A stretch of DNA of 64,000 nt from an uncultured Pseudomonadota bacterium (GTDB taxonomy: Bacteria > Myxococcota_A > Polyangia > Fen-1088): the NCBI GenBank assembly GCA_963779495.1, contig CAVZYM010000004.1, positions 735,205-799,204 of the forward strand, in the 5' to 3' direction. The position numbers and the translations under genes were made by a program. Numbering within the stretch: position 1 is the first letter of the stretch; each line of letters starts with the position of its first letter. Shown one piece after another: positions 1-64,000 of this stretch. Under the pieces are notes generated by a model that had not been told where the DNA came from, did not search any database, and was given only the letters and a program-made list of their open reading frames with translations.

Positions 1-281
1 CGGGTCACGAGCCCACCCGCGACCAGCCGCGTGACCACGACCGACACGGTGCTCTGGTGGGTCAGGGTCCGGTCGGCCAGCTCGTTCAACGACAGCGCCG
101 GCGCCCCGGCCAGCCGCTGCAGAACGAACAGCTGCGCGCCCGACAGGCCCACCCGCGCCTCCGCGTGTCGGGACGACTCGCGCAGAGCCCTGACGATCCG
201 GCGCACGGCGTCGAGGACGCCGCGGGTCGCGGGATCGGCCAGTAGATCCGACGAGGCCGCCGCTTTTGTATTGGTTGCCAT
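1..281 (-). CDS. MarR family transcriptional regulator (C-terminal part lies outside the window)
   Basis: Minus-strand frame from ATG (complement of 279-281) reads MATNTKAAASSDLLADPATRGVLDAVRRIVRALRESSRHAEARVGLSGAQLFVLQRLAGAPALSLNELADRTLTHQSTVSVVVTRLVAGGLVT, a MarR-type winged-helix core. It is absent from the ORF track because it runs off the window edge. Confidence 0.75.
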   Translation of the reverse strand, partial: MATNTKAAASSDLLADPATRGVLDAVRRIVRALRESSRHAEARVGLSGAQLFVLQRLAGAPALSLNELADRTLTHQSTVSVVVTRLVAGGLVT

Positions 282-295
282 TGAATTGGTAACCA
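272..295. promoter_or_regulatory. Imperfect inverted repeat overlapping the marR-like start codon (possible autoregulatory operator)
   Basis: TGGTTGCCA-ttgaat-TGGTAACCA: 9-bp arms with one mismatch and a 6-bp spacer, in an AT-richer patch at the 5' end of the MarR gene. Confidence 0.3.
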
Positions 296-359
296 TACGA
301 ATACCAGGAGTGGCCCGCGCAGCACAAGACGAAGCACAGGGCGCGGACGCGCCGGCCTG

Positions 360-770
360 CTACGGCAGGCGGTCCGAGCCCGAATCGGCCACGTGACGAG
401 GCAAGCCGTCGTCGGTCCGCGCCCAGGCGAGCTTCGACGGGACCCAGATGTGCCGGTCGGGCGCCAGCCGCTCGGCGTCGTCGAGGCTGACCACCGTCAC
501 GTCAATCTCGTCGGGGGAGGCCGCCGCCGCGAAGAAGAGCGACGTGCCGCAGTCGGCGCAGAACCCGCGCTGCGCGGCCGTCGACGACTGCAGCCAGCGG
601 GGCTCCCCATCCCGAATCCGGAAGCCGCTGCGCGCGAACGTCGCCCAGGCGACCGGCGTGGCCCCTACGCTGCGCCGGCACTGGCTGCAGTGGCAGAGGC
701 AGACCACCGACGGCGCGCCCGTCACCTCGTAGACGATGGCGCCGCAGTAGCACTGCCCGAGGGTCATCAC
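360..770 (-). CDS. GFA family (glutathione-dependent formaldehyde-activating / CENP-V-like) zinc protein
   Basis: 136-aa ORF with the GFA cysteine pattern: CYCG, CLCHCSQCRR and FCADCGTSLFF. Confidence 0.85.
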   Translation of the reverse strand: MMTLGQCYCGAIVYEVTGAPSVVCLCHCSQCRRSVGATPVAWATFARSGFRIRDGEPRWLQSSTAAQRGFCADCGTSLFFAAAASPDEIDVTVVSLDDAERLAPDRHIWVPSKLAWARTDDGLPRHVADSGSDRLP

Positions 771-776
771 GTGCCT

Positions 777-1631
777 CTACTTGCCCTTGAAGCTGTCGAA
801 CTCGCGCGCCCGGGGGGCGATCCGCGCCTCCAGCGCCCGGCGCTCCTCCTCGGGCATCGGCACGAAGTCCTCGGCGACCGCCAGGTTCTGGCGCACCTCC
901 GCGATGGTCGTGCAGCCGACGATCACCGTGTCGGCGTAGGAGGCGGCGTAGCGGATCAGCTCGGGTGCGGCGGCCTCGCGCACCAGCTCGCCCGCCGCCA
1001 GCACCTTCATCCCGACGACGCCCATCCCGCGGCGCCGGGCCTCGGCCACCACCGTGGTCAGGAACGGGCGGTGGCGCGCGTCGGACGGGTTGATCGGAAC
1101 CAGCACGCTGTCGAACGGGAACCGGCGCATCGCCTCCAGCAACACCGCCGGATCGTGGTGGCCGGTGAGACCGACGAAGCGGACGCGGCCGTCGAGCTGG
1201 GCGGTCTGCGCCGCCTCGAGCGCCCCGCCCTTGCCGCAGAGCATGTCGACCTCGGCCATCGAGCGGATGTCGTGCATCTGCCAGAGGTCGAGTCGATCGG
1301 TCCCGAGGCGCCGCAACGATTCGTCGAGGAGACGCAGCGACCGATCGCGCGTGCGCTCGTGGGTCTTGGACGCCAGGAACAGGTCGTCCCGCGCGCCCGG
1401 GCCCGCCGCCCGGAACGCCTCGCCGTAGTAGTCCTGGCTCTGCTGATACGCGGGCGCGGTGTCGCAGTAGCGCACGCCCAGACGCAACGCCTCGAGGATC
1501 ACCGGCACCGCCTCGCGCGAGCGACCGGTCGTGCGCAGAACGCCTTCGCCGCCCAGCGACACCGCAGGAACGGCCGTGCCGGTTTTGCCGAGAGGTCGCG
1601 TCGGGATCATGGCGGACGCAGTGTAATCCAA
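777..1631 (-). CDS. Aldo/keto reductase
   Basis: 284-aa ORF: RPLGKTGTAVPAVSLGG, YCDTAPAYQQSQDYYGEAF, LDLWQMHDI, FVGLTGHH. This is typical AKR layout. Confidence 0.9.
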   Translation of the reverse strand: MDYTASAMIPTRPLGKTGTAVPAVSLGGEGVLRTTGRSREAVPVILEALRLGVRYCDTAPAYQQSQDYYGEAFRAAGPGARDDLFLASKTHERTRDRSLRLLDESLRRLGTDRLDLWQMHDIRSMAEVDMLCGKGGALEAAQTAQLDGRVRFVGLTGHHDPAVLLEAMRRFPFDSVLVPINPSDARHRPFLTTVVAEARRRGMGVVGMKVLAAGELVREAAAPELIRYAASYADTVIVGCTTIAEVRQNLAVAEDFVPMPEEERRALEARIAPRAREFDSFKGK

Positions 1632-1750
1632 ACGGCGCTCGGGCCTTTACCGCGGCGGCCGCGCATTTTTCTGGCGGTGTCACCGTCGATCGCGCGATGA
1701 TCCCGGCAGAGCCTGTCGCGCCGTTTGCGACGCCTGCCAGGAGAGACGTA

Positions 1751-3156
1751 ATGCCTAGCCTCGCCTTTCGTTCGGGACTTCGCCCGGGACCACTTCATTT
1801 GGTCTGCGCGCTGGCGCTGGCCGGTACCGTGGCCGCCGCCTGCGGGTCGAACGACCCGGGCGGCGCTCAAGGGGATGCCGGACAGCCGGGGACGGCTGGC
1901 GCCGGCGGCAGGGGCAGCGCGGGCGCCCCCGGCACCGCCGGCGTCCCGGCCCCCAACGGCAAGGGGACGAGCAACCTGTTCGTGACGCTCGGCGGCCGCA
2001 CCCAGGCCGACGTCGACACCAAGGTCACCACCGCCGTGAACCGCTTCTTCGGCATCGGCACCGGCGAGCCCGAGACGCCGACCGTGGCCACCGGGTACCG
2101 CTGCTACTACGAGCTCCCGAACGACACCTCGATGGGCTACATCTGGGCGGCCGACTCGACGACGTCCGCAGCGAGGGGATGTCCTACGGAATGATGATCG
2201 CGGTGCAGATGGACCTGCACGCGCAGTTCGACAAGCTCTGGAAGTTCGCCAAGACGTACATGCAGTCCGGCAGCGCCAGCAGCGGCGCCTGGAAGTACTA
2301 CTTCAAGTGGCAGGGGACGGTTAACCGGCAGCACGCGTCAACTTCGGCAACGACCGGCCCCGCGCCCGACGGCGACGAGTACTTCGCGGCGGCGCTCTAC
2401 CTCGCCGACAAGCGCTGGGGCTCGGCGCGGCGCCTTCAACTACAAGCAGGAGGCCGACAACATCGCGAACGCGATGCTTGCACAACAGCGCCACCGGCGA
2501 CGGCCGCGGCCCCGATCATCAGCGCCAGCCCGAACATGGTCGTGTTCTACCCCCATGGCAGGCTCGGCCACCTTCACCGACCCGAGCTATCACCTGCCCG
2601 CGTTCTACGAGCTGTTCGCCCTCTACGGCCCGGCGGCCGACAGCCGCCAAGTGGCGATCGCTGGCCGCCACCAGCCGCAGCTTCCTGGTCACCTCGGCCC
2701 ACGCGACGACCGGCCTGCACCCCGACTACGCGACCTTCCAGGGCGCGCCGACGACGGCGGCGGCCGGCGACGGTCACAACGAGTTCCGCTACGACGCCTG
2801 GCGCGTGGTGATGAACATGGCGGTCGACTACGCCTGGTTCAGCTCGGCAGCGCCGACGATGAAGACGCAGGTCGAGAAGTACCACGCGTTCTTCGCCAGC
2901 CACGATCGGCGACCGGCAACGTCACCGCCTGCCTGTTTCACCGTCGACGGCAGCAGCGCTCGGGCGGCGGCTCGACCGCGCTGACCGCGACGCTGGCGGC
3001 CGGCGCCCTCGCCTCGGCGCGCGGCCAACCGCGTCAGCCTTCGTCAACAACCTCTGGCTCGTGCAGCCAGCAGTCGGGCAGTACCGCTACTACCAGGAGG
3101 CCGTCTACTTGCTCGGCCTGCTCGCGACCGCCGGCAAGTACAACTACTCCTGGTAG
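1751..3156 (+). pseudogene. Glycoside hydrolase family 8 lipoprotein, reading frame interrupted several times (pseudogene or assembly indels)
   Basis: Lipobox LAGTVAAAC after ATG 1751. GH8 motifs are spread over three frames: (S)RGMSYGMMIAVQ, APDGDEYFAAALYLADKRWG, DPSYHLPAFYELF, GLHPDYATF, EFRYDAWRVVMNMAVDYAW, YYQEAVYLLGLLATAGKYNYSW then TAG at 3154-3156. Confidence 0.8.
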
Positions 3157-3410
3157 ACGCCGGCGGCCGACCCCGCCGCCGGTCGCCGATTCCCGAGGTT
3201 CACGCTATGGCGACTGGGAGCGTCGCGATCCGGCGTTCGCGCGCCGCGCGGGGGCTTCGCGCGACCGGCGGTGCGATTGACCGTCCGCGCGCAGCGAATG
3301 GCAAGCCCCGGCCGCGGCCGTGTACTCGCTCCGCGGGCGGGGCCGCGGAGTCATCCGCTCACGGGTGGAGCCGCTTCGGTCTGACGGTAGCGGCTACCCC
3401 CGCGGCGGCG

Positions 3411-4274
3411 TCAGCCCGCGGTCACTTCGTGCAAACGGACCTTCTCGACGGCGATCGCGCGGCCGAGGATCGCCTCGCCGCGGGCGGCGAACCAGGCGGG
3501 ATCGTCGGTGGTCTGATAGCGGCGTGCCCCGCCCCGTTGAAGGCGCGTCTCCATCTCCGGGTGCCGGCGCAGCCAGTCGGCCAGGCGATCGGCGACGACC
3601 TCGCCCTGCGCGATCACCTCCGTCGCGGGCGGGCAGATCCGGCGGATGCCCGGCAGCAGCAGCGGGTAGTGCGTGCAGGCGAGCAGCAGCCGTTCGGGGA
3701 TCGCCGGCCCTGCGAACAGCGGATCGAGGTACTTGTGCAGGAAGTAGTCGGTCCCGGGCCCCGACAGCTCGCCCGCCTCGACCAGCGGCACCCAGAGCGG
3801 GCAGGCCTGCTGGACCAGCCGCAGCCCCGGCGCCAGCTTGTCGAGCTCGATCCGGTACGAGTCCGAGGCGACGGTGCCGGGCGTCCCGACGATCGCCACC
3901 GTGCCGGTGGTCGGCGCCGGCGGCGTCTCGCCTGGGATCGCGCCCGGCGCCAGCCCCGCCAGCACCTCCGCCGCCGGGCGCACGACGCCCAGGATGCGGC
4001 GATCCGGATGGCGCGCCGGCAGGTACCGCTGCTGCAGCGTCCGCAGCGCCCGCGCCGACGACGTGTTGCAGGCCAGCACCACCAGCGGGCAACCGGCCGC
4101 GAACAGGTGCTCGACCGCCTCGCGCGTGAACTCCAGGACGGCGTCGGGGCTGCGCGTGCCATAGGGGGCGCGCGCGCTGTCTCCCAGGTAGAGGTAGTCG
4201 TAGGCCGGCAGTCGCGCGAGCAGCGACGCAAGCACCGTCAGCCCGCCGAACCCTGAGTCGAAGACGCCAATCAC
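3411..4274 (-). CDS. murI: Glutamate racemase
   Basis: 287-aa intact ORF: IGVFDSGFGGLTVL, YLGDSARAPYG, VVLACNTSS, LLACTHYPLL. Confidence 0.92.
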   Translation of the reverse strand: MIGVFDSGFGGLTVLASLLARLPAYDYLYLGDSARAPYGTRSPDAVLEFTREAVEHLFAAGCPLVVLACNTSSARALRTLQQRYLPARHPDRRILGVVRPAAEVLAGLAPGAIPGETPPAPTTGTVAIVGTPGTVASDSYRIELDKLAPGLRLVQQACPLWVPLVEAGELSGPGTDYFLHKYLDPLFAGPAIPERLLLACTHYPLLLPGIRRICPPATEVIAQGEVVADRLADWLRRHPEMETRLQRGGARRYQTTDDPAWFAARGEAILGRAIAVEKVRLHEVTAG

Positions 4275-4298
4275 CGTTCGTCCGACTCATTTCGTATC

Positions 4299-5098
4299 AT
4301 GGCTTTCGTCCCGATGGCGCCCTCACCGCAGTTCGTCATCGAGATCAGGCTGCGCCGCGAGGAGGTGCCGACCTTCGACGATTATCCGTTCTCGCTGCCG
4401 GCCGTCCGCGGCCTGTTCGAGCTGCGGCTCCACCCGAAGGTCACGTTCCTGGTCGGCGAGAACGGCGGCGGCAAGTCGACGCTGATCGAGGCGATCGCGG
4501 TCGCCTGCGGGTTCAACGCCGAGGGCGGCAGCCGGAACTTCAGCTTCGCGACCCGCGCGTCGCACTCGGAGCTGCACCGCTAGTCTGCGCGTCTGCGCGG
4601 GGCTCCAAGCGCCGCCGCGCGACGGCTACTTCCTGCGCGCGGAGAGCTTCTACAACGTGGCCTCCGAGATCGAGCGGCTCGACGAGGTCCCTGCCGGCAG
4701 CCCGCCGATCACGGACTCCTACGGCGGCAGGTCGCTGCACGAGCAGTCGCACGGCGAGTCGTTCATGGCCCTGCTGCACGAACCGACTCTCGCGGCGACG
4801 GCCTCTACCTCCTGGACGAGCCGGAGGCCGCGCTGTCGCCCAACCGCCAGCTCGCCGCTCCTGGTCCTGCATCGACCTACTGGTCGCAAGGGGGCCGCAG
4901 TTCGTCATCGCGACCCACTCGCCGATCCTGATGGCCTACCCGGACGCCCAGATCTTCCAGGTCGGCGGCGACGCCATCGTTCCCGTCGCCTACACCGACA
5001 CGGAGCACTTCACAGTCACGCGCGACTTCCTCGCGAACCACCGGCGGATGCTCGGCGCTCTCCTGGCTGAGCAGGATCGAGAACCGTCCGACCCCTGA
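4299..5098 (+). pseudogene. Small AAA/ABC-type ATPase (COG3910-like), frameshifted
   Basis: Walker A in LVGENGGGKSTLIEAI (4299-4583 frame). SHGESFMALL is in the 4657 frame. YLLDEPEAALSP (Walker B) and FVIATHSPILMAYPDAQIF are in further frames. Stop TGA at 5096-5098. Confidence 0.7.
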
Positions 5099-5110
5099 CC
5101 TGGGGTCGCG

Positions 5111-5734
5111 ATGCTGGCACGTGCGGTCGGCCGGGAGCGCCCGCGCGCGTCGGGTTACAGTGTCGCGCAAGGTGCTCCTGCCATGACCCCCGCAGACGGC
5201 GACTGGCGACGCCGGGCGAAGCGTCTGTCGCGCGAGCCGACGGTTCACTTCTTCATCCTCGGCGCCCTGCTCTTCCTGCTGCACCACCTGATCGTCGGGA
5301 ACCCGCGGACCATCGTCGTCAGCCCGGGTGTGAAGGCGGCGGTGACCCGTCGCTTTCAGGACCACGCCGGCCGCGCGCCGACCCCGGCGGAGGCCGACGC
5401 GGCGCTGCGTGACTGGAAGCGCGACGAGGCGCTGTTTCGCGAGGCGCTGCGCGAGGGGCTCGACCGGGACGACGCGACGATTCGGAACGTCCTCGTCGAC
5501 AGGATGCGGGCGCGCGCGGCGCTCGAGGCGCCGAAGCACGAGCCGTCGGACGCCGAGCTCGAGGGATGGCTCGCGTCGCACCGCGAGCTCTACGACGTCG
5601 AAGGTGTCCACCCCAGGCTGAGCGAGGTGCGCCCGCGGGTGCTCGCGGACTACACGTTCGCCGCGCGGGAGCGGGCGCTCGCGCGCGCGTCGCAGGCGGT
5701 CGTCGATCGGTATCGCTTCGAGGAGCGACGGTGA
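5111..5734 (+). CDS. Single-pass membrane protein, PpiC/SurA-N-like family often found next to HupE (function uncertain)
   Basis: 207-aa intact ORF with the N-terminal anchor REPTVHFFILGALLFLLHHLIV followed by a helical soluble part. The start could also be the internal Met (MTPADGDW). The stop overlaps the next gene's start (GTGA at 5731-5734). Confidence 0.55.
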   Translation: MLARAVGRERPRASGYSVAQGAPAMTPADGDWRRRAKRLSREPTVHFFILGALLFLLHHLIVGNPRTIVVSPGVKAAVTRRFQDHAGRAPTPAEADAALRDWKRDEALFREALREGLDRDDATIRNVLVDRMRARAALEAPKHEPSDAELEGWLASHRELYDVEGVHPRLSEVRPRVLADYTFAARERALARASQAVVDRYRFEERR

Positions 5735-6702
5735 CGCGGCGGCGCTTCTCCGCCGGGCTGGCGCTGGGGCTCCTGCTGGCGTCGACGGCCGCGTCGACGA
5801 TCGCCTGGGCCCACGAGCTCGACAACGCGTCGCTGACGCTGACCGAGGTGGCGCCCGGGCAGTTTCGCGTCCGCTGGCATTCGAGCTCCACGACCTTGCA
5901 GGGGAGCGCCGCGGTCTTCCCCGCGTCCTGCCGGCTCGAAGGGGGCGTGCTCGACTGCGGGGCGTCGGGGCTGGTGGGGACGATCGCGTTTCCCTGGCTC
6001 GAGGGGAGCACGACCCAGGTCATGGTCGACATCGAGTGGCAGAGCCATGCGCGCCTCCTCCGCGTCCTCACCGCGAGCACCCCGCGTCTGGTCATCTACG
6101 GCCTCCCACCCGCCGGCGGCCTCCGCGCCCTCACGCCCGTCGCCGCGGATTACACCCAGCTTGGTATCGAGCACATCCTGACCGGGTTCGACCATCTCCT
6201 GTTCGTGATCGCCTTGACGCTCCTCGTGCGCAGCGGCCGCGCGCTGGTCGCGACGGTCACCGCCTTCACGGTCGCTCACAGCCTCAGCCTGGCGGCCACC
6301 GTGCTGGGCGTGGTCAGCTTGCCGGCGCCGCCGGTCGAGGCGGCGATCGCCCTGTCGATCGTGCTGGTCTGCGCCGAATGCCTGCGCCCCGCGGACTCAT
6401 TCGCGCGGCGCGCCCCCTGGCTCGTCGCCTTTGCGTTCGGGCTGCTGCACGGGCTGGGGTTCGCGTCGGCGCTGCTGTCGATCGGCCTGCCCGAGACCCA
6501 CGTCCCCGCCGCGCTGTTGTTCTTCAACGTGGGCGTCGAGCTCGGCCAGCTGGGCGCGATCGCCGTCGTCGTCGGCGTCAGGTGGGTCGCGTCCCGCGTC
6601 GGCCTACGGCGCGCCTGGCTGCGCCCCGGTCTCGTCTACGCCATGGGCGCGGTCGCCGCGTTTTGGTCGCTCGAGCGCCTCTCCGCTGTCTTTGTCCGCT
6701 GA
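5731..6702 (+). CDS. HupE/UreJ family metal (Ni/Co) transporter-like membrane protein
   Basis: GTG 5731 gives signal peptide VTRRRFSAGLALGLLLASTAASTIAWA. Motifs GIEHILTGFDHLLFVIALTLLV and FGLLHGLGFASAL. Confidence 0.85.
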   Translation: MTRRRFSAGLALGLLLASTAASTIAWAHELDNASLTLTEVAPGQFRVRWHSSSTTLQGSAAVFPASCRLEGGVLDCGASGLVGTIAFPWLEGSTTQVMVDIEWQSHARLLRVLTASTPRLVIYGLPPAGGLRALTPVAADYTQLGIEHILTGFDHLLFVIALTLLVRSGRALVATVTAFTVAHSLSLAATVLGVVSLPAPPVEAAIALSIVLVCAECLRPADSFARRAPWLVAFAFGLLHGLGFASALLSIGLPETHVPAALLFFNVGVELGQLGAIAVVVGVRWVASRVGLRRAWLRPGLVYAMGAVAAFWSLERLSAVFVR

Positions 6703-6707
6703 CGCGT

Positions 6708-7970
6708 TCATCCGCTGATGCGTTCGCTGACCGCCAGCTCGAACGCCACGCAGTGGTTCGGCTGGGGGGCGCCGGTTACCGAGCCGACGAACGGGTCGCT
6801 GTCGCGCAGCTGCCCCCAGCGCAGCGTCCCGTCGGGCCGCGCGGCGGAGGCGGTCATCGCGTAACCGACGACCACTCCGCGGTCCGGCAGCGGACCGGCG
6901 CAGTCGATCTGCACGGTGTCGCCGTCGATAGCCACGGCGTCGATCGCCAGCGGCTCGTCGCCGGCGTAGAGCTCGAAGCCGCGGCCCCGCGCCCACACGG
7001 CGTGCGCCGGCGGCGGCATCCGCTCGTCCCAGGCGAGCGGCGCCGCGGGGACGGCGAAGCGCACGGCGACCCCACGCCCCCGGCGCACGGCCTCCGTCGG
7101 CTCCAGCGGCCGCCAGCGCTCGCCGCGCACGACGCACTGGAAGTAGGCCTGCCCCAGCTTCTCGCCCAACCGCTCGTAGTCGCGGTTGGTCAGATGCAGC
7201 ACGTCCTCGACGTAGTCGTACTGGTACTTGGGGCCGACGCACACGACGCGCCCCGGGTGGACGACGCCGGCCCACCACTGCGCCACCGTCCCCGCCGCAC
7301 GCGTCCCCGCCTCGGCCTGTCTCGAGTGCTGCTGGGTCACCAGCAGCGGGATCACCACCGTCTGCCCCGTGAGCTGGGCCAGGTCACGCTGGTAGTCGGC
7401 CTGCAGCTGGGCCATGTCGTCGGCGAACGTCTCGCTGTCGGCGTCCGACTCGCCGTGTGTCAGCACGATCGCCCCCACGCCGTAGCGTTTGCCCGCCGCG
7501 GCCGCCAGCCGTGCGACGGCCGCCACCTCGAACAGCGACGCCGCATAGGCGCGGCCGACGGTGCCGGTGTCGACGGCGCCTTTCTGGATGGCGCCGATCG
7601 CCTGCCCCGCCTCCCCGACCTCGGTGTGGACCGTGACGTACGCGCGCGCAAACGCCTGCCTCACCAGCGTCGTGATCTGGTCGGCCATCGCGTGGTGGAA
7701 CGACTGCCCGTAGAGGTTGTGCGGATAGACGCTCGGATAGCTGGTCGCCAGCGGCCGCAGCGGCTCGGTCAGCGGCACCAGGCTCAGCCCCGGCTGCGTG
7801 GGATCGAGCGGCGGCACCCGCGCCGTCCCCAGCGCCAGCTTGAGGTTGCCGTACCGCTGCTGCGTCCCGCCGAATGGCCGTTCGGGCATGTCCCCGTGGC
7901 CACCCACGGCCAGGCTCTGACCGGTCCCGACGACGCTGCTCCAGTCCCAGTCCAGCGTGCGGTCCGACAT
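6708..7970 (-). CDS. SGNH / sialate-O-acetylesterase-like (DUF303-type) carbohydrate esterase, paralog A
   Basis: 420-aa intact ORF with SGNH-like blocks GTGQSLAVG, VGEAGQAI, LTHGESD and a (E)DVLHLT (D-x-x-H) block. It is a tandem paralog of the next gene. Confidence 0.65.
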   Translation of the reverse strand: MSDRTLDWDWSSVVGTGQSLAVGGHGDMPERPFGGTQQRYGNLKLALGTARVPPLDPTQPGLSLVPLTEPLRPLATSYPSVYPHNLYGQSFHHAMADQITTLVRQAFARAYVTVHTEVGEAGQAIGAIQKGAVDTGTVGRAYAASLFEVAAVARLAAAAGKRYGVGAIVLTHGESDADSETFADDMAQLQADYQRDLAQLTGQTVVIPLLVTQQHSRQAEAGTRAAGTVAQWWAGVVHPGRVVCVGPKYQYDYVEDVLHLTNRDYERLGEKLGQAYFQCVVRGERWRPLEPTEAVRRGRGVAVRFAVPAAPLAWDERMPPPAHAVWARGRGFELYAGDEPLAIDAVAIDGDTVQIDCAGPLPDRGVVVGYAMTASAARPDGTLRWGQLRDSDPFVGSVTGAPQPNHCVAFELAVSERISG

Positions 7971-7997
7971 CGCGGCGAGTGTCGCGTATCCCGGCGG

Positions 7998-9230
7998 CTA
8001 CGGCACGGGCATTTCGAACGACACGGCGTAGTTCGGCTGTGACCGTCCGGTGGCCGCGCCGACGAAGGGATCCCCGTCGCAGAGCTGCCCCCAGCGGTAG
8101 GCGCGCGACAGCATGGAGAGCTGCCGGCCCCCGCTGGTGATGGCGTAGCCGACGACCAGCCCGGTGGCCGGCAGCTCGTCGGCGCAGGTGATCCGGACGC
8201 TGTCGCCGCCGACGATCGCGACGCCGCCGATGTCGAGCTTGGTGGCGCCGGCCCGCACCTCGAAGCCGCGCCCGCCCGGCCACGCCAGCGGCGGCTCGAT
8301 CGCGTCGTCCCAGCGCAGCGGCGGGACCGGCACGTGAAAGCGCACGGTGATGGTCCGCCCGTCGCGCGCGACCCCGATCGGCTGCAGAGGGCGCCAGTCG
8401 TGGCCGCGGACGATCCGCTGGTAGTAGACCTGCCCCGTCTTCTCGCCCAGCTGCTGGTGGCCGAGCGCCGACAGGTGCACGCCGTCGCCGTCGCCCATCA
8501 GGTGGTACTTCGGGCCGGTGCAGACGAAGTCACCCGGGCGGTCGACCCCCAACCGCCACTGCACCTGGTTCGACAGCGGCCGCTTTCCGGCGTCGCTGGG
8601 GAAGGCGAACTGCTGCGAGAGGAACATCGGGATCCTCGCCGTCTGCCCGGTGATCGCCGACAGGTCGGCGTTGTAGTCGGCCAGCAACCTGACCAGCGCG
8701 TCGCCGTAGCCGCTGTTGCCCGAATCGGTCTCGCCGTGGGTCAGCAGCACCATGCCGATGCGGTAGGCCTTGCCCTGCGCGCGCGCGAGGCGCGCGATCG
8801 CCGCCACCTCGAACAGCGACGCCGCGTAGGCGCGTCCCGTCGGTCCCCGCGTGTCGCCCGGGTGCTTGCCGATCGCCTCGATCCCCTGACCGCTCTCGCC
8901 GACGGCCGTGGGCACCGTGATGTAGTCGTCGCCTGGGTCAGCGCCCCGCACCAGGCTGGTGATCTGATTCGCCAGGGCCGCGTAGCCGGTCTCGCCCCAG
9001 ATGTTGCCGGGATACGGCCGGGGGAAATCGCGCCCCTCTGCCCGCATCGGCTCGACGAGTGGCACCATCGCCAGCTCGCCCACCTCGGGATCCCAGGGCG
9101 GCACGGCGGCCGCGCCGAGGGAGAGCATCAGGTTCCGGTACGGTTGCGTCGTCGTCAGCGCCGGCGCGGCACCGACCGACAGGCTCTGTCCGGTGGCAAC
9201 GACGCCGACCCAGTCCACCTCCGCGCTCAT
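7998..9230 (-). CDS. SGNH / sialate-O-acetylesterase-like (DUF303-type) carbohydrate esterase, paralog B
   Basis: 410-aa intact ORF: ATGQSLSVG, VGESGQGI, LTHGETD, DGVHLS. It aligns along its full length with 6708-7970, for example RAYAASLFEVAA(V/I)ARLA. Confidence 0.65.
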   Translation of the reverse strand: MSAEVDWVGVVATGQSLSVGAAPALTTTQPYRNLMLSLGAAAVPPWDPEVGELAMVPLVEPMRAEGRDFPRPYPGNIWGETGYAALANQITSLVRGADPGDDYITVPTAVGESGQGIEAIGKHPGDTRGPTGRAYAASLFEVAAIARLARAQGKAYRIGMVLLTHGETDSGNSGYGDALVRLLADYNADLSAITGQTARIPMFLSQQFAFPSDAGKRPLSNQVQWRLGVDRPGDFVCTGPKYHLMGDGDGVHLSALGHQQLGEKTGQVYYQRIVRGHDWRPLQPIGVARDGRTITVRFHVPVPPLRWDDAIEPPLAWPGGRGFEVRAGATKLDIGGVAIVGGDSVRITCADELPATGLVVGYAITSGGRQLSMLSRAYRWGQLCDGDPFVGAATGRSQPNYAVSFEMPVP

Positions 9231-9285
9231 GGCCGAAGAGCGGGTCGCGGGACTCGCAAGCGGGAGGGAGCCCGGCGGGGCGGGC

Positions 9286-9378
9286 TCAGCCGCAGACGGT
9301 GACCGACAGGGCGTCCAGCGAGATTTCGTAGTGGCCGTGAGCGTTCCACGGGACGATCACGCTGGCACACAGGTACAT
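9286..9378 (-). CDS. Candidate small protein (30 aa), MYLCASVIVPWNAHGHYEISLDALSVTVCG
   Basis: Unannotated ATG..TGA ORF between the AraC-type regulator and esterase B. 27 of 30 codons end in G/C while second positions are only about 43% GC, a coding-like periodicity. There is a weak purine-rich stretch (GGAAAGACGG) upstream. Confidence 0.25.
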   Translation of the reverse strand: MYLCASVIVPWNAHGHYEISLDALSVTVCG

Positions 9379-9428
9379 CACCGTCTTTCCATTCCCGCCT
9401 GGAGCTGTCTCATTTCTGGCGGCGCCGG

Positions 9429-10388
9429 TCAGGCGCGCTGGCGCAGGTAGTCGCGCGGGGTCGCATGGCGCAGCGCGCGGAACACGCGGTGAAACTGGGC
9501 GTAGCTTCCGAACCCGGCGGCCAGAGCCGCTTCCAGCAGGTTGGTGCGCCCGCGGTCGAGCAGGACCATGAAACGATCCAGCCGCAGGCGGTTGCGGTAC
9601 TCGACCAGCGACATCCCCATCTCGGCTTTGAACACGCGCGCGAGTCGGCTGAGGCTGATGTCGAGCTTGCCGGCGATCTGCTTGCCGCCCATCCCGGGAT
9701 CCTTGGCGAGCATCGCCACCGCCGCTGTGACCAGGCGGTGGCCCGGCGACTCCGAGGCCGGCGCCGGGCTTCGCCCCATCGCGCCCCGCACGGGATCGAG
9801 GATCGTTCCCAGCAGCGAACAGAGGATCGCCGCGTGCGCCTGCTTGGCCTCGTCGACCGGCGCACCGCTGATGGCGGTGTCGTTGAACATCATCCCCAGC
9901 GACGTGCGCGCCGAACGGATCGGCGTGCAGGCGACCCAGCCCCGTCCTCCGACCAGCGTCTCCCCCGGCCGGTGCTCGACGATCGGGCAGTTCTCGAACA
10001 CCGTGAAGTGGGCTCCCTCCTCCTCCGCGCGCTTGAACGCTTCGCGGTCGGTGGGGCAGACCTCGTACATGATGTTGTGCTCGTCGACGATCTCACCGTG
10101 GAGGTCGGTGCCCCAGGTCCCGAGCATCAGGTTGCGCGCCCGATCGAGCATGAACAGCCCGACGCGTTCGAGCCCGATCCGTTCGCGTGCCAGCGCCACC
10201 GCGCGTTGCAGGACCCGTTCCGGATCGTCGATCGCCAGGAGCTCGTCAAACGCCGACAGCAGGTCGGCCAAATTCCCCTTCTCGGTACGGTCCAGCACAC
10301 GCGGCACCGGAGCCTGGGGGCCGAGAATTACTGACCAATCGACGCGTCTTCGCCGGGTCACGTGGGTGACCTTATCACTGGGGTCCAA
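9429..10388 (-). CDS. GAF-domain / AraC-family HTH transcriptional regulator
   Basis: 319-aa intact ORF. The N-terminal half is GAF-like (LERVGLFMLD...WVACTPI). The C-terminus is a classic AraC HTH (IAGKLDISLSRLARVFK...AALAAGFGSYAQFHRVFRA). Confidence 0.85.
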   Translation of the reverse strand: MDPSDKVTHVTRRRRVDWSVILGPQAPVPRVLDRTEKGNLADLLSAFDELLAIDDPERVLQRAVALARERIGLERVGLFMLDRARNLMLGTWGTDLHGEIVDEHNIMYEVCPTDREAFKRAEEEGAHFTVFENCPIVEHRPGETLVGGRGWVACTPIRSARTSLGMMFNDTAISGAPVDEAKQAHAAILCSLLGTILDPVRGAMGRSPAPASESPGHRLVTAAVAMLAKDPGMGGKQIAGKLDISLSRLARVFKAEMGMSLVEYRNRLRLDRFMVLLDRGRTNLLEAALAAGFGSYAQFHRVFRALRHATPRDYLRQRA

Positions 10389-10467
10389 CCCCCTCCGGGA
10401 GGGCCCATATGCCCGGACTGATCACTTTCATGATCCGGCCGATGCGACCGGCGCCGCCGGTATAACG

Positions 10468-10503
10468 CGCCACATTTGAGAGAAATTACGCCACAAATAG
10501 TAT
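10468..10503 (-). promoter_or_regulatory. Shared upstream motif, AraC-regulator copy (CGCCACATTT, AGAGAAATTACGCC, CGCCACAAATAGTAT)
   Basis: AT-rich island about 100 nt upstream of start 10388. It carries two CGCCACA(A/T)(A/T)T cores and the AGAGAAATT(A/G)CGCC box that also occurs upstream of the porin gene. Confidence 0.3.
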
Positions 10504-10699
10504 GACGAATATCGGCGCCTCGCGACCCTTTCTACACCGCGTCCTGCGGCGAGACGGTCGCAACCCCTCCTGCCGGACGGTGGCGCGAGCGCCTCGACCG
10601 GGATTTTTGGCGCCGTCCTTCCGAGGACTTTCCCGTCTCGGTGAACGGCAGGGAGCCGAGCTGCCAGCGCGCCGCACGCCGACGCGGCCGGGGGATGCG

Positions 10700-12067
10700 T
10701 TAGTAGATGTAGACCTGCCACTGCAGGCTGAACACGTTGAAGTCGTGCGGTGCCCCGGCGCGGTGCGCGCGGGTGAAGAAAGCCTTGAGGTTCGAGTTGT
10801 GTCCGTAGGGCCAGAACGCCAGCCCGCCGCCGTAGCGATCCTCGCTGGGGTTGGCGGGGTTGGGAACGTTGCCCGTCATCGTCGTATCGGGATTGGGAAT
10901 CAGCGGCGCGACGAGGCGCTCGATGCGCACGATCGGGCTCAGCATGAGCGGTCCGATGAGATAGCCCACCTCGCCCATGTACACCGTCGCGCTGGGGAGG
11001 TTGATGAACGTCCCGCCGTCCCAGTGAACGATGTCGGCCTGCGCGGTGAGAATTCCGGGACCAAGGGGCAGGTCGACGAGGACGTCGCCGCCAAAATACT
11101 TGTACTTGTCCTGGAAGTCGTAGAAGCCGCCGATCGAGAGGACCTTCCTCGTCCCGTGATACGTGCCCTGGTAGAAGAACCCGGGCTCGGCGTCGAGGAT
11201 GTTGATCTGGAGCCGCCCCGCCACCCGGAACATGTTGAGCCCGCCGACCACGGCGTCCGTCATGGTGGACTGCGGAACCGCGCCATTTCGGCGTCCCTGG
11301 TACGCGCCGACGCGAGCGTCGATGTGCCCGTTCAGCAGGAGCAACCGCAGCTGAACGCCCGCGTCCCGGCCGGCCGGGCTCTGCCCGCTGCTCCGGAACG
11401 GGTCGGCGTTGCCGGTGATGTTGCGGCGGAAGCTGTTGACGAAGTAGTCGTTGCCGTAAAGCTTCGCCGCGCTCTCGAGGCTGTTGTGGGAGAGCGGCGG
11501 CAGCATGAACCCGGCGTCGATCTTGACCAGGTCCCCGAGCGGCCTGTACGTCGCAAACGCGTCCTGGACGTTCAGACCTGGTGCGTTCTTGTCGAACGCC
11601 ATCGTGTCCGCGGGATCCAGCTTGAACAGGTTCGGCCAGTCGACATCGAAGAAGACGTCGAAGACCTTGAACACCGTGCCGCTGACGATCAGCCGGATCC
11701 GGCGCACGAACAGGTTCTTCGTCGTCTTCTCGGCGTCGGGCGCGCCCGCGATCTCGAGCTGCGGCTGGGCGAGGAGACCGAACTGGAGAGTGGCGTTCGG
11801 GCTCTCGATCCGCAGCGGAGCCGCGGGCGCCGGGATGTACGGCGACACCATCTCAGGTGTCACCTCGCCCACGGCGGGCGGAGGCGCGGGCGGTAGCGGC
11901 TCCGCGGGCTGGGCCGGTGCTTCAGCCTCGGCCGACTTGGTCGACTTGGCCGGCTTGGCCTTTTCGTCTGCCTGTTCGTCGCCCGAGTCGGTCTGCGCGG
12001 ACGCGGACAAACAAGGGAGCGACAGCGCGATGACGGCGAGCGCGGCTGAACCGAGTCTCAGTTTCAT
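10700..12067 (-). CDS. Outer-membrane porin-like beta-barrel protein
   Basis: ATG at 12067 gives signal peptide MKLRLGSAALAVIALSLPCLSASAQ (the track ORF extends to a TTG at 12079). There is an acidic/Pro-rich linker, then alternating beta-strand pattern and a C-terminal aromatic residue (QWQVYIY). Confidence 0.7.
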   Translation of the reverse strand: MKLRLGSAALAVIALSLPCLSASAQTDSGDEQADEKAKPAKSTKSAEAEAPAQPAEPLPPAPPPAVGEVTPEMVSPYIPAPAAPLRIESPNATLQFGLLAQPQLEIAGAPDAEKTTKNLFVRRIRLIVSGTVFKVFDVFFDVDWPNLFKLDPADTMAFDKNAPGLNVQDAFATYRPLGDLVKIDAGFMLPPLSHNSLESAAKLYGNDYFVNSFRRNITGNADPFRSSGQSPAGRDAGVQLRLLLLNGHIDARVGAYQGRRNGAVPQSTMTDAVVGGLNMFRVAGRLQINILDAEPGFFYQGTYHGTRKVLSIGGFYDFQDKYKYFGGDVLVDLPLGPGILTAQADIVHWDGGTFINLPSATVYMGEVGYLIGPLMLSPIVRIERLVAPLIPNPDTTMTGNVPNPANPSEDRYGGGLAFWPYGHNSNLKAFFTRAHRAGAPHDFNVFSLQWQVYIY

Positions 12068-12103
12068 CGCGCGGAACAATCGACGAATCCGCGCTGGTTT
12101 TCC

Positions 12104-12127
12104 AGAGAAATTGCGCCGTCACACAAG
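12104..12127 (-). promoter_or_regulatory. Shared upstream motif, porin copy (AGAGAAATTGCGCC + GTCACACAAG)
   Basis: 13 of 14 nt identical to AGAGAAATTACGCC at 10479-10492. It lies 37 nt upstream of the porin ATG. Confidence 0.3.
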
Positions 12128-12167
12128 CAACGAGCCATTTCCTTTTGCGTGCTACGCAGCCACGACC

Positions 12168-13700
12168 TCATCGCTCGATCGAGCGCTTCTTCGCTCGTCG
12201 TCGACCGAGAACGATAGCGACGACGCCGAACAGGCCGAACGCGTTCAGCGCGCCCGCTCCGTCGGACACCGCGCAAGAGCATCCGGGCGTCGAGGGTCCG
12301 GGATCGACCGGGGTCGACCCCGCCGCTCCGGTGGTGCCGATGCTGCCTGCAACGCCGCTGGGGTCGGAGCCACCGGTGCCGGCTCCCGTGGTGCCAGCCT
12401 CTCCGCTGCCGGTGGTGCCGGCCGCTCCGCTGCCGTCCCCTGCCGCCCCGCTGGTGCTGCCGGCGACGCCCGTCGGGTTGCTCCCAGCGCTGCCGGTGGT
12501 GCCGGCGACGCCCGTCGGGTTGCTCCCGGCGCTGCCGGTGGTGCCGGCGACGCCCGTCGGGTTGCTCCCGGCGCTGCCGGTGGTGCCGGCGACGCCCGTC
12601 GAGCCGCCACGGCCGGTGCTGCCGGCCGCGCCGGTGCTGCCGCCCGCGCCGGTGCCGCTGCCGCCCGAGCCGCCGGTGCCCGGCGATCCGCAGCCCGCGG
12701 CCTGCGGATCGGTCGCCGCGAACGGCGTCGTATCGAGATTGAAGAACGGAAGGGGGTACTGGCCGTTCATGTTCGCGTCCGGACCGTGCGGGCCGCTGGG
12801 CTGATCAAACGCGTCGAGGACCACGATCCCGCAGGAGTCCTTCCACTGCCGGCGATTGTAGTTCTTGCCGCCGATCGACACGGTGCCGGTCGTCGTCGGG
12901 GCCGTGGGAAGCCCCAGCACGTTGGTCCATTGCTTAACGGCTTCACCGTAGTTGGTGTAGTTGATGATGCTGTCCGCCGACCCGTGCCAGAGCTGGATCC
13001 GGGGACGAAATCCGGTGTAGCCGGGGTACATCGCGCGGGCGATGTCGCCCCACTCCTGCGCGGTGTGCGTGACCTGGCCGTTCGCGCACGGCGAGCTCCA
13101 CTGACCGTCGGGGTTGTTGAGGGACCAGCAGCCCGCCGGCACCCCCGCGAACTCGGCGCCGGCCTTGAAGACGTCGGGATAGACCGCGAGCAGGGCCTGC
13201 GTCACCATGGCGCCCGACGAGGCGCCCATCACGTAGACGCGATTGGCGTTCGCGCTGTGCTTCGTGATCGCGTACTTGACCTGGTCGACGATGGCCCGCG
13301 TGTCGTTGTTGGTGCCGTTGTGCGTGAGGGACGGCGTGGTCGCGACGTCCCAGCAGTTCCGGGAGGTCTGCGGAACGACCAGGAGGATCTTCTTCTGGTC
13401 GGCCTGCGTGATGATCCCGCCCGCCTGCGCCTCTCCGAAGATGCCCTGCGCGTTTCCGCTGCAGTAGTGGACGAGCACGATGACCGGCGCGTTCGCGGGG
13501 AGGCCATCGGGCACGTACTCGTACGCCGATACCCAGCTGGGCTCCGTGCCCACCTTCCACGCGGTCCCCGCGGAGACCAACGACGCGGCCGACGCGGGCG
13601 CGCTCGCGAAGAGTCCCGCGCAGAGAGCGAGGGGCGCGGCGCAGAGCCACGCGAGTCGGGAAGCCAGCGCTCTGCGGAAGCCGTTATTGCTTTGAAACAC
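12168..13700 (-). CDS. PHB-depolymerase-family (CE1-type) esterase with Gly/Thr-rich repeat linker and MYXO-CTERM-like sorting tail
   Basis: 510-aa intact ORF with a signal peptide. Esterase motifs are VIVLVHYCSGN, VYVMGASSGAM (nucleophile elbow) and LWHGSADS. The C-terminus PGCSCAVSDGAGALNAFGLFGVVAIVLGRRRAKKR has the Cys motif, TM helix and basic tail. Confidence 0.85.
   Translation of the reverse strand: MFQSNNGFRRALASRLAWLCAAPLALCAGLFASAPASAASLVSAGTAWKVGTEPSWVSAYEYVPDGLPANAPVIVLVHYCSGNAQGIFGEAQAGGIITQADQKKILLVVPQTSRNCWDVATTPSLTHNGTNNDTRAIVDQVKYAITKHSANANRVYVMGASSGAMVTQALLAVYPDVFKAGAEFAGVPAGCWSLNNPDGQWSSPCANGQVTHTAQEWGDIARAMYPGYTGFRPRIQLWHGSADSIINYTNYGEAVKQWTNVLGLPTAPTTTGTVSIGGKNYNRRQWKDSCGIVVLDAFDQPSGPHGPDANMNGQYPLPFFNLDTTPFAATDPQAAGCGSPGTGGSGGSGTGAGGSTGAAGSTGRGGSTGVAGTTGSAGSNPTGVAGTTGSAGSNPTGVAGTTGSAGSNPTGVAGSTSGAAGDGSGAAGTTGSGEAGTTGAGTGGSDPSGVAGSIGTTGAAGSTPVDPGPSTPGCSCAVSDGAGALNAFGLFGVVAIVLGRRRAKKRSIER
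12459..12600. repeat. 42-bp tandem repeat, about 3.4 copies, inside the esterase linker
   Basis: Unit gccggcgacgcccgtcgggttgctccc(a/g)gcgctgccggtggt begins at 12459, 12501, 12543 and 12585 (partial). It encodes GVAGTTGSAGSNPT x3 on the minus strand. Confidence 0.9.
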
Positions 13701-13858
13701 GCGTCGCCTTTCCGTGAGGGGGAGGATCTTCGCCCTGAGTCCCGGGGTCAGGAAGCGATCGGGCCGCCGTGGGGTTGCTGGGCGAATTGCGAGCCAGATC
13801 GGGGTATCGGCGGAACTCTATATGGGAAATTCCCGACCAGTGAGAGCGGATCACACCG

Positions 13859-13873
13859 CGCCACAAATGATAT
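13859..13873 (-). promoter_or_regulatory. Shared upstream motif, esterase copy (CGCCACAAATGATAT)
   Basis: Lies 159 nt upstream of start 13700 in an AT-richer intergenic patch. It is 13 of 15 nt identical to the MFS copy. Confidence 0.3.
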
Positions 13874-13921
13874 CGCGTCGGTAGAGAAACGCGAAGAGCC
13901 CCAGATCAGAAGATCAGCGCG

Positions 13922-15541
13922 TCACAGCGTGCTGATACGGTGGTCGCGCGTCTCGCGGATGAACAGCATCCCGATCACGAAGGTGATCCCCGCGACGATC
14001 ACCGGGTACCAGAGGCCCGCGAAGATGTTGCCGTTCGCGGCCACCAGGGCCGCGGACATCAGCGGCAGCATGCCGCCGAACCAGCCGTTTCCGATGTGGT
14101 ACGGCAACGACATCGACGTGTAGCGGATGCGCGCCGGGAACAGCTCGACCAGGAACGCGGCGATCGGTCCGTAGACCATCGTCACGTAGACCAGCTGGAT
14201 GAACACCAGCAGGATCAACATCCCCACGTTCACGTCGGACTCGTTCGCGGTGGCCGGATAGCCCGCGGCCTTGAGCGCCGCGGCCAGCTTGGGCTCGTCG
14301 AAACCGGTGATGAGCACGTCGTTGATGTGCGTCTCGGCCCTCGCCCCCGCCACGGCCGGCGGCGTGGTCTGGAACGACAGGCTGCGCTTCGAGAGGAAGT
14401 CCTGCACCTTGTCGCACTCGCTGTAGACCGTCTTCGGGTTCGGGAACAGGTGCATCTGGCAGTTGTCGGCGGACAACGACACCTTCGTGTTGGCCGCGAA
14501 CGTCTCGAGCGCCGGGTTCCCGTAGTGGGTCATGGCCCGATAGATCGGGAAGTAGGTGATGGCGCCCAGCAGGCAGCCGGCCATCATGATCTTCTTGCGG
14601 CCGATCTTGTCGGACAGCCAGCCGAAGAAGACGAACAGCCCCGTCCCCAGCGCCAGCGAGACGCCGACAATCAGATAGGCCGTCTTCCACTGAATCTTCA
14701 GCGTCCCGGTCAGGAAGAACAGCGCGTAGAACTGGCCCGTGTACCAGACGACGCCCTGCCCGGCCGCGGCGCCGAACAGCGCCAGGAGGACGATCTTCAG
14801 GTTCGACCAGTTTCCGAAGCGTCGCTGAGCGGCGCCTTGCTCCCCTTGCCCTGGCTCTTCATCTCGAGGAACACCGGCGACTCGTTCAGCATCAGCCGGA
14901 TGTAGATCGAGATCACCAGCAGGATGAGGGAGAGCAGGAACGGGATCCGCCAGCCCCACTGTTTGAAGGTCGCCTCCGTCCATCCCCAGCCGGCACCCGC
15001 AGATGACGACCAGCGACAGGAAGAAGCCCAGCGTCGCGGTGGTCTGGATCCAGCTCGTGTGCAGGCCGCGCTTCGAATCGGGGGCGTGCTCCGCGACATA
15101 GGTCGCGGCGCCGCCGTACTCGCCGCCCAGCGCCAACCCCTGCGCCAGCCGCAGCAGCACCAGGATGGTCGGCGACAGCATCCCGATCTTTGCGTAGGTC
15201 GGCAACAAACCGACCGCCGCCGTCGCCAGGCCCATGACCATGATGGTCACGAGGAAGGTGTACTTGCGCCCAACCAGATCGCCGATGCGCCCGAACACCA
15301 GCGCGCCGAACGGCCGCACCAGGAACCCGGCTGCGTAGGTCGCGAAGCTGGCCAGCAACGCCGCGGTGGCGTTGCCGGACGGAAAGAACAGCGTGGCGAA
15401 GAACGGCGCCAGCGTTGCGTAGATGTAGAAGTCGTACCACTCGAACACCGTCCCCAGCGACGACGCGAAAATGACTTTTCGAATCGCCGATGAGCTGAGC
15501 GCGGTGGTGGGTGCCGTGCCGGCTGCGCTGGTCGTCGTCAT
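13922..15541 (-). CDS. MFS transporter, metabolite:H+ symporter (MHS) type, with an internal out-of-frame segment
   Basis: Start at MTTTSAAG. Motifs FEWYDFYIY, RPFGALVFGRIGDLVGRK, LAQGLALGGEYGGAATYVAEH. Between about 14820 and 14995 the open frame reads nonsense, while the alternative frame (ORF 14797-15099) carries the expected GWTEATFKQWGWRIPFLLSLILLVISIYIRLMLNESPVF. Confidence 0.85.
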   Translation of the reverse strand: MTTTSAAGTAPTTALSSSAIRKVIFASSLGTVFEWYDFYIYATLAPFFATLFFPSGNATAALLASFATYAAGFLVRPFGALVFGRIGDLVGRKYTFLVTIMVMGLATAAVGLLPTYAKIGMLSPTILVLLRLAQGLALGGEYGGAATYVAEHAPDSKRGLHTSWIQTTATLGFFLSLVVICGCRLGMDGGDLQTVGLADPVPALPHPAGDLDLHPADAERVAGVPRDEEPGQGEQGAAQRRFGNWSNLKIVLLALFGAAAGQGVVWYTGQFYALFFLTGTLKIQWKTAYLIVGVSLALGTGLFVFFGWLSDKIGRKKIMMAGCLLGAITYFPIYRAMTHYGNPALETFAANTKVSLSADNCQMHLFPNPKTVYSECDKVQDFLSKRSLSFQTTPPAVAGARAETHINDVLITGFDEPKLAAALKAAGYPATANESDVNVGMLILLVFIQLVYVTMVYGPIAAFLVELFPARIRYTSMSLPYHIGNGWFGGMLPLMSAALVAANGNIFAGLWYPVIVAGITFVIGMLFIRETRDHRISTL

Positions 15542-15615
15542 GTATGAGCTCTCCTCTGCTCCGCCAGTGCAGTTGCCACCGCACGTGATCACCTGGCTAG
15601 CACTGAAATGAAAGT

Positions 15616-15630
15616 CGCCACAATTGATAA
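15616..15630 (-). promoter_or_regulatory. Shared upstream motif, MFS copy (CGCCACAATTGATAA)
   Basis: Lies 75 nt upstream of start 15541 in an AT-rich intergenic patch. Confidence 0.3.
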
Positions 15631-15807
15631 ATGACTCGCAAGTAATGCTAAGAGACCCGTTCGGGCGAGAGGGAGCTCTCCGACCTCTCCGACAGCGCGC
15701 TGGACGGATGCGACCCGCGTCGGTTCGCGCCGCGAGCGGCTACCGAAGGCTCAGCCGCATGGTCGCGGCGTCGCGATCAGCGGCCGCCACCGTTTGTTGA
15801 CGAGGCG

Positions 15808-17123
15808 CTACGGCGCGGTTGGTGGCAAGGTGTCGTCGTCGTCCGGGGGCGGCGCGCCGCGCACCATCGATCGCGGCGGCGGCGCTCGATGGTGCTGGGA
15901 CGCGCGCTTGCGCGCCGCCACCGCCCGCGGGCGCGCGGGCGCCGCGACCTCCGATGTTGCCGTCTCCCCCGCAGAGCCGGGTACGGCCGCGGGCGCTTCA
16001 TCCGCGCCCGGAAGACCGGCATCCGTCCGATCGGTCTCAGGCGGCGTCGGCAGCGGCGTCGTCGGCGCGGACGGTCCGCCGGCCGCCGGCCGCGAGAACG
16101 ACCTGCGCGAGAACGACATGCGCGAGAACGACATGCGCGACTCGGCATCACCGAAGTACAGCACCGCCGCCACGGTGGCCACGACGCCGACGCCGATCGC
16201 CCATCCGTGACCGCGAGGTCGCGGTCCGCCGCGGGTCGTGCCGGGCACGAGGATCTCGCCGGCCGGGTAGACCGGTGTCGCCAGCGGCAGACGCGTCTCC
16301 TGCCCTGCCGCCCGCAACGCCGCGGCCAGCTCGATCACCGATGGAAACCGGCGCGACCTCGACTTCGCGAAGCCACGCGCCAGGACAGCGTCTACGGCAG
16401 AGCTGACGCCCGTCGGCGGCGGGTCTTTGGCCGCCACCTTGGCGAACGTTTCGGCCAGACTGTCGCCCTGGAACGGATTGCGCCCGGTCAGGAGCTCGTA
16501 GGCGATGACCGCCAGCGCGAACTGGTCCGTCGTCCCCGCGATCTCGCCCCCGCCCTCGACCTGCTCGGGCGACATGTATTGCGGCGTTCCGCAAAGCTCC
16601 CGATCGATGATCCGGATTGTCGAGCCCGACTTCGAGATCCCGAAGTCCAGGATCTTGACCAGCTCCGCTTGCCGGCCCTCGACCGGCACCAGGAACACAT
16701 TGTCGGGTTTCAGATCGCGGTGGACGATGCCGTGGGCGTGGGCGGCGGCCAGTCCCGCCGCGATCTGATCGACGATCTCGACCACCACCGGCAGCGGCAG
16801 GCGGCCGAACCGCGCCAGCCGTTGGGCCAGGCTCTCGCCGCACACAGGAACTCCATCACCAGATAGGCCGTTCCGTCGGCCGTGGTGTTGTGGTCAATCA
16901 CCTGAACCACATTGGGGTGCTGCAGCGACGAGGTGATCCGCGCCTCGCGATCGAACCGCGTCTGCGCGTCCAGGCTGTCGTTCAGGTTCTGCAGCAGCAC
17001 CTTTATGGCGTAGCGGCCCGCAAGCCGGGCGTGCGTGGCCTCGTAGACCACGCCCATGCCCCCCTCACCGACCAGCCGCAACAGACGGTAGGTACCGTCC
17101 AGAACCTGCCCCTCCGCGATCAC
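15808..17123 (-). pseudogene. Eukaryotic-like Ser/Thr protein kinase with TM segment and Pro-rich tail, one frameshift near 16850
   Basis: GTG 17123 gives VIAEGQVLDGTYRLLRLVGEGGMGVVYEA...YAIKVL (frame of ORF 16710-17327). It continues in ORF 15808-16845 with HRDLKPDNVF, DFGISK, GTPQYMSPEQ and the TM segment WAIGVGVVATVAAVLYF. Confidence 0.85.
16094..16138. repeat. 15-bp tandem repeat x3 inside the kinase gene
   Basis: gagaacgac(c/a)tgcgc x3, encoding SRMSF SRMSF SRRSF just after the TM helix. Confidence 0.9.
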
Positions 17124-17161
17124 GGCTTCTCCCGCTGGCGAGTCCTTTCGCCTACGGGAAC

Positions 17162-20100
17162 CTACGCATTCGGCGCGCGTCGGGTAGAGGCCGGCAGCTC
17201 GACGACGAACGTCGACCCCTCGCCCGGCGTGCTGTCGACGGCGATCGTCCCGCCCATGAGCTCGACGAACTGGCGGGCGATCCAGAGTCCCAGACCCAGT
17301 CCCCCTCGTTGCGGTCGGAGACCGCACGCTCGAAGCGATCGAAGATCCGGGCGTGGTTCTCGGGCGCGATCCCCATCCCGTGGTCGCGCACGCGCAGGAT
17401 CGCGGGCGACGCCCCCGACGGAACGGCGACCGAGACCTCGACCGCCTTCCCCTGGCCGTACTTGATGGCGTTGATGAGAAGGTTGGTGATCACCTGATCG
17501 AGCCGGACCGGATCCCAGTGACCGTGGACGGGCCGGACGGCGTCGAGCACGATGACCGAGCCGGCACGCTCGGCCTGCTCGCGCAGCCGGTCGCAGACGT
17601 CGCGGGCGATCTCGGTCAGCTCCACGTTCTCGGGACGCAGCTCCAGCCGTCCGGCGTTCAGGCGGGTGACGTCGAGGAGGTCCTGCACCAGCACCTCGAG
17701 CCGCCCCGCCTGGCGGCGGATCTTCTGGACCCGGCCCAGAAAGTTCCCGGCCGGCTGGGCGGCGTCGCGCGCGAGCGCCAGCAGCGCGCCGTCGGCCTGA
17801 AGACAGAGCGAGGTGAGCGGCGTGCGCAGCTCGTGCGAGGCGATGGAGAGGAACTCGTCGCGCGCGTGCACGGCGGCCTCGGCCTGGTGCTGCGCCACCT
17901 CGGCGAGCCGGTGCTCGTCCTCGATCTTGCGCCGCGCCAGCACCTGGTCGGTGACCTCGAACCCGTAGACCAGAATTCCGTCGACAGCGCCGTCCGCGCC
18001 GAAGCTTGGCTGGAAGACGAAGTTGACGAAGACGTCGCTCAGCTGACCATCGTTCGTTCGGTCGAGCTTGAGGGGCGCCTCCTGCGCCGCGTACGGCGTA
18101 CCTGTCCGGTAGACGGTATCCATGATGTCGATCATTCCTTGCGGGACCAGCTCCGCGACCGCTTCGCGCACGGGCCTGCCGACCACCTGCCGGTGGCCGA
18201 TCATCTGCAGCGCCGGGGGGTTGGCCAGCTCGAAGACGTGGTCGGGCCCCTTCAAGATCGCCACGATGGCGGGCGCGCTCATGAACAGCGCGTGCAGGCG
18301 CATCCGCTCGGTCTCCGCGGCGGCGCGCAGGCGGTTGAGGAGGAGGTGGGTCTCGACGCGGGCCACCAGCTCGCGCGCCGAGAAGGGCTTGACCAGATAG
18401 TCGTCCGCGCCCGCGTGCAGCCCGTCGACCTTGGCCTCCTCGCCCGCGCGGGCCGACAGCATGATCACCGGCGTGCCGCGGGTCTCGCGGGTCGGCGCGC
18501 AGCGCCGCAGCAGGCCGAAGCCGTCGAGGTTCGGCATCATCACGTCGGTGAGCACCAGATCGGGCCGCCGGGCCCGGATCGCCGCCAGCGCGGCGCTGCC
18601 GTCGGCCACCGCCTCCACGTCCCAGCGCTGGCGCAGCAGCCGGCCCACGTAGGCGCGCATGTCGGCGTTGTCGTCGGCGAGCAGGATGCGGGCCCGACGC
18701 CCCTCGGCCGGGGCTGGCGTCGACGCCGGCCCCCGACGGCTCGGCGGGCACGGCACGGGCACCGCCTCATCGGGGAGCCAGCGCAGCGCCTCGTCGACGT
18801 AAGCCTCGGCGCCCGCCGACGGCGGGCGCCGCGCGGCGCCTCGGTGCTCACCCGATCCGCCGGCAGATGCGCCGCGCCGAACGGCAAGCGAGATCGTGAA
18901 CGTGGTGCCCGACCCCCAGCGCGCTCCGCGCCTCGATCGTCCCGCCGTGCATCTTCACCAGCTCCTGGACCAGCGCCAGACCGATCCCCGAGCCCTCGTG
19001 CGTCCGCGCCCGCATCCCCTCCACGCGGTGGAAGCGCTCGAACAGACGGGGCAGCTCCTCCGGCGGGACGCCGACGCCGCTGTCCTTGACCCGCAGCACC
19101 GCCCGCTCGCCGTCGGCCCGCAGCGAGACCTCGATTCCCCCCTCGAACGTGAACTTGAACGCGTTCGAGAGCAGGTTGAGGACGATCTTCTCCCACATCG
19201 CCCGATCGACGTAGACCGGCTGCGGAAGCGGCGGACAGTCGATCGCCAGCGTGAGCCCGCCGCGCTCGACCGCCGAACGGAACACGCTGGCCAGGTCGCG
19301 CGGTGAAGGCGACCGAGATCGATCGGCGCGTAGATCGCCTGCGTGCGCCCCGCCTCGATGCGCGAGAAGTCGAGCAGGCTGTTGACCAGCCGCAGGAGGC
19401 GCAGGGCATTGCGGTTGATCACCTCCGCGTCGTCGCGCAGCGCGGGCGGCAGCGGCCCCCGCGCCCCGTCCAGCTGATCGCGGAGCGGCCCCAGCAGCAG
19501 AGTCAGCGGCGTGCGGAACTCGTGGCTGACGTTGCTGAAGAACGCGGTCTTGGCGCGGTCGAGCTCGGCCAGCGCCTCGGCCCGCGCGCTTCTCGTCCTC
19601 GTAGGCGACCGCGTTGGCGATGCCGGTCGCGATCTGCCCCGCGACCAGGTGCAGGAAGCTCTGGTACTCGTCGTCGAGCGGCCGGAACGGGTTCAGCCCG
19701 ACCACCAGCACGGCCGGCCTCGGCCGATCGGCAACACCACCGCCTTCGTCGGCGGCCGCGGCCAGGCCCCCGACGGCAACGGCCCCAGCTTCGCCTCGCA
19801 GCTCACCGACCACGATCGGCGCGCGCCCCCGCAGCACCTCGCGCCGCCGGCCAGAGGCGACCGTCCTCGAGCGCGATCGTCGTCGGGCGCGGCGGCGTGG
19901 CCGGGCGCGATCCCCGCGGCGCCGGCCAGCGCCGCGGTCTTCGGCTCGGGCTCGACCAGGTAGATCAGCGCGAACGGCAGATCGTCGGCGTTCGACGTCA
20001 TCGCGAGGGCGGCCAGCGCGCACGCCTCGCGGGCCGTGCGCGCGTCGGCGGTGCGGGCCGCCAGCTCCCGCAGCAGCGCCAGCCGGCGCTGGCCCAGGAT

Positions 20101-20651
20101 GCGCGGGCGTGTCGTCGGTGTTGGCGCAGATGATCCCGCCCGTCCCCCCCTCGTCGTTGGGAACCGGGCTGTACGAGAAGGTGTAGTAGGTCTCCTCGGG
20201 GTAGCCGTTGCGCTCCATGATCAAGAGCAGCGCCTCGTCGTACGTCCCCTCGTTGCCGCGCATCGTCGCCTCGGCGCGCGGCCCGACCTGATCCCAGATC
20301 TCGCGCCAGACCACCGAGGCCGGCTGCCCGAGCGCCTCGGGGTGCTTGCCGCCGACGATCGCCTTGTAGGCGTCGTTGTAGAGGTTGATGAGGTCGTCGC
20401 CCCACCAGACGAACATCGGCTGGCGCGAGGTGAGCATGATGCGCACGCAGGTCTTCAGCGTCTGGGGCCAGCCTCGAGACCGGCCCGAGCGGCGTGCGCG
20501 ACCAGTCGAAGGCGCGCATCCGTCTCCCCATCTCGCCGCCGCCGGAAAACACGGTGTCGGACTCGTTCGGCTCGCGCGGTCGCCGGCGCGCCGACTCGAG
20601 CGCGCTCACCTCGGCACCGGGTTGCTCGTCTTGCATTTCATCTCCAAGCAT
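17162..20651 (-). pseudogene. Large hybrid sensor histidine kinase (PAS-GAF-HisKA-HATPase-REC-PAS-HisKA-HATPase), multiply frameshifted
   Basis: The N-terminal FDWSRTPLGP / RIMLTSRQPMFVWWGDDLINLYNDAY PAS module, HisKA FFSNVSHEFRTPL (seen by continuing across a frame break) and HATPase GSGIGLALVQELVKMHGG are followed by a REC domain ([11 protein letters not shown]...[14 protein letters not shown]...DYLVKPF). Then come a second HisKA ([11 protein letters not shown]) and HATPase ([21 protein letters not shown]). The pieces lie in at least 7 frame segments with no intervening stop once frames are switched. Confidence 0.7.
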
Positions 20652-20738
20652 CAGTCCAGGCTCTTGGACCGTCGAATCTCCCGAGAGTTAGTCACTAACG
20701 ACGCAAGGGGAACCCCCAACTCATGGAAGCCGGTGAGC

Positions 20739-21698
20739 TCAGCGCCACCGGGCCGGCAGCGGCGGAATCTGGGCCGGGCGCTCGCGCACCACGTCAGTGG
20801 GGAGCTTGTCGGGCCTCAGCCCTTGGAACGACGCGTGACGGATGTGCCCGTGCCCCGTCCATTCCATGAACGCGGCCTCGCCGACGAGCTCCGGCTCCAG
20901 CCAGCGCACCGCGCCGTGCTTGCGCCCGGTCGGAAGCCCGCTCGCGAACGCCGGTGTCGGGCGTTCCAGCCTCGCGAACGCCGCGAGCAGCGGCCCCGCC
21001 TCGCGCTGGAAGCCCGTCCCGACCTTGCCGGCGAACAGAAGCTGCCCGCCGGCGTCGTAATACCCGAGCCAGATCGCGCCCAGCCCCCCGACCGTCGAGA
21101 GCTCGTAGGCCCCGAGCACGAACTCCTGGCGGAGCACGCACTTGATCTTCTGCCAGCTCGCGTTGCGCGCCCCCGGCCGGTATGGCGAACCGGCGGCCTT
21201 CGAGATGATCCCCTCGATGCGGTGCCGGGCCGCCTCCGCGAAGAACGCCGCCCCGCCACCGACGACATGATCCACGAACCGCAGCGGCGGCGGCGGGTGC
21301 GCGCCGAGCAGCGCCCGCAGCCGCGTCTTGCGCGTCTCGATCGGCTCCGCGCGCAGATCGTCACCGTCGACGAACAGCAGATCGAACACGAAGTAGGAGA
21401 TCCGGCCGCCGCCCCCCATGGCGTGCAGCGAGGTCCGTCCGTCGGGCATGATCGCCGCGACCTCTCCGTCGAGCAGCGCGGTCCGCGCTCCCAGCCGCTC
21501 GACGGCCGCGGCCACCGCCGGAAACGCCGCGGTCCAGTCCTTGGCGCGCCGAGACAGCAACGTCGCCCGCCCCCGCTCCAGACGACCGCCGATCCGGAAG
21601 CCATCCAGCTTGAGCTCGTGCAGCCAGCCATCCCCCTCGGGCGGCACCCGGGCCAGCAGGGCCAGCTGCGGGTCGTAGGTCGGGATGGCGGTGGGCAC
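20739..21698 (-). CDS. ATP-dependent DNA ligase (LigD-type ligase domain only)
   Basis: 319-aa intact ORF with adenylation motif I WLHELKLDGFR, then LDGEVA, FVFDLL, EGIISK and WQKIKC. Confidence 0.9.
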   Translation of the reverse strand: MPTAIPTYDPQLALLARVPPEGDGWLHELKLDGFRIGGRLERGRATLLSRRAKDWTAAFPAVAAAVERLGARTALLDGEVAAIMPDGRTSLHAMGGGGRISYFVFDLLFVDGDDLRAEPIETRKTRLRALLGAHPPPPLRFVDHVVGGGAAFFAEAARHRIEGIISKAAGSPYRPGARNASWQKIKCVLRQEFVLGAYELSTVGGLGAIWLGYYDAGGQLLFAGKVGTGFQREAGPLLAAFARLERPTPAFASGLPTGRKHGAVRWLEPELVGEAAFMEWTGHGHIRHASFQGLRPDKLPTDVVRERPAQIPPLPARWR

Positions 21699-21725
21699 GC
21701 TGACGAGCGTAGCCGCGTTCGCCTG

Positions 21726-22016
21726 TCAGAGCTTGCCGCGGGGCGGGCGCTCGCCCGCGTCCCGCCGGGCGCGATGCTCTTCGGCGACGTCTTCGATCTC
21801 TTCGTCGTCGCTGGGACCGCCGCGCCGCACCCGCCGGGTCTCGACCGGCTGGCCGATCGTGTCCGGGGAGCTCAGGCGCCGCTCCTCGTCCTCGGCGCGC
21901 ACGGGGCTGTTGCCCTCGGCTCTGTCCGCGGCCTGCTCGGCTTCGGCGCCGCGCCGGTCCTCGACCTCGTCCCCCTTCCAACGGTCGGGCTGGTCCTTGT
22001 CGCCTTTTGTCGCCAT
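21726..22016 (-). CDS. Hypothetical highly charged (acidic) small protein
   Basis: 96-aa ORF (MATKGDKDQPDRWKGDEVEDRR...) 27 nt upstream of the ligase on the same strand. No recognisable motif. Confidence 0.45.
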   Translation of the reverse strand: MATKGDKDQPDRWKGDEVEDRRGAEAEQAADRAEGNSPVRAEDEERRLSSPDTIGQPVETRRVRRGGPSDDEEIEDVAEEHRARRDAGERPPRGKL

Positions 22017-22046
22017 GAACCCAAGCTGACCACCCGGCGATGACCG

Positions 22047-22895
22047 TCAACGCTGGCAGGCGGGACAAAAGAACGTCGCCCGGCCAGCCTGGACGATCCG
22101 GGAGATGACAGGGTGGGCTCGACCGCGGCGCCCTTTCGGACAGGGCGCGCCGGCACGGTCGTAAACCAGGAAGGGATTGCCGGCCCCCTCCTCGACGTAT
22201 CCGATGTCGCTATCGCTCCCACCGGCGCCGAACGAATCGAGCGTGAACGTGATCGACGCGAGCACCGCCGCGGCGAGTCGCGCGACCTCGCGCCGCGACA
22301 GCGCGTCGGCACGGCGGCGCGGATCGAGCCGGGCGCGGAACAGCGCCTCGCTCGCCTGGATGTTGCCGACGCCCGCGAACAGCCGCTGATCGAGCATGGC
22401 GACCTTGATCGGGAGCTTCACCCGCTGCAGGCGCGCGTGCAGCGCGGCCGGGTCGATCCCGTCGCCGAGGGGATCGGGGCCGAGGGCCCGCAGCTCCGCG
22501 AGCTCGTCGAACCGCGCGCCCGGGACCAACCGCACGCGCCCGAACAGGCGCAGGTCGACGTAGTGAATCCGCGAGCGATCGTCGAGGTCGATCTCCAGCC
22601 GCGAATACCGGGGCGGCGCCTCGCCCGCCGTGCGCCGCGACCACTTGCCGGTCATTCCCAGGTGCGACCAGACGCCGAGCGGCCCCTTCGCCCCCGCCAG
22701 CGTCACGAGCAGGTTCTTGCCGATGCGGCGCACCCCCACGAAGCGCGCCCCGACCAGCGCCTGCAACGCCCGCGGCGTGCCCGGGCGGAAGATCCGCCGC
22801 GCGGCCGCGTCGGCCTTCACGGCACGGATGCGGCGCGCCGCCGTCCACCGGCCCAGGTTGCGCGCCGCGAACTCGACCTCGGGCAGCTCGGGCAT
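22047..22895 (-). CDS. mutM: Formamidopyrimidine-DNA glycosylase (Fpg/Nei family)
   Basis: 282-aa intact ORF with N-terminal MPELPEVE, the H2TH region and a C-terminal zinc finger (CPKGRRG...FFCPACQR). Confidence 0.88.
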   Translation of the reverse strand: MPELPEVEFAARNLGRWTAARRIRAVKADAAARRIFRPGTPRALQALVGARFVGVRRIGKNLLVTLAGAKGPLGVWSHLGMTGKWSRRTAGEAPPRYSRLEIDLDDRSRIHYVDLRLFGRVRLVPGARFDELAELRALGPDPLGDGIDPAALHARLQRVKLPIKVAMLDQRLFAGVGNIQASEALFRARLDPRRRADALSRREVARLAAAVLASITFTLDSFGAGGSDSDIGYVEEGAGNPFLVYDRAGAPCPKGRRGRAHPVISRIVQAGRATFFCPACQR

Positions 22896-22943
22896 GCCGC
22901 GGGTCAGTCTACCTTCCTGCGCCGCGCTGTCCTCATGCGCGTG

Positions 22944-23358
22944 CTACTTGACCCGTTCGTCGGCCTGGCGGGCCGCCGCATCGAGCGCCGCCCGGTCAGC
23001 CCCCGCCGCCCTCTGCTGGCGCACGGTGCCGCTCTCGCCCGCAGGGACGACGCCGACCTCGCGTTGCAGACGGTGCCGTTCCCGCTCGCGCTCGATGGCC
23101 CGTTCGGTCGGCGCCACCTCGGCGCCGCCGCCGATCGGCTCGTCCATCGGCGACAGCCGCTCGCCCTCTTCATCCTCGACCGTCGGCTGGCGACGCGTCA
23201 TGTGACGCGCCGATCACACCCTCGCGGGGAACGACGTCACCCCGTCCGGAGGCGATCAGCTCGGCCTCGATGCGCGTCTGCTGATCGTCGTCGATGCTCC
23301 ACTTGCTTCTGAGGCTCGGATCCCTCGCGCTGAGCTGGTCCTGCGTCTTTCGCTTCAT
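22944..23358 (-). CDS. Hypothetical protein(s): two overlapping small ORFs, possibly one frameshifted gene
   Basis: ORFs 23170-23358 (MKRKTQDQLSARDPSLRSKWSIDDDQQ...) and 22944-23201 (MTRRQPTVEDEEGERLSPMDEP...) overlap by 32 nt in different frames. No motif recognised. Confidence 0.3.
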
Positions 23359-23403
23359 ACCCTCAAATCTGGGTACGAACCCCCGGCGGTAACAGCGCGA
23401 CGG

Positions 23404-23739
23404 TCACCGCCGGCTGGCGCCGCGCGCGGCCCGTGCGCTCGGCGAAGCGCCCCGGTTCACCGCGGCGAGGCGCAGCGAGCTGTCGGGCTTGATCCGCGTC
23501 GTGCTCTTGCGCGTCGACTTGCGCGACGGCCGTGTGGTGGCGCTGACCTCGAACTCGAAGTTGCTCTTCCGTCCGGCCCGGACCCCATCGTTGTGCGACG
23601 CGGGGTTCGGCGGCCGGTCCTTGCGTCGGCCGCGCGCTTCAGCACGTTTGTTGGCCGAGATGTAACCGACCCGCTTGGGATGGCCCGCCTGAGCGCTGCG
23701 CTCCTGGGCCGCTCTGAATCGTTCACCTTTGGTTGCCAT
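23404..23739 (-). CDS. Hypothetical basic small protein
   Basis: 111-aa ORF MATKGERFRAAQERSAQAGHPKRVGYISANKRAEARGRRKDRPPNP..., strongly basic, with no recognised domain. Confidence 0.45.
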   Translation of the reverse strand: MATKGERFRAAQERSAQAGHPKRVGYISANKRAEARGRRKDRPPNPASHNDGVRAGRKSNFEFEVSATTRPSRKSTRKSTTRIKPDSSLRLAAVNRGASPSARAARGASRR

Positions 23740-23781
23740 CAGGTCCTCTACCTGAAAAGAATGGCCATCCCAGAGGCGTTC

Positions 23782-23802
23782 GGCGACTGCTAGCAGGTCG
23801 CC
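23782..23802 (-). terminator. Hairpin immediately downstream of the cytochrome c gene (possible intrinsic terminator)
   Basis: ggcgac-tgctagca-g-gtcgcc starts 5 nt after the stop codon (23807-23809 on the minus strand). No adjacent U-tract. Confidence 0.3.
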
Positions 23803-23806
23803 GTTG

Positions 23807-24325
23807 TCACTTCTCGAGCTTGTGGCAGTTGTTGCAGCTGAAGGCGCCCTCGACGGGCTTCTTGGGGTCGAAGACGGCGACGTCGAGCAACTTCCCCATC
23901 GCCGGCTCGACCTTCTGGACCATGAACTCCGTCCATTTGGGCCACGTCGGCTCTGCCTTCAGCTTGGCCTGAAAGGCCTCCGGCGTGCCCGGCAGCGGGT
24001 GGATGTCATTGCTCGGCATCTTGTACTTCCGTTCGACGCCGTCCGCGCCGTGGCAGGTCACGCAGGTGACCTTCTTGAACCGCTGCGCGTCGAAGGCCTG
24101 GAAGATCGGCTTCATCGTCGGCGTGACGGCGGTCTTCATGTAGGCCTTCTTCTGCTTGAAGGTCATGTCCTTCCAGGCGACCTCGGGAGGTCCGACGGTC
24201 TTCCCCCGGGCGAGACGCTCGCCCACCGGAATCGAGCAGAGAACGACGGTCGCGACGAACAGGCGCCTGAGACGACGGTGCATGAGGCCTCCATACACCG
24301 AATCCCGTGCCCGCGTGAAATTCAA
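23807..24325 (-). CDS. c-type cytochrome (two CXXCH haem-binding motifs), secreted or lipid-anchored
   Basis: 172-aa ORF with CVTCH and CNNCH and the hydrophobic N-terminus RRLFVATVVLCSIPVG. The likely true start is the internal Met at 24283 (MHRRLRRLF). Confidence 0.8.
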   Translation of the reverse strand: MNFTRARDSVYGGLMHRRLRRLFVATVVLCSIPVGERLARGKTVGPPEVAWKDMTFKQKKAYMKTAVTPTMKPIFQAFDAQRFKKVTCVTCHGADGVERKYKMPSNDIHPLPGTPEAFQAKLKAEPTWPKWTEFMVQKVEPAMGKLLDVAVFDPKKPVEGAFSCNNCHKLEK

Positions 24326-24528
24326 CGGGGGATCCTCCGGCGAACAAGGACTGACCTAACAAAGGACCGGAGGTATCGGGATGGCTGCGAAGGCTGTAAC
24401 GAAGGGGCGGAGCGCGGGGCCGGCCGACCCGTGAGAACGGCGCCTGTCGACGCCGACTGGAAACTTTTCACGCGCCGTAGTTAGCATCGAAGCGGTGACG
24501 ACGGGCGGCGGAGCCAGGAAGGTCCACG

Positions 24529-27500
24529 ATGGCCGATGAGCCGTTGCGCTATTGTCGCGACGAATCCACCGCCGCTGAGGCTCGGCGCGCTGCGCTCGCC
24601 ACCATCATTGGAACGGCGAGCGCGGGAGCGCTCTCCGTCGCGCTCTTTCTGGTCGTGCTGCGGTTCCCGGCTTTCGGCGCGAAGTACGCTCAGATCGCCG
24701 AGTCGTTGGGTTTCCCGAACACTGCCAAGAAGCTGCCGTGGGGGTTCTGGGGGTTCTTGACCGTCTCGCTGGGAATTTCGCTGGTCTTCTACAAGTCTCG
24801 TGTCGTCAGGAGGTGGGACTTCCTCCTGTTCTCGCCCTTCGACAGTGAAACGCTCGAGCCCGTGACTCGCTACACGGGCTTGCTTGGCTGGCACATGCCG
24901 GAGGAGGGTCCGACGCGTGATGCCTGGAATGCGCTCCGCTCGTGGGCGTTGATGGGCATCGCCGAGCTCGACGTTCAAGCCTTTCGGCGCCGCGAGAGTG
25001 GCCGTCGCACCCAGGACCCGTTTTCGTGGACGATCCTCCTCGGCCCCAACGGCAGCGGAAAATCTCAGCTGACGAAAGAGCTCGGGCGTGACCTTGGCCA
25101 GCGGGCCATTCTCGGCGATGGCGTTCCCAGACCAGGCGCGCCGGGACGGCGGCGCCTCCGGTTGCGCCAGTGGTGGCATCGCGTGAGGGGCAAGACACTG
25201 GAGAACGTTCCATGGGACGCCGGGATGGTGGCGAAACGCGGGGACCGAAAGGACGATCACAGGCTGGAGCGGCTCAAGACCTGGCTGCCACGAGCCCCGA
25301 CCTTTCTCATTTTGGACGATCCGCCACTGACGGTCTGCTCGAAGGTCATCGAGACGCTCGCGGCGCGACAAGACAAATATCTGTTCCCTGTCCGGCTGGT
25401 GATCGTCGACCAATTCATTCCCGCCGATCTTCCCGTCATGAAGAATACCGACCGAGTGGGGTGGCACCACTCCGACGCAGCGTCCGTTGCGTTCTCCCCC
25501 ATCTTCTTGGCGGCGCCCGCCTTCGACGTCGAGCGCTTCCGCAAGGTTCTGGCGCAAGGCTACTGGGTCAAGGAGGCCAAGGCGCCGCCCATCCTCGAGA
25601 GGGACTTGCCCGCCCTCTACAGGTACGAGGACATGGAGCGCCTCGTGAGCGCCGTGGACGGAAGTCCAATGCTGTTGGCGCTCGCGACTCATTGGTTGCG
25701 TCGCCGGGGCCGTTCCGTCGAGATGCTCCTGCGCGGCACTCTCGACATCGTGGCCGAGGAGGAAAAGGTCTTCTTCGGACCGACAGGTGAGGACCTGCGC
25801 GCTCTCGTCTCCCATCGGTTGGTGACTGAGCGCATCGAAGAGCTGTACGAGGGCTTCAAAGCCGTCGATCTGCACCAGCCTCATGACAAGGCGGCTCTGC
25901 GCAAATCGATTGCGTGCGCGACGATCGCCGACGGCATCTCGAGCCGCACCGCGCGCGAACGATTCAAGTTGGGCGGGGACGACACGGACCTGCACCGCGT
26001 CTTCGCCGACGTTCCCGGAACCATCGAGACCGTGCCGCCCGTGCGTCCCTGGTTGATCGGAGAACACTTCGTCTCGAAGGTCGAGCACGACGTCTACCCG
26101 GGACAGACACAGGGTGTGGATGGCCTCATTCGAGAGGCATGGCAAATTCATCCCGACGGAACGCTCGAGGCCCTGTCCCGGCCCGGACCGCTGGCTTGCC
26201 GAATCGCGCGCGTCATCGGCGACGCTCCGCGACCGACTGACGGGGCCACCCAACTGACGCAGTTCACGGCGCTCGCCCAGCACGCTCTGTTTAGTTCGGG
26301 CGACTCACTGCCCCGTGCTCTCGCCATCGCGGCGGAGATGAGTTCGCTCGTCGTAGGCGAGGCGTCTGCGATTCTCGAGCGGCTCACGGAACTGAACCTT
26401 CGTGCGGACGGCCTGTCAGCCTGCGCCCTCTTCTGTTCGCTCGCGGCCCGGCGTTTGGAGACCGAGAAGGTTGCTGGCGAAGAGCTGTTTTCGAGGATCC
26501 AGACCCTGCTACGTCGGGCCCCTGACGGGATCCTCCACGAAGATGCCGCTCCGCAGATAAATGCGCTCGAGACCGCATTCCGTGCGATTGCTCGACGGCT
26601 CGCAGAACGGTTGGCGCCGGTGGAGACCATCGAGGAAGTCGAAGTTCGTCTTCTTCAATTCAACAAGTCTATTCTTCGCTACCTCCCCAAGAGCCTGATC
26701 CGCCACTGGGCCGAGGCGCTCGCCGAAAACGCCCGACAGCCGGTGTCGCAAGCGGAACGATTCGAGATGGAATCGATCTTGGCATTCTCCCTGGCGGCCG
26801 CCGAAACGGGCGACGCCGACACCTGCGAGACCAACGTAAAGAGGATCGAGCGCCTCTTAGCCTCTTGGACCTTCGAACCATCTATTGCCGCACGGATTCG
26901 TGCCACCGCTCAGAGACACGTCGTGACAGCTCACGCCGAAGGGCCGGACGGAGGCACGGCGGCCGGGTTGGCGATTTCGGTTCTCGACGAGATCGTTCGA
27001 CCCTGGCCGGAACATCCCGACGTCCAAAGAGAGCTAGCTAAAGCCTGGCGGAACACAGCGGTAAGCTATAGCAACATCCCAAACAATCCGGCCAAGACCG
27101 AGTTGGCGGCAATCATGGTCGACGCCATCGCTGGAAGATTTCCATGGGATCAGGAGATACAACAGACGCGGGCGCGGACCTGGTCAGCTGTCGCGTATGC
27201 GCGAAGCCAAGTCTCCTTGCCGAAAGCATCCTCGGTGGAGGCCGCTGCGCTAGTCGTCGACAGCATCGGCCCGATTCCACCCCAGGACGACTGGTCAGTC
27301 GCCGAGCAAACGGACGCTTGGGCATCTGTCGGTTACGCGGCCACCGAGGATGAGAGCCTCACCCCCAGCGAGGCGCGAGCCTCCGCGGAACACGCGGCCA
27401 GGAAGGTGGACGAGATCGCGAGAGACCGTCTGCGCGAATATTGGTTGCAATGCCATCGCGCCGATGCGTGGACGTTCGTCTCCGCGACGAGGAGCCGGCA

Positions 27501-28557
27501 CCGTGATCCTGACGGCGCCTTGACGACCTCGGCGGCCACCGAGGTCGTATCCTCCATCGCGCAGCTTTTCCCATCGTCGACGGGGATCCAGACAGCCCTG
27601 GTCGGAGCGTTGGGAGCAGTCGTCGAAGAAGGGTCAAGATTCGGGAATGGTCCGCGCGCCGAGGCCGCTGCGCGAGCCGCCGAGAACGTCGCGAGGCGGT
27701 TTCCCGACCATCTGCCAATGCAACACCAACGTGCCAATGCGTGGACATCCCTCGTCGAAGCCCGCGCTCACAATCCGCAGAAACGCCCGAACGCCGTGTC
27801 CGTGGCAACAGTTGTGGATCGGATCGCTGCGCCGTTTCCGACTGCTGCCAAGATTCAGCTAGAAAGAGCGAAAACCTGGCGACTGGTGGTCTATGCGAGG
27901 GCACACCTGGCAGACCAACGGTCACAAGTCGAGTCGACAGCGCGGCTAGTCGACGCCATCTGCGAGCCCTTCGCGGAGTCTGCCGAGTTCCAACTCGAGC
28001 GGGCTCAAGCATGGTGCACCGTTGCCTTCGCATCTTCCTTCGAGTCGAATCCAATGGCGCTCTTGGACACAGCCACAAAGACCGTCGACGCCATAGTTGA
28101 ACGCTTCCCCAATCACTCCAAGCTTCTCCGCGAGCGCGCGGAGACTTGGCGTTGGGCGGCCGTCGCTCTCAGTGAGGTAAAAGGCATGGAGAACGCGGTG
28201 GCGGTCGTCGATACCATCGCTGCGCAGCTCCCAGACGATCCTTTCATGCAGCTTGAAAGAGCTCTCGCGTGGCAACGAATGGCCTACGCCCGCTTGCACA
28301 AGACGGATCAACTAGCACTGACTGAGGCAGCTGTGGTCGTCGTGGACACGATCGGCCAGAACTTTCCCCAAGTTGAAGCTATTCAAGACGCCCGAGCGGA
28401 GGCCTGGAAAATGGCCGCAGAGGCGGGGAGAAGGTCGGGCAACCAGGCAGCGGAAATGCGCGCGATGCAGCGGCTGTTCGAGGCCAACGCGCGGTTCACG
28501 TCGGCCAACGTCGACACCTCATCGCCGCCGGCGAGCGCCGCTCGTTCCAAGAAATAG
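24529..28557 (+). CDS. Membrane-anchored NB-ARC/STAND-like P-loop NTPase with C-terminal helical-repeat array (1342 aa)
   Basis: Intact ORF.
- TM helices: two predicted, at about aa 20-45 (ATIIGTASAGALSVALFLVVL) and about 66-88 (WGFWGFLTVSLGISLVFY).
- NTPase motifs: Walker A GPNGSGKS (25042-25065), Walker B FLILDD (25303-25320), RLVIVDQ, and a GLPL-like GSPMLLALA (25660-25680).
- Repeats: about 11 degenerate ~44-aa repeats over about 26958-28500, with consensus A..VD.I...FP....Q.ERA.AW....YA.
- Composition: lower GC than the flanks. Confidence 0.85.
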   Translation: MADEPLRYCRDESTAAEARRAALATIIGTASAGALSVALFLVVLRFPAFGAKYAQIAESLGFPNTAKKLPWGFWGFLTVSLGISLVFYKSRVVRRWDFLLFSPFDSETLEPVTRYTGLLGWHMPEEGPTRDAWNALRSWALMGIAELDVQAFRRRESGRRTQDPFSWTILLGPNGSGKSQLTKELGRDLGQRAILGDGVPRPGAPGRRRLRLRQWWHRVRGKTLENVPWDAGMVAKRGDRKDDHRLERLKTWLPRAPTFLILDDPPLTVCSKVIETLAARQDKYLFPVRLVIVDQFIPADLPVMKNTDRVGWHHSDAASVAFSPIFLAAPAFDVERFRKVLAQGYWVKEAKAPPILERDLPALYRYEDMERLVSAVDGSPMLLALATHWLRRRGRSVEMLLRGTLDIVAEEEKVFFGPTGEDLRALVSHRLVTERIEELYEGFKAVDLHQPHDKAALRKSIACATIADGISSRTARERFKLGGDDTDLHRVFADVPGTIETVPPVRPWLIGEHFVSKVEHDVYPGQTQGVDGLIREAWQIHPDGTLEALSRPGPLACRIARVIGDAPRPTDGATQLTQFTALAQHALFSSGDSLPRALAIAAEMSSLVVGEASAILERLTELNLRADGLSACALFCSLAARRLETEKVAGEELFSRIQTLLRRAPDGILHEDAAPQINALETAFRAIARRLAERLAPVETIEEVEVRLLQFNKSILRYLPKSLIRHWAEALAENARQPVSQAERFEMESILAFSLAAAETGDADTCETNVKRIERLLASWTFEPSIAARIRATAQRHVVTAHAEGPDGGTAAGLAISVLDEIVRPWPEHPDVQRELAKAWRNTAVSYSNIPNNPAKTELAAIMVDAIAGRFPWDQEIQQTRARTWSAVAYARSQVSLPKASSVEAAALVVDSIGPIPPQDDWSVAEQTDAWASVGYAATEDESLTPSEARASAEHAARKVDEIARDRLREYWLQCHRADAWTFVSATRSRHRDPDGALTTSAATEVVSSIAQLFPSSTGIQTALVGALGAVVEEGSRFGNGPRAEAAARAAENVARRFPDHLPMQHQRANAWTSLVEARAHNPQKRPNAVSVATVVDRIAAPFPTAAKIQLERAKTWRLVVYARAHLADQRSQVESTARLVDAICEPFAESAEFQLERAQAWCTVAFASSFESNPMALLDTATKTVDAIVERFPNHSKLLRERAETWRWAAVALSEVKGMENAVAVVDTIAAQLPDDPFMQLERALAWQRMAYARLHKTDQLALTEAAVVVVDTIGQNFPQVEAIQDARAEAWKMAAEAGRRSGNQAAEMRAMQRLFEANARFTSANVDTSSPPASAARSKK

Positions 28558-28596
28558 CCGTCGCGCAGGATGCCGCGGCCTTCAGCAGGCACTGCG

Positions 28597-28619
28597 GCCC
28601 AGGAACAGCGATCCTGGGC
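28597..28619 (+). terminator. Perfect 8-bp stem hairpin downstream of the NTPase gene (possible terminator)
   Basis: gcccagga-acagcga-tcctgggc, 40 nt after stop 28557. No U-tract. Confidence 0.3.
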
Positions 28620-28690
28620 GCTGGCTCAGGACATCTCGGCCGACTACTTCATTCGTACCGGGCGCCGCCCCTAACCTGCCGAAAACGTTG

Positions 28691-28767
<77 letters not shown>

Positions 28768-28777
28768 TCTGCGCCCT

Positions 28778-29557
28778 TCATCTATCGGACCGCGCCGGGG
28801 GTGTCAAGGTATCGAGCGCGTGGGGACGGTGGACCTGGACGTCCAGCTCGTGCGCGTAATGGACCAGCGCGGGCGGCCCATCCGGAGGTGGCAGGCCGGC
28901 AGCGAGAAACAGGCTCTCCTCGAGGTCGCTCGCCTCGGCGAGCTGCAAGGGATACGGCCGGTGCGCGACGCGGGCGGTGCGCAGCGCGCGGCCGTTCCAG
29001 GCGTAGAGCAGGTAGCGCTCGGCGAGGAAGAATTCGCGGCTGCCTGGGGCCGCCGGCGCCGGTGGACCGGTCGGGCGGCAGCGCCCGCGAAAGGCCGCCG
29101 GCGCGCCAGGGGAGAGACGGCGGCTGGCGTAGTCGACCGCGCCTTCCGTCACCGCCATCGTCATCTCGGCCGCAAAGTACGGCAGCCGGTAGGCGCAGCG
29201 CGCCCCGGCGACGGCGAGCCGGCTGGCGGCGTCGAGGCTGAAGAACCAGATGCCCGGGTCGCGCCCGCCGCGATGGACGTAGGTACGCAGGTTGGTCTCG
29301 TGGAAGGCCGGTGCGATCGGCAGCCCCGCGCGCGGCGTGCGTGACAGCGGGATCGTGAACGGCACCAGGCCGACGTACGCGACGCCCTCGAACGTGTCGA
29401 CGTCCAGCCCGGGTGGCAGCCGCGCCGCGAGCGCCTCGACCGCGACCGGCCAGTGCAGGAACGTCAGGTGGCGCCAGATCTGGCGCATCACCGGCCGCTC
29501 GGCGGGCGGTGTCCGCAGCCGCTCGCGCTCGAGGTCGCTGGGGAGCCCCGCGGTCAT
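28778..29557 (-). CDS. DUF2071 (YqjF-like) family protein
   Basis: Start MTAGLPSDLERERL. Motifs WRHLTFLHWPV, LPPGLDVDTFEGVAYVGLVPF, FHETNLRTYV. The ATG overlaps the upstream gene's stop (ATGA at 29554-29557). Confidence 0.8.
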   Translation of the reverse strand: MTAGLPSDLERERLRTPPAERPVMRQIWRHLTFLHWPVAVEALAARLPPGLDVDTFEGVAYVGLVPFTIPLSRTPRAGLPIAPAFHETNLRTYVHRGGRDPGIWFFSLDAASRLAVAGARCAYRLPYFAAEMTMAVTEGAVDYASRRLSPGAPAAFRGRCRPTGPPAPAAPGSREFFLAERYLLYAWNGRALRTARVAHRPYPLQLAEASDLEESLFLAAGLPPPDGPPALVHYAHELDVQVHRPHALDTLTPPARSDR

Positions 29558-30799
29558 CCGTTGTCGGTTGGCGCCCCGGCGCGCTCGAAGCGCGCCACCA
29601 CCTCGACGTGAAACGTCTGCGGCATCAGGTCCAGCGCCACCGCGTCGGTCAGGTGAAAGCCTGCCGCCTCCAGCACGCGCGCGTCGCGCCCCAGCGTCTG
29701 CGGATCGCACGACACGTAGACGATCCGCCGGCGCGCGCGCCGGGCCGCGGCCAGGTGGACGCGATCGGCCCCTTCGCGCGGCGGATCGAGGACGACGGTG
29801 TCGGGCGTGACATCGGCCGGCGGGCGCGCGGCCCAGGTCGCCCCCGGGGCATTGCGCCGGCCGCGCGCCACCGCCGCTGGCATCGCCGTCGGAGGCGTAC
29901 ACCGCGGGCGAGCGCCCGAGCAGGTGGCGGGTGAAGTTGCCGCTGCCGGCGTAGAGCTCGACCACCGTCCCCGGCGCGTCGCCGACCGCGGTCATCACCG
30001 CGCCGACCAGCGCGGCGTTCGCGGCCCGGCCGACCTGCGCGAACCCCCCGCCGGCACCGCCAGCGGCGGGCTCCCCGGCTCGGCGACGTCGACCTCCGCG
30101 CGCCCCTGGAGGGGCTTTCCCGCCATCGCGACACCCGACGATCGGTCCGCGGTGGTGGCGCCAAGCTCCCGGCGGGCATGCGCGGCGCTGGTCGGGTCGG
30201 CGCGCAGCGACATTCACGTGGACGCCCTCGGCGCCGGCTTGCACCTCCAGCTCGACGCCGGGCGCGAAGCCCGCGCGCCGCCGCGCGCAGCAGCGGCAGC
30301 GCCCGGGCCAGCTCGGGGCCGAACAGCGGGCAGGCGGGCACGTCGACGATGTCGTGGCTGCGGCGGGCCCGGAACCCTAGCGTTCCGCCGGCGCCGACGG
30401 CGAGCTTGGCGCGATCGCGGTAGCCGAACGGCGGACCGGCTGTGATGACGGGCGGCAGCTCGCGTTTGAGCGCCCGCGCGACGATCGCCCGCTTGGCCTC
30501 CTCCTGCGCCGCGATCGTCGCCTGCTGCCACTGGCAGCCGCCGCAGCTCCCGAACAGCGGACACGGGGGCGGCACGCGCACCGGGCTCGGGCGCTCGATC
30601 GCCGTCAGCTCGCCCCAGGCGACCGCCCCTGCGCACGCTCGATGCGCACGCGCACCCGCTCGCCGGGCGCCGCCAGCGCCACGAACGTCACACGCCCGTC
30701 GTCGGGCCCCGCCGCTCCCCTCGGGATCGCGCTGGCGCCCCACCGCGTCGCCGCCCGGGCGCCAGCGACTCGATCTCGACCGTGACGTCGCCGCGACAC
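29554..30799 (-). pseudogene. TRAM-domain 23S rRNA/tRNA (uracil-5)-methyltransferase (RlmD/TrmA family), frameshifted
   Basis: Fragments lie in three frames: DGRVTFVALAAPGERVRVRIERAQG (TRAM), CPLFGSCGGCQWQ (Fe-S cluster Cys), VVELYAGSGNFT (SAM site), VVLDPPREGA, IVYVSCDPQTLGRD, LDLMPQTFHVEVV. Confidence 0.75.
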
Positions 30800-30805
30800 C
30801 GCGGG

Positions 30806-31676
30806 CTACGGGAACGGCTGGGCGACGCGCCCGCGTTCCAGGATGAAGTCGAAGTAGCCATCGAGCATCCCGCCCAGGCGGGGATCGGGCCGCGGCTTGC
30901 TGTCCTCGTCCGCCCGCCGTACGGCGTCGTCCTCGAGCTCGACGTGGAAGTTCGCCCACAGCCGCTCGCCGAAGTTCACCTTGAAGTCGGCCCCGAATCC
31001 TGTCGCGCAGGGCGGGCTCGCGATCGGCCTGACTCGCGCTGCCGAATTCGATCAACTCCATCCAGCCGAAGCGTCCGATCCCGACCACCGGCACCATCGG
31101 ACAGGTGGAGAGCGGGACCAGCCAGGCTTTCGTGTAGCCCTCGGTCGAGAAGTGGATGCGCGGCCGCGGCCCATACGTCGACACCCCCGCGTCGACCGAC
31201 ATCCCGGCATCGGGGTCGGTGGTGGCGGCGCTCCAGTCGCACCACGGGATCGCGTCCTCGCCGGCCACCGCCACCCGCCCGTTCATCGTGTTGATCATCT
31301 CGGTGTCCCAGTCGGGCGACCCGTTGTTCGTCCGCCCGCGAACGCAGCGGGCGACCTCGAACGAGTTCTCGATGTCGAACTTCAAGGTGTCGTTGTCTTC
31401 CTGGCCGGTGCCGTGGCGCTGCATGCGCATGCGCAGCCGGTTCTTGTGCGCCCCCTGCCCGATGTCCTCGATCGGGTCGCCGGCGAAGAACGTCGGCTTC
31501 AGGTGGTACTCGACCGGATTGGCCGCGGTGCCGTAGTCCACCACCTTGTCGTTGCTCTCCTTGCAGCCGAGGATCCAGAGCTGGCCGTCGGCCGTCCCCG
31601 TTCCGTCGCCGACCGTACAGCCGCCGGCGCCGAGCAGGGCCGCCATGCCGATTCCGAATAACGCCACGGGTCGCAT
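30806..31676 (-). pseudogene. Hypothetical lipoprotein, one frameshift near 31000
   Basis: MRPVALFGIGMAALLGAGGCTVG (lipobox). The body lies in the frame of track ORF 29649-32699. The C-terminal part (FGADFKVNFGERLWANFHVELEDD...GRVAQPFP, stop 30806-30808) is in another frame. Confidence 0.55.
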
Positions 31677-31744
31677 ATCGAGCCCCTCGAATGTCCCATA
31701 GCCACGACACGGGGGCCACTTCCCTCCCCGGTCGGTGCTTGCCG

Positions 31745-32540
31745 TCACGCGCGGGCGCACGCGCACCGGCGCGCCGCGGGCGGCGCCGATGCGCTCGGCC
31801 GCCGAGCCATCGCGGCGCGCGATCTCGAGCTGGCCGCCGCTGCCGACGTAGGCGATGAGCGCCCCCGACGCGACGTCCGAGAACGTGCGCCCGAACGCCG
31901 GGCTCGAACCGCCCCTCGGTCCCCTCGACCTCGATCGCACTCGGCGCCGGCCCGGCGAGAGCAGCGCTCGGCGGGCAGCGACGTGATGAGGTTGCCGAAG
32001 CCGTCGATGTGGATCACCTCGCCCCTCGACGACGCCGCCCTGCTTGTGCGAGCGGCGGCGGCGCCTGAGCTCGAACATGTCGTCGAGCAGCGGGCCGGCG
32101 GCGTCGATCGCGGCGCGCCCGCCGCCAGGCGCCCGGCGGTCGGCGCGAACACGTCGCGGCCGTGGAAGGTCGGGCTGACCGGCTCGCGCCGGAACGCCGC
32201 CGCTTCGATGCGCGTAGATCCGCCGTGGCGGCCGCGCGGCCAGGCGACAGCACGCCGTTGTCCGGCCCGACGAACAGCTGCCCGCCCGCCGCGACCACGA
32301 TGTCGGCGCGCTCGCCGCCGACGCCGGGATCGACGACCGCGACGTGGATCGTCCCCGGCGGGAACAGCGGCGCGGCCTGGGCCAGCGCGACCGCGCCCGG
32401 CGGCGACGTCCTGCGGGGGAACCCCGTGGGTGATGTCGACCAGCTGGGCCTGCGGCGCCATCGACAGCACGACGCCCTTCATCGCGCCCGGCATAGCCGT
32501 CGCCGGCGCCGAAGTCGGTCGTGAACGTGACGATCGGCAA
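31745..32540 (-). pseudogene. SAM hydroxide adenosyltransferase / chlorinase-fluorinase-like (DUF62) protein, frameshifted
   Basis: TTG 32540 gives PIVTFTTDFGAGDGYAG. Other frames carry [68 protein letters not shown] and LIAYVGSGGQLEIA. The 3' end is uncertain. Confidence 0.7.
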
Positions 32541-32605
32541 TGCCGGCGCGAGTATGTCACGCGGCCAGCCGTTACGCATGCCGGCGGCCGGGTTATCATT
32601 TCGCC

Positions 32606-33311
32606 ATGGACAAGACCGTTGCCGAGCGCCGACGAGGCGGTCGCCGACATCTTCGACGGGCGCGACGTTGATGGCGGGCGGCTTCGGCCTGTGCGGCATC
32701 CCCGAGAACCTGATCGCCGCGCATCCGCCGCAAGGGGACCAAGGACCTGACCATCATCTCGAACAACTGCGGCATCGACGGCAAGGGGCTCGGCATCCTG
32801 CTGGCGAACGGCAGGTCAGGAAGATGATCGGCCAGCTACGTCGGCGAGAACAAGACCTTCGAGCGGCTGTTCCTGGACGGCAAGCTGGAGGTCGAGCTGA
32901 TCCCGCAGGGGACGCTGGCCGAGCGCATCCGGGCCGGCGGCGCCGGCATCCCGGCGTTCTTCACCGCGACCGGCTACGGCACCGTGGTCGCCGACGGCAA
33001 GGAGACGCGCGAGTTCGACGGGCGCCACTACGTGCTCGAGCGCGCGCTGACGGCCGACTTCGCGCTCGTCAAGGCCTGGAAGGGCGACCGCTTCGGCAAC
33101 CTCGTCTACCGGAAGACGGCGCGCAACTTCAACCCGATGATGGCGGCCGCCGCGCAGCGTGACGATCGCCGAGGTCGAGGAGCTGGTCGAGCCCGGCGAG
33201 CTCGACCCCGACCAGGTCCACACGCCCGGCATCTACGTGCAGCGCATCCTCAAGGGCGCCGGCTACGAGAAGCCGATCGAGCAACGCACGGTCAGCAAGC
33301 GGAGCGCCTAG
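32606..33311 (+). pseudogene. scoA: 3-oxoacid CoA-transferase subunit A, frameshifted
   Basis: ATG 32606 (MDK...), then fragments ADEAVADIFDG, ATLMAGGFGLCGIPENLIAA, QVRKMI, and [51 protein letters not shown] in different frames. TAG at 33309-33311. Confidence 0.8.
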
Positions 33312-33313
33312 CC

Positions 33314-33983
33314 ATGCCGCCGCCTCACCCGCGAACAGATCGCCACGCGCGCCGCCCAGGAGCTGCGCGACGGCATGTACGTCAACCTGGGCATCGGCAT
33401 GCCGACGCTGGTGGCCAACTACATCCCCGCCGGGATCGACGTCATCCTGCAGTCGGAGAACGGCATGCTCGGGCATCGGCCCGTTCCCCTACGAGGGCGA
33501 CGAGGATCCGGACCTCATCAACGCCGGCAAGCAGACGATCACCGAGGTGCCGGGCAGCGCGTACTTCTCGTCGGCCGATTCGTTCGCGATGATCCGCGGC
33601 GGCCACATCGACTGCGCGATCCTGGGCGCCATGCAGGTGGCGGAGAACGGCGACCTCGCCAACTGGATGATCCCCGGCAAGATGATCAAGGGGATGGGCG
33701 GCGCGATGGACCTGGTCGCCGCCGCCAAGCGCGTGATCGTGATGATGGAGCACGTCGCCAAGGGGGACGAGAAGAAGATCCTCAAGCGCTGCACGCTGCC
33801 GCTGACCGCCGTCGGCGCCGTGCACCGGATCATCACCGACCTGGCGGTGCATCGACGTGACGCCGGCCGGGCTCGCGCTGCGCGAGCGGGCGCCCGGCGT
33901 CTCCGTCGACGAGATCCAGGCCAAGACCGAGCCCGACGCTGATCGTCGCGCGGCGACGTCCCCGAGAGTCGCCGTCGGGCTGA
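33314..33983 (+). pseudogene. scoB: 3-oxoacid CoA-transferase subunit B, frameshifted
   Basis: [33 protein letters not shown], then [54 protein letters not shown] in another frame. Confidence 0.8.
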
Positions 33984-33986
33984 CGC

Positions 33987-35605
<1,619 letters not shown>

Positions 35606-35730
35606 GTCGTTTACGCGCGCGCCGGGCACCCGTGACCACGCTTTTGCGTTGCGCGCCGCGGGCGAAAGGAGTTAGCGTTGTTCACTGCCGCAGCGCTGCT
35701 TGCCTGCGCGTAACAGGGGATAACGGGACG

Positions 35731-36181
35731 ATGACGAAGTCTGATCTCATCGACGTGTTGTGTGAGACGCAGAAGCTGCCCAAGGGTCGGGCGGAGCTGC
35801 TGGTTCACATCATCTTCGAGGCGATGGAGGAGGCGCTGAAGCGGGGCGAGCGGATCGAGATCCGCGGCTTCGGCAGCTTCGAGATCCGCAACTACAGGTC
35901 GTACGAGGGGCGCAACCCGCGCACCGGTGTGGCCGTCGAGCGTGAAGCCGAAGCGCCTGCCGTTCTTCAAGGTCGGCAAGGAGCTGAAGGAGCGCGTGAA
36001 CGAGGGCGCGCGCCTCACCGGTCCGCGCAGGCGCGAAGCGCCTGACGCGCCGGAGCCGATCCGGGACAGCGACGGAACGCCGATCGCGGCGCCGGTGACG
36101 ACGACCGGTCCCGTTCCGGCCGACGCGGACGAGTCCGCCGAGAGCGGGCAGCCCGGCACGATCAACCGGGCGACCGCCTGA
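35731..36181 (+). pseudogene. ihfB: Integration host factor beta / HU-family DNA-binding protein with C-terminal extension, one frameshift near 35940
   Basis: MTKSDLIDVLCETQKLPKGRAELLVHIIFEAMEEALKRGERIEIRGFGSFEIRNYRSYEGRNPRTGVAVE, then PKRLPFFKVGKELKERVN in the frame of ORF 35927-36181. Confidence 0.8.
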
Positions 36182-37371
36182 ACGCCAGCAGCCGCCCCGG
36201 CGCGCGCAGGGCGTGACGCCCCAGCGCTGCGACCAGCTCATGCTTGCGGTCGGCGAGCACCTCGGACCCCGACACCCGCGCGGCGTAGAGCTCCTGCATC
36301 CGCCGGTCGAACAGGATCAGCGACAGCCACACGGGAAAAGCCCGCGGCGCGTAGAGCATCGCCGCCAGGCGCCCGTCCAGCGCCAGCTCGCGGCCGACGA
36401 CCGCCCCGGCCACCGCGCGCCCGTAGCGGGCGAAGCGGAAATCTCCGGAAGCGAGCGCGGCCGCGATCGCCTCCGCGGCGATGGATCCATGCTCGAGACC
36501 GACCGCGATCCCTTCACCCGTGAGGGCGTCGATCCCCGCGGCGTCCCCGACGCAGAGCAGGTGCGGTCCGGAGACCGCGCGCCGCCCCGCGGTAGCGCCA
36601 GGCCGGCCACCCGCGGGCCCCGTCCGGTAGCGTGATGCCATAGCCGGCGAGGGCATCGCGCAGCCGCTGCTCGATGGCCGCGCCCGACAGCTTCCGGGAC
36701 GGGTAGTGCATGGCGCCGACGTTCAGCCGATCGCCGGGGGCCGGGAACAGCCAGACGTAGCCGCGCAGCCCGTCGCGCATCGCCGAGAAGTCGTAGACCA
36801 TGCGCTCGCCGAGCAGCGCCGCCAGCCCGGCGGGCATCGCGATCTCGGCCTGGAACAGCCGCAGCGGCGGGCGGTTGTCGGCGGCCAGCGTCCGGCGGAC
36901 GCGGCTGCCGGCGCCGTCAGCCCCGACCAGCACCCGGGCCGTCAGCGCCCGGCCGGACGAGGTCGCGACGGTGACGCGGCTGGCGGCGGCGTCGACGGTG
37001 AACGACGCCAGCCCCTCCCCTTCCTGAACCTCGACGCCGCGCGCCCGCGCCTGCGCGACCAGGTCGGCGTCGAACTCCCGGCGTCGCACGACATCGACCG
37101 GACGGCCCAGCGCTACGTCGCGCTCGTGGCTGCCGTAGACGATGCGCCCCATCCGGCAGCCGACGTGCGCCACGCGCACCCCCAGCCCCAGCTTTGCCAG
37201 CGCGGCGTGGGCGTGCCCGGTCAACCCGCCGCCACAGGGCTTGTCGCGGGGAAAGCGGGCCTTGTCGAGGCAGAGTATCCGCGCCCCGGGCGCGCGCATC
37301 GCGAGCGCCACCGCCGTCGCGATCCCGGCCGGCCCCGCGCCGGCGATGATGACATCGCGGTCGGTCGTCAC
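36162..37371 (-). pseudogene. FAD-dependent oxidoreductase (geranylgeranyl-reductase family), one frameshift near 36590
   Basis: DVIIAGAGPAGIATAVALA (dinucleotide fold), CGGGLT, VGADGAGSRVRR. The C-terminal part (LLCVGDAAGIDALTGEGI) is in ORF 36162-36656. Confidence 0.75.
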
Positions 37372-37397
37372 GGCGTCACGCGCGGGTGCGGGGTTCC

Positions 37398-38066
37398 TTA
37401 CAGCGAGACCGAGAGGCGGCCGTTGATGCTGAAGACGACGCGGCCGCTCGGCACGCCCGACCCCGACGCGACCTTCACCGTCGTCGAAGCGATGAACGTG
37501 AACGGCATCGACAGGTCGTGCGTGAAGGTCTTGAACACCGCCCCCGCATTGGACGCGAGCTGCACCTGGCCGTTCGTCGTCTGCCCCGCCGGAACCGACG
37601 GGACCGTTCCGAACAGCATCGCGCGCGGATCGGCCGGATCCGTCACGCCGGCCGGCGCCATGTAGAGCAACACCGGCGGAAGGTCGACGTTCAGCGTGTT
37701 GGTCGTGACCGCAAATCCGATTCGATCTATCGAGATGTCGACGGCACCGGTCACGCCCCCCAGCTCGGCGCCTCCTGCCCCAGGTTCATCTCGGTGCTCT
37801 GGGTGACCGCGACGACGGCCGTGCAGACGCCGCCCTCGCAGATGAACGGCGACGTCGATGCACTGCTCATCGGTCGTGCACGGAATCGCGATCGAGTTGT
37901 CGGCCGGAAGGTCGAAGCCCGTGGCGTTGAACTCGTACGACCGCGTCGGCAGCTCGACCCCGACGCTCGTGATGTCGGTATCGATGAGGCCGCAGCCGGC
38001 CACCGCCAGCAGCGCAACCCCGAGGCGAACCATCTGTCGGCGCTGCAGGGGGGACGACATACCCAT
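37398..38066 (-). CDS. Hypothetical lipoprotein with an internal out-of-frame segment
   Basis: Lipobox LLAVAGCG. The ORF stays open, but about 37755-37860 reads as an Arg/Gly-rich stretch while the alternative frame (ORF 37751-38017) gives SPFICEGGVCTAVVAVTQSTEMNLGQEAPS. Confidence 0.5.
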   Translation of the reverse strand: MGMSSPLQRRQMVRLGVALLAVAGCGLIDTDITSVGVELPTRSYEFNATGFDLPADNSIAIPCTTDEQCIDVAVHLRGRRLHGRRRGHPEHRDEPGAGGAELGGVTGAVDISIDRIGFAVTTNTLNVDLPPVLLYMAPAGVTDPADPRAMLFGTVPSVPAGQTTNGQVQLASNAGAVFKTFTHDLSMPFTFIASTTVKVASGSGVPSGRVVFSINGRLSVSL

Positions 38067-38073
38067 CAGTCTA

Positions 38074-39033
<960 letters not shown>

Positions 39034-39062
39034 CGCCGACGCTGCCCGCGCTCGCCGCGCCG

Positions 39063-40240
39063 CTACTCGCCGCCCTCTGCCGCCATCCGCAGGAGCTCGC
39101 GCGCGATCACCATCTTCTGCACCTCGTTGGTCCCCTCGCCGATCTCCGCCAGCTTGGCGTCGCGCAGGTAGCGCTCGACGTCGAACTCGCGCGTGTAGCC
39201 GTAGCCGCCGTGGATCTGGACGGCGGCGTTGCAGGCGCGCATCGTCGCCCGCGCCGCGTAGTACTTGGCGATCGACGACTCGCGCGTCGTGCGTCCGCCC
39301 TTGGTCCTGCATCCAGGCCGCGCGCCACACCAGCAGCCGCGCGGCGTCCAGCTCGGTCGCCATGTCGGCCAGCATGTGCTGGATCGGCCTGGAACTCGGC
39401 GATCGGCTTGCCGAACTGCACCCGCTCCTTGGCGTAGCGGCGCGCCGCCTCGAACGCCGCCCGGCCGATGCCGACCGCCCAGGCGCCGATGCCGATGCGC
39501 CCCTTGTCGAGGATCTTCAGCGTGTCGAAGAAGCCGTCGTCGATCTCGCCCAGCCGCTGCTCGTCGGGGACCTCGACGTCCTCCAGCACCAGCTCGGTGG
39601 TGTCCGAGGCGTGCAGGCCCATCTTCTCGATGCTTGCTTGCCGGTGCGGAAGCCGGGCGTGCCCCGCTCGACGATGAACGCGGTCAGCCCCTTGGCCTTC
39701 TTCTCGGGGCTGGTCGAGGCCAGCACGACGTAGATCGATCGCCGACCGAGCCCTGGGTGATGAAGGTCTTGGTGCCGTTGATGATCCAGCTCGTTCGACG
39801 CCGTTGCGCACCGCGCGCGTGCGCGCCGCGCCCGCGTCCGAGCCCGAGCCCGGCTCGGTCAGTCCCCAGGCCCCCAGCACCTTGCCCGCTCGCCAGCCGC
39901 GGCAGGTACTTCTGGCGCTGGGCCTCGTTGCCGGCCAGGTAGATGTGCCCGGTGCACAGCGAGTTGTGCGAGGCCATCGTCAGCCCGACCGAGGCGTCGG
40001 CGCGGGCCACCTCCTCCAGCGCGACGACGTAGTCGTGGAACTTCATCCCGGCGCCGCCGTACGCCTCGGGGATCTGCATCCCCAGGAGGCCCATCTCGCC
40101 CATCGCGGGGATGATCTCGTGCGGGAAGCGTCTCCTCCTCGTCCCAGCGGCGCGCGTTGGGGATGATCAGCGCGCTCGCACAGCTCGCGCACGGACGCCT
40201 GCAGCACGCGTTGGTCGTCGGTCAGCTCGAAGTCGATCAT
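39063..40240 (-). pseudogene. Acyl-CoA dehydrogenase, frameshifted
   Basis: MIDFELTDDQRVLQASVRE, MGLLGMQIPEAYGGAG, GAWGLTEPGSGSDAG, SWIINGTKTFITQGS, FGKPIAEFQ, and the C-terminal EIGEGTNEVQKMVIAREL (read by translating the minus strand). Confidence 0.85.
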
Positions 40241-41566
40241 TTGGCCTTTGGCGGCGGCGCTTGCGGTTTCCCCGACGCCGGCGCGGGCGCACGGTAGCGC
40301 TGCTCGGGGCCGGCGGGGGCGAAGATCTGCACCATGACCGTCTTGACGGGCCTGGGGGGCTCGGCGGGTTTGTCGGGGCGGCCGTCTTGTCAGGCGGCGC
40401 GTTGCGGTCCACGCCGGTGAACCTGGCGGCGTGCGGCTGGCCGTCGGGGATGTGCAGCGCCTCGTCGGAGCCGAACGGGATCTTCTCGCTGCCGATGGTG
40501 ACCTCGCCGCCGCCCGAGACGACGTACAGGATCTCCGCCGATCCCCGGGTGGCTGTTGCGCGGCACCTCGGCCCCGGCTCCGCCTCCAGCAGACCGACGT
40601 AGAGCGTCCGGGTTGCCCGTCTTCGTCGGGCTCGAGCAGCAGGCTGGATCTTCGCTCTTGCCGCCGAAGACCGGCAGCGTCTCGGTGGCGACTGGCGACG
40701 GTGAAGCTGCGCGCCCGCCGGCGGCGCCGCGGCGGCTGCCTCGCGGATCACCTCGAACGCCGCGCGGCCCGCCGGCGTCCTTGGGATCGCGATAGACCCG
40801 CTCGGGCCCCATCGGCGCGAACACATCCAGCAGCACCGCCGGCGCCTGCCGCCCCATGTTCTCGATCGCGTGCGGCATGCCGCCGGGGATCAGGATCGCC
40901 ATCCCCTCGTCGAGCTTCTCGGGGGCGACGCCGGCCGGCCCCAGGATCCGCGCGTGCCCCTTGAGCACGTAGAGCACCTCGGCGCCCGGGATGGCGGTGC
41001 ATCGCGATCCGGTTGGCCGGGGCGATGGTCAGCTGGGTCAGCGCCGCCTTCTGGGCCCGCATCGTCGCCTCGTCGACCAGCAGCTTGACCGAGAACGGCG
41101 GCGGCGGCGGCGGCGGGCCCGCCGGTCTTCTTCTTGGCGGCGGCCCCCGGGCCGTGCTCGGGCGCGTCCTTGGCCTTGATCGAGAACTGGGCCGCCTGCC
41201 CCTCGAACGCCAGCGGCACGATCACCGTGCTGCCCGGATCGATCCCGGCCATGGTCCAGGTCGCCGCGCTCTCGGTCAGGCAGGCGAGCAGCACCGGCGA
41301 CTTCACCTCGTCGCGGGCCGGGGACGCCTTCGTCACCTTGCCCCCGGCACCGACGTCGACCGCGAGCTCGAGCTTGCCGGAGACGTCCAGGGTGTCGGCC
41401 AGCGCCCGCTCGAAGCAGCGGTTCACCTCGCGCCCGTGCGTCACCAGCGTCGACTGCAGGATGTCGGCGATGCGGGCCTCCTCGGTCTCGGCCCGGGCGT
41501 TCGCCCGCACGGCGAGCGGCGCCAGGCAGAAGGGTCAACGTCAATCCGCCGCAGTCCGCGGGCCAT
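40237..41566 (-). pseudogene. Secreted AgmX/PglI-like domain fused to a double cupin, frameshifted
   Basis: N-terminal [27 protein letters not shown]...GKVTKAS...SPVLLACLTESAATW, then a poly-Pro linker. Cupin 1 is AMHRHPGAEVLYVLKGHARI...MPHAIEN. Cupin 2 is AEILYVVSGGGEVTIG...LHIPDGQPHAARF. The stop overlaps the ACAD start (ATGA at 40237-40240). Confidence 0.6.
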
Positions 41567-41580
41567 CCGTCCGGGGGCCC

Positions 41581-41998
41581 TCACGCGGCGACTCCTTCCA
41601 CGCGCGGCCGCAGCTCGCGCTCGATCCAGTCGACGATCTCCTGGGTCGAGGTGCCGGGGGTGAAGATCGCCGCGACCCCCTGGCCCTTCAGCGCCGCGGC
41701 GTCGTCGTCGGGGACGATGCCGCCGCCGAACAGCACCACCTCGCCCGCGCCCGCGCGCCCGCAGCGCCGCCAGCACCGCCGGGAAGTGGGTCATGTGCGC
41801 CCCCGACATCATCGACAGCCCGACCGCGTCGACCGACTCCTGCACGGCCGTCGCGGCGATCATCTCGGGGGTCTGGTGAAGCCCGCTGTAGATGACCTCG
41901 TAGCCGGCGTCGGCCAGCGCGCGCGCCACGATCTTGGCGCCGCGGTCGTGCCCGTCGAGCCCAGCCTTCGCGACCAGGATCCGAAGCATCCGTTTCAC
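41581..41998 (-). pseudogene. Cobalamin (B12)-binding domain subunit of an acyl-CoA mutase, one frameshift near 41760
   Basis: [62 protein letters not shown] (DxHxxG motif). The C-terminal part ([13 protein letters not shown]...[16 protein letters not shown]) was read by switching frame. Confidence 0.8.
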
Positions 41999-42008
41999 GT
42001 CGAAAAGT

Positions 42009-44726
42009 CTACATCGCCGACGCTGTTGCCGACAGCTGGAGGACGACGCCGCCCTCCTTGCCGGGTTTGTCGGCGTCGACCACCAGGTGATAGCGGCCCG
42101 GCGGGAGGCCCGGGAAGAGGTGCGACCCGGTCGCGACCCCGAGCGTCGAAACGCAGGCGAGCACGGAGCCGGAGTCGCACGGGAAGAGCATCCCCTGATC
42201 GCCGTAGAGGGCGAACGCGTGATCGCCGACCTGCGCCCACTCGACGGTCAGGTCCGCCTTCGCGGGCAGGCGGAAGTCGACGTCGCCGTCCTGACCGCCG
42301 GGGGCGCTGGTGCAGGCCGACTGGGTCTGATCGTCCCCCGCCATCGAGGTCTGGACCGCCGTCGTCATGGGGACGCCGCCGAGCTGCAGCAGGCCCAGGT
42401 TCTGGTCGGGGCGGCAGACGAACTTCGCGCAGACCGCGGTGGCGACGCACTTGCGGTCCGCGCAGTCGATCCCGCCGTCGCCGTCGTCGTCGAGCCCGTT
42501 GTTGCAGATCTCGCGCACCGTCTGGCGGATGCCGGTCAGGGTCAGCGACATCGTCCCCTCGTCCCCGGCCTGGAACGCCTGGACGATGATGTTGTACTGG
42601 CCGGGCTGCAGATCCGGCAGCGAGTAGTCGCATCCGAACGTCAGCGGCAGCACGGCGTGGTCGACGCAGATCACCTCGTTGGCGGTGCAGGTGTCGAGCG
42701 GCTCGAGCTGCTGCGCCAGCTCGAGGACGTGCGAGCCGTTGTCGGAGCAGTCGACCCCCAACCCCATCGGCTGGGTCAGGGTCAGCTTCAGCACCTTCTC
42801 CTTGCCGGTGCCGCGGCTGCACGATGTCGGGTAGAGGGTGCCGCCGTCGCGGGTGTCGACGGTGACCGTGCGGGAGACGTTCCACGACAGCGACCCGAGA
42901 TCGGTGTCGGCGACGCAGGCGGGCGGCGGGCAGGTTCCGATGCCGAAGCAGTCGGGATCGTCGCAGTCGGTGCGGCCGTCCTGATCGTCGTCGAGCCCGT
43001 TGCCGCAGACCTCGACCGGGCGGCCGCCGAAGGCCGAGAAGGTGAGCGTGATCGTGCCGGCCTGGGCGACGCTGAGCGCCTTGACGATGAACACATAGCG
43101 CCCCGGAGGAAGGCTGAGGAACGCGACCCCGCCGCTGTTGAACTCTTCCGGAACGCAGTTGCGCTGATCGGCGTCGCAGGCCAGCCCGGGGGCCGGCATC
43201 GCAAAGAGCGAGAAGATGCTGCGCCCCGTCTGCTGATAGCGGACCTGCAGCCCTGCCGGCTCGGGGATCGTCAGCGCGATCGCCCTGTCGCCGCCGGGGA
43301 CGTTGCCCGCGCAGTTCGGTCGGTAGCGATCCGGGGCCAGCGCGAGGTTGACGGTCACCTGCTTGCTGGGGCCGTCGACGACCAGCGCGCCGATGTTGTC
43401 GTCGGGGGTGCACTCGCTGCCGACGCACGAGACGTCGCTGACGCAGACGGCGTCCTGGCAGTCGGTGAGCCCGTTGATGTCGTCGTCCTTGCCGTTGGCG
43501 CAGACCTCGGGGGTCGCGAGCGCGCCGGTCGACAGCGTCACCGTCGATGCGCCGGCGACGCCCGGGTACGACTCGACGATCACCCAGTAGACGCCCGCCG
43601 CCAGCCCCGGGAACGTGCGGGTGGCGGTCGCTGCGCCGGCCACGTCGATGCACGCGACGGGGTTGCGCTCGCAGCTCTGGCTCGCGCCGGCCCGGTAGAC
43701 GCCGACCACGTGGGCGCTGCCCGAGGCCTGGCTGAAGTCGAGCTTCAGGTCGGAGGCCTCGGTGAGCTGGAACCGCCCGACCCGCCCCGTGCCGCCGCTG
43801 GGCGCGCAGGTCGCGTAGGCGGTGTTGGCGCCGCGGGTGTCGAAGCCGCGCGCCACGTTCGCGCCGTGGGCGGCGATGGCGCCGAAGTCGAGATCCGGGG
43901 TGCACGAATGCACCAGGCAGCCCGGGAAGGTCGTGCACTGCGGATCGCCGCAGTCGGCCAGGTTGTCGTTGTTGTCGTCGACGCCGTTGTCGCAGATCTC
44001 GGGACCCATGATCGGCCGGCAGGCGAGGCTCCCCATGCAGTCGGGGTCGGCGCAGTCGACCTTGCCGTCGTCATCGTCGTCGAGGTTGTTGTTGCAGACC
44101 TCCTGCCCCGGGGCGGCGCAGGACGGATCGCCGAAGCAGCCCGGGATCCTTGCAGTCGACGAACAGGTTGCAGTTGTCGTCCTTGCCGTTGTCGCAGAGC
44201 TCGCGGTTACCGGTCGGGCAACCGCCCGCCGCCCCGCCACGCCCCGTCACCCCGGCGCCGCCGCCGGCCACGCCGCCGCCGCTCCCGGCGCGACCGCCGC
44301 TACCGGCGCGTCCCGCCACACCGCCGCCGCTCCCGGCACGACCGCCGCTGCCGCCGCGTCCCGCGCCGCCGCCGCTGCCCGGCGCGACCGCCGCTGCCGC
44401 CGCGTCCCGCGCCGCCGCCGCTCCCCGCACGACCGCCGCTGCCGCCGCGTCCCGCGCCGCCGCCGCTCCCCGCACGACCGCCGCTGCCGCCGCGCGCCGC
44501 CACGCCGCCGTCGCTGCCCGCCTCGCCCCCCCTGACCGACGTTGCCCGCCAGTCCGTCGAAGACGGGCGCGTCGACATGACCGCCGTCCGGTTCGACACA
44601 GGTGAGATCGTCGGGCGCGCAGTGCGTGCCGGGGTGAGCGCTGAAAAGGTCGCTGCGACCGCAGGCGCCGGTGCCGAAAGCGAGGGCGACGACGAGACCG
44701 GCCATGACCAAGCGAAGGGGGGGCAA
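42009..44726 (-). pseudogene. Large modular lipoprotein: Gly-rich repeats, six MopE-type Cys/Asp motifs and four ~150-aa beta domains (N-terminal repeat part frameshifted)
   Basis: Lipobox ALAFGTGACG at 44726. The GGSGGRAGSGGGAGR repeats break frame. The 743-aa intact frame 42009-44240 has CNNNLDDDDDGKVDCADPDC, CDNGVDDNNDNLADCGDPQC, CANGKDDDINGLTDCQDAVC, CGNGLDDDQDGRTDCDDPDC and CNNGLDDDGDGGIDCADRKC. The last four motifs are each followed by a domain whose C-terminal part carries a G.Y...V motif (GVYWVIV, GRYVFIV, GQYNIIV, GRYHLVV). Confidence 0.75.
44270..44505. repeat. About 45-bp tandem repeat, about 5 copies, coding for Gly-rich GGSGGRAGSGGGAGR units
   Basis: Units start near 44321, 44366, 44412 and 44457. 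Unit lengths are 45, 46 and 45 nt, and the 46-nt copy coincides with a frame break. Confidence 0.7.
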
Positions 44727-44787
44727 AGCGAACTCCTGGCTGGCAGTTTACGCCGCGAGCTTACCGGTTCGGGGTAGAAAACCAACC

Positions 44788-46345
44788 GTGAGCCCACCCG
44801 ACGCGCCCTTCACGCCCGCCTCGTCCGGCTCGGCTGTCTCGCCCGTCTTGCGCGTGACCAACCCCGCCGACGGCGCGTTCCTGGCTGAGGTTCCGGCCGC
44901 CGACGCCGACGCCGTCGCGGCTGCCGTCGCGCGGGCGCGGGCGGCGCAGCCCGCCTGGGGCGCGCTGCCGTTCGCCGCCCGGGGCGCGGCGCTGCGACGC
45001 CTGGCCCGCGCGCTGCGCGACGACGCGACCTTCCTCGACACCCTGGTCTCCGAAAGCGGCAAGCCGCGGTTCGAGGCCGAGGCGATGGAGCTCTTCTACA
45101 CGCTGGAGCTGACCCGCTACTACACGGGCCGGGCCGGCCGGCGCGCGCTCGCCGACGAGCTGCGCCACCCCTTCCTGTTCGCGAACAAGCGCGCCCGCAT
45201 CGTGCGCCACCCCCGCGGCGTGGTCGCGGTGATCGGGCCGTGGAACTGGCCGCTGCTCAACAACTACGCCGACTGCGTGGCGCCGCTGGCCGCCGGCAAC
45301 GCGGTCGTGCTGAAGCCCTCGGAGCACACGCCCCTGACGTCGCTGCGGGTTGCCGCCGTCTGGCGCGACCTTGGCCTTCCGGCCGACGTCTTTCAGGTCG
45401 TCACGGGGCGCGGCGACGCCGGGGCGGCGCTGGCCGCCGCCGCCGACATGATCTTCTTCACCGGCAGCGCCGGCGTCGGGCGGGCAGGTCGCCCGCGCCG
45501 CCGGCGAGCGGCTGGTCCCGGCGGTGCTGGAGCTGGGGGGCAAGTCCGCGATGATCGTCCTCGCCGACGCCGATCTCCCGCGCGCCGCCCGGGCCGCCGT
45601 CTGGAGCGGCTTCGCCGGACAGCGGCCAGGTCTGCATCCGCACCGAGCGGGTGCTGGTCGAGGAGGCGGTCGCCGACCGTTTCATCGCGCTGTGCGCCGA
45701 GGAGATCGGGCGCCTGCGCCAGGGGCCGCCCGCCCACGCTGCCCGGACGGCGCCGTCGACGTCGGCGCCGATCACCTTCGCGCCCCAGCTCGCGCGCGCC
45801 GAGCGGCACATCGCCGACGCCGTCGCCCGGGGCGGTCGCGTGGTCACCGGCGGCGCGCGCCGGGCCGACCTCGCCGGGACAATTCTTCGCGCCGACGCTG
45901 ATCGCGGGGGCCACGCCCGAGATGGCGGTGATGCGCGAGGAGACCTTCGGGCCGGTGCTGCCGGTGATGGCGGTCGCCGACGCGGAGACGGCGCTGCGGA
46001 TCGCGAACGACTCGCCGATGGGGCTCGTCGGGCAGCGTCTGGTCAGGCGACGCGGCGCGGGCCCTGGCGCTGGCCCGCCGGCTGGAATCGGGCAGCGTCT
46101 GCATCAACGACGTGCTCGTGAACTACTTCTGCTTCGAGGCGCCCCTGGGGGGCGTCAAGGCGAGCGGCATCGGCGTCCGCCACGGCCCCGAAGGGCTGCG
46201 CCAGTTCTGCCGCATCGAGACCATCATCGAGGATCACCCGCTGCTGGGCTGGCTGTCGCCGCACGTGAGCCGCGAGCTGACGAGTTTTCCCTATCGCGCG
46301 CGCACGCAGCGGCTGCTGCGCCGGTTCATGCGGTGGTTTTATTGA
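44788..46345 (+). pseudogene. NAD(P)-dependent aldehyde dehydrogenase, frameshifted
   Basis: GVVAVIGPWNWPLLN, VVLKPSEHTPLTS, FFTGSAGVGR, LELGGKSAMIV, EETFGPVLPV. The C-terminal part is in ORF 46112-46345. At least 5 frame changes. Confidence 0.8.
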
Positions 46346-46715
46346 GAGCCGCGCCCTTGAAGCGTTCGATGGTGGAAATCAGCACGTCGAGATCGATCGG
46401 CTTGCGGATCGCGCCGTCGGCCTCGAGCACCCGCGCCTTCTCCTCCATCCGCCCGTCGGCGCTCAGCAGCACGACCGGGACCGCGTTCAGCTTCGGATCG
46501 ACCTTCTGCACCATCCGAAACTCGGACCCGCTCATCCGCGGCATCGTCAGATCCAGCAGGATGAGCCCGGGGCGCGCGCCTCGCCGCAGATACTGCAGCG
46601 CCTGCTCGCCGTCACCGGCGCAGTCGACGTCGTATCCCTCGTCGCGCAAGGTCTCGGCCAGCGCTTCGCGCACGTCGAAGTCGTCCTCCACGATCAAGAT
46701 CGTGAATCCCCCCAT
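46326..46715 (-). CDS. Single-domain response regulator (CheY-like receiver)
   Basis: MGGFTILIVEDDFDVREAL...LILLDLTMPRMSG...SADG...IRKP. 129 aa, intact. Its 3' end overlaps the convergent ALDH gene by 20 nt. Confidence 0.85.
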   Translation of the reverse strand: MGGFTILIVEDDFDVREALAETLRDEGYDVDCAGDGEQALQYLRRGARPGLILLDLTMPRMSGSEFRMVQKVDPKLNAVPVVLLSADGRMEEKARVLEADGAIRKPIDLDVLISTIERFKGAALNKTTA

Positions 46716-46763
46716 GTCTCGATTGTACCCGAACCGCACCGACGGTGCCGATGAGCGAAACGC

Positions 46764-49700
46764 GTGATCCGGCTCTGCTATTCGAACCGGCTCGAGGCGC
46801 TGCTCGACGCGCTGGCGGAGCGGATAGCGGACGCCCGCCACAGCCTGTTCGATCCGGTTCGGCTGGTGGTGCCGAACCCGCTCGTCGAGGGGCGGGTCAA
46901 GGAGGGGCTGGCACGGCGGCTGGGCATCGCGGCGAACGTGCAAGCCCGCTTTCTTCATCACTTCCTGCGCGACGTCGCCGCCGCGAGCGCGCCCGGGATC
47001 ACGATCGTCGACCGCGAGGCGATCGAGCTCGAGCTGCTCTCCCTCTTCCACGATCCAAGACGGCTGCGTCTCGCGCGATCTCGAGGCGGTGCGGGGATAT
47101 CTGGGCGACGCGGCGGAGCGGGACGCCGAACGGGCCGGCCGTGACCGGCGCCGCGTCCAGCTCGCGGGCGCGCTCGCCGAGCTGTTCGACGGCTACGCCT
47201 TCTCGCGCCCCGACATGCTGGCCGCCTGGCGCGAAGGGCGCCTCGCCGACGGCCCCGACCCCGCCCTGCAGCGCTGGCAGCGTGAGCTCTGGCTGGCGCT
47301 GTTCGGACGGCAGGGGGTGTTCGCCGGGCGCGGCGCGGTCACCCTCGCCGGCTACTTCGAGAAGGCCGCGCTGCAGCCCGGCGCGCCCGCGCTTCCGACC
47401 TCGGTCCACATCTTCGGCATGTCGTTCAGCGCCAAGCTCTATCGGGGCATCTTCGCGTCGCTGGCCCGGGCGATGGAGGTCGACATCTACGCCCTCAACC
47501 CCTGCCGCGAGTTCTGGGAGGATCTGGCGCCGCGCCGGCGCCGCGGCGCCGAGGCGCGCTTCCCGCCGCGCCGCGCGAAGCGGCAGCTGACGTTGGCGCT
47601 CGATGCGACTCGTTCGCCGCGCCGCCGAACGCTCGTCCGCTCTTCGCCGCCGAGGCTGACGATCCCCCGCTGCTCGACACTCTGGGGGCGGCCGGGACGC
47701 GACAACATCCGGCTGCTCAACGACATGTCGGACTGCACTTCGACGAGCGCTACGTCGATCCCGTGGCCGGCGAATCCGCGCCTCGGCCCACGCTGCTGGC
47801 GACGTTGCAGCAGGAGATCCTCGACCGCGCGCCCGGCCGCCGCCCGCTCGCGACACCTCCGACGGCAGCCTCGTGATCTTCCCCGCGCCCGATCCGCGCC
47901 GCGAGCTCGAGACGGTGGCCGCGGAGATCTGGGCCCGGCTGCGCGCCGAGGCGCAACCGGCGACACGACGCGCCCGCCGCTGCGGTTCAGCGACTTCGCG
48001 ATCATCGTCCCGCCCGCGGCGGCGCGCCACCTATCTGCCGCTCGTGCGGGCGGTGTTTCACGAGGCCTCCGACCTCCCCCACACCGTCGTCGATCTGCCG
48101 TCGCCGGCCGAGCGCCAGATCCTCGACGCCGTCGAGCTGTTGCTGGCGCTTCCCGACGGCGCGCTGGGGCGCCGCGAGCTGCTGCGGCTGGCGATGCACC
48201 CGGCCGTCGCGGGCCGCTTCCCCGACGTCGATCCGGCCGACTGGCCGGCGCTGTGCGAGGCGCTGACGATCGTGCGCGGCGCCGACGGCGACGATCACGT
48301 GGGGAGCTACCTGGATCAAGACAGGGTCAGCTGGGACCAGGGGCTGCGGCGGCTGGCGCTGGGGGCGTTTCTCACCGGCCCGCGCAGCGGCGAGGAGCGG
48401 CCGTTCGAGCTCGACGGGCAGCCGCTGCTGCCGGCCGAGCTCGGGCCGGCGACCGAGCCGGCCGCGCGGGCGCTGGGCGAGACCGCCCGCGCGCTGATCG
48501 CGTTCGCCCGCACGGCCGCGGCCGCGCCGGCGCCGGTGGCCACGTTCACGACGCTGCTCCGGCGGACGATCGCGGAGACGCTCCGCCCCGCGCCCGAGGA
48601 CGAGGCGGCGCTGGGGGCCTGCTTCGCCGCGCTCGATCGGCTGGCCGAGACCGCGCCCGCCGAGCTGATCGTGAGCTTCCGCGTGGTGGCCGAGCTGGTC
48701 CGCGCCCGGCTCGGCGGCGGGGGCGGCCACCCGCGCGCGCCCGAGGGGGTGACGGTCTCGACCTTCGCGCCGATGCGCGCGCTGCCGTTCCGGATGATCT
48801 TCGTCGTCGGCCTCGACGAGGGGGTCTTCCCCGGCAGCGACCGGTTCGGCAACCTCGACCTGCGCGAGACCGACCGCCGTCCCGACGACGTCACCCCGCG
48901 CGAGCAGGACCAGTACCTGTTCCTCGAGACGCTGCTCGCCGCGCGCGAGCGCCTGACGATCTCGTACGTCGCGCGCGACGCGGTGACCGGCGATGCGCGG
49001 GGCCCGTCGTCGGTCGTGCTCGCGCTGCAGGCGGCGCTGGCCGGCTGCTCCCGAGGCGAATCCGGAGCCGGTGCTGGTCGGCCCGCCGGACCGCCGCTGG
49101 CCCGCCACGCCGACGACGCCGCCTGCGCGGTGATCCCGGCCGCCGCGCGCGAGCGTCAGGCCGACGCGCTCGGGCGCTCGCTGCGCCGCGCGGCCGCCGC
49201 GGTGCAGCTGCCCGGGCTCGGCGAGCTGAAGGGCGATGCTGGCGCCCGAGGCCTGGGCGGCGCTCGCGCCGCGCCTCGGATGGCTGGGGCCGGGAACCAT
49301 CGCCGCCACGACCGACGCGCCGGCGCGCACGCTGACGCTGGCCGACCTGCGGCGGTTCCTCGAGTGTCCGCTGCAGGGCTCGGTCCGCGCGCTGCTGCCG
49401 ATGCGGAGACGACGATGGGTCGGACGAGGCCGAGGCGGCCCTCCGCGAGAACGAAGAGCTCGACGAGACCCGCATCGAAACGGTGCCGATGCTGCGCGAG
49501 CTGTTCGCGCAGGCGTTGCGCGCCGGCGTCCCCGACGACGACGCGCTCGCCGAGCGTTACGACGAGGTCGCGAGCCTGCGCCGTCTCGCCGGCGCGCTGC
49601 CCGCCGGCTTGTTCGGCGCCGCTACCCGCGCGCGGCATCTCACTACGCTCCGGGCCTGGCGCGATGGGCTGCAAAGGACGCCGAGAAGACGACAGGGATC

Positions 49701-50365
49701 GAGCTCTCGGGGCCGGTCACGCTGGCGCCGATCTGGTTCGGCGCCGCGCCCGAACACCGGCGCGGCGTGCGTCTCGAACCGGCGTTGGCGCTGGCGCCGC
49801 GATCGACGCGGGGGCGGCGAGCGGCCTTCACGGGGGGACCGAGCTCGTCGCGGAGCTCGGCCGGCGTGCGCACCGCGGTGATCCTCGGCTCGTCCCGCAA
49901 CGACGACTACAACGATGTCATGCGCCACCTGATGCGCGGCTGGCTCACCCACGTGGCGCTGGCCGCCGCCGGCATCGGCGCCGACCAGCCGCTGGCGGTG
50001 CTGTCGCTCCGGGCCGACAAGACGGGCGAAGCGCGCGCCAAGACCGAGCGTCTGGCGCCGATTTCGGCCGCCGACGCGCGCGCGCTACCTCGGCGCGCTC
50101 GCCGCCGAGCTGGACGACGTTCACCCCTACCTTTTGCCCTGCGAGGGGATCTTCACCTGGCGCCGCCGGCGGGCGAAGCCCGATGCGCTGCGCGTGCGCG
50201 ACGCCGTGCTGCTGGTCTGCTACGACGGCTACACCCGGATCGCCTCCGAGTACGGCCCGGTGCCCGACGCGCGGCAGTACCCGGTGCCGGGCCATCCCGA
50301 CGCCGACGCGATCCTCGCCCGTCGGTTTGCACCCGATGTTCGCGGCCCTGGGAGACCCGCCGTGA
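46764..50365 (+). pseudogene. recC: Exodeoxyribonuclease V gamma subunit RecC, multiply frameshifted
   Basis: N-terminal MIRLCYSNRLEALLDALAERI...LVVPNPLVEGRVKEGLARRLGIAANV resembles E. coli RecC (MLRVYHSNRLDVL...). It continues through ORFs 47089-49335 and 47873-50365 (VHIFGMSF, VSTFAPMRALPFRMIFVVGLDEGVFP). Confidence 0.8.
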
Positions 50366-53300
50366 GCCGCTATCCCTTCCCCGCCGAGCTGCTGGCGATC
50401 CCGCGCGATCGCTCGGCGGTCATCGAGGCTTCGGCCGGAACCGGCAAGACCTTCCTGATCGAGCACCTGGTGGTCGATCGCCTGCTGCGTGGTGGCGTCC
50501 GCCTCGACGAGATCCTGGTCGTGACGTTCACCGATCGCGCGACCGCCGAGCTGGTGCAGCGGATCCGCGCGCTCATCGCCAAGCTGCGTCGCCACGACCA
50601 GGAGACCCCGGGCGAGCCGGCCTGGCTCCTCGACGACGGGGCGCGGGCGCGGCTCGCCGCCGCCGAGCAGGCTGTCGACGGCGCGCCGATCTCGACCATC
50701 CACGCGTTCTGCCGCCGCATCCTGACCGAACACGCGTTCGCGAGCGGCCGCCTGCTCGCCCAGCAGAACGTCGAGAGCCGGACCGCGTTCTCGGCGGCGT
50801 TCCACGAGACCCTGCGCGATCGACTGGCGATCGATCCCGAGCTCGCGCCCCTACCTGTCGGCCTGGCTGGAGGAGGCGGGGGACGTGCGGCGTCTCGAGG
50901 AGCTCCTCTACAAGGTGCGCCAGCTGCGCAGCGACTGGGGGATCAGCTTCGATCCCCAGGCGCTGGCGATCGCGGCCGAAGCCGTTCGCCGCGCTGCCGA
51001 AGGCCGAGGTCGACGCCGCCGTCCGCGCCGCTGCGGGCGCCAAGTCGATCAAGGCCATCGCCACGCGCCTCGAGAAGCTGCGGACCGCCACAGCGACCTT
51101 CGTGGCGAGCACGCGACGCTGCGCGGCTGCTCGCGGCGATCGACGAGCTGGTCGCCGAGTCGAACAGCCTGTTCACCTACCTCGCCTCCAAAATCGACCG
51201 CAGGAACCCGCGCGTCGCGGCCCTGGTCGCCGCTCTCGACGCGCTCGCCGACGCCGCGGTTCCGCTCGCGACGGCGGTCGCCCAGCGGCTGGGCCCGCCC
51301 GTCGTCGAACGGCTGGCTGCCCGTCAGCGCACCGCCGGCCGCTACGACTTCGACGACATGCTGACGCTGGTGCGCGACGCGCTGGGCGGCCCGCGCGGCC
51401 CCGCCCTGGTCGCGACGCTGCGCGCGCGCTACCGGCTGGCGATCATCGACGAGTTCCAGGACACCGATCCGATCCAGTGGGAGATCTTCCGGACCATGTT
51501 TCAGGACAGCGCGGGGGAGAACCCGCTGTACCTGATCGGCGACCCCAAGCAGTCGATCTACGGCTTCCGCGGCGCCGACATCGCGACGTACAACAACGCC
51601 TGCGCCACCGTGGCGCCGCCCGCGGCGGCGATCCGCCTCAGCCGCAACTTCCGCTCCACCCCCGCGGTCATCGACGGCTACAACGCGATCCTCGATCCGC
51701 GGGCGCACTCCCCCTTCTTCAACGAGGGGGTGAGCTACCACCCGGTGACGAGCGGACGGCGGCAGACGGCGAGCACCGCGGTCGAAACCAGCCCACCCGT
51801 CGTCCTTCTGCGTGTGACCGCCGCCGAAGACGTCTCACAGCTGCCGATGCGCGACGTCCGCGCCACGCTGGCGCGCGCGATCGCCGACGAGATCGCCGCG
51901 CTGCTCGCCGGCCCGCGCCCGCCGCCCGCGCGCGAGATCTTCGTCCTGACCCGCACCCGCCGCGAGTCCGACGACGCGGCGGCAGCCCTGACCGCGCGCG
52001 GCGTCCCCTACGTCATCTACAACCAGGAGGGGCTCTACGAGACGCCCGAGGCGCGCCACGTCCGCGACCTGCTGCACGCGATCGCCGATCCGCACGATCC
52101 GGAGAAGCGCCTGCGCGCCTAGCTCTCACCGTTCTTCGCCATCCCCCTCGCCGAGCTGCCCGCGGCGGCGCGCGCAGGCGGCGCCGATCCGCTGGCCGAG
52201 CGGCTGCTCGACCTGGCACGCCGCCGCCCGGGCCGAGGATCTCGCCCCGCTCTACGCCCGCATCCTCGACGACAGCGGGGTGCTCCGGCGCGAGCTGTTG
52301 CTCGGGGAGACCGCTCGCCGCGCGACCAACTACCAGCACCTGTTCGAGATCCTGATCGCCGACGCGGCCCGCGCCACGCGCCCGCTCGGCGACGTCGCGC
52401 GCTGGCTGGCGGCGCGGGTCGCGGGGCTCGAGGTGCCGCTGCCCGAGGAGGGGAACGTCCTGCGCGTCGAGGGGGAGCGCGACGCGGTACGGATCATGAC
52501 GACGCACAAGGCCAAGGGGCTGGAGGCCGACGTCGTCTTCGTCTACGGCGGTTTCGGCAACGCCCCCTCCGACCGCGTGCGCACGCTACCTGGAGAACGG
52601 CCGCCGGGTGGCGATCGCTGGCCGGCCCCGGACCGACGAGCTGATCGGGCGCATCAGGCACGAGCGCGACGCCGAGGACCAGCGCCTCTACTACGTCGCG
52701 CTGACCCGGGCCCGGAAGCGCCTCTACCTCCCCTACTCCGGCACCGCCCCCGAGGACGAGCCCGACGGCAATGGCCTCCAGGAAGACCTCTGGAAGCTCA
52801 CCGGCGGCTACCGCCACGTCAACCAGCGGCTGCGCGCGCTGCTGATCGAGAACCGGGCGGCCGGCTGTTCCGCACCGTCGACGTTCCCGTGATCGACGGC
52901 GCGGCCGGCGCGCGGGCCGCGACCGCCGCCGCCGCGATCGCCGCCTGGCGCCCAGCCCCAGCCGACGCTCGCGCGACGTGACGGCCGATCCGCGCGCTGG
53001 CCGCGCTGCGCGTCCGCCGCGCCGGCACGACGCCACACCTCGTACAGCCGGATCAAGGCGGCCCACGGCGGCTACCGCCCGCCCGAGCGAGCTCTCGGAC
53101 GAGGTCGTGGATCCGCTGCCGGCGCTGGCCGCGGACGATCTCCCCGGCGGCGCGCGCTCCGGGATCTTCCTGCACGCGCTGCTCGAGCAGCTGCCGCTGC
53201 CGGCCGCGGTCGGAGAGCCGGCGCTGGCGGCCTGGAGCGCGCGCGACGACGTCCGTACCGTCATCGAGGCCGCGCTTGCGCCGGCACGGCCGCGAGCCCC

Positions 53301-53807
53301 GCTTCTTCGACGCGGCGGCCCGGCTCGCGCACGCCGCGCTGACCGCGCCGCTGCCCGTGGTCGGCGGGACGCTCGACGGGCTCGGACGCGCCGACCGCGA
53401 CGCGCGCGCGAGCTGGAGTTCCTGTTTCCGTTCCCGGCCGGCGCCGGCGGCGCCGATCGCGGCTTCGTCAAAGGGTTCGTCGACGTCATCTTCGAGCACC
53501 AGGGGCGCACCTACTTCGGCGACTGGAAGACCGATCGCCTGCCGGCCTGGGAGGAGGCGGCCGTCGACGCCGCACGTCGACGCCAACTACGGGCTGCAGG
53601 AGCGGCTCTACTCGCTGGCGCTGGCGCGCATGCTGGGGATCGAGGACGCCGCCGCGTACGAGGCCCGCTTCGGCGGCACGCTCTACATCTTCCTGCGCGG
53701 GCTCCCCCATGGCGCCGCGGTGCGCAGCCGGCGGCCGAGCTTCGCCGATCTCCAGCGCTGGCGGGCCGAGCTGGTCGAGACGCTGGCCCCCGCGGAGGTT
53801 GCAGTGA
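50362..53807 (+). pseudogene. recB: Exodeoxyribonuclease V beta subunit RecB (UvrD-type helicase + PD-(D/E)XK nuclease), frameshifted
   Basis: The GTG at 50362 overlaps the recC stop (GTGA). Motifs VIEASAGTGKTF, TIHAFC, IIDEFQDTDPIQWEIF, LIGDPKQSIYGFRGAD, SRNFRS, TTHKAKGLEADVVFV, YYVALTRARKRLYL, and the nuclease FVKGFVDVIFEHQGRTYFGDWKTD. The 3' boundary is uncertain. Confidence 0.8.
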
Positions 53808-55668
53808 GCACCGCCCGGCCGCCCTCGGCTTCGTCGTCGTCCCTTTGGCCCCCGACCTGGGCGCGCGGGCTGGGGGCAGGCGACGCCGGGCCCGAAGCGC
53901 TCTACCTCGCCTGCGAGGCGGCCGGCTGGCCCGCGGGGCTGGCCGACGGCGAACGGCGCGCGTTCGCGCTGGTGGTGCTGGCTCTCCTCGACGCCCGGCA
54001 GCAGGGGGCAACGCGGCTCCTCCTGGCGAAGCTCGACGCGCGCCTGGCGCGGCTCGGCGTCGACGAGGCCGGAGCGCGCGGCGGCGGTCGAGCTGGCCGC
54101 GACGCTGGCGACGCGCCCCGCGCTCGCGCCGCTGGTCGGGCGTCCGGGCGACTACAAGCCGTTCATCATCGACGGTGGCTGTCTCTACTCCGAACGCGAT
54201 CTGCGCCTCGAGGAGCAGCTCGCCACGGCGCTGGCCGGTCGCCTGCGGGCCTCGCCCCTGGCCGTTCCCGCGGCGGCGCTCCGTCCCGGCGTCGCCCACG
54301 GGGTTCAGCTGGACCAGCGACCAGGCCGCGGCGATCGAGGCGGCGCGCCAGCGCCCGTTCGTCGCCATCTCGGGGGGCCCGGGCTCGGGCAAGACCGCGG
54401 TCATCGACGGCATCGTCCGGGCCTGGCGCGCGCTCGGGCTCGCGCGCGACCAGATCGCGATCGCCGCGCCGACCGGCAAGGCCGCGAACCGGATCGCCGA
54501 GCTGCTGCCGCCGGACGCGCCGGCGCCGCTCACCTTGCACCGGCTGCTCGGGTACGCCGTCCGCAGCCCGGGCGCGCCGGTCGGCGATTTCCGCCACCAC
54601 GAGAATCATCCGCTCCCCCACGCCGCGGTGATCGTCGACGAGGCGTCGATGGTCGGGCTGGCGCTGATGAGTCAGCTTCTCCGCGCGCTGCGCGCCGACG
54701 CGCGGCTGGTGCTGATCGGAGACGCCGATCAGCTCCCCGCCGTCGAGATCGGCAACATCCTCGCCGAGCTCCGCCCGCAGGCGCTCCACCTGGGCGGGAG
54801 CCACCGCATGAACCCCGCCGATCCGGCCGGCGCGGCCGTGCTCGAGGCGGCCAGCGCGATCGCCGCCGGCGAGCTGGGGGGCCACGGCACGCCCCCCGTG
54901 CCCAGCGCCGCCGAGGTCGGCGACGCCGGCTTCCTCTGTCTCGAGCCTGCCGACGGCGGCGGCCCCGCGGCGCGCCGGCTGCTGAGCGAGCTCCTGGAGC
55001 AGTGGCTGGCGCGCCGGCTGTGCGTCGCCAGCGGTTTCGACCCGGTCGCCGCGGGCCGGCGTACATTCCCGATCGGGGACGGTCGGTTACGATCCGACGA
55101 CATCACGACGCTCGCAGCGCTCCTGGCCCATCACGCGCGCGTCCGGGTGCTGACCGTCACGCGCGCCGCCGCCGACCGCGTCAACGAGACGCTGGTGCGG
55201 CGGTTGTCCGCCGGCGACGGGTCGGCTTCCGGCCCGTTTCCGCCCGGGACGCCGGTGATGATGACGCACAACGACTACGACCGCGGCCTCTACAACGGCG
55301 ATCAGGGAATCATCGTACGCGTCGCGAGCCCGGGAGGCGGCACCGACCTGGCGGCGCTGTTCGCGCGTGGCGAGCGGCTGACGCCCTACCCGCTCGCCAG
55401 CCTCGACGGAGCGCTGGCGATCGCCTACGCGTCCACCGTACACAAGGCGCAGGGGAGCGAGCTCGACCATGCCGTACTGGTTCTCCCCGAGAGCGACTCC
55501 CCGTTGCTGTCGCGCGAGCTCGTTTACACGGCGGTAACGCGCGTCCGGCGCTCGATCGTCGTCGTCGGGCAGCGGGCCCTGCTGGCGCGCGCCGTGGCCC
55601 GCCCGCTCGATCGATCCTCGGGCCTGCGTGACCGACTGATCGCCCGCGGCGCGATGCCTCCAGGGTAA
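53804..55668 (+). pseudogene. recD: Exodeoxyribonuclease V alpha subunit RecD (N-terminal third frameshifted, rest intact)
   Basis: QAAAIEAARQRPFVAISGGPGSGKT, AAPTGKAANR, VIVDEASMV, LIGDADQLPAV, YASTVHKAQGSELDHAVLVLP, YTAVTRVRRSIVVVG. The start is placed at GTG 53804 by analogy with other 4-nt overlaps (low certainty). Confidence 0.78.
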
Positions 55669-55819
55669 CTCCCCCTCGGCGTTCGGATTACGCGCCGGTA
55701 ACAGCTACGTGAACAAGGCCGGGGTCACCCCCGCGGCACTGAGCTTGCATTTCCCCGGAGCTGCCTGGGGGTCGACGAGCTTGGCTTCAACTTTTTTCTA
55801 CGTAGCCGGAGGTCCTGAC

Positions 55820-56685
55820 ATGGGTGGCGTCGTCGAGTCTGCGGTTCCTCAAGTCGCGTCGAGCAGCGATCCTTACCATCACGAGCGTCGCTTTCTGCTG
55901 ACAAGGTCCCAAGCCGCGGCGTTCTTTGCGGCGGTCGCGCGTCACACCGCGATCGAGACGTACGACGAGGGTCGGCCGATCTCGTACACCCGGACCACCT
56001 ACTTCGACACCGACGACCTCGACTACTTTCATTCCTGCTCCGGCCCCAACGCCTGCCGGCTGCGGGTGCGCGAGTACGCCACCGCCGCCTCGCTCGAGGA
56101 CGCGCCGGTGCTCTCCGCGCTGGCCTTCCTGGAGCTGAAAGCAGAACCACGGCGCCGATCGGGCAAAGCTGCGCGTGACCGCGCCCCCCGCCGTACTCCG
56201 GCAGCTGATCCAGCGCCGCGAGCTGCCTGCCCTGCCCGGCGAGCTCGCTCTCGCTCGACGGTGACCTCGAGATACTGCGAGCGGCGCTGACTGAGCCGAC
56301 GCTGGCGCCCCGGCTCACCACCTGGTACCGGCGTGCCTGTGTGACCGGCGAAGGGAAGCGGGTCCGCATCACCTTCGACGAGAACCTGAGCTTCTGCCGC
56401 CCGCGGCCGGTGAACCGCCTCGGAACCGACATCGGTATCGAGGTGGCGCCCCGACCCAACGACGTCGTCGCCGCCGGGCCGCCGCGGGTGCTGGAGATCA
56501 AGTACTGGGACGACCTGCCGGGCTGGCTGGCGGGCGCCGTCGCGGCTCTCAGGCCGGCGGCCCACTTCTCGAAGTTTCGGGTCGGGATGATCGCCCTGGC
56601 CCGGAAGGCGATCGTCCCCGAATTCGACGCCGCCACTCAGGAGCGCGCCACCGCCCGGTTCGCGCTCACCGCGCGACAGGCCTAA
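55820..56685 (+). pseudogene. VTC-domain (polyphosphate-polymerase-like) protein, frameshifted
   Basis: GGAGG lies 8 nt before ATG 55820. Motifs HHERRFLL, ISYTRTTYFDTDDLDYF, CRLRVREY, AFLELK. The C-terminal part is in ORF 56341-56685 (KRVRITFDENLSF...VLEIKYWD). Confidence 0.7.
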
Positions 56686-56706
56686 CCGAACGAGGGCACA
56701 CCGAAC

Positions 56707-58424
56707 ATGTTCATCGTCTTCGAAGGGATCGACGGGAGCGGCAAGACCACCATCTCCAACCGCGTGGCGGCCGAGCTGCGCGGGCGCGGGCTGACAGTGG
56801 AGCACCTCCGCGAGGGGGGCGCGTTCGCCTCGCGCGGTAACGCAGGGGATCCGCGACTTCTGCCGCGACGCCCGCAACCTGGCGCTCACGCCGCGGGCCG
56901 AGCTGCTGATGTACGTGGCGCGCGAAGTGCAGCTCGCTGATGAGGTGCTCAAACCCGCGCTCTCGTCGTGCCGACGTCGTCATTGCCGATCGTTACTTCT
57001 ACACCGCCGAGGTGCTGGCCCGTGCGGGCCGGGACCTGGCCCGGGAGGCGGTCGACCCGATCGTCGACAGCCGGCGCCGCGGGGCTCTGGCCCGAGCTCG
57101 CCTTTCTGATCGACGTCGACCCATCGGTCGCGCGGGGGCGGCGCAAGGTCGCCAAGATCCTGATGCCCGACCACCGCCCGGGGTCGCGCAAGGGGTTGAC
57201 CGGCGGCGGGCTCCAGCAAAAGCTGCGCGAGGGCTACCGCGCGCTGGCCGCCCGCGATCCGGACCGCTGGATCGTGGTCGACAACAGCGACGCCGACCTC
57301 CAGCAGGTGATCGACTGGGTGGTGTCGAACATCCTGCGGGCGCGCGAAGCCGGCGCCGTCGCGGCCGGCGGCCTCGCGATCGCGCCCGCCCCCACGCCGC
57401 CGCCCGACACCGCGAGCGAGCCGATCGCGGATCCCTTCGCGGCGCCGCGACACCTTCCTGGCCTGGGTCGATCGACGCAGTGGGCGCGAGCCCCTGCTCG
57501 CCGCCTACGTCCTGGCCGGGCTGTCGGGCGCCGGCGTCGACGAGCGGCGCCAGGCGCTCGTCGGGCGGGCGCCGCGGGTGATCGCCCGCGGGCTGAAGGG
57601 ACTGTCCGACGCGGTGTCGTGGCAGCTCCGCCGGCGGCTGCTCGACGCCGCCCCGCAAGAGGTCGCTGCATCGCTGGTCGAGGCCGCCGCCGAGGCCAAC
57701 GAGGCCTGGGCGTTGCGCGAGATCCTGAGCGACGTCGCGCCCGCCGAGGTGGCCGCGAGCCTCGAGGGGCTCGACGACGAGACCGCCTGGGCGTTGCGCG
57801 ACGATCTCTATCCGCAGTCGCCCGACGCCGTCCTGATGTCGCTGGCGCTGCTCGATACCCCGCGGTCCTGGGAGATGCGCGAGCGCTGGCTGCGCGACCG
57901 CGGCGGCGCGGAGGCGGCGGTCTCGGGCTACGTGGCGGCGCGGGCCGTCGCCCGCGCGGTGACGGGGCTCGAAGGGGAGCAGGCCTGGGCGCTGCGCAAG
58001 GCGGCGCGCGTCTACTCGCCGGTGGCGGCCCTCACCTCGCTGCGCGGCCTCGGCAGCGACAAGGCCTGGCACTGGCGCGAGGGGGCGCTGGGGCTCGCGC
58101 CCAAGGCGGTGCTGGGGACGATCGCGGGGCTCGACGATCCGCGCAGCTGGCAGATGCGGCTCGCAGACCGCGCCGCGCTGCCGCGAGGCGCTCGATTCGA
58201 TGCTCGGCCTCGACACCGAGGTCGGCTGGGAGATCCGGGAGGCGTGCCTGATGCTCTGGCCCGCCAGCGTGGTGAAGAGCCTCGGCGTTCTGGTCAACGG
58301 GCCGCGCGGCGCCGAGCTGCTCCGCACCGCGCTGGCCGCGTTCCCGCGCAACATCACCTTGCTCAAACACGCCACCGCGATCGCCCTCGGCGCGCACCTG
58401 GCCCCCACCGTGCTGGCGGCCTGA
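56707..58424 (+). pseudogene. Thymidylate-kinase-like P-loop kinase fused to a long helical-repeat C-terminal domain, frameshifted
   Basis: [42 protein letters not shown]. From about 57560 there are ~30-aa repeats of the type L.GL.D..AWALR....P..V..SL (ORFs 57578-58441 and 58200-58424). Confidence 0.65.
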
Positions 58425-58427
58425 GCC

Positions 58428-59099
58428 ATGCCTATCGGTGAAGTGACGGAGACATTGGGGCTGAACAGCCTGGACCTGGGGCGGTTCGAGGTGGTGCTGC
58501 TGCGCCTCCTCGCCGCGGCGGGGCTGGGCGCGTTCCTCGGCTATCGGGTCTGGCGCCGTTTCCTGCCGCGGACGCTGCCGCCGTCGCGCGAGATCGCGCA
58601 GGCCCAGATGCTGATCGCGATCGCCGGCGCGCTGATGGTCATCGTCATCGGCCAGAGCACCGCCCGCGCGTTCGGGCTGGTCGGCCTGGGCGGCTTCATC
58701 CGGTTTCGCTCCGGCATCCGCGACACCCGCGACGCCGCGGGGATGTTCGTGATGATCGGCGTCGGCATGGCCTGCGGGCTGGGCGCGGTGCCGATGGCGG
58801 TGGTGGCCACGCTGTTCGTCAGCGCGATCATGGCCGTGTTCGACGCCGGCCGCCGCGGGCGGATGAAGATGACCCGGCTTTCCCTCCACGTGCTCGAGCC
58901 GCGCGTGGCCTGGCAGCGCATCCAGCTCGCGTTCCCGGGGGCGCGCGTGCTGGAGCTGCCGGCCAACGAAGAGGGGACGCTGCTGATGGAGACGGCGCTG
59001 GGGGAGAGCCTGGACGCCGGGGGCGTGCTGCAGCTGATGGAAGAGAAGCAGGTGCCGGGTGTCCGCGGCGTCACGATCGAAGAGGGAAAAGGGGGGTGA
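58428..59099 (+). CDS. DUF4956-family membrane protein
   Basis: 223-aa intact ORF with 3-4 TM helices and the family signature GLGGFIRFRSGIRDTRDAAGMFVMIGVGMACGLG, followed by a soluble C-terminal domain. It starts 3 nt after the upstream stop. Confidence 0.7.
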   Translation: MPIGEVTETLGLNSLDLGRFEVVLLRLLAAAGLGAFLGYRVWRRFLPRTLPPSREIAQAQMLIAIAGALMVIVIGQSTARAFGLVGLGGFIRFRSGIRDTRDAAGMFVMIGVGMACGLGAVPMAVVATLFVSAIMAVFDAGRRGRMKMTRLSLHVLEPRVAWQRIQLAFPGARVLELPANEEGTLLMETALGESLDAGGVLQLMEEKQVPGVRGVTIEEGKGG

Positions 59100-59103
59100 C
59101 GAT

Positions 59104-59832
59104 ATGGGACGTGGGGTTATTGCGACTTGCTTGACGATACTGGCGGCGGGGGCAATCGCCGGCTGCGGCGGCGGGAGTGACACCAGCGGGACGGGCGGCG
59201 GCGGGGCGACCACCGGCAGCGGCGGCAACGTCGGTACGCCCGGAACCGGCCCCTATCAGCCGCTGGCCGTCGGCGCGACCTGGAGCTATCACGTCGACGA
59301 CCAGGGGGTCACGTACGACAAATCCAGCTCGGTCGAGACCCAGGAGGACCTCGGCGGCGCCAAGGCCGGCATCTCCGGCTTCAAGGTCCGCGAGACGGTC
59401 AAGGAGGCCATCCAGCTGACCTGGTACCAGGTGGTCGACACCGGCGTGGTGCGCCACCACGACCAGATGCAGGACCAGAGCGGTCAGATGCTGAGCGACG
59501 AGTGGTACGACCCGTACCTGCTGCGCACCGACGAGACCACCGACCACCTTCAGGCGGGCGCGACCTGGTCGGTGACCTACAACAACACCAAGACGACGAC
59601 GACCAAGCCGACCGCCACCGTCGCCCACACGGAGACCTGGACCGTCGAGGCGATCGACGACGCGGTCACCGTCCCCGCGGGCAGCTTCACCGCGCTGAAG
59701 GTCACCCGCAGCGATCCGTCAGATGGCTCCCTCAAGACGCAATGGTTCGTGCGCGGCATCGGCAAGGTCCGCGAGCAGACCGGGGCGGGCCACAACGAGG
59801 AGCTGACCGGCTACCAGGTGCCCGCCCAATGA
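59104..59832 (+). CDS. Hypothetical lipoprotein
   Basis: MGRGVIATCLTILAAGAIAGCGGG lipobox and a Gly-rich linker. Intact. The stop overlaps the cotH start (ATGA at 59829-59832). Confidence 0.65.
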   Translation: MGRGVIATCLTILAAGAIAGCGGGSDTSGTGGGGATTGSGGNVGTPGTGPYQPLAVGATWSYHVDDQGVTYDKSSSVETQEDLGGAKAGISGFKVRETVKEAIQLTWYQVVDTGVVRHHDQMQDQSGQMLSDEWYDPYLLRTDETTDHLQAGATWSVTYNNTKTTTTKPTATVAHTETWTVEAIDDAVTVPAGSFTALKVTRSDPSDGSLKTQWFVRGIGKVREQTGAGHNEELTGYQVPAQ

Positions 59833-61358
59833 CCCGGGCCCGGCTCCTCGCGGCGCTGGCCCTGGTCGGGCTCGGGTGCGGCGACGATGCCCGGGTGCAG
59901 TCCGGCATCGTCCCGACGGGAGCCGCGGGCGAGACCACCGGCGCCGCCGGCGGTCCCAGCGGCGCCGGCGGCGATACCGGTCTGGCGCCGACCGGCGGCA
60001 TGACCGGCACCGATCCGGGGCCTCCGCCCGTCCTCACCGCCGCCGGGTTCGCCAAGGCGCCCCACTGCGAGGACATCTTCGGGCAGGTCCTGCAGACCTT
60101 CAGCATCGACATCAGCGCCGACAATTGGAACGCGATGCACGCCGAGTACGTCTCCGTCGCGATGGGGACGCCGGGGGCCCTCGAGGCCCACGAGTCCGTT
60201 CGCTACCCGATCGTCTTCCACTTCGGCGCCGACACGAAGGCGGCGACCATCCGTCTCAAGGGCGAGTCGTCCTGGCAGTCGTCGTACGTCCTCGACGGCG
60301 ACGGCGGAAAGATGCAGTTCGCGGTCTCCTTCGACGACACCGATCCCGACGCCCAGTTTCACGGCGTGAGCGGTCTCGCGCTGGACATGCCGCCGAACGA
60401 CGACACCTTCCTGCGAAGCCGCATGGCCAACGCCTGGCTGCGGTCGATCGGGATCCCGGGGTTCTGCTCCACCAGCGCTCGCCTGTTCGTCAACGGCGAC
60501 TACTACGGGCTCTACGCCGCCGAGGAACGGGCCGGGCATCATTACCTGCGCGAGTTCTTCCCGGACAACCCGCTCGGCGATCTTTTCAAGTCGGGGTGGG
60601 AGGCCGAGACCAACGAGTCGAACCCCAACCGGGATCGGCTGCGGCAGTTCTGGGACGTCGACAGCCCGGGTGACCTGGCGGCGATCGTCGACATCCCGCG
60701 CTCCCTGAAGTCGTGGGCCGCCGAGGCGATCTTGAACGACGGGGACGGCTACTGGGGCGGCGGCCACAACTTCCTGATCTACGACCAGGGCGGGCCAGGC
60801 TACGTCTTTCTCCCGTACGACCTCGACGCGTCGCTGGGGTACCTCCGTCACTTCACCGGCGATCCGATCTTCTGGTGGGCGACGCGCGGGTACGTCGGCG
60901 AGGTCGGCCAGCACTACAAGGTCGTCCTCGACGATCCAGACCTCCGGGCCCAGTTCGTCGAGGCGATCGCGACGGCGGCGGCGGCCTTCGATCCCGCGAC
61001 CATCCAGTCGTGGTTCGACGCCTGGTCGGCCCAGATCCGCGACGCGGTGAGCGCCGACCCGCACCGGCCGTCGATGACCAGCCTCGACGACTTCGACGAC
61101 GCGATCGCGCTCGGCCGCGGCGGGATGGCCAAGCGCGCCGACTTCCTGCGTGACTGGGTGGCCTGCAAGCACGACGGCAGCGGCGCCGACGCCGACAACG
61201 ACGGCTACCGCTTCTGCGAGGACTGCCGCGACGACAAGCCGGGCATCAACCCGGGGGCGTCCGAGGTCTGCGGCAACGGCGTCGACGACAACTGCAACGG
61301 CCGGTTCGACGAAGGCTGCGCACCACCGCCACCGCCGACACCGCCCCCGACGATGTAG
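59829..61358 (+). CDS. CotH-family atypical kinase lipoprotein with C-terminal MopE-type Cys/Asp motif
   Basis: Lipobox LALVGLGCG. CotH motifs IRLKGESSWQ, LFVNGDYYGLYAAEER, GDLFKSG, GHNFLIYDQ, LPYDLDASLG. C-terminal DNDGYRFCEDCRDDKPGINPGASEVCGNGVDDNCNGRFDEGC. Confidence 0.8.
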   Translation: MTRARLLAALALVGLGCGDDARVQSGIVPTGAAGETTGAAGGPSGAGGDTGLAPTGGMTGTDPGPPPVLTAAGFAKAPHCEDIFGQVLQTFSIDISADNWNAMHAEYVSVAMGTPGALEAHESVRYPIVFHFGADTKAATIRLKGESSWQSSYVLDGDGGKMQFAVSFDDTDPDAQFHGVSGLALDMPPNDDTFLRSRMANAWLRSIGIPGFCSTSARLFVNGDYYGLYAAEERAGHHYLREFFPDNPLGDLFKSGWEAETNESNPNRDRLRQFWDVDSPGDLAAIVDIPRSLKSWAAEAILNDGDGYWGGGHNFLIYDQGGPGYVFLPYDLDASLGYLRHFTGDPIFWWATRGYVGEVGQHYKVVLDDPDLRAQFVEAIATAAAAFDPATIQSWFDAWSAQIRDAVSADPHRPSMTSLDDFDDAIALGRGGMAKRADFLRDWVACKHDGSGADADNDGYRFCEDCRDDKPGINPGASEVCGNGVDDNCNGRFDEGCAPPPPPTPPPTM

Positions 61359-61391
61359 CCCGGCGGTGTACGATGCGCGCAAGACGCGCGC

Positions 61392-62255
61392 ATGGTCAGC
61401 CGAGCTCGATCCGTCACCGTCGTCGCGTTCGGGCTCACGCTGCTGCTGGCGGGCGACGCGTTCGCGCTCGACAAGCAAGGGAGCGCCCACGGCGGCGCGG
61501 CGGGCGGCGCGGACGAGGGCGGCTTCGCCATCTCCGGCGCGGTGATGCTGGGCGTCTCGCTGATCAACAGGTCGTACGCGGCCCGCCCCGACAACACCGG
61601 CCTGGCGCTGATGCGCTACGCCGCCCACGCCGACGTCGACATCCTGGGGCGCAAGCTGTCGATCCCGCTCGACGTCAACATGTTCTCCGACAAGGAGCGT
61701 GAGGGCCTCGCCAAGCTCTCCCCCACCGAGCTCGACCTGATCGCCGGCCTGACGTCGACCTGGAACGCCGGGCCGGGGGCGATCGAGCTCGGGACCCGGG
61801 TCGAGCAGGACCGGCCTGTGGATCACGACGGCCCCTCCCAGACCTACGCCGACGTGCGCGCCCGCTACCTGCTGTCGCTGCGCGACGCGAGCGCCGCCTT
61901 CGCCAGCCGCTTCCCGCACACCAACGTCAGCGGCTGGGCGACGCTGGGCTGGTTCGCCTACAACAAGACCTACTTCGCGCGCCCCGACAACACCGGTCTG
62001 GCGCTGTTCCGCTACGGGCTCCATGGCGAGCTGGCGGTCTTCGACGGCCGGCTGGCGTTCGCCCTGGACGCCACGATGTTCTCCGACAAGGAGGCGGCCA
62101 ACAAGCTGCGCCCCTCCGAGCTCGACCTGACGCCGGAGATCATCGCCCGCCGGGGTTCCTTCGAGCTCCACCTGGCCTACGAGCACGACATGCCTGTCGA
62201 TCAGGACAGCCTCGTGCAAAGCTTCCTGTACCTGCTGGGAGCGTGGGCGTTCTGA
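61392..62255 (+). CDS. Outer-membrane beta-barrel protein with internal duplication
   Basis: Signal peptide ...LLLAGDAFA. There are two homologous halves (ARPDNTGLAL(M/F)RY...MFSDKE...L.P(T/S)ELDL). C-terminal LLGAWAF. Confidence 0.6.
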   Translation: MVSRARSVTVVAFGLTLLLAGDAFALDKQGSAHGGAAGGADEGGFAISGAVMLGVSLINRSYAARPDNTGLALMRYAAHADVDILGRKLSIPLDVNMFSDKEREGLAKLSPTELDLIAGLTSTWNAGPGAIELGTRVEQDRPVDHDGPSQTYADVRARYLLSLRDASAAFASRFPHTNVSGWATLGWFAYNKTYFARPDNTGLALFRYGLHGELAVFDGRLAFALDATMFSDKEAANKLRPSELDLTPEIIARRGSFELHLAYEHDMPVDQDSLVQSFLYLLGAWAF

Positions 62256-62299
62256 TGACACGGACAACGCGACAGCGCGGCGGCGCGTCTAGACCAGAC

Positions 62300-63609
62300 A
62301 TGAAGAACCGACGCGTGATGATCCTGATGGCCAGCGCGACCACCCTTGCGGCGTGTGGCGGCGGCGCGGCCGGCACCGGCGGCGGCACCTACTGGCAGGA
62401 CGTCGCGCCGATCTACTACGACAAGTGTGTCCGCTGTCACCAGGAGGGGGGATCGCCCCCTTCCGCCTCGACACCTACGCCGAGGCCCGCGCCCACGCGG
62501 CCGCCGAGGCGCGCGAGGTGGAGGCCGGGACCATGCCCCCCTACTTCATGGTCCACGACGGCAGCTGCGGGTCATTCCACGACGAGACCACATTGACGGA
62601 TGCCCAGAAGGAGACGGTCGTCGCCTGGGCCCGCGGGGCACGCGCCGAGGGAACGCCGGTGACGCTCCAGCTCCCGGCCAAGCCGGCGCTCCCCGACGCG
62701 CAGTCGGTCTCGACGCCGCTTTTCGCGCCGACCCCGCAAGGGGGACAGCTGGCCGAGTTCGACGAGTACCGCTGCTTCGCGCTCGACGTCCCCAACGCCA
62801 GCGACGGGTTCCTGATCGGCTACGACGTCCTCCCCGGCGACGCGACGATCATTCATCACGTGATCGGCTTCGTCGTCGATCCGGCGAAGGTGCTCGACGG
62901 CGCGGGGCACACCAACGCCGACGCGATCCAGGCGCTCGACGGCGAATCTCCCGACAGGCTCGGCTGGCCCTGCTTCGGCGGCGCGGGCGACGGCCTCGAC
63001 GTCGACGGCGTCCCGGTCACCTGGGCGCCGGGCCAGGGGATCGTCGAACTACCCCGCCGGGATGGGGGCCCCGATCAAGGCGACCGACAAGCTGGTGGTC
63101 CAGGTCCACTACAACCTGGCCGACCCCGCCTCGGCCGGAAAGACCGACAGCACGACGGTCCAGCTCCGGTTCGCGCCCACCGTCGACCGCGAGCTGCGCT
63201 TCCTGCTCCCCGATCCGTTCCTCGACAGCCTCGGCGCGGCCGTTCCGGCGTCGCTGCCGCCCGGGAAGGCCAACACCAAGTACACCTGGACGCGGACCGG
63301 GAACCAGGTCGGCGTGCCGTCGTCGGGCGTGGACCTGATCGCGGTGATGCCGCACATGCACGGGCGCGGCCTGCGCCAGACGATGACGTTCGGCCCCGAT
63401 GGCAACAGTCCTGCGTCTCGCACATCGAGGGCTGGGACTTCCACTGGCAGGAGGTCTACTTCCTGACCACCCCGCTCGCGATGACGCCGTCGACGCGGAT
63501 TCAGGTCACCTGCGAGTACGACACCTCGATGGACACCGAGGCGGTCCTCCCGGGCTGGGGGACGCGCAACGAGATGTGCCTCAACATCCTGATCGTCGCG
63601 CTGCCCTAG
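62300..63609 (+). pseudogene. Lipoprotein with N-terminal CXXCH motif and PHM/DBH-like copper monooxygenase fold, frameshifted
   Basis: Lipobox TTLAACGGG and CVRCH. Then IIHHVIGF (HH site), VMPHMHGRG (HxH site) and NEMCLNILIVALP (Met ligand region), spread over three frames. Confidence 0.6.
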
Positions 63610-63618
63610 CAGGCGGCT

Positions 63619-64000
63619 CTCACGATCCTACACATCTTGCCGGCTGATCCCGGCTGTGATCCTCTGCGGGCATGCCCCGCAAGCGCGTGGAGGTTCCAGT
63701 CCTTTCGGCGGAGTTCAGCGACGCCGACCTTGGCGATGTAAGGCTGAATCGACGACTCGGACTTCTGGCTGATCGGCTCGGAGAGCGGCCCGGCGAGAGC
63801 TTTCCAAAGGCGTTGGACGACGCTGAGTTGGAAGCGGCGTACCGCTTTTTTGGCAATGACAGCGTTTCGCCGGAAGCCATCTTGGCGCCCCACTTTCGGC
63901 AGACGGCTCGCCGCGCAGCGAAGCATGGACGGGTGCTGGTCATCCACGACACGACCCAGTTCGAGTTCCCGGGCAATTCGAAGCGCGAGGGACTAGGTCG
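63619..64000 (+). mobile_element. IS4-family (IS50/Tn5-like) insertion sequence, left end and 5' part of the transposase; continues beyond the window
   Basis: GC drops after 63610. CTCACGATCCTACACATCT (63619-63637) matches 12 of 19 positions of the Tn5 outside end as I recall it. The transposase ORF starts at 63672. Confidence 0.6.
63672..64000 (+). CDS. IS4-family transposase, N-terminal DNA-binding region (partial)
   Basis: MPRKRVEVPVLSAEFSDADLGDVRLNRRLGLLADRLGERPGESFPKALDDAELEAAYRFFGNDSVSPEAILAPHFRQTARRAAKHGRVLVIHDTTQFEF. The pattern LGD.R...R, AYRF..N..V and (I/V).DTT matches the Tn5 transposase N-terminus. It is absent from the ORF track because it runs off the window. Confidence 0.7.
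   Translation, partial: MPRKRVEVPVLSAEFSDADLGDVRLNRRLGLLADRLGERPGESFPKALDDAELEAAYRFFGNDSVSPEAILAPHFRQTARRAAKHGRVLVIHDTTQFEFPGNSKREGLG

Follow-up and report, generated by a model that had tools for sequence, protein, structure and literature searches.

A seven-gene cluster on the plus strand (55820-63609) of an uncultured soil myxobacterium (Polyangia, Myxococcota) constitutes, as judged from sequence, one operon under a predicted sigma-54 promoter. Its first four genes, encoding a VTC-domain protein, a dTMP-kinase-like protein fused to helical repeats (Tmk::repeat), a DUF4956 membrane protein, and a lipoprotein, make up an ancient, strictly conserved module. The last three, encoding a CotH kinase, a secreted protein, and a PHM-like copper monooxygenase, are its lineage-specific extension. 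All coordinates refer to the window, i.e., the whole 64-kb stretch of DNA analyzed, and the comparison set consists of 87 related Polyangia loci.

Organization of the Operon

An earlier, sequence-only reading of this DNA had delineated the seven genes, and all of its starts, stops, and gaps are reproduced, including the ATGA shared by genes 4 and 5 (59829-59832). The spacers between successive genes are 21, 3, 4, 33, and 44 nt. The genes are packed too closely to accommodate internal promoters, which supports co-transcription of all seven, and through the ATGA overlap CotH is coupled to the preceding gene. The gene order is kept in an independent contig (L001) that is collinear at 79.6% nucleotide identity. 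Collinearity despite ~20% divergence speaks against a chance arrangement, and the cluster is not a juxtaposition unique to one genome. Collinearity with L001 stops at 63606, and the N-terminus of a Tn5/IS4-type transposase (63660-64000, plus strand; Pfam Tnp_DNA_bind, 1.4e-19) serves as a boundary marker outside the system.

Pfam/HMM searches confirm the VTC, Thymidylate_kin, DUF4956, CotH, and Cu2_monoox_C assignments. The compartment layout proposed earlier, running from the cytoplasm to the outer membrane, is plausible from signal sequences and transmembrane helices, with the outer-membrane barrel being its unproven part.

The Conserved Core

Gene 1 (55820-56685, plus strand; Pfam VTC PF09359, 3.8e-22) encodes a Vtc4-like triphosphate-tunnel protein and is preceded by a GGAGG ribosome-binding site (55807-55811). 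The corrected protein (~287 aa) lacks a signal sequence and is predicted to be cytoplasmic; its orthologues are intact at 277-298 aa. Its profile matches the catalytic domain of yeast Vtc4 (3g3q, 7.9e-11) with the tunnel residues aligned, and the invariant tunnel residues are R-x-R, ELK, K, Y-x-R, R, LExK, and SK. The β1 lysine position, which we take to correspond to yeast K200, is occupied by lysine in Planococcus but by arginine in all Polyangia orthologues, which argues against polyphosphate synthesis. No activity of a bacterial VTC-domain protein is reported in the literature found.

Gene 2 (56707-58424, plus strand; Pfam Thymidylate_kin, 1e-16) encodes a cytoplasmic protein (predicted; no signal sequence) of ~570 aa, in which a dTMP-kinase-like P-loop domain (~aa 1-210) is followed by eight helical repeats of ~27 residues (~aa 290-520). 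The kinase-like domain keeps the P-loop and DRY motifs, matches solved thymidylate kinases at 3e-23, and scores 83.4 bits against the TIGR00041 dTMP-kinase equivalog (cutoff 83.25). In 37 loci, one unbroken ORF of 565-587 aa encodes the whole fusion.

Gene 3 (58428-59099, plus strand; Pfam DUF4956, 3.5e-10, with a weak MgtC match) encodes an MgtC-like inner-membrane protein of 223 aa with ~5 transmembrane helices by hydropathy. Across 27 homologues, approximately 100 residues of the membrane region hardly vary, and dN/dS relative to L001 is 0.10. The C-terminus has a β-α-β-β-α-β (ACT-like) arrangement in an AF2 model of low confidence (pLDDT 61.5).

Gene 4 (59104-59832, plus strand) encodes a conserved 242-aa lipoprotein with a lipobox ending in IAGC and a Gly-rich linker; orthologues with a readable N-terminus share both signal peptide and lipobox. 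The protein is predicted to fold into a 12-strand, all-β, LolA/YmcC/DUF3108-like domain (AF2 pLDDT 86 overall and ~96 for residues 50-240). Its Foldseek matches are weak, namely YmcC-like 3fzx (E 9e-4, TM 0.45-0.51) and LolA/RseB.

These four genes are the conserved unit (33/33 and 58/59 loci), gene 4 lying downstream of the DUF4956 gene in 58 of 59 loci at a spacer of a few to tens of nt.

The Lineage-Specific Extension

Gene 5 (59829-61358, plus strand; Pfam CotH, 1.4e-22) encodes a probable lipoprotein of 509 aa with a lipoprotein-type signal, in which a CotH kinase carries a C-terminal MopE-type, Cys-rich metal-binding motif (Cu-binding_MopE, 3e-9). The profile matches Bacillus cereus CotH (5jd9, 8e-14) and also MopE (2vov), and residues D306, N314, and D333 do not vary among 32 homologues.

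Gene 6 (61392-62255, plus strand) encodes a secreted protein of 287 aa that carries a Sec signal (AFA|LD) and contains an internal two-fold repeat. Searches of Pfam, NCBIfam, and PADLOC give no match, and the family is a small one, numbering 153 representative clusters in 1.84 billion. The protein was previously read as an outer-membrane barrel; this is possible yet unproven, given the absence of a Pfam match and a C-terminal Phe that is not terminal in most homologues. dN/dS for genes 4-6 is 0.34-0.40 (0.34 for CotH and 0.40 for gene 6).

Gene 7 (62300-63609, plus strand; Cu2_monoox_C, 1e-12; Cu2_monooxygen, 2.6e-6) encodes a lipoprotein (lipobox LAAC; ~435 aa corrected) in which an N-terminal CXXCH cytochrome-c-like motif precedes the PHM/DBH-like copper monooxygenase. 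It matches human DBH (4zel) at 8e-9, and the HH..H..HxH..M pattern aligns, all six Cu ligands being kept.

The earlier view of a VTC/DUF4956/CotH triad expanded with envelope components is reversed in Polyangia, where genes 1-4 are the core and CotH, gene 6, and the PHM-like gene are the add-ons. The latter three follow the core in the window and in its close relative L001 only, corresponding to 1/29 and 1/18 related loci (absent from 28/29 and 17/18). Neither VTC nor DUF4956 is found near CotH at 42 other Polyangia CotH loci. A second, independent juxtaposition of CotH and core occurs at one locus (L158), with a CotH from a different subclade. The triad does recur in Firmicutes, whose clusters hold VTC and DUF4956 together without recBCD or Tmk. 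In Streptococcus intermedius, deletion of the DUF4956 and CotH homologues alters Pel levels (PMC12345266). That it has no assigned function, as stated earlier, still holds; however, it has already been described in Gram-positive bacteria (10.1101/768473; PMC12345266; PMC2879425).

Frameshifts

Although the gene boundaries stand, only four of the seven genes (DUF4956, lipoprotein gene 4, CotH, and gene 6) are clean ORFs. The VTC, Tmk fusion, and PHM-like genes, for which the earlier reading reported no frameshifts, span 866, 1718, and 1310 nt, none divisible by 3. Frame changes were located by GC3 frame plots and frameshift-aware alignment against intact orthologues (for gene 7, that of L024 at 66% identity), and total ten. 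Two lie in VTC (+1 at 56138, AA to AAA; +1 at about 56211-56255), five in the Tmk fusion (+1 at 56836, ~56964, ~57070, ~57394-57445, and 58169), and three in the PHM-like gene (-1 at 62453 in a G run, +1 at 63049, and -1 at 63404).

After correction, all three proteins match intact orthologues over their whole length, are free of stop codons, and keep their motifs. The upstream recC, recB, and recD are similarly broken at equal frameshift density, the entire window being fragmented. Because the corrected proteins align at full length and recBCD is equally broken, the ten frameshifts are probably assembly errors; they look like long-read consensus errors rather than operon-specific decay. In two sister assemblies of one ENA series, VTC is split in one (L081) and intact in the other (L082).

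Promoter and Regulation

A sigma-54-type -24/-12 element (GGCAC-N5-TTGCA; 55735-55749, plus strand) lies 71 nt 5′ of the VTC start codon, and its GG/GC spacing of 12 agrees with the sigma-54 consensus. The strict pattern GGCAY-N5-TTGCW matches only once on both strands of the 64 kb. An alignment of 14 recD-VTC spacers shows no variation in the columns of the element, which occupies the equivalent position 5′ of VTC in 32 related loci.

Upstream of it, the near-palindrome ATTACGCGCCGGTAAC (55687-55702, plus strand) resembles an activator site and is nearly invariant in the same alignment. Its chance expectation within the window is 0.05. It recurs at the equivalent place in 29 other loci and, in inverted orientation, upstream of four CotH genes elsewhere. 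Half or near copies are GGTAAC (55664-55669), which overlaps the recD stop codon, and TTTACACGGCGGTAAC (55523-55538). The activator-site and sigma-54 pair occurs 34 times in the 1.81 Mb searched, 30 times before VTC operons and four times before CotH, and at no other site therein.

The common neighbors of the core are recD, immediately 5′ in 25/25 loci with room for it, and usually an NtrC-type two-component system 3′. In 19 loci, among them 11/13 of those having at least 10 kb of downstream sequence, the core is adjoined by a dCache kinase together with an NtrC-type activator.

Proposed Mechanism and Alternatives

In the eukaryotic VTC complex, polyphosphate synthesis is coupled to translocation. 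By analogy, we tentatively propose a split VTC-like system in which polyphosphate might be made at the inner membrane and serve envelope proteins. The dCache sensor kinase and the NtrC-type activator would turn the operon on, the activator being linked to the promoter by proximity alone. The cytoplasmic VTC protein would convert phosphate from NTP to polyphosphate or a related phosphoanhydride product, while the repeat domain of the Tmk-like protein would hold VTC at the membrane and, as a guess, its kinase-like domain would bind or supply nucleotide. A DUF4956 oligomer would replace the eukaryotic Vtc1/Vtc4 transmembrane channel and release the product into the periplasm, where the gene 4 lipoprotein would take it up. 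The CotH kinases of the regulon may then modify envelope proteins or polymers, to which this lineage would add the copper monooxygenase and its secreted partner. Confidence in this split VTC-like system is low to moderate. The transmembrane domain of Vtc1/Vtc4 is DUF202, to which DUF4956 is not homologous; MgtC, which DUF4956 resembles, is a regulatory protein rather than a channel; and the LolA/YmcC-like fold, weakly matched by gene 4, usually binds hydrophobic ligands and not polyanions. That 28 of 29 related loci have no CotH in the operon also counts against the proposal.

An unlikely but credible alternative is a cytoplasmic phosphate/energy-homeostasis device, in which VTC would make or hydrolyze polyphosphate or triphosphates and the MgtC-like DUF4956, with its ACT-like sensor domain, would regulate a membrane target (such as ATP synthase or PhoR-type signaling) in the manner of MgtC, the lipoprotein and CotH being no more than co-regulated envelope proteins. 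The weak MgtC match, the ACT-like C-terminal fold, and the absence of homology to the eukaryotic VTC channel domain fit such a device. In S. intermedius, the homologues are read as phosphate-metabolism proteins (PMC12345266). Deletion of the VTC homologue gives no phenotype (PMC12345266; 10.1101/2024.04.20.589940), and any polyphosphate may, according to the authors' earlier preprint, remain cytoplasmic (10.1101/2024.04.20.589940). In contrast, the strict coupling of a periplasmic lipoprotein (58/59 loci) and the repeated linkage of a secreted CotH argue for an extracytoplasmic output of the module, and the extreme conservation of the DUF4956 membrane region is no less suited to a surface for transport or assembly than to a regulator.

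Developmental or spore-envelope maturation, in which sigma-54 activators would drive the system at fruiting or sporulation and CotH, the copper monooxygenase, and polyphosphate would modify the spore coat or a matrix polysaccharide, is improbable. Sigma-54 and NtrC-type activators typify myxobacterial developmental genes, Bacillus CotH is a spore-coat kinase, and sigma-54 promoters are predicted for both the operon and ~30/37 CotH::MopE paralogues. The Gram-positive triad is located in polysaccharide loci (10.1101/768473), one of which contains a GT2/chitin-synthase-like gene, and the streptococcal link to Pel points the same way. However, no polysaccharide synthase is present in or beside the operon at the Polyangia loci examined, and this reading concerns biological role, fitting either export or homeostasis.

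A nucleotide/DNA metabolism or defense module tied to recBCD, with the tunnel enzyme joining the dTMP-kinase-like domain in acting on (d)NTPs and genes 3 and 4 as passengers, is more doubtful still. The invariable recD neighbor, the equivalog-level Tmk score, a match of the Tmk domain to the candidate defense model PDC-M51B (5.7e-11), and a β1 K-to-R change that could mean an altered substrate are in line with it. Nevertheless, the recD-VTC spacer holds a conserved sigma-54 promoter and activator site of its own, the Firmicute clusters do without recBCD and Tmk, PADLOC otherwise gives no matches, and the supposed passengers are conserved as strongly as the enzymes.

Chance juxtaposition or decay, with genes 5-7 functionally unlinked beside an IS element or the frameshifted genes being true pseudogenes, is very improbable: the ten frameshifts, the transposase fragment directly 3′ of gene 7, and the rarity of genes 5-7 behind the core are outweighed by the equal breakage of recBCD, the full-length corrected proteins with their motifs, the order shared with L001, the dN/dS of genes 4-6, the ATGA coupling, and a promoter signature that the core has in common with CotH.

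What is new here is the conserved sigma-54 promoter with its upstream near-palindrome at the head of the operon. Among stand-alone CotH paralogues, the closest subfamily (53-57% identity) has the promoter architecture of the VTC operon in 5/6 loci with upstream sequence. Because these paralogues carry the promoter pair of the VTC operon, the two are suggested to belong to one regulon, and this lineage may have drawn CotH into the operon.

Operon Architecture and Frame Disruptions

Seven co-directional reading units lie on the plus strand between positions 55820 and 63609 of the window, which has a G+C content of ~72%. They encode, in order, a VTC-domain protein (gene 1), a dTMP-kinase-like P-loop domain fused to helical repeats (Tmk::repeat, gene 2), a DUF4956 membrane protein (gene 3), a lipoprotein (gene 4), a CotH kinase-like lipoprotein (gene 5), gene 6, and a PHM-like copper monooxygenase (gene 7). 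The sequence-only reading had given starts, stops, and spacers that proved exact (gaps of 21, 3, 4, 33, and 44 nt, with genes 4 and 5 overlapping by ATGA at 59829–59832), and its layout and domain assignments were right. This spacing supports co-transcription of the operon. Its list of seven genes holds for four clean open reading frames, i.e., DUF4956 (58428–59099), the gene 4 lipoprotein (59104–59832), CotH (59829–61358), and gene 6 (61392–62255), whereas the VTC (55820–56685), Tmk fusion (56707–58424), and PHM-like (62300–63609) units are frameshifted in the sequence. The lengths of the latter three (866, 1718, and 1310 nt) are not divisible by three, and a third-position G+C frame plot reveals jumps of the coding frame inside each of them.

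A frameshift-aware dynamic programme comparing the DNA with intact orthologous proteins mapped ten frame changes in total. The VTC unit harbors +1 changes at 56138 (AA read as AAA) and at about 56211–56255, and the Tmk fusion has five, all +1, at 56836, about 56964, about 57070, about 57394–57445, and 58169. The PHM-like unit has changes of −1 at 62453 in a G run, +1 at 63049, and −1 at 63404. These three apparent pseudogenes are almost certainly artefacts of long-read consensus error in this metagenome-assembled genome (MAG) and not products of decay, because the corrected proteins are full length, the housekeeping genes upstream are equally broken, and sister assemblies differ. Once corrected, all three proteins align with their intact orthologues over the entire length, with zero stops and all motifs kept. 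Frame changes number at least 4 in recC, at least 6 in recB, and at least 2 in recD (48554–55668, roughly one frameshift per 0.5–0.7 kb), and high-GC3 coding segments are fragmented across the whole window. The relatives derive from a long-read soil MAG series; in two sister assemblies with an identical DUF4956 protein, VTC is split in one (L081) and intact in the other (L082).

An independent Logan assembly (L169, ERR11593400) reproduces 58164–60011 with one mismatch and zero gaps, starting 5 nt before the last Tmk frameshift. The stretch 58428–62255 has no frameshift, and an error-free run this long would not be expected from the error density elsewhere; our guess at the reason is that the long-read assembly was polished with short reads in patches.

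Proteins of the Four-Gene Core

Gene 1 consists of a VTC domain alone (Pfam VTC, 3.8e-22, 79 bits), with no SPX domain and no transmembrane segment. A single-sequence search of the PDB found nothing, and a profile of 22 orthologues was needed to match the catalytic domain of yeast Vtc4 (PDB 3g3q, 7.9e-11). The tunnel residues (R-x-R, ELK, K, Y-x-R, R, LExK, and SK) align with 3g3q and are invariant. The sole systematic difference is a conservative lysine-to-arginine exchange in strand β1, a strand that the PDB alignment does not cover: the motif is E-x-R-[FY] in 21/21 Polyangia sequences versus E-x-K-Y in Planococcus, with the charge conserved. The catalytic lysine of β1 is K200 of the yeast enzyme. 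Among the papers found, none demonstrates an activity for a bacterial VTC-domain protein.

Gene 2 is a fusion and forms a single intact reading frame of 565–587 residues in 37 loci. Its N-terminal part, up to about residue 200, is thymidylate-kinase-like (Pfam, 1e-16; solved structures by profile, 3e-23), and the P-loop GxxGxGKT[ST] and the DR[YFH] motif (DRY) are present and invariant. The score against TIGR00041 is borderline, at 83.4 bits with an equivalog cutoff of 83.25. The C-terminal half comprises eight repeats of ~27 residues with the pattern P.AV..SL.GLDD..AW.LR, which have no Pfam match at E ≤ 0.01 and no match in the PDB. Their likeness to HEAT/PBS-lyase-type repeats is limited to the ~27-residue periodicity and an L.D..W.[LM]R motif. 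Homology to the HEAT protein of the Planococcus cluster is not claimed, since neither BLASTP nor hhalign (probability 0.1%) found significant similarity.

All Tmk::repeat proteins, i.e., that of the window (58404–58424, TVLAA) and 37 orthologues, terminate in [VTI]-[ML]-A-A, and several VTC orthologues end in [IF]VAA. A C-terminal LAA carboxylate is the ClpX recognition motif of the ssrA tag, and the LAA-like termini of Tmk::repeat and some VTC proteins may accordingly mark them for regulated proteolysis.

Gene 3 encodes DUF4956, with weak similarity to MgtC, about five hydrophobic helices, and a β-α-β-β-α-β (ACT-like) tail. Within the membrane part, roughly 100 residues hardly vary among 27 homologues. 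The AF2 model (pLDDT 61.5) is too poor for a fold search or an assessment of a pore. A separate DUF4956 gene on a Hymenobacter volaticus plasmid (L167, NZ_CP095062, 6866–7534) has no VTC or CotH neighbor; a TolC-family gene lies downstream and unannotated genes upstream, so that DUF4956 can occur without VTC as a partner.

Gene 4 has a lipoprotein signal in those orthologues with a readable N-terminus. Its AF2 model is confidently all-β (pLDDT about 96, residues 50–240), and a fold search returned weak resemblance to YmcC-like and LolA/RseB-type half-barrels. The modeled fold is suggestive of a carrier-type barrel, although it is not diagnostic.

CotH, Gene 6, and the PHM-Like Monooxygenase

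The CotH protein matches its Pfam family (1.4e-22, 81 bits) and the Bacillus cereus CotH structure 5jd9 (8e-14). Residues D306, N314, and D333 are invariant, and the DG..HN..D.D signature aligns with 5jd9. The C-terminus carries a MopE-type cysteine-rich motif. Elsewhere in the window, a 707-residue cysteine-rich protein (42030–44150, minus strand) contains repeated CxxxxDDDCDG-type motifs that resemble this C-terminus; in Pfam it has weak sub-threshold matches to CarboxypepD_reg (1.6e-06) and GBD_IRG7_N (3.7e-04) and none to MopE, and no link to the operon was seen.

In gene 6, both the Sec signal and its AxA|LDKQG cleavage site are conserved, and the protein has an internal two-fold duplication in which NPxYAARPDNxGxALxRY is followed by PSExD. 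It is unannotated, has no family match in Pfam, NCBIfam, or PADLOC, and belongs to a small family (153 representative clusters among 1.84 billion). Its earlier designation as an outer-membrane barrel is possible at most: the Sec signal is conserved, no family matches, and the terminal phenylalanine is not the last residue in most homologues.

Gene 7 combines a lipobox, a CXXCH motif, and a copper monooxygenase similar to peptidylglycine α-hydroxylating monooxygenase (PHM) and dopamine β-hydroxylase (DBH). The C-terminal monooxygenase domain scores 48 bits (Cu2_monoox_C) and the N-terminal domain 28.1 bits, under the cutoff of 30. All six copper ligands, i.e., those of CuH (H, H, H) and CuM (H, H, M), align with human DBH (4zel). 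The N-terminal CXXCH cytochrome-c-like module could serve as a built-in electron donor.

A Tn5/IS4-type transposase N-terminus (63660–64000, plus strand; Pfam Tnp_DNA_bind, 1.4e-19) begins 50 nt past the stop codon of the PHM-like gene, exactly where collinearity with a close relative of the locus ends (63606).

Conserved Unit and Lineage-Specific Extension

That close relative (L001) is collinear with 51829–63606 at 79.6% nucleotide identity and has all seven genes. To delimit the unit more widely, 87 loci were collected with DUF4956 homologues of 55–90% identity as the anchor, and each feature was scored only where the locus extends far enough to include it. Upstream of DUF4956, VTC and the Tmk fusion with both its halves are present in 33/33 loci, the gene 4 lipoprotein stands downstream in 58/59, and recD is directly upstream in all 25. 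CotH follows on the same strand in 1/29 and gene 6 with PHM in 1/18, the single CotH case being L001. Conversely, the other six genes are missing within 10 kb at 42 Polyangia loci encoding a CotH::MopE protein (40–57% identity), except for a non-operonic PHM homologue in one of them (L024). The conserved Polyangia unit is thus VTC, Tmk::repeat, DUF4956, and the lipoprotein, and CotH is a newcomer in this lineage, as follows from the near-universal core, the single same-strand CotH, and the 42 CotH loci that lack the core. Between the window and L001, genes 4–6 are under purifying selection (dN/dS 0.34–0.40, with 0.10 for DUF4956).

The sequence-only reading had placed the VTC/DUF4956/CotH association at the center of the operon. 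The three Pfam families are indeed co-directional on the plus strand (55820–61358); they are, however, interleaved with two other genes and not adjacent. Joint inheritance of the three across Polyangia does not survive the comparison, with CotH after the core in 1/29 loci, convergent in another (L158), and found without VTC or DUF4956 within 10 kb in 42. The view of an envelope-spanning operon stands, but for this lineage "triad plus extras" has matters the wrong way round, and publications on the triad itself already existed.

Polyangia carry CotH as a multigene family, and the two best-sampled MAGs contain as many as five copies. L158, the core locus that diverges most, has a CotH gene (2150–2875, minus strand) immediately after its gene 4 homologue and convergent with it. 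This CotH belongs to a different subclade (87% identical to P0021 and 53% to the window's CotH), and L158 is a second, independent juxtaposition of CotH with the core. In L024, an intact 442-residue cytochrome-c::PHM-like orthologue of 66% identity (15080–16408) occurs 4 kb downstream of a CotH paralogue, with opposite-strand genes in between; this is the only other CotH–PHM proximity found. A recurrent module of CotH, gene 6, and PHM was considered and rejected, given that the PHM homologue occurs only there, in a separate operon.

A Predicted Sigma-54 Promoter and Its Link to CotH

Alignment of the recD–VTC spacers of 14 loci yielded two invariant blocks. One is a sigma-54 −24/−12 element, GGCAY-N5-TTGCA, with canonical spacing (55735–55749), and the other is a near-palindrome, ATTAC-N5-GGTAAC (55687–55702), located 48–79 nt upstream of the −24 element, start to start. 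Additional half or near copies of the near-palindrome are found at 55664–55669 and 55523–55538. In the window, the element reads GGCAC-N5-TTGCA and is the only strict −24/−12 match in 64 kb; it recurs at the equivalent position in 32 related loci. The VTC operon is predicted to be headed by a sigma-54-dependent promoter. A sigma-70 promoter scan found none, and a terminator scan was uninformative (3 terminator-like sites versus 2.5 expected). Rfam returned only a sub-threshold chance match to a snoRNA over 55400–64000, with no riboswitch in the leader, and a hairpin at 55768–55788 falls within the predicted leader.

In 19 loci, convergent genes downstream of the core encode a response-regulator/sigma-54-activator/HTH_8 protein and a dCache histidine kinase; of the 13 loci with at least 10 kb of downstream sequence, 11 have them. 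The activator is 72–97% identical between loci. The pair is absent from the window, which ends at 64000 past the transposase fragment. Correct −24/−12 spacing, an upstream near-palindrome, and a neighboring activator with a dCache kinase are shared with NtrC-type sigma-54 regulons of myxobacteria, whereas the putative activator site is unusually near the −24 element here (48–79 nt).

A search of 1.81 Mb of sequence looked for the palindrome followed by a sigma-54 element no more than 120 nt away. This pair occurs 34 times: 30 matches precede VTC operons, 4 precede CotH genes (L003, L006, L009, and L010), and 0 fall elsewhere. At the CotH loci the palindrome is inverted (GTTACC-N5-GTAAT) and stands 57–59 nt before GGCAY-N5-TTGCT, with the start of the lipoprotein CotH about 85 nt beyond the sigma-54 element. 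These loci represent the subfamily nearest the window's CotH (53–57% identity), in which 5 of the 6 members having upstream sequence carry the pair, L005 with one mismatch. The more distant CotH::MopE paralogues keep the −24/−12 element but lack the palindrome. The element stands directly upstream of about 30/37 Polyangia CotH::MopE paralogues, and this expanded family of lipoprotein kinases thus seems to be under sigma-54 control in its entirety. Across L002–L043, GGCAY-N5-TTGCT is seen about 50–350 nt upstream of the start of the CotH match, and 31 strict matches to it in 661 kb are nearly all at CotH genes.

These motif patterns suggest that the VTC operon and one CotH subfamily form a single regulon. 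In our reading, CotH probably entered the operon in the window's lineage and no longer has the promoter that it once had. A search beside the CotH loci found no orthologous activator, only generic activators of 38–49% identity.

Comparison with Known Systems

In Gram-positive pel loci, cotH, a polyphosphate (polyP) polymerase gene, DUF4956, and DUF4832 have been described as accessory genes (Whitfield et al., 10.1101/768473). In Streptococcus intermedius, deletion of the DUF4956 and CotH homologues alters Pel level and aggregation and deletion of the VTC homologue does not, with the mechanism left open (PMC12345266). The window shares with these genes (SIR_1594-1592) the three Pfam families in one co-directional cluster, an extracytoplasmic CotH with its catalytic residues kept, and a DUF4956 made of an MgtC-like transmembrane domain and an ACT-like tail. 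In contrast, it has no pel or other polysaccharide-synthase genes, its Tmk::repeat and lipoprotein genes are interleaved and tied to VTC and DUF4956 more tightly than CotH is, and it combines a Gram-negative host with sigma-54 control and the β1 lysine-to-arginine exchange.

The NELoc-2 locus of Clostridium perfringens (PMC2879425) has the order VTC, DUF4956, CotH, a large hypothetical protein, a HEAT-repeat protein, and a GT2 glycosyltransferase. The same order is found on the Planococcus maritimus plasmid NZ_CP059541, with a hypothetical protein of ~690 residues and a GT2/chitin-synthase-like protein. Both this six-gene Firmicute cluster and the window have adjacent, co-directional VTC and DUF4956 genes together with CotH and a helical-repeat protein. 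However, the Firmicute repeat protein stands alone and is matched by Pfam HEAT models, whereas the window's repeats are fused to Tmk; the Firmicute cluster has neither lipoprotein nor Tmk, and the window has no glycosyltransferase. Among the eight loci with gene tables, none has a glycosyltransferase in the operon or its conserved flanks, in contrast to the GT2 of the Planococcus cluster.

Eukaryotic VTC (Vtc4 with a Vtc1/2/3 channel) has a homologous catalytic tunnel domain, with most tunnel residues conserved, and in both systems the gene for this domain has a small multi-pass membrane protein as its partner. In contrast to the eukaryotic complex, the catalytic domain here is a separate soluble protein without SPX, and its membrane partner is DUF4956/MgtC-like and not DUF202. 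The window's CotH and the Bacillus spore-coat kinase (5jd9) have homologous kinase domains with invariant D..HN..D catalytic and metal-binding residues; unlike the latter, the former is a lipoprotein with a C-terminal MopE-type motif and a member of an apparently sigma-54-controlled multigene family. Gene 7 has both domains and the six copper ligands of type II copper monooxygenases (PHM and DBH); it differs from these enzymes as a lipoprotein from a bacterium whose N-terminus bears a CXXCH cytochrome-c-like module.

PADLOC, applied to genes 1–6, assigned no defense-system membership. Only the Tmk-like domain gave matches, and these were generic P-loop kinase matches (PDC-M51B, 5.7e-11; VakA, 2.5e-06); genes 1 and 3–6 gave nothing. 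A literature search on CotH with polyphosphate or myxobacteria found no functional study beyond the Pel papers. The VTC–DUF4956 pair and its link to a secreted CotH are general. The Tmk::repeat fusion, LolA-like lipoprotein, sigma-54 control, and recBCD neighborhood appear to be Polyangia-specific and new, and no description of them was found in the literature.

Proposed Function and Significance

The core proteins follow a compartment order from cytoplasm to inner membrane to periplasm, their catalytic motifs are intact, and the promoter is conserved. In the mechanism that we tentatively prefer, VTC would make polyphosphate at the membrane, DUF4956 would stand in for the channel of eukaryotic VTC, the gene 4 lipoprotein would be the periplasmic acceptor, and CotH kinases of the same regulon would act on envelope targets. 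As a whole, this mechanism is held at somewhat less than even confidence owing to four counterpoints, namely the absence of a known bacterial VTC activity, the β1 arginine, the MgtC-like character of DUF4956, and the fold of gene 4. MgtC is a regulator and not a channel, and the LolA/YmcC-like lipoprotein fold usually belongs to carriers of hydrophobic ligands.

A cytoplasmic phosphate-homeostasis module is the next candidate. The MgtC-like DUF4956 with its ACT-like tail speaks for it, the strict coupling of a lipoprotein to the module speaks against it, and we regard it as unlikely. A developmental or spore-envelope programme, to which the homology of CotH to a spore-coat kinase would lend itself, is compatible with either biochemical mechanism and is distinctly less probable. 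A nucleotide- or DNA-linked function would draw on the recBCD neighborhood and the Tmk-like domain, set beside a lipoprotein and a membrane protein in the same core; we give it little credence. Chance or decay is scarcely credible, since L001 keeps the order of all seven genes and the corrected proteins are full length.

A bolder and very doubtful form of the polyphosphate mechanism is a bacterial split analogue of the eukaryotic VTC machine, in which a soluble tunnel polymerase would sit on a DUF4956 channel with Tmk::repeat as a scaffold. PolyP would be threaded across the inner membrane and, in place of ATP, would be the phosphoryl donor for the extracytoplasmic CotH kinases, all within one sigma-54 regulon. 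If true, this would solve how secreted bacterial kinases are powered.

The window and its relatives delimit a compact module of four genes with very strong conservation, a clear compartment order, and a recognizable on-switch, comprising a predicted sigma-54 promoter, a putative activator site, and a neighboring sensor kinase. The module is tied by its putative cis-regulation to one CotH subfamily, and a gene association so far described from Gram-positive Pel and NELoc loci only is now extended to Gram-negatives. Together, the four-gene core, the sigma-54 switch, and the tie to CotH make the function of bacterial VTC proteins experimentally approachable.
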